Part shown: positions 1-64,000 of the stretch, piece after piece | Position numbering within the stretch: position 1 is the first letter of the stretch | How the letters are laid out: each line of letters opens with the position of its first letter | Assembly: GCF_048593235.1 (NCBI RefSeq) | Contig: NC_133619.1 | Coordinates: forward strand, 638,640,558-638,704,557 | Direction of reading: 5' to 3' | Source of the DNA: Sminthopsis crassicaudata | Taxonomy: Eukaryota | DNA: 64,000 bases | Notes under the pieces: generated by a model | The model's database searches: none | Told to the model about the DNA's origin: nothing | What the model saw: only the letters and a program-made list of their open reading frames with translations | Position numbers and translations under genes: made by a program

Positions 1-1
1 G

Positions 2-1159
<1,158 letters not shown>

Positions 1160-1578
1160 GGGGAGCGAGCAGGGAGGACCAGGGCTGGGGGCCACATGCA
1201 GAGGGTCGGCCCCACTCGGCCCTCTCCTCACCCTTCTGCAGAGAGAACTGACCAGCCCAGAGACTAATGGGGGAGCGGGGCCGGGGGTGGGGGGAGCAGA
1301 AGCCATCCCCTGTCCCCCTGAACCCATAGCACAACTCCCCTTCCCCCATGGTCACTGCCCTGGAAGGGGAGGGGAAGGAGGGGGATGGGCCAGTGATCGC
1401 CACCAGCACCCCGTCTGTGACTGTGCCTTTTGGGAAAGCTCAGGCTGCTGAACCCCCAGCCACAAGGCCTTCGGGGCTCCTCGGGAGCTGTGATGCGCCT
1501 CCAGACCAGAAGCCAGATGCGGTTGCGCTCATGGGCCGGGAGGGATGGGACCTGGTGCTCTTGGGTGGTTGGGACTCA

Positions 1579-1584
1579 AATAAA
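1579..1584 (+). terminator. Proximal polyadenylation signal for BCKDHA (second AATAAA at 2021-2026)
   Basis: AATAAA ~420 nt after the stop, followed by a T/G-rich stretch. Confidence 0.6.
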
Positions 1585-2215
1585 GACTTCTTTGCCTTTG
1601 GCTCAGGCCAAGCCTGGCTTTTGATCTGGGGGCTGGGGGCAGTGAAAGGGGGGGGGGGAATGAGGGAAGACCCTCTCTCAGGTGAAGAGCTGCCTCCAAA
1701 CAGGGCCACAGCTCGTGGCCACTCAGGGCCCGGTTCTGGTCTGAGGGGAGTACGCCTAGGCTAATCAACAGCCTGGTAAGGGGCACAGCTGGCACCGGAA
1801 CCCCCACTTCCTCATGTGTGCTCCAAAGTCCTTTCCAGGAGGCACTGGAGGGTGCAGGCCCATAGTTTTCCTAGGGCCAGGTGCTTTCCCCACAGGGTGC
1901 AGTGGGGGATGCTGGTCCTGAGGACAGAGGAGGGTCCGACCCCACGGCCCTGCGCGCCACCCCACCCGGGACAAACAGCAAGGACTCCTGAGCCCAGGTT
2001 CAGGGAGGGAGGGTGGTTTAAATAAATAGAAGCCGCTACAGCTTTATGCCCTCAGGTCCCTGCGGGAGGACCTTTCTCCTGGGATGGAGCCAGTCTGGCT
2101 CCCGAGCCCTCCCCTAGTCTACCCTTAGTCTGGGCTGTCCACAATCAGGCCCCCCCGGCCTCCCTTGCCTCCCACAGAGGCCGGGAAGAGAAGGCAGGGC
2201 CATGCTGCCCAGACC

Positions 2216-3397
2216 TCAGCAACGGGCCTGGAGGTTTTGCATAAGTTTCCAGAGGCGAATGGTGGTTTGGGGGTCTCGGGGCTGAGCCAGCACCAGGCGC
2301 TGGTGGACACAGGGGTCCCCCTGCTTGTCTCTGTCCGGCCAGTTGGTGAGGAAGCCGGGGTGATTCTGGGGGGCCAGGCCCAGCGCCTGGAAGCAGAGGC
2401 CGGAGTAGACGTCGTCGATGGGGAAGGGGAGCACCCTCTCGGCAGCCTTGAGCAGCCAGGGCGCCAGCTGCCCCGCGAACACGTAGCCGCCCCCGCTGGC
2501 ATAGGCCGGGTAGGGGCCGTCGTAGAAGGACTCGGGCACATAGTAGGGCCCCTTGGGGGTCCGCACGGGCACGGCCCGCTCAAAGACGTGGCCCAGGTAG
2601 AGACCCCGGGCAGAGGCGGGGGGCAGCCCCCGGAGCAGCCCCAGCAGGGCTCGGACGTTGACGAAGCTGTCGTCCTCCGCCCGGAGGACGAAGGTCACCT
2701 GGGGGCAGTGGCGGCCCAGCCAGCGCAGGAACAGCACATCCTTGAGGCTGCTGTTGAAGGGCACATCCAGGAAGTCCCAGAGCAGGAGGTCCCGGTAGCG
2801 CCGGCTCTCCCACTCCACTAGGGGCCCCAGGTTGGGGCCCGGCTCCCCCTGGGGGGAGCCCAGGAGGAAGAGCAGGCGGACTCCGCGCTCGGGCCGGCCC
2901 CAGGTCTCCCGGATGGCCTGGCGCTCCCCGAATCTGCCCGCAGCCGACTTCACGGCCAGCAGCAGGTAGGGGGCCTCGGAATCCGGGCAGCCCGGGACCC
3001 CCGCCCCTGACGCCCACCGGGGGTAATCTCGGCAGGCGGCCGAGAGGAGAAAGCGCCGGTAGGCCTCTGGGTAGGAGGAGAAGTCGGGGATCTCGGCGGC
3101 CGCCGCCCTCCCCCAAGCCTGGCAGTCCCCTGCCGCAGAGCCGGCGGGCCCGGGCAGGGCCTGGAAGAGCTGCTGTTGCCTGTTCCAGTAAGCGGAGGCT
3201 CCCGGCTGGCCCAGGCGCTCGGAGAGGTTGGCAGGCAGGGAAGGCTCGAGGGCGCCAGGCTTGGCCGGGACCTCCTTGTCGGGCCCCTCCTGGTGCCTCC
3301 TGGGCCGGAGGGGGTCCGAGCTCCACTCGATGTAAACCTTGAGGGCCAGCAGCGTGAGGACGGCCAAGAGGCACAGCAGGCACTTGGAGCAGCGCAT
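2216..3397 (-). CDS. B3GNT8: UDP-GlcNAc:betaGal beta-1,3-N-acetylglucosaminyltransferase 8, single coding exon, 393 aa
   Basis: ATG at 3397-3395 gives MRCSKCLLCLLAVLTLLALKVYIEW (type II anchor). GT31 motifs present: YLLLAVKS, RQAIRETWG, DLLLWDFLDVPFN, RAEDDSFV, YASGGGYV, FPIDDVYSG. Stop TGA at 2218-2216. Position next to BCKDHA as in human. Confidence 0.97.
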   Translation of the reverse strand: MRCSKCLLCLLAVLTLLALKVYIEWSSDPLRPRRHQEGPDKEVPAKPGALEPSLPANLSERLGQPGASAYWNRQQQLFQALPGPAGSAAGDCQAWGRAAAAEIPDFSSYPEAYRRFLLSAACRDYPRWASGAGVPGCPDSEAPYLLLAVKSAAGRFGERQAIRETWGRPERGVRLLFLLGSPQGEPGPNLGPLVEWESRRYRDLLLWDFLDVPFNSSLKDVLFLRWLGRHCPQVTFVLRAEDDSFVNVRALLGLLRGLPPASARGLYLGHVFERAVPVRTPKGPYYVPESFYDGPYPAYASGGGYVFAGQLAPWLLKAAERVLPFPIDDVYSGLCFQALGLAPQNHPGFLTNWPDRDKQGDPCVHQRLVLAQPRDPQTTIRLWKLMQNLQARC

Positions 3398-3432
3398 GGC
3401 AGGGGCCCCCGGGGCCAGGGGGGGCCCGGGGG

Positions 3433-3632
3433 CTGCAAGGGAAAGCAGGAATAGCAGCCGCGCCTCCAGCCCGGAGGGGAGGGGCTGCCCCCAGCCCCAG
3501 GAGGCCCCCCCCTCACCCCAGCGCCTCCTCTCCCGGGCCCTCCATCCCTCCCTCTCAAGCCCAGGTGCCCTCTTCTTCCCTCCCCTCCATCGGGGATCGG
3601 GGACCCAGGCAGCCCGCTCCCCTGGCACTCAC
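3433..3632 (-). other. Probable 200-nt 5'UTR intron of B3GNT8
   Basis: Minus-strand donor AA|GTGAGT at 3632 and acceptor ttcctgctttcccttgcag| at 3433, 35 nt upstream of the ATG. Confidence 0.6.
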
Positions 3633-4971
3633 TTCTGGGCCGGGGCCTCGGCCGCCAGCCCCGTCAGGTCAGGCTCCTCGGCAGCGGCTCCCGCCCGGAC
3701 TGAGCCAGTCTGGAGGGGAGGGGAGCGAGAGCCCCCAGGGGCCAGGGAGCGGCAGGGGCGGGGCCGGGGAGGAGACGGAGAGATACCGGCCGAGAGAGGG
3801 AGCCCAGGGCGTGTTCGGGCTGGTGCTGGGGCCGGGCCAGAGAGGGGCCGCCGGAGCCCGACCCCGAGAAATGGGGGGGGGCGGGGGGCCGCCAGAGAGA
3901 CCGGCCGGCGGCCGGGCAGGAGAGCCCGAGGGAGGCTGGAGGGGAGGGAGCGGCCTACTCAGCACATCCAGAAAGGGGGATCTGCTCAGAGGGGAGAGAG
4001 GGGAGGTGATGAAGGGGTACGGGGGGATGGGGGCTTTGGGGAACAGTCCAGAAGGGGGGGTCTGAGCAGTGGTGAGTGATAAAGGCAGGTGAAGGGGTAC
4101 AGGGAGATGGGGCTCCTCAGGACGTTCAGAAGGAGGGGTCAGTGGGGAGAGATAATAAAGGCAGATGAAAGGGGGGCCAAGGAAGCTGGGAGCCAGGGGC
4201 GGAGGAGGGCAGCCCCACCCCCACCCCATCCCCCCAGGGGTGGGAGATAGGCCGCAGGATCTGTTCACAAAGCTCTCGATTGAGAAATGGATGGCGGCTC
4301 TGGCTCCCCCACCATCAGGTCCCCCAGCCCCCTCCCCACCAGGTAGCCCCATCAGATACCTGGAGACTCTGCTGGTTGGGGGGGGGTCTCGGGCCCCTCT
4401 CCACAGCCCACCCCTCTCTTTCTCCCTCCTGCGGTGACTAAGGAACTTCCGGCCCCCTGAGGAACCTGGGTGTTTGCATCAGTCTGCCCACTGGGGCCTC
4501 GGGTACCCCAGTTTATCTCTTAACCGTCAACAAACGCTTCCTCACTGCCCACGGGGATCCGGAAGAGGCAGGCATTTCTCTACAGGGGTGCAGGGGTCGG
4601 CCCCCCAATTCCAGCTGCCTCCCGGCCCACCCCACGGGCCTTCATTTGTTCTGTTTTATTTATTTAACAGCCAGCGCCTGCGAGGTGGAGCCCTCCCCCT
4701 CCCGGGGAGAAGGCGGCAGTCTGATGTCCCCTGAGGTCCCCAGCCCCGGCCTCTGCCCTCCGAGAGCTGCTCCCCCGAGTCATTCGCTTCTGGGGTTCAG
4801 CTCCCCGCCCCAGGAACCGCCTGTCCCCGGCCCTGGCTGGGGAAACATGTGGCCAGGCTCCGCTCCGTGAGGCCGGCCGCCCACCTTCCTCTGCCTCATC
4901 CTGGGCCTCCCCTGAGAGCTCCCACCCCTCCCTCAGGGAGCCTCCCGACTCCAGACTGGTTTCCAACAATG

Positions 4972-4977
4972 TTTATT
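4972..4977 (-). terminator. Candidate polyadenylation signal for DMAC2 (another at 4655-4660)
   Basis: TTTATT on + strand = AATAAA on - strand, ~540 nt past the DMAC2 stop. Confidence 0.55.
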
Positions 4978-5450
4978 ATCCTGGCGTGAAGGAAGGGGGG
5001 CCCAGCCCCCTCCCTCCCTCAGACTAATGAAGCCCTTTGGGAGGGGACGGGAATTAATGGACTCGGCTCAGACACCACATCCCAGCAGAGGCTGAGAGGA
5101 AGGGGGGCTGCGGGCCGCGCTCATCCCGTGTTCCTTCCGTCCGTCACTCCCGCTGCCAGCCCCCCCCCGGGGGGAATTCTGGGCACAACCGCATGACCTG
5201 GGCTGGGGGGGACCCCACTCACTTATTCAGGGGTGCAGCAGACCTGGAGGAAAGCAGGCCAAAGCTTACTTCTGGGGCACCAATAGGTGGGGGGTGAGGG
5301 GGACAAGGAAAGGGGATCTGGGAGACATCCCTGATGGTGCCCCTCTATCCCAGGGGGTTTCTGTCCCACCCATGCCCCAGTAGTACAAGGGAGATGGGGA
5401 TCCTGGGGCTCGCAGAGCATCTAAGGAGGCACCGGAACAGTGGGGGCTCC

Positions 5451-5581
5451 AGGGATGCCCGCTGCTGTGCCCGCTGCTGCACCTGCTGCCATGTCCACTG
5501 CTGTGCCCGCTGTCACGCCCGCTCCACGCCCACTCTTGTGCTTGCTACTTTACCCGCTATGGTGCCCGCTGTTGTGCCCGC
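5451..5581 (-). repeat. 12-bp tandem repeat (GCGGGCACAGCA-like, ~11 units) straddling the DMAC2 stop codon
   Basis: Units read directly on - strand: GCGGGCACAACA, GCGGGCACCATA, GCGGGTAAAGTA, GCAAGCACAAGA, GTGGGCGTGGA (11 nt), GCGGGCGTGACA, GCGGGCACAGCA, ... Confidence 0.85.
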
Positions 5582-8500
5582 TGCCGCCTCCTCTTCTGCT
5601 TCCCTCTCGCCCTCAGAGAGCGGCTCCAGCCCCTCGGCATAGTCCGCCCCAACCACCTCACAATCGGGCAGCATCTCCTCCACCAGGATCTGGGTCAAGC
5701 CCTTATTGGACACGGCGGGGAGGTTGGAGATGTCCAGTCGCCGGAGGTTCCTAGAGGAAGCGTGGGGAGGGCAGACATTGCCGTGCTTTGGCCCTGGAGG
5801 CCGGGGCCCCGGGGGGAAGCCGGAGGAACGGGCCTGAGTGGGAGCTCTTACCCGAGGTGGTGGAGGCAGGCCAGGCCTCGCTCGGTGACCCTGGGACAGC
5901 CAGCCAGCGAGAGCTCCTGCAGGCAGCTGCCCAGGGGATACAGGTGGCTCAGACACCAGTCATCCACATAGGGGCAGCCACACAGCCTCAGAGACCGCAG
6001 TCCAGACAGCAGCACTGGCCAGAGAGGAGGGGGCGTGAGGCCGGCCTCCGGCCCAAGCCGGCCTCCACCCCAGCCGACCTCCCGCCCCACCCTGGCCAGC
6101 CCCCTCACCCAGGTTCTCCAGCCCATAGTAGTTGATGATGCAGCCGCTGGCGTCCACCTCCTCCAGGGACAGCTTCTCTAAGGGAGGACAGTTCCGAAAG
6201 AATCTTTTCATGTTTTGGGGCAGGATCCACTCCTGGTCCTGGAACCTGAGGGGTCACAGCAGGCAAGTGTCCCCCTCACCGATCCCACTCCCAGCCCCAT
6301 CACCACGACCCAAGGGGCTCCTCGATCCTAAGTCAGTGAAGCCGCCCCCAGATCCCACGTCCTGAACCCTACATTAAGTGAGATGTTCTCTGGGAAGCGC
6401 TGGCCACACAGTGGGTGCCATGTAAATGCTCAGACCCCCCCCATCAAACTCAAGTCTCCCTGAACCTCTCCTTGAGTCCCCAAACCCAAATCGCCCCAGT
6501 TTCCAGAGGACGCCCAGATCCTTACCTGACAGCTCCTCCTTGGCCCAGGACAAAGTTAGCCACCACCACGTCCGCGCTGTAGTATTTCAAGGCGGAGCTG
6601 AACACTCTGGCGGAGAACGGGGTGTGCTTCAGAGTGGGGAGGGGGAAGGAGGGAGGGCAGCTAGCTCTACCACAGGCTCTAACACGTGGCCCAACGAGGC
6701 ACGGAGATCGCTGAATGGGGGCTCCTCTGCCATCCTCTAGTCCCGAGGTGGGGGGAAAGGCGGACCCCGGGGGGAACGCCCGGGATGGGGCCCTGTTGGA
6801 GGCAGGACAGATCCCAATCGGGGAGGGGGTTCAGCCGTCTCCGGCTGATGGCCTGTGGCTTGGGTTCCCCGACGTGATCGGGCTGGGCTCCCTGCCCTCA
6901 CTGAAGAGGCGCTGGACTGGGGCTCCTAACGGCTTTTCTAGCTCCGACCCCCAGAATCAAGCGACTCACTGGCCCTCAAAAACCTGCACCGAGCGCTCAC
7001 TTGTTTTTCCTATACAGGTTCCAGCTCCAGAAATGGGCAATCCAGTCGCGTAACTGTTCCACGTCGTAGAATCGAGAAGCCATGGAGGCCATCAGCCCCC
7101 GCTGGCGGGCACGGCCGGGACTCTGATTCAGGTCGTAGATGGGGTTGGGGCGGTAACCAAAGTTACTCCGGCTGCTCAGGCTCCTGAGGGTCCCTCCTCC
7201 CGACCGTGTGGGACAGCCGGCTCTGAGAAGCTAGAAAGAAGGAAACAACAAAGGAAGAGGGGAACGCTGGCTTTCCGGAGGGTCTCCGCACCGGCCTTGC
7301 TCTCGGCCGCACAGTCACCACGAGAAGAGTCAGGGATAAAGGCCCAAGTCTCTACTGTCTCCTTCAGTCTCCCAGCCTGCACATCCAAATGTGTGTCCTG
7401 CTTCCTAGAGCCCCCACACGGGGCGGATTAAAACACAGCGTCCAGACTGGCGCTCTGGGGGGTCCCGGGACCGCCCCAGTCCGTGGGCTTCCTGGAGAAG
7501 TGATGAAGGCAGCAGAGCCAGGAGGCTGCTCTTCTCCCATGGCCGAGTCTGCCCCCAGCTTAGAAACTGTCACAACGAAACGGACTCATCGCGCTGTGAG
7601 CCAGTCATCCTATCACCAGGAACCACTGTCTCGTCAATTCCGCTGAGTTCATATCTTGTGGAAGAGTACATCAATCACACTGAACTAGAGGACTGTTAAG
7701 CACTAATCAGTGTCCCATCAATTCCGCTGAGTTAGCACCTTGTAAGAACCCTTGCTTCAGATATATTTCCCCAGAGTTCTGGCCCATTACAGAAGGGAGA
7801 GAGGGAAGGAGAAAGGAGAGAGGGAAGGAAGGAAAGGAGAGGAGGGAGGGGAAAGAGGGAGGAAAGGAGAGGAAGGGAAAAGCGTTTAGGAGAAGGAGGG
7901 AGAGAAAAAAGGGGGGGAGGGAAAGGGGGAGAGGAGGAGAGAGGGAAGGAGGGAGGTGACCCCCGGGCAGGGGAACCCCCACCTCACTAAGGAACGCCAG
8001 ATTTCCTGCTTTTTCCAGAATCATTAAAATTCCCCAATTCTTTTCAATTCCCAGATTTTTAAGTTTCAAAACTATTCCCAGACCCCATATTTAGGACACC
8101 CCAATTTCCCCCACCCAATCCTGCTAGCTCCCCTCTCCTGGGCAGCCCCTCCCCTTTCTCAATCAAGCTCCGCCCCCGGGCGTGTCCCGGTCTGCAGTCG
8201 AGGGGCATCTCCAGTTCCCGCCTACAACAGTCGTCTCCACGCAGGCTCCGCCCCTCGGCTTGCCCACCCTGGTTGCTCCTCCCCCGAAGGTTCTGTCTCA
8301 GCCTTTGCCCTCCCCTACCTTTCTCTAAGTCCCACCTCTAAGGCGGAGAAACCATCCCACGTGCTCTGGGGGGGGCGTTATCTCTCCGCCTTCCCCGCGG
8401 CCTTGTCAATTCGCCCGCCCCAACATCTCCACACTCCACTCTCCATTGGCTCCTCGGTCCTTCCTCCTTATCCTCCCATTGGTCCTCAGCCGGGCTCTTG

Positions 8501-8767
8501 CCCGTTCTTATTGGCTATCCCATGCGGAACCTCTGGCGAGAGGCCTGCTACGAAGCCCGATTTTCCCGAGTCCCCCAGTGGGCCTGGAGCGCGAGCCCCG
8601 GACACGTTTCCGCCCCTCTCCCCCCAGGACCCCCATTAGCTTTCTGAGATCCCGTGCTCCGCCCTGAGGATCGAAGAGGAGATCTCAGGAAGTCTGGTCC
8701 CAGAACTCGTCTCCCTTCTGCAGGAACCCTGGGTCAGCTGGGAACCTACCGCCCTGGGCGCCGCCAT
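5513..8767 (-). CDS. DMAC2: Distal membrane arm assembly component 2 (ATP5SL), 288 aa: complement(join(5513..5750,5852..6014,6109..6245,6526..6606,7001..7230,8750..8767))
   Basis: All six exons have GT-AG boundaries and continuous frame (18+230+81+137+163+238=867 nt). Translation includes [102 protein letters not shown], matching human ATP5SL and its LRR-like segments. Position next to B3GNT8 as in human. Confidence 0.95.
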
Positions 8768-9230
8768 CTTGGCTCTTTCCTCTCGTCAGAGTCTGCCGGC
8801 CTCGCCCTCGCAACTGTTCAACCATTGGCTCTTCTTTCTTGAGATCCCGCCTTCCGATGACATTTATTGGGTCCTCCCTCCCCAAATTCAGCCCTTACAA
8901 TCTCACCCAGGTTCCCGCCTCTGGGTTATAGACAAGCCACACCCCCCACTTTAGGCCATTCATTGGTTCCTTCCCTTCTTAGACCCCGCCTATTCTTAAA
9001 ATAGCCAGAGTCCCTCTCTCCGCATCTTTCCGAGGTCCTGGGCTCTCCTGCCGCCGGCCCCCGGCTAGTCCTTCCTGAAGTCTGCCCTCCATCCCTCCTG
9101 CTGCTGGGGGCTGCGGCAGCCAGGGCCCAGCGGGTGCCCCGGCAGCAGGAGGGATTGTGGGAAGGCGGCAGGAACCCGAGCCGGGCGGACTTTGGCCCCG
9201 GTGTCTGCGTGGCCCCGACAGCTCACGATG
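8100..9230. promoter_or_regulatory. CpG-rich bidirectional promoter region between head-to-head DMAC2 and ERICH4
   Basis: Start codons 460 bp apart and divergent. Multiple GC boxes (CCGCCC), six ATTGG (reverse CCAAT) at 8445, 8478, 8510, 8824, 8866, 8962, and a YY1-type CCGCCATCTT at 8761-8770 over the DMAC2 ATG. Confidence 0.7.
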
Positions 9231-10821
9231 GAGGCCTGGGGGCGGCTGGCCAGGGCCGGGCTGGTCCCGCGGGAGCTGGGACCCCCTCCCCGCGCCCTGC
9301 GAGACCCCAGCGGGCCCTGGAGCCGTGAAGGGGCCGTAGCCGGGGCGCAGGACCTTGTGGGCTGCGTGTGGGAGCAGCTGGTGAGACAGAGACAGAGAGA
9401 TGGGGAGAGACAGGGAGGGAGAGACAGAGAGATGGGGAGAGACAGAGACAGAGATGGGGAGAGACAGGGAGGGAGAGACGAGAGATGGGGAGAGACAGAG
9501 ACAGAGATGGGGAGAGATGGGGAGGGACAGANNNNNNNNNNNNNNNNNNNNNNNNNNNNNNNNNNNNNNNNNNNNNNNNNNNNNNNNNNNNNNNNNNNNN
9601 NNNNNNNNNNNNNNNNNNNNNNNNNNNNNNNNNNNNNNNNNNNNNNNNNNNNNNNNNNNNNNNNNNNNNNNNNNNNNNNNNNNNNNNNNNNNNNNNNNNN
9701 NNNNNNNNNNNNNNNNNNNNNNNNNNNNNNNNNGAGACGGAGAGAGATGGGGAGAGACAGAGAGAGATGGGGAGAGGCAGAGACAGAGAGCATGGGGAGA
9801 GACAGGGAGGGAGAGACAGAGAGATGGGGAGAGACGGAGAGAGATGGGGAGAGGCAGAGACAGAGAGCATGGGGAGAGACAGGGAGGGAGAGACAGCGAG
9901 ATGGGGAGACACAGGGAGGGAGAGACAGACAGAGAGACTTAGGGAGAGACAGGGAAGGAGAGACAGATGGGGAGAGACAGGGAAGGAGAGACAGATGGGG
10001 AGAGACAGAGAGAGATGGGGAGAGGCAGAGACAGAGAGCATGGGGAGAGACAGGGAGGGAGAGAGAGACAGAGATGGGGAGAGACGGAGAGAGATGGGGA
10101 GAGACAGGGAGGGAGAGACAGACAGAGAGACTTAGGGAGAGACGGAGAGATGGGGAGAGACAGGGAGGGAGAGACAGAGAGAGATGGGGAGAGACAGAAA
10201 TGGGGGGGGCAGAGACCGATGGAGAAAGGGGCAGCGGGCGGAAGCTAAGGCGGGAGAGAGCGTCCGAGGGACGACCGCGGGGAGCTGAGCCCAGCCACTG
10301 ACCACGGGCCGCAGGGACCGGGCTCTGGGGCCCTCGAAGCAGCCACAGCTGGAGGGAGGTGGCGGAACGGAGTGGAGATGGACTCGAACCACTGCCCCGC
10401 CCCCCATCCTTCTGTCCTACATTGTCTTTGGGGAGGAAGAAGAGAGTAGAGCAGCCGGTGGGGTGGGAAACCCCCAGAGATAGGGGAGAGGGAGGCAGAG
10501 GCCGAGCTGGGGGACCCGGGGCCAGCAGGGGGCGGAGGCTGGGGCGGCGGGGGTGGGGCCCTTACCTGCCGGGCTTGCGGGATGGCCCCCCCCCCCACTC
10601 CCGGGAATTGTGGCCGCCCCTCACCAGCGTTCTCCCCACAGCGGAGCCTGCGGAGGATGGACGTGCAGCTGTTCAATCGGCTGTGCGCCCTGGGCCTGGA
10701 GATCCGGGCCCTGCAGGAGGAGGCCGAGGCGGACGGGGACGAGGAGGGGGACGAGGAGGAAGACGGGCCGCGCGCCTCCCCGCCCGGCCGGCTCGTCCCA
10801 GACTTTGAAATCACCATCTGA
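9228..10821 (+). CDS. ERICH4: Glutamate-rich protein 4 (C19orf69), 110 aa: join(9228..9380,10642..10821)
   Basis: Exon 1 MEAWGRLARAGLVPRELGPPPRALR...VWEQL|gtgaga; exon 2 cag|RSLRRMDVQLFNRLCALGLEIRALQEE...acidic tract...PDFEITI*. Resembles human ERICH4 (MELWRQLNQAGLVPPGLGPPPQALR...LRRVDVQLLGQLCSLGLEMGALREE...PDFEMMI, from memory). Adjacent to DMAC2 as in human. Confidence 0.9.
9382..10200 (+). repeat. GA-rich minisatellite (GAGACAGAGAGATGGGGA / GAGACAGGGAGGGA units) filling the 5' part of the ERICH4 intron
   Basis: Directly visible repeated units; contains the assembly gap at 9532-9733. Confidence 0.9.
9532..9733. other. Assembly gap (N run)
   Basis: Run of N. Confidence 1.
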
Positions 10822-11010
10822 GAGCCGGCGCGCTCGGTCCCGCCCCGCAGATCCCGGCCGCGGCGGCACCGTCGGCCTGGGGAGGCTGTGGGACTTTGGC
10901 CCCGCGGGGACAGGGGCGCTGGCGCTTTTGCGGCTACGATCAATAATAACGACAGACGGAAGTGGAGATTTGGGAGGAAAAGAGATTTGTGGTTCAGATG
11001 TCTGCGGGAC

Positions 11011-11035
11011 TTTATTTTATGCAGATATCAATAAA
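11011..11035. terminator. Back-to-back polyadenylation signals: PRSS16 (AATAAA on -, 11016-11011) and ERICH4 (AATAAA on +, 11030-11035)
   Basis: Sequence tttattttatgcagatatcaataaa; these are the first canonical hexamers I see downstream of each stop. Confidence 0.65.
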
Positions 11036-11439
11036 TGAGTCCAGGTTTTTAAAGATTCAGCTCGGAGGAATGGAGCTCAAGGAGGCTCTATCTGTGATTC
11101 AGTCCGAACCCCGCTCAGGTGACAGGCGGGATCCCGCGGACGGTTGGGAGCGGGAGGGGATGGGGCGCTCTGCCCACTGAGCTATCCTGCTCTCGGCCTA
11201 GAAACCCTCCGGGCATCGGATCAATGTTTGCTGGAGCTCCAGGAGAAGCGTGGAGGCGGCCGCTGGCTGGGCAGATTCGTGGCTGAGATGGGGACGTGGC
11301 CGCTTTTGTAAATGCGTGTTTGCAGGGGAGTCCCTGGGGGTGAGAGATGAGGGGGAAGGGAGCCGCCCGAGACCTCCTGGGGTCCCCGGCTGGGGAGAAG
11401 CTGGAGCCTCCTCTGTGGCGGGCGGGCCTTCTGCCAGGC

Positions 11440-14400
11440 TCAGGAGCTCCCCCGGCGGGCCTCCGCCTCCCGGAGCCAGGCCCCGAGCTGCTGGGCGATC
11501 TTCTGTCAGGGAGGAGAGAGCGCTGGAACCCAGCCCCGCCGCCACCGTTCCTGCCCTCCGGATTTAGAGACAGGAGGGGCTGAGGGGCCCCCCGCTCACC
11601 TGGCGCCCCCGGAGGAGGCTGGGCGGATCCGAGGGCCCGGCCGGGGCCATGTCGGCGCAGTGGGACGTGCCCCTCAGGAGCACGGCCGGCTCGGAGGGCC
11701 CCGGGGCCCGGAGCACGCCCAGCACGTGCCAGGGATCAATGTCACCTGGCGGCGGAAGGGAGATGCTGAGGGGGGCACTTGGGATGGTCCGGGAGTGAGG
11801 CTCTCTGGGAAGCTCACACAGCCCTTACCATTGACAAAGAACACACGGGTAGCCCCGGGGCTCTGGCCCCCATAGTAGGTGTTGGTCCGGGTCACGGCTT
11901 CGGCCACGGAGGCCGGCGAGAGCCCGAACACCTGGGCGCACAGCTGAAGCTGGGCAGGGAGCGCACTGCGCCTGGAGAAGGGGCAGCTGGGGTCCTCACA
12001 GGTGATATCTAACAGGGCAAAGGGGGGATCTCAGAGCCCCGCGGCAAACGTTCACGGGCTCGGAGGTGGGGGCCCACGGGGGCCTGCACAGGCTGAGACA
12101 CGGGCAGAGCGGCCCCACGTGGCCCAAGCAGAAGGGATGTTACAGAGGCAGGTCTGGCCTGGAGGTGGGTGACCAGGGCTGGGGGGGCGGCTCGGGTTCT
12201 TGTTTGGGCGGGAGGTTCTGCCGTGGGACCCCTTGGCATGCTCCCCGGGGGTGTCCAGGGGCCCAAGCACAGACCCGGCGGCGGGAGCTTCCTGGGCGGG
12301 GAGGGGGCCTGTACGGCAGAATGTGCGGCCGAGCCGGAGGTGGACGAGGAGGGATTGGGTCTGGCCTGGGCACCCTGGGCTTCCCCGCAGCAGGGGACGT
12401 CACTCACAGTATCCGAACTCTGTGCACGTCTGATAGAACCACTGCCTGTCGCTGCGGCCTGCCCAGGGCTTGGGGTCCCTCAGGGCGGCCACGGCAGCGG
12501 CCCTGGAGCTGGGCAGGCAGGGGAGGCCCAGAGTCCGCAGCACGAGCTACGGCGAAGCAGACCCCAGTCTCAGGGAGGAAGCTGGGGTCCCTCCCTCAGG
12601 GCCCCGGGGGCAGGACCGGCCCTCACCTGGATGGCATCCCGGAGCCCCGACAGGGCCCCCCCGCTCTGGTTGGCCAGGATGAGGTGGCAGAGGCCTCGCA
12701 CGTCCAGGGGGGCTCCGGCCTGCTGGTCATACTGCACGGCTGCCCCCACCAGCTCTTCCAGCTGCTCCAGGAGCTCGGCCTGGTCCTCGGGGGCCTCCAG
12801 GGCTCCACAGGCCCTCACCGCCGACTGCAAGGCGGCCCGAGCCTCCTCGCCCTCAGACAGGCCGCGGTCCAGCTCGGAGAAGGCCTCGGCCACGGCCCTC
12901 CGGCACTACCAGGAGGGAGCTTGGTCGCGCGCCTTCCTCCCTCCTCCCCCCACACAATGCCAGGCCCTGCCCGCCTTTCCCCTCAGCTGCCCGCAGCTAT
13001 GGACACCTGGGACAGCGGGAACCAGCCGCCCCGGGCCTAGAGCTGGTCTCTCCCCCCTGTCCCCAATGGCACGGAGGCCGGGAAATGCTTCTGCCAGTCA
13101 CACAGGTCACAAACCGCGAGTCCAGGAAGCTAACCTCCACCTCTGGAGGAGGCGGCAGAGCCCAGAGAAGGGGAGAGCTCAGGATCATGCAGGAAGAGAC
13201 CAGAACCGGGCCTTCTGGGTCCTTCCTGAATCCGCGGTCCCCTCTCCGTGCGGGGCCCTCCCTGGTCAGTCGTCGCTCCCCAAAGGGAGCAGAAAGGCCA
13301 GGATCAGAAGGGCCTCCCTTCAGGCGAGGACTGACTCCCCTCGGGGACCCTCTAGGGGTCCCCAGCAGGCTTTCAGCCCGTTCCTTCCCCCAGGACCACC
13401 CTGCCAAATGCTGCTCCAGGATAACCAGCCCCACCCTGAGGCCCCAGCCTCAAATCCCCGTGGCCCCTAGAGAGTACCTTAGGGGATCCACCCACTGTGG
13501 GGTCCTCCAGGCTCCTGGACACGCCCTGGGGGGAAGGCAGGACTCCAGATCTGGCCCTCCCCCCCCCCCCAGTCCCGGCTCCCTGCCCGCTCTGCAGCGA
13601 GGTCTCCTTACCACATTGTAGCCGGAGAAGTCCAGCTGGGCCTGCACAGGAGCCGAGGACGCCACGGCTGCCCAGATGAGGTGGGGGAACTAGGAAGGGG
13701 GAGAGCGGCTCGTGAGCGCTCGGGATGCCCCAAGATGGGTAGTGCCTGCTGAGGAGGCCGGCCTGGCTGATTTCCCCTAGCCTCAGCCCCCGCCTCTCCC
13801 TCCCTTAACCGCCCACCCCCCAACATGGGCTAGAGGGGGAGGATCCCGAACCTTCAGCCGGGCCCAGGCAGCCAAGGACCCGGCGTAGGAACCGCCGAAG
13901 CTGACCCATGGACTGGAGGCCGAGACATTGAAGATCCAAGAGAGATGGACGCGGGCGGAGGCCACGTCGGCCAGCCTGGGGTGGGGGGGAGACAGGGGGT
14001 AAAGAGGGATGGAGAAGTGCCACAGTGCCACGGACAGCAGTCGGACTGATCTGCAGGCCCGAGAAGGACCAAGGTTCTCCACACCCTGGGGGAGTCCTCC
14101 ACACCCCAGTTCTGAGGCTGGCTAGCTACCTGACCTTCAGTTTCCTCCTCCTCCTCCTCCATAAAATGAAGAGATTGCACTCAATGGTCCCTGAGTTCTC
14201 CTGCTCTAACCTATGACCATAATTATCATCCCTTGTCCCTGGGAGAAAGAGATGCAAAGAAACCCAGAGAGGCTGAGAACAAATGCCCCCCCCGGGGGGC
14301 CCCCTCTCCCAGCCATTTGGAAGGCCCAGGTGAATTAGGATCCTTGGTACGGAGGAAGAAGGGGCCCAGGTAGATCCTCAGAGGGAGGGAGACAGAGCCC

Positions 14401-15739
14401 CGGCTCTCCCTCTGCCCCCTCCGACATACTCACGCATGACGGCTGGACAGGAAGCGCAGCTGCGCCAGGCCCAGTCCTCCTGGGGGGACGCTGCGGCCGT
14501 AAAACCGGTGCTCCAGAGATACCACCAGGGCCCCCCACTGGGGGGCCAGGGTCCCGGGGTGGCCTGAGGGAGGGAACAGATGGAAGGGGCCACCCCCGGG
14601 CCCGATACCTGTCCACAGGCCTCCGGCCCAGCCAGTGTGGGTGACCCTCCTCGGCCTGAGGGACCCCGGGATGGGGAGCTTCCCACCCCACGGCTCGGGG
14701 CACCCCTCACCAAGCCTCGCCCCTTCTCGGGGCCCACGGGCTCCCATCCGTAGCCTTCCATACCTTTAAGCACAGAGCTCGGCCCGAGGGGGCCTTCGCC
14801 CCCAATGTGCAGGAACACGGGGCCGTCTGGGACCCTCCAGTGCCCGGCGTTCACCCAGTATCTCTGAGCAGGAAATTGGGACGGGGACGACGATGTCACT
14901 GATCAACCCTCGTGCCCCCCCCCATCACTCCTGATTCAACTACAGCCTCCAGCCCTAACCTCCCCCACGGGTCCCGGCCTTTGGTGCTCCTGCTCCCCTA
15001 GGTGACGAGGGATTGGGGAGCCAGGGAGTCCCCAGCAGGCCAGCTCGTCACCAGGAGGCGGACAGTCCCAGGCCGGCCTGAGAAGGGAAATCCGTCTGGA
15101 CGGGGAGCGGGTCAGACAAGCATATCTTATCCGAGAACAACTTGGGGATGTCCCTGAGTGGGCTGGGACAGTCCAAGATTTGTGGGGGAGAAAACTTTGG
15201 GTCTTGAAGGTTTCTTTAGGCAGAAAATATGGGGTCCAGCAAGAAAAGTTAGGAGAGATTTCAGGGCCTGGGGACCGGGATATGTGTGGGGGAAGGATTT
15301 GCACCCCAGCACGTATCTGGGTCCAGGCCCGGGCTGAGGGGTGGGCCTGGTCTGGGAGGGAAGCTAAATTCTGGGCAAGGGTTGTTCTGAGATGAGGAAA
15401 GGTCCCTAGGTGGGTCTGGGGGAGAGGCCCAGGAGCTGACCTGGAGGAAGGAGCGCCGGTCGGAGCTGTTAAAAGGATCCAGGGGCTGCCAGAGCCAGCC
15501 TTCCCTCGCCGCACTCGGCTCCCCCAGCTCAGCCCGCACTTCTTGGACATGCTCCCTAACCCGGCTCAAGAGGGACCCTGGGAAAGAGCGAGAGGAAAAG
15601 CGGAGCTCAGCCTGGGGATCCAGGGCCCTCCGCCGTCCCCCCGGTCCTCGGTGAAGGGGGGGGACACACCTGCAGTGGAGAGCCCCCAGAGGGACCCCAA
15701 GAGGAGCGGACCCAGCAGCAGCGCGGCAGCAGGAGCCAT
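11440..15739 (-). CDS. PRSS16: Thymus-specific serine protease (peptidase S28), 497 aa: complement(join(11440..11502,11600..11745,11829..12008,12408..12546,12627..12905,13478..13525,13612..13689,13852..13975,14434..14563,14764..14863,15441..15577,15670..15739))
   Basis: 12 GT-AG exons give a continuous 1494-nt frame. Signal peptide MAPAAALLLGPLLLGSLWGLSTA; motifs QPLDPFNSSDRRSFLQRYWVN, FLHIGGEG, LEHRFYG, SFGGSYAGSLAAWARLKFPHLI (catalytic Ser), DRQWFYQTCTEFGY, VNGDIDPWH (Asp), SHCADM (His). Exon sizes 70/100/130/124/78/48/146 match human PRSS16 as recalled. Confidence 0.93.
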
Positions 15740-15783
15740 GGCTCAGGAAAGGAGGGGATGGTCTGGAAGTTCCCTTGGGGACC

Positions 15784-15823
15784 CTTATAATACCACCCCA
15801 CGCCCCCAGCCTGGACAAGCGTC
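15784..15823 (-). promoter_or_regulatory. PRSS16 core promoter: TATA-like TATAAG plus GACGC (FOXN1-type) motif
   Basis: cttata at 15784-15789 (TATAAG on -), ~45 nt upstream of the ATG; gcgtc at 15819-15823. Confidence 0.5.
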
Positions 15824-16694
15824 TTTAGGAACAGCCCAAGCTCACCAGGAATGCCCCAAAGCCCAGCGGGAGCCTGCCCAGACATCTGCAGCCCCCCACC
15901 ATTCCCTTCTCAGGTTACTCCCCCAAACGCAGGCTCTCCTTCCTCTGGTCCCATGTCTCTCAGTACTACGGATGTAGAATCATAGATTTAGAGCAGGAAA
16001 AGATTTTAACAGCTATCCCCTTCCCCATTTTACAAAAGAGGGAAACTGAGTCAGGAAAATAACAGGATTTGTTCAATAAACAGACTGAGGTAGAGTCAAG
16101 AATCCAAGCCAGGTCAGGTAGAAGGCGGCGTCTGAATGGTCTCTGGAAGGAACCCAAGGTGAGGAAGGGCCCCCCAGACCAGGATGGCTGCACCCTAAAA
16201 TGCAGGAGCCAGGGGGGACCCCAGAGCTACGGGCAGGGACTCAATGGCGTGACTCGGGATTGGCCTTTGGCAGCTGAGCCACGGGGGATTGGGCTGGAGA
16301 TTCCCGGGGCATGGAACAAGTGGGGAGAAAGGAGACGGCCCCAAGCCCCTTCTGTCCCCGCCTCTAGAGCTCCCTCGGTCTCTCCCTTGTCCCCCATTCC
16401 GTGCCCCCTGCCTCCCCAGGCTCTGGCCCTGGCCCTGTGTTCCAGGGAAAAGCAAGGCCTCCCAGGTGAAGATTATCGCTCCTGGTTGGGGGCCGCGGGC
16501 ACCTGCCCCGGCTTGCCACCCTAGAACACAGACTGGGGAGAGGGGGGAGAAAGCTGCCTGCCCTGGGACCCCGCCCACGGCTGCCCCATAACCCAGAAGG
16601 CCCCTGGGGAGCCCAGCGTTTCCAGAGGGAGTCTGGCTCAGCAGGGGAGGGGGAGGCCCTCAGCTTGGCCCCGTCCCCCCTGCTCCCCCCACTC

Positions 16695-16771
16695 CATCTG
16701 TCCCAGGGATTAGGTGGATTAAGGCCTCAATTAATCTACCCCCCTCCCTCTCAGAGAGGGGGAGGAGCGTC
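16695..16771. promoter_or_regulatory. Candidate enhancer: E-box plus three K50-homeodomain sites
   Basis: CATCTG 16695-16700, GGGATTAG 16706-16713, GGATTAA 16716-16722, TTAATCT 16731-16737, GCGTC 16767-16771. Confidence 0.45.
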
Positions 16772-19391
16772 CTCTGTGACCCAAGCCTGGGACTCAGCCT
16801 GTGACCACCGCGGCCTGGCGCAGCGGACTCGGTCCACAGAAGCCTTGGTGCACTCTCTGTTCCTCAGTTTCCCCAAATATAAAGCTTCCAAGGCGCCTTC
16901 TAGTTCCGGGTCATGTCCCCTCAGACCCAGAGGGAAACTCCCCAGAGCCGTGACCTCTCACTTCAACGAGGGCCTTGGCCCACCCGGGCTTTGGCCACCT
17001 CCCAACCTCCCCCGCTTCATTGGGCGCCATGGGGGTGCAGGCGGGAGGAAGACAAGAAAACCCTTAACAGAGCCCCAGAACAGCAAATGGAGGTGAGGGG
17101 AGCAGGCGCAGAAAAGTCCTGGCCCGGGCCAAGTCTGTGACCAGCTTGGGAAGTCCAGGCGGCCCAGAGGGAGCCCCGGGGGTCTCTCCGGACCACCCTT
17201 TTGGGGCGGTTTTCCTGCAGTCACTGCAGCAGCTCCACACGTTCTTTCAAGAGGAGCGCTGTCCCCATTTCCCACTGGGCTCAGCCGCCCATCCTCCCCC
17301 AAATCCCCTCCAACCTGCTGAGCAGGCCCCAGGGACGGGCCAGGCTAAGAGGATTGGAGCTGGTGCTTGCAAAATTAGATCGGGGAGGGAGGGAGGGAGT
17401 CTGGGCTGCTCTGTGGCCCGGGCCAACCTGGCTGCACATGGCAGGGGGCCGGGACCGCGGATGCAGAAATGGGAGGCACAGAAACAGGACTGGGGGCGGG
17501 GGAGCATGAGGGTAAATGGGGATGGAAAAGCACAGAAACAGGGCAGGGAGACAGCCATGGCCTCAGGGCTCCGGCCACCGCCCCCACCCAAGGCCCTTTT
17601 CCTTCAGTCTTCCAAGAAATCAGATGCTCACAGGTCAGGTGCTGTTTTGCTTGTTTTTATTGAAATGGATAAAATTCAGGGGAAGGGTCTTCTCACTATA
17701 TACTCAATTATCTAGCTGGTAAGAATGGGGGGGGGTTACTTTGTGAGGAAGAGTGGGATTCTGGGAACGAATAGGTGAGAGCATGCTGCCGGGTCTGGAC
17801 TCCCCAGATCCCCAAGGAAGGGTCCGTGAGAAGGGCTAACTTGGAAAAAGGTGGGACCTTGCCGACTCCTTTCACAAATGGCTCCTAGGGAACCATTTAC
17901 ACTCTTGGGGACATAAGCTGGAAGGAAACTTTGAGGTCTGCCTCAACCCATTCTACAGCTGAGTAAACCGAGCGTCCCAGCTCCTTCCAGTGCTCCCACA
18001 CCGGTCTCCTGGATGCTCCTTGCTCCCCCACCCAGGCTTCCTCTGGGGCCTAGCTAAAATCTCGCTTTCTACAGGAACCCCTTTTTCCTAGTGACCTCCT
18101 TCTGTTTGTGAATCGTGGTTCGCCGCCGTTTCCCCCATCGAGGGAGGGCAGGGCTAGTTTGGGCTTCTTTGTAAGTGTGCCTCCTCCTGGCACATCATTC
18201 GACCTGACTCTTTGTGACCCCATTCAGGGTTTTCTCAGCAAAGAGGCTTTGCCATTTCCCTCTCCAGCTCATTTTACAGATGAGGAAACTGAGGCAAACG
18301 GGGCTAAGTGACTCGCCCCAGAGTCAGAGGCTAAATTCGTAGCTCTCTGACCACAGGCCCAGCGCTCTCCACTGAGCCACCCAGCCTAACCTGCTTAATC
18401 CGGTCAGGGACCACATCTTGGGCAAACCTCCCATGGCACAGAAGCCGGGTCCTTGTTCCGCACACAGCCAATGGGAGAATGAAGATGAGCAGTAAGGTCC
18501 GAGACCCCCCCCCCAGCACTCTGGCTACCACAGGTTCCCTTTCCCCAATCCCAAAATGCACTTGCGGACGCCCTCTGAGCAGAAGAATCATGAACTTAGC
18601 AGACAATTCTCCAAGCGGGATGGCTAGAGCCCTGGCCCTGGAGCCAGGAGGGCAAGTCCAAATGAGACTGTGGCGCTGGGCAAGTCACTGAAGCCTCCAA
18701 GAAACAGACAAAAACCGGCTTTGGCCAAGGGAGGCGCGCTGGGTCTGTGGACCCATCAGTGTGGGGAATGAGGCCCAGCTGGCCTGAGCCCCCCAGTTCT
18801 TGGACCCCTACAGGCCGTCGGAGGCGATTCTTCCTGCTAGGGCTGCCCAGCTTTGGGGAGTTTCTAGGCCTTTTGGCAGGTTGGGAAGATTGCCGTGAGG
18901 GAGTCCACCTGCCCAGAGTCCGCCAGGCTTGTTTTCCTTCGGCATCCTCATTTCTCGCCCTTCTGCCACGTCAGAGGACAGTGCCCTCGGCCACGTGCCG
19001 TCAGGGGGGCAGCCTGGATCCCAAACACAACATGTCTTCCACTGCCCCGCCGGGAAGAAGTTGCCAACGTCCCAGGAAAACCGAGTCCTTTCCTGCTTGG
19101 CCGGGGGGGCTTGGAGCTGGTCAGCTCAGTCCTTGGGGGGCAGACCCCCTTACTTTCGAACTTTCGTTCCAAATGTAGAAGAGACCCGAGGCGAGAGTTA
19201 AAACCAAGTTCCTCGTCTCCGGCCCGAACCACTCAGACCTTTTGCTTCCATTATAAGCTAGTAGTGACCTTGGAGGTCATCGTCCCCCGAAAAAATTACA
19301 GGGAGAGCTAGAAAGAGAACTGTTTAAGGTTACGAAGGTGACAAATGGGCAGGACCCGGAATCCAAATGTGAGAATGTGAGGTTTTCCTTT

Positions 19392-19397
19392 TTTATT
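19392..19397 (-). terminator. Proximal CRX polyadenylation signal (a distal candidate lies at 17656-17661)
   Basis: TTTATT on + strand ~70 nt past the CRX stop; second TTTATT ~1.8 kb downstream. Confidence 0.5.
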
Positions 19398-19467
19398 ATT
19401 TGCTGGTGCAGAAGAGGGAATCGATGTAGTAGGGAGCAGGGATGGACTTGGCGCTCCCTTCCCCCAT

Positions 19468-24701
<5,234 letters not shown>

Positions 24702-25526
24702 GCTCCCGGGACCGGGGACCCAGGGGTCCAGGCTGAAAGGGTGGTGGGAGTGGCCAGTCAGGGCTGCAGTAAAGCAGCCACCTCCAAGCAATCAAGGAGA
24801 GTGTAGCGACAAGGACCGGCAGAGCCCCTCCCTCAGGAAAAAGGTCTGGGGATGGCCAAGTACTTCAGGGCTCTCCCAGAGACGCAGGGAGGCAGAGGAG
24901 GGCCGGGGGCTCAGAAAGCTGCGCGCAAAGGGAGAGATTCTGCCAGAGAACCCGGGAGAGTGAGAGACATGCGGTGGCAAGAGCGTGTGGGGGCCCACCT
25001 GGAAGAGAGAAGACAAGGTGGGAACTCAGACTGAGGAGGCTGGCAGGGAGCGCTCTCCAGGACTACAACGGAGACTAGTTTGCAGAGGGAGATTTAAATA
25101 CAATTACTGAGGGATGGGCAGGGCCACGACCTCCGCTGCCCCACCCAGCTTTGGCCCGAGGGCTAGGAGGGAGCGACCCCCGCGGGCGTCCCTTTACGTC
25201 CACCTACAAGAGGGCAACACCAAGTAGTCCCTGCCCTCGAGAAGCTTGCGTCCCTGCCAGGGCGCGGGCCCAGGGGCCTCGCCACCATTTCTGTCTTGGT
25301 CTCGGCCCCTCTCCCTGCGATCTGACCCCCCCTTCCTGCAGGCTGGGACCCTTCCCCCCCCCCCCCCGGCTTTTTTCTGGTCTATCTCCGCTTTGTCCAT
25401 CCCTGTATCCCTCCGCCGGCTTCCCCCTCTGCGTCTCCTCAGCCCGTCTCTCCCCCAGCCCAGCCCGGTTGCCGGGCCGTTTAATCTCCGGACTCCCGGT
25501 GTCCCCTCCCGGAGCTGGCTGCTCAC

Positions 25527-25625
25527 CTGTTTAGCGGCCAGACTAGTTCAAGGGCCTCTGAGGCAGGGCAAGGGACCAGCTCCGACGGTCACTTGGGAGC
25601 TGGAGGGCGGAAAGCTGTGGCCACT
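25527..25625 (-). other. Probable non-coding first exon of CRX (intron 24733-25526; next exon begins at 24732)
   Basis: Donor CAG|GTGAGC at 25527/25526. Contains gtctggccgct, similar to the human CRX 5'UTR as recalled. Acceptor cctttcag| 31 nt before the ATG. The 5' end is estimated. Confidence 0.55.
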
Positions 25626-25629
25626 CAGG

Positions 25630-27100
25630 CCCCGGGGATTTTAAGCCCGGTCTCGGAGTGATGTCACCCCAGCCTGGCCTGGATCCTGGGCCCTAATCCC
25701 GGGGAAGGCCGCCTCTCCCTGGCACCAGGAGGTGACATTGGGAAGGGGGGAGGGGGTGGAGAAACCAGCCGGTCCCTAATCCCCTCCCTTCCCCCAACAT
25801 TGACCTGGCAATCGGGGTGAGGGGAAGGGAGAGCCCTGGGGGAGGGGGCGCGGAATCCAGCCCCCTGGCCTCGAGCTGGCTAAGTCTGCCCCAGCGACCC
25901 TCCCCGTCTCCAGTCCCAGTGCTCAGCCACACTTCCAGGCACTCTGCTTGAAAGGAACGGAGCACAATAGGTGCTTAATAAATGCTTGTCACCCGGCTTT
26001 TGTGCCTTTTGTCTTCAGACTGGCGTAGGTTTCCACGTACTTAGGTTTCTGGGCCTCCCGGCTCCAGTGGCCCGGGACCAGCTGTCAAATTGTTACACCT
26101 AAGTCCCAGGTCCTCCTCCCTCCTTCCGGCCCTTCCCCCGGAGCCCCAGCATAAAATTCAAACTCTGGCTTTTCAGGCCGATTAGCAACAAGAACTTAGC
26201 AATTACAGAATTTGTCATGTTTGCAAAGCACTTCACACGTCGGATCCCGGTCCGTGGACTGAGAGACGGACGCCATGATTCTCTGCCTTTTACAGATGAG
26301 CAACAGAGCAGGATCCCACGGCCACCAAGTCGGGGGCTGGCGCAGGATTCGAACCCCTGATCCTGGGGGGGAGACACCTAACCGTCCAAAGGACAGATAA
26401 TTCCCCCTCTCGGTGACCTGGGATGCATCTGTGCATCTTCCTTCCTCCCCAGTTCCTCCCCCCAGCGCCGGCCTTACCTCCACCTGTGAGGATTCCTCTG
26501 CAGCTTCAGCTGGGCCACTACCTCTTTAATAGTCCCTCCGAGTCCCCTCCCCCTTTTAATGACGCTGCCTGGGCCTGGGTCTTTATTCTGTCCATGCCCC
26601 ACTCTGCACCAGTCCCTGGGAATGGGGGTTGTCGCTTTTGTCATTAGCCACATCCATGTCTAACCCAGTCCCTGAGTTGGACAGAATATTTAAGAGTGGT
26701 CACTGGTCCAAGGCCCAGCAGGTGAGTGACCGACGTGAGATTTGGAACAGGCCTTCTAAACAGCAATCACTCTTAAAAAAAAAAAAAAATTAAAGTATAT
26801 ATGTATACATAGAAGTATGTATGTATGTGTGTGTGTATCAGTCACTCTCCGTGCCTTTCCTAAAGCCACGCGAGATTTGGGGGTCTGCCCAGCCTCCCTC
26901 CTGCCTCACTGGCCCCGACCTGGGCTGTGAGCCTGGGGATTAGGGGCAGCCAGCACAAGCTCTGGGGAAACTGGGACCTCATTAGCCGGGGACCAGGGAG
27001 GGGGTGGGAATAGGCCAGGACGGAGCATGCTTGGCCAAAGAGGGACCCGTTGCTTCTTAATTGGAAAATCCTTTCTTGGAATAGAAGGGAGATTAGGGCC
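25630..27100 (-). promoter_or_regulatory. CRX promoter/proximal upstream region with repeated OTX/CRX (TAATCC/TAAGCC) sites
   Basis: TAAGCC 25642-25647, TAATCC 25694-25699 and 25777-25782, GATTAG ~26180, GGATTAG ~26938, GATTAG ~27090; CAGCTG E-box with TGTCA at ~26080. Confidence 0.55.
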
Positions 27101-27749
27101 CAGGATAGAAATAGGAGGAACAAGGAGGCACACTCCCCCTCCCCCCATGACCGTCCCGGGGCCCTTTGAGGGCGTTCTGGCAGGGCCCAGACCCCCTCTC
27201 CTAGACCAGGAGGGCTGTGGGATCACTTGGGGAGTCGCCGGGGATGGGCACTGTCTTACTTTTTTAGCCCAGTGCCTGGCACATAGTAGGCACTTAATAA
27301 ATGTGTCTCAATTGATGCGTCCCCGAGGGGAAGATGAGGTGGCCAAAGTGTGGGAAGAACAAAATCATATGTCTAGAATTGGGAGAGACCCTGGAGCCTT
27401 CACTGTCTGGTGGCAGGGTATGTTAACAGGTTTATTATGTATTACTGTACTCCCATATCCAGAGGGACCTTCCATAAACAATTTAATTCAGAAAAATTTG
27501 GAGATAACAAAAAAGGAGGCAAAAAATAGTTCCTGCCTTTAAGGAGCTTACAATCTAATGGAAAACACAACAGGCAAACAAAAATATACAAACAGGCTAA
27601 ATAAAATCAGGAGGGCTCATCTTCCTAAGTTCAAATCTAGCTTCAGACACTTAGTAGCTATGGGATACAAACAGGCTAAATAAAAGTTATCAGAAAAGGG
27701 CCTTGGGAATGAAGAATGGGAAAGGCCTCCTGTAGAAGGAGGAATATTC

Positions 27750-28690
27750 GTTGGCTGTTGTCCTTTCTCATATTGGAGCAAACTGACATCCCTGTTAGAG
27801 TCGAATTAACGTGATTTGGCTCCCGTCTATGAGCGGCGCTCCGCCACAGGTCAGGCCCAAACCGGGGCCCGGAACATTTCCGTGGGTCCTCTAACTTGGC
27901 ACATTTCTTCCGAGCTGATTCATTCAGCTTTGCTCCTAGAGCCCGGCACCTTCTCTGTTGAGGGCCCGCCATGCTGTGCCAGTGGCCCCTATCGTAAATC
28001 AATTCCGAAGTTTGTTTTTATGAAGCTTTTTATTTTTATTCTAAATTTCTGTTCTATTTCAATCCCAAAGTTCCTAGGAGTGTCTTAGTATCGCTTTTTC
28101 TGACCACTCTGTGAGCGCTTCCCCTGTGGGAGTTCTCCATAAAATGCCCGCTTGCCAACGAGCGGGCATTTGACATTAGAACGATATGGAGGCCCAATGG
28201 AGTTGCCCTCTCTGCGGCAGAGTTTGTATCCTTGGCGGTTTGGTCCAAGAAAGGCCCTCAGGGTCTGTTATCCTGCCAGGAGACCTTCAGACTCTTCCTA
28301 GGACAATTCAAATGGAAACGATCCAGTCTCCTGCCATGGCGCGGGCACGGTGCCCACTTTCACGGGCATTAGCTCAGCACAGCGGCTCTTAGACATTCAG
28401 TTTGGGGGGCAATCTGACACCTTCCTTCGCCCCCGCTTTGCCTCAGAGGGTCCCAAACACTGAACTAGCTCTACCCATGAGTGTGCCAACCTCATTATCG
28501 AGTGGACATCCCAGAAGAGTAGACCGCCGAGGAAATGAACTATAAAAGGAAATTTGCTGTAACCCAACGAGTCCCCTTATGCTCGGCGTACTGCTGGCTG
28601 ATGGAGGACCTGTGTTTCCTTGGACGGTTAGGCCAAAGTGAGCACAAACAACAGAGACTCATTTAGTTGGTTGAATCTCTTCTTCCCAGG
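27750..28690 (-). mobile_element. 5'-truncated RTE-clade LINE
   Basis: Minus strand tttatggagaactcccacaggggaagcgctcacagagtggtcagaaaaagcgatac = RTE ORF C-terminus (FYGEL..GKRS..GQKKRY); RTE-type 3' end ...gaaaggacaacagccaacgaa at ~27750. Confidence 0.8.
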
Positions 28691-30214
28691 CTCATTGAAT
28701 GCGCCATCACGTGCAAACAAATCAGGCCGCAGCACTCCCTCCCCTTGAGTTCTCATCAGTAAGTAGACTTTTCAAGTGGAAGAGAACTTTTTTTTTTTTT
28801 TCTTTCAACTAGAAAAGGCTGTCAGAAAAAACAAAAGGAGGTATTTTAGTGGGGACTTTTGGGAAGTCAAGGGAGAGCCTTCTGGGCTTTAGCGTCCACT
28901 TGGACTCTCTCATACAATGAATGGAAGCCCCCAGAGGGCAACCCCTAGGTGTTCCGACCCCTAGCACCAACCTAGAATTGAAATGACCGCCTAGAAATAA
29001 ACTCAAGATCATTAACTCCCTCCCAGCCCATACCTCCCCGCTTGCCCATGGGCTTTTCTGGGCAGAGACACTGGGCTGCGTTGCCCCTTAGCTTCTCCAA
29101 CTCATTTTACACATAAGGATAACCATTGTCCGGGGTCACACAGCTTGGGTCTGAGGCTGGATTGGAACTCCTTTAGGCCTCAGTTCACACCTACCCACTT
29201 AACAACTGAAGCACAACCATTAAGCAGAAGTCTTTCCCCTGCACTTCTATGCCTTCAGGGTAGGGGTGGGTTAGTGAAAGGGGGGGATATGATTAAATCA
29301 GGTGTTTTGGCTTCCAGATTAGCCCACTTTAGTGCTTTGAGGATAATTCTTCTTTGTGTTTTGAGGTCCCTCAGAGTCTCCCAGGAGGAAATCTCGATGT
29401 TTAGTGGCTTTCCTCCTAGATCTGAATGGGCAACCTGGGGCAAGGGGGGAAAAGGGAACTGGAGAGGGAACTGGAAAGTGACCTTAGAGACCAGCATGCG
29501 GGCAATCCGCTCTTTGTACAAGGAGGGAAACGGGGTCCAGAAACGTGGGAAACTCAACTGGACACAGAAGAAGAGTTGAAAGAGTAATGAAGGAAATAGC
29601 AGGAATAGAGATTTTTTTTTCTTGTTCTTTGGGTAAGGAAGGACTTTAGAGTGTTAACTTTGAGGGGGTCATTGGGTCTAGAGAATATCTTTAAAGATAG
29701 GGTTTGAAGTCTGTAGGTATAGAACCTGTAGGGGAGGAGAGATTGAAAAGGGAGTGGGAGAGTTGGAAAAAAACTGAAATGGCAGGAGAGGCTGCGGTGA
29801 GGAGCACGTCGAAAAGGGGTTCGCCCTAGCAAAGAAAAGGGCCCCCATAGTGCCAAAGACTACGGGAAAGGAAGAGATGATGGGAAATGAAGTCAAAGTG
29901 TTGTGAGGAAGATGGGTAAAGGGACCTCAGTTTCCCACTCAAAAATGGAGATGCTAAGCTGAGAAAATAGAGAAAAGGGAAGGTTTGGAAGAGCTTCTGG
30001 AGGGAATAACTTTGGAGAGGAAGTTGGCTTCAGCTGGAGCGCCGGCCAGTCAAAATAATGATGGGAGCTCAGAAGGGGACAGCAAAAAGGGAAGGATACT
30101 GAGAGGAAAAAGGAGGATCCAAGAAGGGACAGGGATAAATGTTATCTTCCGGTTTCTTGGTTAAGGAACATGACCTTTGCACTGGAAAGGACTGACCAGA
30201 GTTAACAGCCCAGA

Positions 30215-30790
30215 TAAATAAGGTGATAACTGGTCCTGATGGAGTTACTTAGGCCAGATAACTATTTCTTACCTTCTTGGGGAAAATAAACACTATGCAG
30301 CTGGGATTGGTTGTTGAGCCACTTTCAGGGATAATTTAAAAATCTTGGAAAATGGGATAGGTCCTACCAGATTGAAGACAGGCAAATGTAGTCCCCATTT
30401 TCCAAAAATGGGCAGAAAACAGTCAGCAAAAGTTCAGAGAGCTTGACTGTGAATCATTAGGGAAAAAAAAAAAAAAATCCCAGAATGCATTTTAATGGTT
30501 TGCTTAGCAAGTAATCACGGCTAAAGATGGAGGCCATGATTACAGAGAACCAGCACAACTTCCTCCAGAACTGGTCAATTTTGGTTCACTTTTTGACAGA
30601 ATTACTGAACTGGGAGGGAATGTTATCACAGAGTTTATTCAAATTTTATCAAAATTTTTGATAATGCATTTCATAGTATGATTGGAGAAAGGTTGAGAAG
30701 GTGACAATTGGACAAGAGTACTACCATGTGGATGGAGAGCGGATTGGATTGAAGAGATTCCAAGAGTAGTCGTTAATGTTCAATTTCAAC
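30215..30790 (+). mobile_element. Degraded CR1/L3 reverse-transcriptase fragment
   Basis: Remnants of GPD..., DWR.ANVVPIFKK.G, QHGF, SKAFD and QRVVING segments recognisable at DNA level. Confidence 0.6.
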
Positions 30791-31293
30791 ATGACAGTTG
30801 AGTCTGCACTTTTCCCCATCACTTTCTCAGTCTACACAATCAGAAAAACAAAAACCATCAACACCAGATTGGTGGTATATGCCAGTTTCTGAGATATAAA
30901 TGCTGCAAATTTAACTATCCGCTCCTGGGAGCCAGTTTGGTCTGGCTGGAGCCACGCGTGCCTTTCCCACAGAAAAGTGTTGTTTCCCATTTTTTTAGTC
31001 AACCTTGCCGATCTCAGATATTAATAAATAGTTGCTAATTTGACTTTATTTGCCTCATTTCCGTGAGCCAGTTTTCTCCCTTGTATAATGAAGATTTTGA
31101 ACCAAATTCCTTCTTAGATCCATTCCAGTTCTAAATTTTTAGTCAAAACCTTCCAGAATTCTGGGGTTTAAACATGATTGAGTCATTGAGGAAGGGGAGA
31201 CACCTAGTTCCACTCTTCTTACCTGTCCCAGCCCTTTTCACCTTTTTCTAGTCCTTCCAAGGGAGAAGACAGTCCCTTCCCCATTTCCCAGGT

Positions 31294-32640
31294 CCCTCAG
31301 GGACTTGTTTCTAGAGTGCATACCAGTTCCTTCTAGTCTCTCAACGTCAGTCCAAGTTCATGGTCATTGTTTCCACGACACCATCTATCCATCTCATCTT
31401 CTGACTTCCCCTTTTCCTTTTGCCTTCAAGCTTCCCCAGCATCAGGGGCTTTTCCAAAGGATCTTATCATTATGTGGCCAAAGCATTTCAGCTGCAGCTT
31501 CAGTATTGGATCCTCCAGGGAATAGTCTAAATTAGTGTCTTTAAGTTTTCATTAATTTGATCTCCTTGCTGTAGAGGGGACTCTCAAAAATCTTCTCCAA
31601 ATATGTTTGCACATGTAGAGGCTATATGGAATTGCTTGTGGGGGGACAATGGCAGTGGGCGGGGAGAAGGGATGGAGGAAGAAAATTTGGAACTCAAAAT
31701 TAAAAAAGAAAAAGGTAAAAACTTTTTACATGTAATTGGGAAAAAATTAATTTCAATTTTTTAAAAAAAGCTCTTTTCCAGCATCCCAATTCGAGTGTTG
31801 ACTGCAGGATCCCAGCTTTCCTTACAATCCAACTCTCATAGTCCTACATTGCTAATGGAAAAACTAGAGGTTTGATTCTATGGACCTTTATCAGCAAGGT
31901 GATTACTCTGCTTTTTAATTGGCTGTCCAAATTCACCACATTTTTTCCTTCCAAGGAGCAAGCATCTGCACTGATTTTTGAGCCCAAGAATAAACAATTT
32001 CTTGCTTCCATTTCTTCTCCCATTTGCCAGGAAGTGATAGCACCAGTTGCCACAAACTTAGATTTTTTTTTTTTTTTTTTTTTATGTTAAGTTAAGCTTC
32101 AGGTCAGTCTTTACAACTTTCTTCTTCTACTCTTATTAAGAGGCTTCCTAATAACCTCTACTTTCTGCCATCAGGGCAGTATTGTCTGTGTATCTGAAAC
32201 TGTTGCCATTTTCCTTGGCAACCTTAATTCCAGCTTTTAATTCCTCCAGCTTGGTATTTCCCATGATGTAGCCTATATATAAACAAGTAAATAAATAAGA
32301 TGACAATAGGCAGCCTTCTTGTCTCCCTTTCCAGCCTTAAATCAATCAGTTGTTCCATATTCAGCTCTAACTGTTGCTTCTTGATCTAGTTACAGGTTCC
32401 TCAGGAGACAAATAGGATGATCTGGTATTCCCATCTCTTTGATCAATGAAGCAAAAGTAGATTTTTTTTTTCCCTTGGAACTCCCTTGCTTTCTATCAGA
32501 TCCAGTAAATGTTGGCAATTTGGTTCTTCTGCCTCTGAAAAATAGCCTGCTCTTCTAGCAATTGTTCATTTATATATTGCTTAAATCTTGCTGACAGAAT
32601 CTTAAGTGCAAACTTGCAGGTGTGTATCATAAGTAAAATT
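31294..32640 (-). mobile_element. BovB-family RTE retrotransposon, 3' part, interrupted by an L1 3' tail (~31610-31770)
   Basis: ORF 31844-32053 MATGAITSWQMGEEMEA...FLGSKISAD...NLDSQLKSRVITL.IKVH.IK.LVFP matches BovB RT (MASGPITSWQIDGETME...FLGSKITAD...NLDSILKSRDITLPTKVHLVKAMVFP); BovB-type 3' end near 31300-31460. Confidence 0.85.
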
Positions 32641-32656
32641 GTCCACTAGTATATAC

Positions 32657-32706
<50 letters not shown>

Positions 32707-32803
32707 GGACAGCAGAAATGGACAGCAGACACACAGATAGCTAGCTAGATGGTTAGATAAATGGAAAGATAGATGGATAGATAGCTAGACGGACAGCGGA
32801 CAC

Positions 32804-32866
<63 letters not shown>

Positions 32867-32885
32867 CAGATGGATGCAGATAGAT
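32657..32885 (+). repeat. Compound (GATA)n microsatellite
   Basis: Two pure GATA tracts separated by degenerate units. Confidence 0.95.
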
Positions 32886-33113
32886 TCTTATAAGGGCAGA
32901 TTATCTCCCCACTAGAGGAAGTTCCTTCAGTGAATAAATGCAAGGTCTCCAGCATCATAACAAGGACTCTAACAACAACTATAAGTTTCTCCTTTTGCAG
33001 CCTGCATTCTATAATCTTGAGCCCAATTTCCCTTAGACATACTGATGCAGATGTTTTTTCTTACTCTATAGTACCACCTTGATAAATAGAAATCTTAAAA
33101 AAAAAAAAAATTG

Positions 33114-33275
33114 AGGGGGGTGCAGCTAGGTGGTGCAGTGGATAGAGCACCAGCCCTGAAGTCAGGAGGACCTGCGTTCAAATGTGATCTCAGACACATA
33201 ACACTTCCTAGCTGTGTGACCCTGGGCAAGTCACTTAACCCCAATTGCCTCAGCAAAAAATAAAAAACAAAAAGA
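33114..33275 (+). mobile_element. WSINE1-like short CORE-SINE (other copies 37323-37478 +, 53985-54121 -)
   Basis: gcagctaggtggtgcagtggatagagcaccagccctgaagtcaggaggacctgcgttcaaat...gcaagtcacttaaccccaattgcctcagc followed by an A-rich tail. Confidence 0.85.
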
Positions 33276-33610
33276 GGGGAAAGAAAGAAATATAAATATT
33301 TATAATATTTTATATAAGTAAATATAAATATTTGCCAAGCACTTTTAAAAAGCCAAATAGTATCTCATTTACTCCTCACAACAAGAGGTACATATCATTA
33401 TTATCATTTTAGTTGAGGAAACTGAGGCAAACAAAGGTTAAGATGATTTATCCCAAGGTCACTCAGCTAAGATGTATTGGGGCTGGATTTGAATTCAAGT
33501 TTTCCTGACTTCACTCCAGTATTCTAGGTGCCTTTAGAGGCAGACTCCTTGAAGTCAGGGACTAGATCCATTTTCCTTTTTCCGGTTCATTTTTGTATGC
33601 TCAGTATATA

Positions 33611-33974
33611 CAGTTATCCCTTCCACATTGAACTTTACCCATCGTGGATTTGATATATTGTGCGTTGGCATTAGAAATTAAATGAGAGTTTTGGGGAATT
33701 GTTGAAGAAGTTGCAGAGAATATGCCATATGAAGGCCAGCAGATAACATAGAAAATTTTTAGAAACTCAGAAATGCACAAAATGTATTACTCTATTACAA
33801 AATTTAGTAATTGTATAATATTCACATGTTTTATCTTTTATATCATTATAATCTTTTAATACATAATAATTCAGATTTCTCCCTTACAAAATGAGAATAA
33901 AAAAAAAAAAATGTTGCTCCCAGACCATGGGATGCTGTATCCCTAATTCCTGCAACGTGGAAGAGAGAACTCTG
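33611..33974. mobile_element. Tigger/Tc1-mariner-type MITE
   Basis: TA|cagttatcccttccacat at the left end and degenerate inverted copy acgtggaagagagaactctg at the right end; isolated copy of the same TIR at ~40588. Confidence 0.6.
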
Positions 33975-34444
33975 CTTGGAACTTAGCAAATATTTCAGTT
34001 GGTCAACACCATTTATTACATTTATTACGGGTCTAGAAGCTACAGACACTTGAGCATATAAAGAGCTGAAAATATAAAGAAAAAATTATTATTTGATCTA
34101 GAGTTAGGCTGGTGATAATTTCTTGATTTTAGAGACTTTTGTGGCCAAAAAAAAAAAAGGGGGGGGGGGGAATCTGGTACAAAAGAATGGGAGTTAATTA
34201 GTATTCTATTCTATCCCTCACCCAGAAAGGATTAAATCATGCTGAAGTTGATAAAGACTGGCACAGCCTGGAGTTGAGAGAAAGGGGAGCTGAGACATTA
34301 AAACCATGGGACTGAAGTCCTGAGGGGGTTGGAGTCCTAGGATGGGTATGGGAGGAGAATGAGCTGGCATGGCGGTGTGAGGGATGAAACATCAAATGGA
34401 GACCAAGCAAAGAGGCAGCATAAGTAATAGAATAATAACTAATA

Positions 34445-34446
<2 letters not shown>

Positions 34447-34476
<30 letters not shown>
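34447..34476. repeat. (AT)n microsatellite
   Basis: Direct reading. Confidence 0.95.
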
Positions 34477-34479
<3 letters not shown>

Positions 34480-34863
34480 ATATAGAGAGTACACAATCAA
34501 AAAGATAGTCGTCATGAATCTTTTATTAAGCACCTACTATATGCAAAACAACTGAGATATCCTTCCTCCTTTAATTTAGAAAAGACTTCATAGGGTGCTA
34601 CCTTAACACCCCAGTGAACTGGCTTTGTGAGACAGAGCTGCACAAAGTTGTCACCCTCACTCTCTCTTAAAGAATCATCAAAGTCCGGCGGCAGGACAAA
34701 AGTCTACAAGTATGGCCATGGCCTTGGGTGCAGGGGATGATCTTAGCCTCTGGTGTTTGACCAAAGTACCATGGGAATCAGTTGTTCTTATCTGATCTTT
34801 CTGCACGGGGAACCCTTCACCTGCTTTACATAGCTTTAAGTAATCAGTGTCAACAACAAGAAC

Positions 34864-35182
34864 NNNNNNNNNNNNNNNNNNNNNNNNNNNNNNNNNNNNN
34901 NNNNNNNNNNNNNNNNNNNNNNNNNNNNNNNNNNNNNNNNNNNNNNNNNNNNNNNNNNNNNNNNNNNNNNNNNNNNNNNNNNNNNNNNNNNNNNNNNNNN
35001 NNNNNNNNNNNNNNNNNNNNNNNNNNNNNNNNNNNNNNNNNNNNNNNNNNNNNNNNNNNNNNNNNNNNNNNNNNNNNNNNNNNNNNNNNNNNNNNNNNNN
35101 NNNNNNNNNNNNNNNNNNNNNNNNNNNNNNNNNNNNNNNNNNNNNNNNNNNNNNNNNNNNNNNNNNNNNNNNNNNNNNNNNN
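34864..35182. other. Assembly gap (N run)
   Basis: Run of N. Confidence 1.
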
Positions 35183-35306
35183 CTTTAAGGAATTCGGTTT
35201 ACTAAAAGCAACCACAAGCAAAAGTATCTTAATGATAATCAGAAAGTGCTTAACTATTATTATGCTTATGAACTCTGGATGAAATAGAGCTCTGATGAAA
35301 ATTATT

Positions 35307-35642
35307 TTTTTTAATTAATTTTATAATTATAACATTTTTGACAGTACATATGTATAGGTAATTTTTTACAACATTATCCCTTGTACTCCCTTCTGTTCCG
35401 AATTTTTCCCCCTCCTTTCCTCCACCCTCTCCCCTAAATGGCAGGCATTCCCATACATGTTAAATATGTTACTGTATATCCTAGGTACAATATATATGTG
35501 CAGAACTGAATTTTGTTGTTGTTGTTCCAAAGGAAGAATTGGATTCGGAAAGTAAAAATAACCTGGGGAGAAAAACAAAAATAATGCTAACAGTTTACAC
35601 TGATTTCCCAGTGTTCCTTCTCTGGGTGTAGCTGATTCTGTC
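35307..35642 (-). mobile_element. 5'-truncated L1 3' tail with ~17-bp TSD
   Basis: Near-identical to the 3' end of the L1 at 59349 onward; flanked by ctctgatgaaaattatt (35290-35306) and ctctgatagaaattatt (35643-35659). Confidence 0.8.
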
Positions 35643-36869
35643 CTCTGATAGAAATTATTACCTGCACTTACCCACTAGCGCTCCATTCTACTCCGCGCTC
35701 TAAAAACAATTTACACAAATAATAAAAACCTTAGCACTTCGGGCTGAATATCATGAGATGATCAATCAAGTGATCTATAGGCGTTGATTACTTTATCCTA
35801 GGAGGAGGAGACATAAGGACAAAAAAAAAACAAAAAAAAAACAACAGTTCAATATAGAAAATAGACACAAGACTATTTATGGAAGATGCACCTATAGGCT
35901 GGAGTGGTTTGAGGGGTCAAGAAAGCTTTCCTGTAGGTATTTTAATTTTAAGAACCTGAGATGGAGTACATTAAAGATGCAAAAGTAGGAAGATGGGAAA
36001 TAAAGAGAAGACCAGTTTGGCCATATCCAAGAGGTAAGACAGGGTCAAGAAAAGTAAGGATGCTCTTAAGTTTATGAAAGAGAGGAGTATAAAGGATAGA
36101 GACTAGCTCTATACTTTTAGGGAGATGAGGAATCCTGGGGGAAGAAACTACTTCCTTCAAACTTATCTGGACTTGGAGAGTAGCCTGGAGCTAATTAAGT
36201 CAAATCTACTAGCATTTATTAAGCACCTATTCAGTACCTAGTGTGGTGCTAAAGGGTTACCAAGAAATGCAAAGAGCAATTACCTGCCCACTGGGAGTTC
36301 ACTACAAATGAGAGAGATAGCCCAAATAACTGAATAAACATGAAGTAAGTAGGGGGTAATCAACAGAAAAAAAGGCTCTAAGATTGAGAAATACTAGGAA
36401 ATGATTCTTGCAGAAGATGGGACTTTAGAAGAGAGATTATTAGGACTGTAGCAAAGCCAGGAAGTGAAAATGGGGAAGAGAATTTCCGGTTTGGGGAGGA
36501 TGGTCATTGAAAATGCCTGGTGCAGAGACTCGGAATGCTTTATTGGAGAAACTGCAAAGAGACTAGAGTCTCATCAATTGTAAGGAAAAGCAAATAGGGA
36601 GTAGGAATGTGTGAGGTAGAAGAAGACTTAAGGAAGCAAAACACTTTAGAGCTTGTACAGGATGAGAGGTGAGAGAGACAGAAAGAGGGAGGGAGAGAGG
36701 GAAGGAGAAAGGGAAAAAAGAAAGGGAGAGAAAGGAGAAAGGAGGAGAGGGAGGAAAGGAGAAAGAGAGAGAGAGAATAAACTAGGGGAGGGGTGGAATA
36801 GGATGGAGGAAAATAAAAATTCTTAACTGTGGAAATAATTTTATGGCAAGCTTCTCTGATAAAGAACTC

Positions 36870-38990
36870 ATTTTTCAAATATAAAGATAATTGAGTTCAA
36901 TTTATAAAAATAAAATCCAGTTTGAGTTAAATTTATAAAAATAAAATCTCAATTGATAAATGGTCAAATGATATGAGCAGACAGTTTTCAAATAAAAAAA
37001 TTAAAATGCTCTAACTCATTATGGATCAGAGAAATGCAAATTAAAATAAGTCTGAGGTACTTACCACGCCACACCTGTTAGGTTGGATAATATGGGCAGA
37101 AAAGAAAATGACAAATGCTGGAGGGGATGTGGGAAAACTGAGACACCAATATACTGTTAGGGGAGTTTAACCATTCTGGAGAACAATTTGGAACTATGTT
37201 CAAAAGGCTATAAAACCATGCATACCCTTTTACCTAGTAATACCACAACTAGATCTGCATCCCAAAGAGATCAATAAAAAAAAGGAAAGAATCCATAGGT
37301 ACGAGCAAAAATATTTATAACAGGGGGCAGCTAGGTGGCACAGTGGATAGAGCACCGGCCTTGAATTCAGGAGGACCCGAGTTCAAATCTGGTCTCAGAC
37401 ATTTAACATTTCCTGGCTGTGTGACCCTGGGCAAGTCACTTAACCCCAGCCTCAGGGAAAAACAAAAACAAAACAAAAATATTAATTGCTTTTTATCTAC
37501 CAGATATATGCATGGGTAATTTTTCAGCATTGAAAAATGCAAAACCTTTGGTTCCCACTTTTCCCCTCCTTCCCCAGATAGCAGGTAGCCCAATACATCT
37601 TAAATATGTTAGAGTATAAGTTAAATACAATATATATACATACACATACAGTTATTTTGCTGTACAAAAAGAATCGGACTTTGAAATTGTTAAGTACCGA
37701 CTTAACACTTAGTAAGTTACTAACTTAACCACTTAGTAAGAACCTAACATGAAATAGTGTACAATTAGCCTGTGAAGAAAATAAATAATGAAGGCGGACA
37801 AAAATAGAGGGATTGGGAATTCTGTATAGTGGTAAAGTCGTCTCCCAGAGTTCTTTCGCTGGGTGTAGCTGGTTCACTTCATTACTGCTCTATTGGAACT
37901 GATTTGGTTCATCTCATTGTTGAAGAGGGCCATGTCCATCAGAATTGATCATCATATAGTGTTGTTGTTGAAGTATATAAAGATCTCCTGGTTCTGTTCA
38001 TTTCACTCAGCATCAGTTGATGTAAGTCTCTCCAAACCTCTCTGTATTCATCCTGTTGGTCATTTCTTACTGAACAATAATATTCCATAATATTCATATA
38101 CCTCAATTTATTCAGCCATTCTCCAATCTATGGGCATCCACATAGTTTCCAGGTTTTGGCCACCACAAAGAGGTCCCTTCCTCAAGATCTCTTTGGGATA
38201 TAAACCCAGTAGCAACGCTGCTGGATCAAAAGGTATGCACAGTTTGATAACTTTTTGAGCATAGTTCCAAATCATATTTTAATCACCCTGGCGTGGGGGC
38301 TCTAGAAAGCACTGTAAGTTTTGTCACCCCAACTTGGGGAGTCTAGAAAACAGGACACAACACCCCTTCACTTGGAGATGGGTCCAAACCTACGAATTCT
38401 TTTTAGATACCTCAAAACACGGATCTGTGACCCCACCCTTTTGGGGTCTCTTTTCAAACCTCAACATTATAAGAAGTGATAAGCAGGAAGCTCTCAGAAA
38501 AGCCTGAAAAAGCTTACATGAACTGATATAAAGTGAAAGGGAAAGAACTAGGAAAACACTGTATACAATAACAGCAAAACTGTACAATGATCAACTGTGA
38601 ATGACTTGGTTATTCTCAATAATACAAAGGTTCAAGACAGTTCCAAAAGATTTATGATGAAAAATGCTCTCCTTCCCCAGAAAGAAAACTAATGGAATCT
38701 GAATGCAGATTGAAGCACACTTTTATGAAACTTTACCTGTTTTTCTTGTTTGTTTTTAGTTTGTGTTTTTTTTTCATAACATGATTAATATGGAAATGTG
38801 TTTTGCATGACTTGTACATGTGTAACCAATATCAAATTGCTTGTCTTCTCTTCAGGAGGGGAAGAAGTAGAGAATTTGGAACTTAAAAATAAATAAAAAC
38901 TTTTTAAAAAACCCAAATGTTGGAAATTGTTTTACATGGGACTGGGGAAAAGATTAAATACATATTTTTAAAATTAAAACAACTTCCAAA
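36870..38990. mobile_element. Nested L1 pile: older + strand L1 3' part, interrupted by a WSINE1 and a younger - strand L1 3' fragment (~37487-38275)
   Basis: L1 ORF2 C-terminal DNA (aattgataaatggtcaaatgatatgagcagacagttttca...agaaatgcaaattaaa) on +; L1 3'UTR on -. Confidence 0.75.
37688..37749. mobile_element. 62-bp TG...CA insertion with 6-bp TSD (TGAAAT) inside an L1 3'UTR
   Basis: tgaaat|tgttaag...cctaaca|tgaaat; terminal TGTTA/TAACA inverted repeat. Confidence 0.75.
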
Positions 38991-40706
38991 AAGAAAAGAC
39001 AATAAAAAGATTGAAAAGTTGAGGGGTAGGATAGATTATGAAAGAGTCAAGAAGAACTGAATCTTTACCTGCCCTCGGACACTGTCTTAGCCTAGGCAAG
39101 TTAATTAATTTATCTCAATAAAGACAAGCTTATAAAACTAACAGCCTAATGAGGGAAGACATTATATAGATAAAAATGTCATCTTTGTAATAATAATAAT
39201 AATATTCATATTCATATATTCATTCGTGTAATGCCTACTAAGTACTAGACACAACACCAAGTGCTCTACCAACTTTATCCCATTTAATGCAAATATAGAG
39301 ACAAGCTAAATACAGGATAAATAGGAAATGATAACTAGAGGGAAGGTGCTAACATTAGGAAGGATCAGGAGAGTGGCTGTACCCACCACCATGAGGTTGG
39401 AGAATGGGGTCTAGAAGAATGACGTGAGATTCCTGTAAAAAGTACGGACTTGAAAGAAGTCAGGAAGCCGAGAAAGGATGAAGAAGAGGGAGAGAATTCC
39501 AGGCATGGCGGAATGGTCAGTGAAAATGTACAGAGAGGGTTTGATTTCAAGAATAGGAAGGTCTAAAAAGCATTTCTGAGGCTTGTAGAGTTTCTTATCT
39601 TCCAATTAATTTTATCTCAAGAATGTCAGTCTGGGTGGATGAGTCTTGTCATTCCCACCCTCACTCCCCAAGGTGTAACACCCATATCTAAAGTAAAGTT
39701 AATGAGAAGTTAATGGTTAGGAGGTCATGGGATCCAGAGCTGGAAGGACCTTAGAGGTCATCCCACTTGTTTTATTGAAAAACCTGGGGTAACAAAATTG
39801 GAGGGACCACCCCAGTGCTCATGACATCAGAATGGAGCATCCCAAGTTTATTCCCTAGATTTCACAAGTTTTATTCAGTATCTAAGACATAGAATACAAA
39901 TAAGTAATGGATTGGACTCAGAAAAAAATGTAAAGTTCTTCATCTGGCCCCAAGCATTTAACAAAAAGGAAGACCTATTTTTTCACTACTCACTTTGCCA
40001 ATGTTGCCAGATGGCAGTTATACATGGAATATCCCTGTCTCTGAAGAGCTAAAAATGAGTATCGAGCATTTTGTCTTCTAAGACAAAGCCAGCTCAACTA
40101 TGCAGCCAATGGAAAGAGGAAATAAAGAGAATGGTGGGAGCAGGGCTGCCAACACATTGGCACTCATTATGGAATATCTAAAAAGAACAGGTGTCAAAGG
40201 ATTTAACACCTGCCTTCTCAAAGTCTTCTATCTGATGAACTATAATTAAATTAACTCTATCATTGTGTCTGGTAGGGCTTGTCAATCTATTCTTCTAAGG
40301 CTCCATCAAGATCCCAGTAACTTTTGGGATTTAAGTGTCCCTCCCTAGTCACACTCCCCTTTTTGTGTGTACCCTCTACTGCATTACATTCTAATGAATG
40401 TAAGCTTTCTGGAGGCAAGGAGTGCTTCATCCAGTGTTTAGATTTTTTTTTTTTTTCATTAAAAAGGGATTACATTAGGGGAACAAAAGATTTCCCATAA
40501 ATCAAGAGTCCTCCTTTGTCTCTGGAGGGGAAAAGAGGATTTAGATTAACACTTTAGCTTTCCTTAGGACATAGCATTAGTCCAAGTACAGTTATCTCTT
40601 CCACATAGACTTATGAACAGAGCTCAAACTCAAGAGCTCTTCATTCCTAGAAAATCCCTCTAACACTTGGACTCTCATCTGGATCTCCTCTATGATAGCA
40701 GTGAAT

Positions 40707-40912
40707 ATACTATAAGATATTTAATATGTATGGGAATGCCTGCCATCTAGGGGAGGGGGTGGAGGGAAGGAGGGGAAAAACTCGGAACAGAAGGGAGTTC
40801 AAGGGATAATGTTGTAAAAAAAAAAATTTTATTTATGCATATGTACTGTCAACAAAAATGTTATAATTATAAAAATTAATAAAAAACAAAAACAAACAAA
40901 CAAACAAACAAA
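40707..40912 (+). mobile_element. 5'-truncated L1 3' tail with perfect 15-bp TSD
   Basis: atgatagcagtgaat at 40692-40706 and 40913-40927; A-rich/(CAAA)n tail. Confidence 0.9.
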
Positions 40913-41089
40913 ATGATAGCAGTGAATGTTTTTGTACATATCTTGTTTATTCACCTGATATTTATTATCAGAAGGTCATTAAACAGGATTATTTCTCTTG
41001 TAACATCTTCCAAGGAGTCTTAATATATGGATGGGACACAAATGGCAGTTGGTCAGTATATAAATTGGAATCTTTTATTTCATCTCCTC

Positions 41090-54711: not shown

Positions 54712-54993
54712 AGCTTTTAGCACAATGCCTGGCACACAGTAAGTGCTTAATAAATGTTTATTGCCTGAGCTTTTTAGCATAACGCCAGGCACACTGTAAG
54801 TGTTTAATAAATGGTTATTGCCAGAGCTTTTAGCACAATGCGGGGCATACAGTAAATGCTTAATGAATGTTTATTGCCCGAGCTTTTAGCACAACGCCTG
54901 GTATACAGTAAGTGCTTAATAAATATTTATTGCCCAAGCTTTTAGCACAATGCCGGGCTCACAGTCAGTGCTTAATAAAAGTTTATTGCCTGA
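54712..54993 (+). repeat. Five tandem 56-bp copies of the L2 3' terminus
   Basis: Unit agcttttagcacaatgcctggcacacagtaagtgcttaataaatgtttattgcctg repeated with a 56-bp period. Confidence 0.9.
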
Positions 54994-56635
54994 CTATTAC
55001 CCTTATCCTCCAAGAAAGGGTGTTGGCCACCAGCTTTCACCCAAAGAAGCTCTCTGACTTAGTGACCCCAGCCCAGCCAACGCCCCATCCGGGAGACTGG
55101 TCACGGTCACATCCGGCACTCTGGTCCCCATCTCTGCTTCCCTTTTCCCCGCTGCAATCCCACCGTGGGCAGGAAGCGTTTCCCAGAGCTCCCCCAAGTT
55201 AGTGATTTTCCTCCCAGAGCAAAGGAAGGGCTGCTTTCTGCAACCTGGGGTTGTTTGCATAAAGTCTCCATCAGTGAACCCCCCTCTCCCAACAGAGACC
55301 TTCTTCCGGTGTAACCCCAGGCTTTAATTTAGCGCCTAATGTTTGTGCACGGCCCTAGAAAACAAACATTTATAATGAGCCTATTTTGTGCCCAACGCTA
55401 GGCTAAACCCTGCCCTCTGGGGCCACTTGCAAACAATGTAAATGAGAGGTAATCCCAAAATTGTTTCCCTTAGAATGGAAGCTCCCGGAGGGCAGGTATT
55501 GTTTAATTTATTTCTTCTTATTGGGCTATTGTCCTCAGCCCAGGCTTCGTAACCTACCCGGGGTTCCCTAGGTGCTTGCAGAATTCACGAAAGTTGAATC
55601 AATTATAAAATGACTGAAGTTAAAAACCCAGCCAGACATTAAGACCCTGTCCAAGTCACTTACTCCTATTTACCTCAGTTTCCTCATCTGTAAAATGAGA
55701 GGAAATGGGTGAAATCATTCCAATATTTTTGCCAAGAAATCCCCAAATGGGATTACTGAAAGTCAGATCTGTCTGGAAAATGACACACAAATAGGGGCTG
55801 GATCTGTGTCTTTCCCAGTCCCAGGGTAGGGAGGAAGCTCCTGGACAAGGAAAGTGCTAGCAAGGAAGAACACTTGGGTCAACTGAGAGCCGCTCAATGT
55901 CCCCCCCACCAATATGTGCCGCAGGGAAGATTTGAACCCGGGTTTTTCTGGCTCTAAGATGACCCATAAGTGCTCATTAGATGCCCAGCACTGTACTAAG
56001 CCAGCCTTCAGAGTACTTATACTTTTAGCTTAGACTCTTTTTTGTTTTATTTTTTAATTTTTTAAGGTGCTTTTATCCTAAGGGGAAAGAGCGCATTAAA
56101 AAGAACTGAGAAGGGGATGGAGAATAATGCAGCTGAAGGTAGGAGTGTGTGGGGAGGGGAGAGAAGGTTGAGAAGGGAGACAATGAGATTATTTTTCCAA
56201 CATTCAACATTGAACATTCTCCCTCCCTCTTTTATCTCCCCTTCCCCCAAGATGGGAGCAATCAGATAGATTGAAGGGAGTTTTTCAGTCCTAGGGCGAA
56301 GCCTGGGGTGGAGGTGGGAGAGGGAGGAGGGAGGAGGAGGAGGGAGGGGGAAAGAAGGAAGGAAGGGGCTTCCAAGGTGGGACACATCTCCAGACTGAAA
56401 TTGAAGGCGTCTGGGGAATGGGATGTGGAAGTGCAGGAGAGCCATGAATAGAGGAGGAGGAGAGAGACATAATTGAGGGTGCACGAATGAGGGGATTTGT
56501 TTGGTGGAACTATGGAGTTATATATCAAGGGACTTTTTTTTTTAATTTGCTTAGTGCAGGGGTAGGAGGAGGGATAGATTAATTTTAAAATAATATATAT
56601 TTTTAAGAACAAGGAACTTCAGAGCTTAGAAAATT

Positions 56636-58262
56636 CTTAGTACAGAGGTCGGAGTGGGGAGGATGCTTACAACAGGGAATGTCAGTACTGGGATCCTGGA
56701 ACAGAGAATGTCAGGGCTGGGGGTTACTTAAAACAGGGAATGGCAGAACTGAAGGGATTTTAGGATAGGAAATGTCAGAAGTAGGGGTGCTTAGAACAGG
56801 GAATGTCAGAAGTGGGGGTGCTTAGAACAGGGAGTATCAGAAGTGGGGTGCTTAGAACAGGGAATGTCAGAAGTGGGGGTGCTTAGAACAGGGAGTGTCA
56901 GAAGTGGGGTGCTTAGAACAGGGAGTGTCAGGACTGGAAGCTTAGAACAAGGAATGTCAGAAGTGGGGGTGCTTAGAACAGGGAGTATCAGGACTGGAAG
57001 CTTAGAACAGGGAATGTCAGGGCTGGAACCTTAGAACAGGGAGTGTCAGAAGTGGGGTGCTTAGAACAGGGAATGTCAGGACTGGAAGCTTAGAACAGGG
57101 AGTGTCAGAAGTGGGGGTGCTTAGAACAGGGAGTGTCAGGACTGGAAGCTTAGAACAGGGAATGTCAGGGCTGGAACCTTAGAACAGGGAGTGTCAGAAG
57201 TGGGCGTGCTTAGAACAGGGAGTGTCAGAAGTGGGCGTGCTTAGAACAGGGAATGTCAGGGCTGGAACCTTAGAACAGGGAGTATCAGAAGTGGGGGTGC
57301 TTAGAACAGGGAGTGTCAGGACTGGAAGCTTAGAACAGGGAGTGTCAGAAGTGGGGGTGCTTAGAACAGGGAATGGCAGACCTGAAGGGATTATAGGATA
57401 GGAAATGTCAGAAGTGGGGGTGCTTAGAACAGGGAGTGTCAGAAGTGGGGGTGCTTAGAACAGGGAGTGTCAGGACTGGAAGCTTAGAACAGGGAGTGTC
57501 AGAAGTGGGCGTGCTTAGAACAGGGAGTGTCAGGACTGGAAGCTTAGAACAGGGAATGTCAGGGCTGGAACCTTAGAACAGGGAGTGTCAGAAGTGGGCG
57601 TGCTTAGAACAGGGAATGTCAGGACTGGAAGCTTAGAACAGGGAGTGTCAGAAGTGGGCGTGCTTAGAACAGGGAGTGTCAGGACTGGAAGCTTAGAACA
57701 GGGAATGTCAGGGCTGGAACCTTAGAACAGGGAGTGTCAGAAGTGGGGGTGCTTAGAACAGGGAGTGTCAGGACTGGAAGCTTAGAACAGGGAGTGTCAG
57801 AAGTGGGCGTGCTTAGAACAGGGAGTGTCAGGACTGGAAGCTTAGAACAGGGAATGTCAGGGCTGGAACCTTAGAACAGGGAGTGTCAGAAGTGGGCGTG
57901 CTTAGAACAGGGAGTATCAGAAGTGGGGGTGCTTAGAACAGGGAGTGTCAGAAGTGGGGGTGCTTAGAACAGGGAATGTCAGGGCTGGAACCTTAGAACA
58001 GGGAGTGTCAGAAGTGGGGGTGCTTAGAACAGGGAGTGTCAGGACTGGAACCTTAGAACAGGGAGTGTCAGAAGTGGGGGTGCTTAGAACAGGGAGGGTC
58101 AGAAGTGGGGTGCTTAGAACAGGGAGGGTCAGAAGTGAGGGTGCTTAGAACAGGGAGTGTCAGAAGTGGGGGTGCTTAGAACAGAGAGTCTCAGGGCTGG
58201 AACCTTAGAACAGGGAGTGTCAGAAGTGGGGGTGCTGAGAATAGGGAGGGTCAGGGCTGGGA
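56636..58262 (+). repeat. ~1.6-kb minisatellite of 29-31-bp units (CTTAGAACAGGGA[A/G]TGTCAG + variable tail), roughly 50 units
   Basis: Three main tails: AAGTGGGG(G/C)GTG, GACTGGAAG, GGCTGGAAC; a rarer double variant recurs at 56727 and 57360. Confidence 0.95.
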
Positions 58263-59348
58263 GGGATCCTTCAGGTGGCCCCTCCTCATCTTCCAGAGGT
58301 GAAACAGAAGCTGGTGATTCAGACCCAACCTCCCAGCCTCCAGGCCTCCAGGCCTCCAGGCAGGCAGTATCTCCAGGGCTGGGGAAAGCTCTTCCAGCTC
58401 TCCCAGTGTGGCTCCTCCTTCCCCACCCTGTCCTCTTGCTGTCACAGGCCTTGGGGCCTGGCTCCCCGCCAGGCCCCTTCCCCCTCAGCCGGGGCCAGCT
58501 GCCAGGTGTCCAGAGGTGTCCAGTCTGATCTGGGAGCAGGTGGGAGTGCTAATCCCTAATCCCTCTGTGTCAGGTGGGCAGGGCTCAGTGGAAGCCGGGC
58601 TGGGGAGGGAGAACTAAGACCTGAGAGCCCCCCCCCAAGCTGGACACCTTCTTCTCCCTCCCTCAGGCCTCAGAGCGGAAGTCTGGCCAGGGCTTTAAGG
58701 ACAAGTAGGGTCTAATTCTGCTTCCCTTTTCTCCACGGGGGGGGGGGGGGGCAATTAGAGGGTCCCTAGGGTCCTTCTGGGGCAGAGGGCACAATATAGC
58801 CACAAAGAGCATCGCACAGGGCACCAGGACACTTGCCGCACATTTGCCACTCACTTGGAGGACCGCTAGAGCTTAGATTACTGCCCGGTATGCCACAAGT
58901 GCCTAATAAGTGCTTAACTGGCTTGTAAGGCCAGGGATTTATTCCCCAAGGGTCCTTTGGGCTCTGACCCTGAGACCTGAGGACAGCAAGGACTGTCTTC
59001 TGAAGAACAGGGGACAGAAATGGCCCTATTTGGGTTCCAGGCTGAGTAGGAGTCCTCCTTTTCCTATCTTGACCCCCAGCCTCTTATTTCATGTAGTGTT
59101 CAATGCAAGCACGCCCTCTGGTGGTCAGACCTTTTATTTTTCTCCTGAGCCCCAGTCCAAAGTCTCCTGATAGAGCCTACAGCCATTTGAAACTCAGCAA
59201 GAGTATTAATAATAATCATAATAACATAATATATTAATAACAACCAAATTAATCATTAAACAATTAGGAATGCTTTATTAATCATTAACTAAACTAATGC
59301 ATTAATGCCCTCCAGATTATTTCAACAATAGATCAGGTTAATTAATCA

Positions 59349-62300
59349 TTTTTTAAATTAATTTTATAATTATAACATTTTTTGACAGTACATATGCATA
59401 GGTAATTTTTTTTACAACATTATCCCTTGTACTCCCTTCTGTTCCGAATTTTTCCCCTCCTTCCCCCCATCCCCTCCCCTAGATTGCAGGCATTCCCATA
59501 CATATTAAATATGTTTTAGTATATCCTAGGTACAATATATATGTGCAGAACCGAATTTTGTTATTGTTATTGTTGCAAAGGAAGAATTGGATTCGGAAAG
59601 TAAAAATAATCTGGGGAGAAAAACAAAAAATGCTAAGAGTTTACACTCATTTCCCAGTGTTCCTTTTCTGGGTGCAGCTGATTCTGTCCATCATTGATCT
59701 CCTGGAACTGGATTAGATCTTCTCTATGTTGAAGATATCCATTTCCATCAGAATACATCCTCGTACAGTATCATTGTTGAAGTATATAATGATCCCCTAG
59801 TTCTGCTCGTTTCACTTAGCATCAGCTGATGTCTCTCCAAGCCTCTCTGTATTCATCCTGCTGGTCATTTCTTACAGAACAATAATATTGCATAACATTC
59901 ATACACCATAATTTACCCAACCATTCTCCAATTGATGGACATCCATTCATCTTCCAGTTTCTAGCCACTATGAAAAGAGCTGCCACAAACATTTTGGCAC
60001 ATACAGGTCCCTTTCCCTTCTTTAGTATTATTTCCTTGGGATATAAGCCCAATAGCAGCACTGCTGGGTCAAAGGGTATGCACAGTTTGATAACTTTTTG
60101 GGCATAGTTCCAAATTGCTCTCCAGAATGGCCGGATTCTTTCACAGCTCCACCAACAATGCATCAGTGTCCCAGTTTTCCCCCTCCAACATTCATCGTTA
60201 TTTGTTCCTGTCATCTTAGCCAATCTGACAGGTATGTAGTGGTATCTCAGAGTTTGATCAGTAGTGATTTGGAACACTCTTTCATATGAGTGGAAATAGT
60301 TTTAATTTCATCATCTGAAAATTGTCTGTTCATATCCTTTGACCATTTATCAATTGGAGAACGGCTTGATTTCTTATAAATCAGTTCTCTATATAATTTG
60401 GAAATGAGGCCTTTATCAGAATCTTTAACTGTAAAAATGTTTTTCCAATTTGTTACTTCCCTTCTAATCTTGTTTGCAATTGTTTTGTTTGTGCAAAAGC
60501 TTTTTAATTTGATGTAATCAAAATGTTCTATTTTGTGATCAATAATGGTCTCTAGTTCTTCTTTGGTCACAAATTCCTTCCTCCTCCACAAGTCTGAGAG
60601 GTCAACTATCCTATGTTCCTCTAATTTATTTATGATCTCATTCTTTATGACTAAATCTTGGACCCATTTTGATCTTATCTTAGTATGTGGTGTTAAATGT
60701 GGGTCCATGCCTAGTTTGTGCCATACTAATTTCCAGTTTTCCCAGCAGTTTTTGTCAAATAATGAATTCTTATCCCAGAAGTTGGGATCTTTGCGTTTGT
60801 CAAACACTAGATTGCTATTTTTATTCACTATCTTGCCCTGTGAACCTAACCTATTCCACTGATCAACTAGTCTATTTCTTAGCCAATACCAGATGGTTTT
60901 GGTGACTGTTGCTTTATAATATAGTTCTAGATCAGGTACAGCTAGACCACCTTCATTTGATTTTTTTTTTTCATTAGTTCCCTTCAAATTCTCGACCTTT
61001 TGTTCTTCCATATGAATTTTGTTGTTATTTTTTCTAGGTCATTAAAATAGTTTCTTGGGAGACTGATTGGTATAGCACTAAATAAATAGATCAGTTTAGG
61101 AAGTATTGTCATCTTAATTATATTCGCTTGGCCTATCCAAGTGCACTTAATGTCTTTCCAATTATTTAAATCTGACTTTATTTTTGTGGCAAGAGTTTTG
61201 TAATTTTGCTCATATAATTCCTGATTTTCCTTTGGTAGATATATTCCCAAATATTTTATACAATCGACCGTTATTTTGAATGGAATTTCTCTTTGTATCT
61301 CTTGCTGTTGGATTGTGTTGGTAATGTCTAAAAATGCTGAGGATTTATGTGGATTTATTTTGTATCCTGCAACTTTGCTAAAGTTTTGAATTATTTCTAA
61401 TAGCTTTTTAGCAGAGTCTTTGGGATTCTCTAAGTATACCATCATGTCATCTGCAAAGAGTGATAGTTTGATTTCCTCATTTCCTACTCTAATTCCTTGA
61501 ATCTCTTTCTCAGCTTTTATTGCTGAGGCTAGCATTTCTAGTACAATGTTGAATAGTAATGGTGATAGTGGGCAACCTTATTTCACTCCTGATCTTACTG
61601 GGAAAGGTTCCAGTTTATTGCCATTACATATGATGTTTACTGACAGTTTAAAATATATGTTCCTTATTATTTGAAGGAATAGTCCATTTATTCCTATACT
61701 CTCAAGTGTTTTTAGTAGGAATGAATGTTGGATTTTATCAAATGCTTTTTCTGCATCTATTGAGATGATTATATGGTTTTTGTTAATTTGGTTATTGATA
61801 TAGTCGATTATGCTAATAGTTTTTCTAATATTGAATCAGCCCTGTATTCCTGGTATAAATCCCACTTGGTCATAGTGTATTATCCTGGGGATGATTTTCT
61901 GTAGTCGTTTTGCTAATATTTTATTTAAGATTTTAGCATCAATATTCATTAGGGAGATTGGTCTATAATTTTCTTTCTCAGTTTTCAGCCTATTGGTTTA
62001 GGTATCAGTACCATGTCTGTGTCGTAAAAGGAATTTGGTAGGACTCCTTCAATCCCTATTTTTTCAAATAGTTTATATAGCATTGGAGTTAGTTGTTCTT
62101 TAAATGTTTGGTAGAATTCACATGTAAATCCATCTGGTTCTGGGGATTTTTTCTTAAGAAGTTGGTTAATAACTTGTTCTATTTCTTTTTCTGAAATGGG
62201 ACTATTTAGACTATTTACTTCTTCCTCTGTTAATCTGGGCAAGCTATATTTTTGAAAGTATTCTTCCATTTCATTTAAGTTATCGAATTTAGTTGGGCAA

Positions 62301-64000
62301 AGTAACTCCTAACTATTGTTCTAATTTCCTCTTCATTAGTGGTGAGTTCTCCTTTTTGATTTTTAAGACTAACAATTTGCTTTCCCTCTTTCCTTTTTTA
62401 AATCAGATTTACTAAGGGTTTGTCTATTTTGTTGTTTTTTTTTTCATAGAACCAACTCTTAGTTTTATTAATTAAATCAATAGTTTTTTACTTTCAATTT
62501 TATTAATCTCACCTTTTATTTTTAGAATTTCATGTTTTGTGTTTGTCTGGGAGTTTTAATTTGTTCGTTTTCTAGCAATTTTAGTTGTAAGCCCAATTCG
62601 TTGGCCCTCTCTTTCTCTATTTTATGCAAGTAGGCCTCTAGAGATATAAAACTTCCCCTTATTACTGCTTTGGCTGTATCCCACACATTTTGGTATGATG
62701 TCTCATTATTGACATTGTTATTATGTCTATGATTTGCTGTTTTACCCAATCATTCTTTAGTATAAGATTATTTAGTTTCCAAATTTTTTTTGGTCTATTT
62801 TCCCCTGGCTTTTTATTAAATGTAATTTTAATTGAATTGTGGTCTGAAAAGGATGTATTTACTATTTCTGCCTTACTGCATTTGATTTTAAGGTTTTTAT
62901 GTCCTAGTATATGATCAATTTTTGTATAGGTTCCATGAGCTGCTGAGAAGAAAGTGTACTCCTTTCTGTCTCCATTTAGCTTTCACCAAAGATCTATCAT
63001 ATCAAACTTTTCTAGTATTCTATTTACCTCTTTGACTTCTTTCTTATTTATTTTGTGGTTTGATTTATCTAATTCTGAGAGTGCAAGGTTGAGATGTCCC
63101 ACTATTATAGTTTTGCTGTCTATTTCTTTTTGCAGCTCTTAATTTCTCTTTTAAGGATTTAGATGCTGCACCACTTGGTGCATATATATTTAATATTGAT
63201 ACTGCTTCATTATCTATGCTACCCTTTAGCAGGATATAATGCCCTTCCTTATCTAATTAGATCAATTTTTGTTTTTGCTTGATCTCAGATAAGGATGGCT
63301 ACCCCTGCTTTTTTGGCTTCACCAGTAGATTCTGCTCCACGCTTTTACTTTTATTTTGAATGTATCACCCTGTTTCAGGTGTGTTTCCTGTAAACAACAT
63401 ATATAGGATTCTGGCTTTTAATCCAGTCTGCTAACTGCTTCCTCTTTATGAGGGAGTTAACCCCATTCACATTTATGGCTACAATGACTAATTCTATATT
63501 GCTTGCCATCTTGTTAACCCCTGCTTATGCTTTTCTCCTTTCCTTCCCTCTTACTTCCCTACCCAGTATAAAACTTGTGAACACCACTTGCTTTTCACAG
63601 CCCTCCCTTTTTAGTATCCCTCCCCCACCTTAAAGTTCCTCTTCCTATTTTACCCCTTTTTCTCACAATTCTGTATTCCCTTCCCCTTAGCTTACTCCTT
63701 CCCTCTCACTTTTCAATGAAATGGAAGAAGTTTCACCATAAATCGAATATGTCTAGTTTTTTTTTTCCCCCTCTGAGGCTGGCGTTAAGTGACTTGCCCA
63801 GAGTCGCACAGCTAGAAAGTGTTAAGTGTCTGAGACCAGATTTGAACTCAGGTCCTCCTGAATTCAGGGCTGGTGCTCTATCCACTGTGCCACCTAGCTG
63901 CCCCCTCGAATATGTCTATTGATACACACTATGTTCATCCCCCCTCCTTTCTTTCTCTCAAATATAATAGGTTACCTTTGCTTCTTCATAAGATGTAGTA
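59349..64000 (-). mobile_element. Long L1 retrotransposon (3'UTR, whole disrupted ORF2, inter-ORF region; continues beyond the window)
   Basis: ORF2 start ATG at 63509 (MASNIELVIVAINVNGVNSLIKRK, endonuclease); RT fragments [19 protein letters not shown]; C-terminal fragments GTLMHCWW.C; multiple frameshifts; T-rich 3' end at ~59349. Confidence 0.95.
63756..63905 (-). mobile_element. WSINE1-like SINE inserted in the L1, perfect 13-bp TSD
   Basis: tcgaatatgtcta at 63743-63755 and 63906-63918. Confidence 0.92.

Follow-up and report, generated by a model that had tools for sequence, protein, structure and literature searches.

In the cortical epithelium of the thymus, mouse TSSP, the product of Prss16, trims peptides for presentation by MHC class II; in human and mouse the protease shapes the repertoire of CD4 T cells. 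PRSS16 is commonly counted among the genes of the extended MHC, and the diseases with which it has been associated (type 1 diabetes, schizophrenia and arthritis) are interpreted in that light. Human and mouse PRSS16 map to the extended MHC class I region (PMC1309616 Table 1). Prss16 is a reported target of FOXN1, and the motif GACGC is a reported FOXN1 site (PMC9229346). In marsupials, the opossum MHC is found on chromosome 2q and its published map is without a histone cluster (PMC1351924). The literature searched contained no account of PRSS16 synteny in vertebrates other than placental mammals, nor any paper describing a move of the gene in placental mammals. Here we describe the PRSS16 locus of the marsupial Sminthopsis crassicaudata within a 64-kb stretch of genomic DNA (hereafter the window) and compare it with the loci of other vertebrates.

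Gene structure and transcript evidence

The PRSS16 gene occupies exactly the coordinates at which a first-pass annotation had predicted a 12-exon gene. Its features are given below, with a slash marking a splice joint or an exon boundary.

15739-11440, minus strand: PRSS16, whole gene, 12 exons, ATG at 15739 and TGA stop at 11442-11440
15670..15739, minus strand: exon 1, ATG at 15739, donor CAG/GTGTGT, RNA-like contig joint 15577/15670
15441..15577, minus strand: exon 2, AG/GT sites, joints at both ends in runs X5/X11, tblastn match to marsupial PRSS16
14764..14863, minus strand: exon 3, Pfam S28 profile positions 15-49, joints 14863/15441 and 14563/14764
14434..14563, minus strand: exon 4, Pfam S28 profile positions 49-92, joint 13975/14434
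13852..13975, minus strand: exon 5 with the catalytic serine motif GGSYAG (residues 173-178), Pfam S28 profile positions 93-133
13612..13689, minus strand: exon 6, Pfam S28 profile positions 134-160, donor GTG/GTAAGG
13478..13525, minus strand: exon 7, 16 codons, placed by homology alone, 48 nt as in Antechinus exon 7
12627..12905, minus strand: exon 8, 93 codons, variable inserted domain, matches to placental PRSS16, joint 12546/12627
12408..12546, minus strand: exon 9, Pfam S28 profile positions 304-320, joints at both ends
11829..12008, minus strand: exon 10, Pfam S28 profile positions 323-385, joints at both ends
11600..11745, minus strand: exon 11 with the Asp (DIDPW) and His (GTSHC) motifs, Pfam S28 profile positions 383-432, joints at both ends
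11440..11502, minus strand: exon 12, acceptor ...CTGACAG/ followed by 20 codons and TGA, joint 11502/11600

Exons 1 to 12 measure 70, 137, 100, 130, 124, 78, 48, 279, 139, 180, 146 and 63 nt, giving a coding length of 1494 nt (497 amino acids) with no internal stops. The introns, said in the first-pass annotation to be retained, were all found; each of the 11 has GT-AG boundaries and their phases are consistent. No N runs are present inside the gene, the closest gap (9532-9733) falling within ERICH4. Exon 1 encodes a hydrophobic N-terminus whose first 24 residues were judged by eye to be signal-peptide-like. Exon 7 was the top in-frame AG..GT candidate when compared with the Antechinus protein (score 71, with a runner-up of 45).

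RNA-like contigs were available from runs X5 and X11, which look like a single data set filed twice and whose RNA nature was guessed. These contigs were spliced at the exact positions of 8 of the 11 modelled introns (1-4 and 8-11). Among those shown, no spliced joint was observed at introns 5, 6 and 7; contigs continue across introns 5 (13690-13851) and 7 (12906-13477) without splicing, and an alternative joint (15576/15845) bypasses exon 1. Such contigs would be expected if the gene were a decaying or non-productive copy, transcribed but misprocessed with retention of introns 5-7 and giving no working protease. This interpretation is nonetheless very unlikely, as the frame is intact, all splice sites are canonical, exon structure is conserved and dN/dS between window and Antechinus PRSS16 was 0.33. 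Assembled contigs also drop minor isoforms, so that a missing joint is no evidence, and the tissue sampled may not be thymus. PRSS16 is evolving by purifying selection. An ATG at 15885, in frame via the alternative joint, was considered as a start and rejected, Antechinus having a 1-nt deletion and Dromiciops no ATG; the upstream segment containing this ATG is read as a putative non-coding leader exon.

Catalytic motifs and orthology

Database searches were made using single window exons or public protein identifiers as queries. Nine exon pieces matched the Pfam Peptidase_S28 profile (PF05577) colinearly and span positions 15-432 of 434. Within the 497-residue model the S28 motifs GGSYAG (173-178, with Ser175), DIDPW (430-434) and GTSHC (454-458, with His457) are all present, as expected from the earlier claim of an intact Ser-Asp-His triad, and they match the catalytic Ser/Asp/His of solved DPP7 when aligned through the 88.5%-identical Antechinus protein. 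The triad is complete and the product is a predicted peptidase of family S28. For comparison with solved structures full-length Antechinus PRSS16 was used as query; exon 10 alone, too short a query, gave no useful match to them.

DPP7 (DPP2) and PRCP, the other mammalian members of S28 whose structures are solved (3JYH, 4EBB, 3N2Z), share the S28 fold and the Ser/Asp/His arrangement, and the alignment extends over nearly the whole length. Scores against the Antechinus orthologue were 155 bits for DPP7 and 134 bits for PRCP, identifying these as different paralogues from PRSS16; marsupial and placental PRSS16 match one another at >600 bits. Annotated marsupial PRSS16 proteins (NCBI gene models from Antechinus flavipes, Monodelphis domestica, Dromiciops gliroides and others) were 79-88.5% identical to the window protein, with 88.5% for Antechinus and 79-83% for the other marsupials. 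Identity was ~63% to placental PRSS16, 49-53% to sauropsid PRSS16 and 38-39% to a K12H4.7-like paralogue. In a quick IQ-TREE analysis, built without PRCP and DPP7, which were compared by score against solved structures, support was 96 for window plus Antechinus, 99 for the marsupial clade and 100 for the mammalian PRSS16 clade, in which human and mouse PRSS16 (TSSP), sharing the catalytic motifs, form the sister clade. The Antechinus gene has 12 exons of equal length save for exon 9 (142 nt against 139 nt in the window, one codon fewer in the latter); apart from this codon the two genes differ only by a dS of 0.185.

When 1.84 billion representative proteins were searched with exon 8, the named full-length matches were placental PRSS16. 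The top matches of this search include short unnamed fragments. A word-index query with bovine PRSS16 gave mammalian sequences as the best 120 matches listed, and a 288-residue piece of Antechinus PRSS16 (length ceiling 504 aa) recovered sauropsid, amphibian and fish PRSS16. Tree placement, identities and the low bit scores reject a PRCP or DPP7 identity, and on this evidence the window gene is a true PRSS16 orthologue, as first annotated. Public annotation already contains the gene at this location, and in this respect it is a routine orthologue.

Candidate proximal promoter

A short segment upstream of the start codon contains two candidate promoter elements.

15783..15823, minus strand: proximal promoter, with GACGC at 15823-15819 and the TATA-like TATTATAAGG at 15792-15783

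Both GACGC and the TATA-like box are kept at aligned positions in Antechinus and Dromiciops, and a GACGC motif is likewise found in the proximal promoter region of human and mouse PRSS16. Conservation of these two elements is suggestive only, pointing to putative FOXN1-driven thymic expression. PRSS16 would then be driven by its own compact promoter, in which the conserved GACGC lies ~30 bp upstream of the TATA-like box.

Neighbouring genes and integrity of the locus

The genes flanking PRSS16 in the window are as follows, the first three falling within 1..5985.

8-475, plus strand: BCKDHA exon, Pfam E1_dh
2216-3628, minus strand: B3GNT8, Pfam Galactosyl_T
about 5513-5956, minus strand: DMAC2 last exon, blastn to the Antechinus, Buteo and Alligator loci, no Pfam match
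9228..10821, plus strand: ERICH4, convergent neighbour, DUF4530 match (E=1.3e-8) and exon 2 reading frame
19468..24740, minus strand: CRX, upstream neighbour in the same orientation as PRSS16, last exon 19468-20283

BCKDHA, B3GNT8, DMAC2 and ERICH4 thus lie in that order on one side of PRSS16 and CRX on the other, and across 25 kb its neighbours are orthologues of human 19q13 genes. Exon 1 of ERICH4 starts at 9228 and matches DUF4530, exon 2 ends with a stop at 10819-10821, and the intron contains a purine-rich minisatellite together with the N gap. The last exon of CRX matched TF_Otx (E=3.7e-18) and the end of the homeodomain. Both genes are colinear with their annotated Antechinus counterparts, a DUF4530 gene and a Homeodomain+TF_Otx gene respectively, which bears out the flanks originally proposed; DMAC2 was named from its colinear position in Antechinus. 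No histone match was detected within the window, and the PRSS16 neighbours found in it are neither histone-cluster genes nor MHC-linked genes of the extended class I region. Placental PRSS16 belongs to the extended MHC class I region, within its histone-cluster portion (PMC1309616), whereas the gene described here sits beside CRX and the BCKDHA block.

The N gap at 9532-9733 in the ERICH4 intron might indicate that the placing of PRSS16 between ERICH4 and CRX is an assembly mis-join, a possibility raised in the first-pass annotation. This is hardly conceivable, given that the independent Antechinus assembly is colinear over 24 kb from BCKDHA to CRX, with 70-87% nucleotide identity and both junctions included, that annotations of Monodelphis and Dromiciops give an identical order, and that DNA-like contigs from run X1 cover 11315-15897 without a break.

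Ancestral position of PRSS16

As publicly annotated, the genomes of Antechinus, Monodelphis and Dromiciops have PRSS16 between CRX and ERICH4-DMAC2-B3GNT8-BCKDHA as in the window, so that the comparison with opossum suggested at the outset returned an unchanged gene order. The PRSS16 genes of Buteo buteo and Alligator mississippiensis have an Otx/CRX-class gene on one side and DMAC2-(B3GNT8)-BCKDHA-EXOSC5 on the other; the Otx-class neighbour was named CRX/OTX5 by position only and the other neighbours were identified by blastn. Because hawk and alligator share the marsupial gene order, the CRX-BCKDHA position of PRSS16 is, on synteny, ancestral for amniotes and it is placental mammals that moved the gene. 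The timing of this move would be the placental stem lineage.

The first-pass annotation had left a choice between this ancestral position, with a move in placental mammals, and transposition or duplication of PRSS16 into the ERICH4-CRX interval in marsupials, with the extended-MHC place ancestral. The former stands. The latter could draw on DPP7, whose location on human 9q34, in a region paralogous to the MHC, might point to an old association of S28 genes with the MHC, as well as on the extended class I location of the human and mouse genes (PMC1309616 Table 1). It is rejected because Buteo and Alligator carry PRSS16 at the Otx/CRX-BCKDHA block, and it is further opposed by an arrangement common to Antechinus, Monodelphis and Dromiciops and, as regards duplication, by each marsupial species appearing once among the PRSS16 matches listed. 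We consider a marsupial origin of this position most unlikely.

At the bovine locus, PRSS16 exons alone were common to the window, with homologous exons in the same order, and no gene is called within 10 kb of bovine PRSS16; a sheep gene model has a histone domain fused to S28. The contexts of PRSS16 in a gecko fragment, a turtle and Bombina gave no polarising information within 10 kb. In zebrafish the neighbour is an enoyl-CoA hydratase gene and in the stickleback Pungitius the neighbours are Mo25, BRICHOS and a Meis-class gene, neither of which settles the pre-amniote state. A histone gene beside Otx5 in Buteo was considered as a possible connection with the histone cluster of placental mammals and discarded, being of the intron-containing H3.3 type and having no counterpart in the window.

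Discussion

These data make it highly probable that the window gene is the single functional marsupial PRSS16 (TSSP) at its amniote-ancestral position, arranged tail-to-tail with ERICH4 and the DMAC2-B3GNT8-BCKDHA block and downstream of CRX. By analogy with mouse TSSP, its product may be a secreted or endolysosomal protease trimming MHC class II peptides in cortical thymic epithelium. Together with its promoter the gene would form a self-contained unit of ~4.5 kb (4.5-6 kb) that could move as DNA, introns included, and such a unit fits the arrival of PRSS16 in the histone-cluster part of the placental extended MHC.

The CRX neighbourhood was unstable in the placental stem lineage (PMC4904359). 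We lean, by a small degree, towards linkage of PRSS16 to the MHC being a placental novelty, in which, along the placental stem, a unit with a FOXN1-type promoter was cut from the CRX-BCKDHA block and inserted as DNA into the histone-cluster region, with break-up of the CRX neighbourhood and the ETCHbox genes belonging to the same episode. That single unstable episode would both break up the CRX neighbourhood and yield the ETCHbox homeobox genes. The suggestion that the new linkage of PRSS16 to MHC class II was itself selected finds no support here.

If placental novelty is correct, the linkage of PRSS16 to the MHC would not be a relic of an old immune supercomplex. With linkage confined to placental mammals, PRSS16 would provide no evidence for an ancient antigen-processing gene cluster, and its thymic expression would be independent of MHC chromatin context. 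The compact conserved candidate promoter of PRSS16 is in itself a small, testable regulatory unit.

Structure and orthology of the PRSS16 gene

Three-frame translation of a GC-rich region (GC 0.62–0.69) gave a series of open segments on the minus strand which, each run singly against Pfam, produced colinear Peptidase_S28 matches (profile positions 15–49, 49–92, 93–133, 134–160, 172–258, 304–320, 323–385 and 383–432 of 434). Exons were delimited from splice sites read off the DNA, with exon 7, which is short, located by a dedicated scan. Database searches took the exons one at a time, and the joined 497-aa model was used for the frame check, alignment, tree and dN/dS. The resulting gene has 12 exons, GT–AG ends at all 11 introns, consistent phases and a 1494-nt coding sequence of 497 codons and a TGA, uninterrupted by internal stops. 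It runs from 15739 to the last base of the stop at 11440, matching exactly the limits proposed in the first-pass annotation, which was right in every detail checked (12 exons, intact frame, Ser/Asp/His motifs, ERICH4 and CRX as flanking genes). N runs are absent within the gene, the closest gap (9532–9733) lying outside it.

PRSS16 encodes TSSP, an S28 serine peptidase of the secretory pathway or endolysosomes in cortical thymic epithelial cells, where it changes the set of MHC class II peptides on which some CD4 T cells are selected. The motifs GGSYAG (Ser175), DIDPW and GTSHC are present in the window protein, and in the 88.5% identical Antechinus flavipes protein the same three align to the catalytic triad (Ser, Asp, His) in the DPP7 structure. 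Judged from its sequence, the window protein has the S28 catalytic equipment, and by analogy it would likely act as TSSP does.

Mapping of the annotated Antechinus gene back onto its own locus gave exon lengths of 70, 137, 100, 130, 124, 78, 48, 279, 142, 180, 146 and 63, which equal those of the window gene save for one codon in exon 9. The gene is under purifying selection (dN 0.060, dS 0.185, dN/dS 0.33 over 497 codons against Antechinus).

Exon 8, whose 93 codons cover the least conserved stretch of the S28 family, gave 14 matches when searched against 1.84 billion representative proteins; those with a name and full length were placental "thymus-specific serine protease", the top matches included short unnamed fragments from sequencing-run assemblies, and a gecko fragment named "thymus-specific serine protease-like" also matched. 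A word search with bovine PRSS16 as query found annotated PRSS16 from at least seven marsupials among the matches listed. Beyond Antechinus, identity of the window protein is 79–83% to other marsupials, about 63% to placental PRSS16, 49–53% to sauropsid PRSS16, 43–46% to frog and zebrafish PRSS16 and 38–39% to the K12H4.7-like paralogue. A quick IQ-TREE search of 41 sequences, with PRCP and DPP7 left out, paired the window and Antechinus proteins (SH-aLRT 96) within a marsupial PRSS16 clade (99) sister to placental PRSS16 (100), all mammalian sequences falling inside vertebrate PRSS16 and separate from the K12H4.7-like genes. Antechinus PRSS16 scored 155 bits against DPP7 and 134 bits against PRCP, compared with more than 600 bits between marsupial and placental PRSS16. 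The tree, identities and bit scores thus uphold the initial naming of the gene as PRSS16, not PRCP or DPP7; the gene is an unremarkable orthologue, and annotations of several marsupial genomes put it in the same position.

Probable transcripts from the PRSS16 region

Public sequencing runs from the same organism were aligned to 11200–15900. Contigs of run X1 cover 11315–15897 unbroken and behave like DNA. Runs X5 and X11 consist of the same contigs and probably represent one data set filed twice; our guess is that they are RNA. Their contig joints fall exactly at modelled introns 1, 2, 3, 4, 8, 9, 10 and 11, whilst among the contigs listed there is no joint at introns 5, 6 or 7. These RNA-like contigs retain intron 7 (12906–13477) and intron 5 (13690–13851) with the eight other introns removed, which could reflect intron-retaining isoforms or pre-mRNA. 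Since introns 5–7 lack joints and two of them are read through, splicing is demonstrated for 8/11 introns, and exon 7 is predicted from homology. Taking these data as RNA, of unstated tissue, the gene is transcribed and spliced. Two further differences were seen in this region. In run X10, one contig leaves out 245 bases of intron 9 (12163–12407); the skipped segment has GT..AG ends when read on the plus strand and represents either an antisense splice or an indel polymorphism within GC-rich intron sequence. At 11277–11315, 3' of the stop, 37 bases are missing in X1, X5 and X11, showing that the individuals sequenced differ from the assembly by an indel.

Outside the coding exons, conservation across the locus is highest in the 5' flank (87% against Antechinus), which contains the following elements:

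15823–15819, minus strand: GACGC, candidate FOXN1 site, kept in the window, Antechinus and Dromiciops
15792–15783, minus strand: TATA-like TATTATAAGG, kept in the same three species
15846–15885, minus strand: alternative leader exon, used in place of exon 1, which carries the signal-peptide-like start

FOXN1 is reported to recognise GACGC as its consensus site and, in mouse, to target Prss16 directly (PMC9229346). The leader exon is linked to exon 2 by an alternative joint, 15576/15845. Its donor (CCTG/GTGAGC) is kept in Antechinus and Dromiciops; its in-frame ATG at 15885 is not conserved in these species, and the exon is therefore probably non-coding.

Genes flanking PRSS16

The neighbouring genes were located as follows:

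8–475, plus strand: BCKDHA exon (Pfam E1_dh)
2216–3628, minus strand: B3GNT8 (Pfam Galactosyl_T)
about 5513–5956, minus strand: DMAC2 last exon (by colinearity; no Pfam match)
from 9228, plus strand: ERICH4 exon 1 (Pfam DUF4530)
ending at 10821, plus strand: ERICH4 exon 2 (by reading frame)
19468–20283, minus strand: CRX last exon (Pfam TF_Otx and the end of the homeodomain)

With the end of ERICH4 exon 2 at 10821, ERICH4 and PRSS16 are arranged tail to tail, about 620 bp from each other. By blastn, the independent Antechinus assembly follows the window colinearly from 836 to 24740 (70–87% nucleotide identity), through both PRSS16 junctions. The order Homeodomain+TF_Otx, Peptidase_S28, DUF4530, LRR, Galactosyl_T, E1_dh recurs in NCBI gene calls for Antechinus (Dasyuromorphia), Monodelphis (Didelphimorphia) and Dromiciops (Microbiotheria). 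Because of this colinearity and the repeated order, the junctions are not a mis-assembly, and the ERICH4-PRSS16-CRX adjacency is real and common to every major marsupial lineage; public annotation already contains it.

A purine-rich minisatellite (9379–10198; units of about 20, 77 and 171 bp, GAGACAGAGAGAGATGGGGA type) fills the ERICH4 intron, flanks the N gap and gives long spurious E/R/D-rich ORFs on both strands. Beyond CRX, in repeat-rich, AT-rich surroundings, three consecutive minus-strand ORFs of 151–254 aa (59822–61535) look by eye, from their translations, like a LINE-1 ORF2 remnant.

Ancestral position of PRSS16

Two origins had been offered for this location: an ancestral position from which the gene moved in eutherians, or transposition or duplication in marsupials. 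A partial Antechinus query, with a search length window that left out most full-length placental proteins, surfaced non-mammalian PRSS16. In Buteo buteo the order is an H3.3-type histone, Homeodomain+TF_Otx, PRSS16, a 242-aa gene, E1_dh (BCKDHA), RNase_PH (EXOSC5) and B9-C2 (B9D2); in Alligator mississippiensis it is Homeodomain+TF_Otx, PRSS16, a 244-aa gene, a 389-aa single-exon gene, E1_dh and RNase_PH. By blastn, the 242-aa and 244-aa genes match the window DMAC2 last exon and the 389-aa gene matches B3GNT8. The sauropsid Otx-class gene is assigned to CRX/OTX5 by position, OTX2 not being separated by a tree. Since the order Otx/CRX-PRSS16-DMAC2-(B3GNT8)-BCKDHA is common to crocodilians, birds and marsupials, it is the ancestral amniote state, and both sauropsid outgroups support the first of the two origins. 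Among the loci compared, ERICH4 was seen only in marsupials. The Buteo histone gene, intron-containing and directly upstream of the Otx-class gene (1–576 of that locus), has no counterpart in the 64-kb window.

Fish neighbours give no clear answer: zebrafish prss16 lies beside an enoyl-CoA hydratase (possibly ech1), and that of the stickleback Pungitius beside Mo25, BRICHOS and a Meis-class homeobox gene (possibly meis3). Both meis3 and ech1 are on human 19q13.

The placental locus and the MHC

Bovine PRSS16, on a 54.6-Mb chromosome, has no called gene closer than 10 kb and shares with the window only PRSS16 exons, a flanking match aside. The matching stretch (window 31353–32650, about 1.3 kb, no long ORFs) corresponds to three places in the bovine flanks (1669–2065, 5854–7015 and 25884–26133 of the locus) at 66–72% identity in both orientations, and is probably an old interspersed repeat common to cattle and marsupials, perhaps, at a guess, of RTE/BovB type. 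In sheep, one gene model joins a histone domain to S28, in keeping with the known extended class I location of human PRSS16 (PMC1309616, Table 1). The opossum MHC is on chromosome 2q, with a map that makes no mention of PRSS16 and a scaffold from which the histone cluster is absent (PMC1351924).

Because marsupial and placental PRSS16 form sister groups that share a long stem, sequence comparison identifies the placental gene as the same gene, moved. The CRX neighbourhood has been described as unstable, ETCHbox genes having arisen from CRX duplication in the placental stem (Maeso et al., PMC4904359). We infer that this would be a plausible setting for loss of PRSS16 from this site. If its control lies within about 100 bp of the start, thymic expression could survive such a move. 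The comparison points to an MHC linkage of PRSS16 that is derived in placental mammals; since a literature search found no account of PRSS16 synteny outside placental mammals, this conclusion may be unreported, but it can be read off by any genome-browser user.
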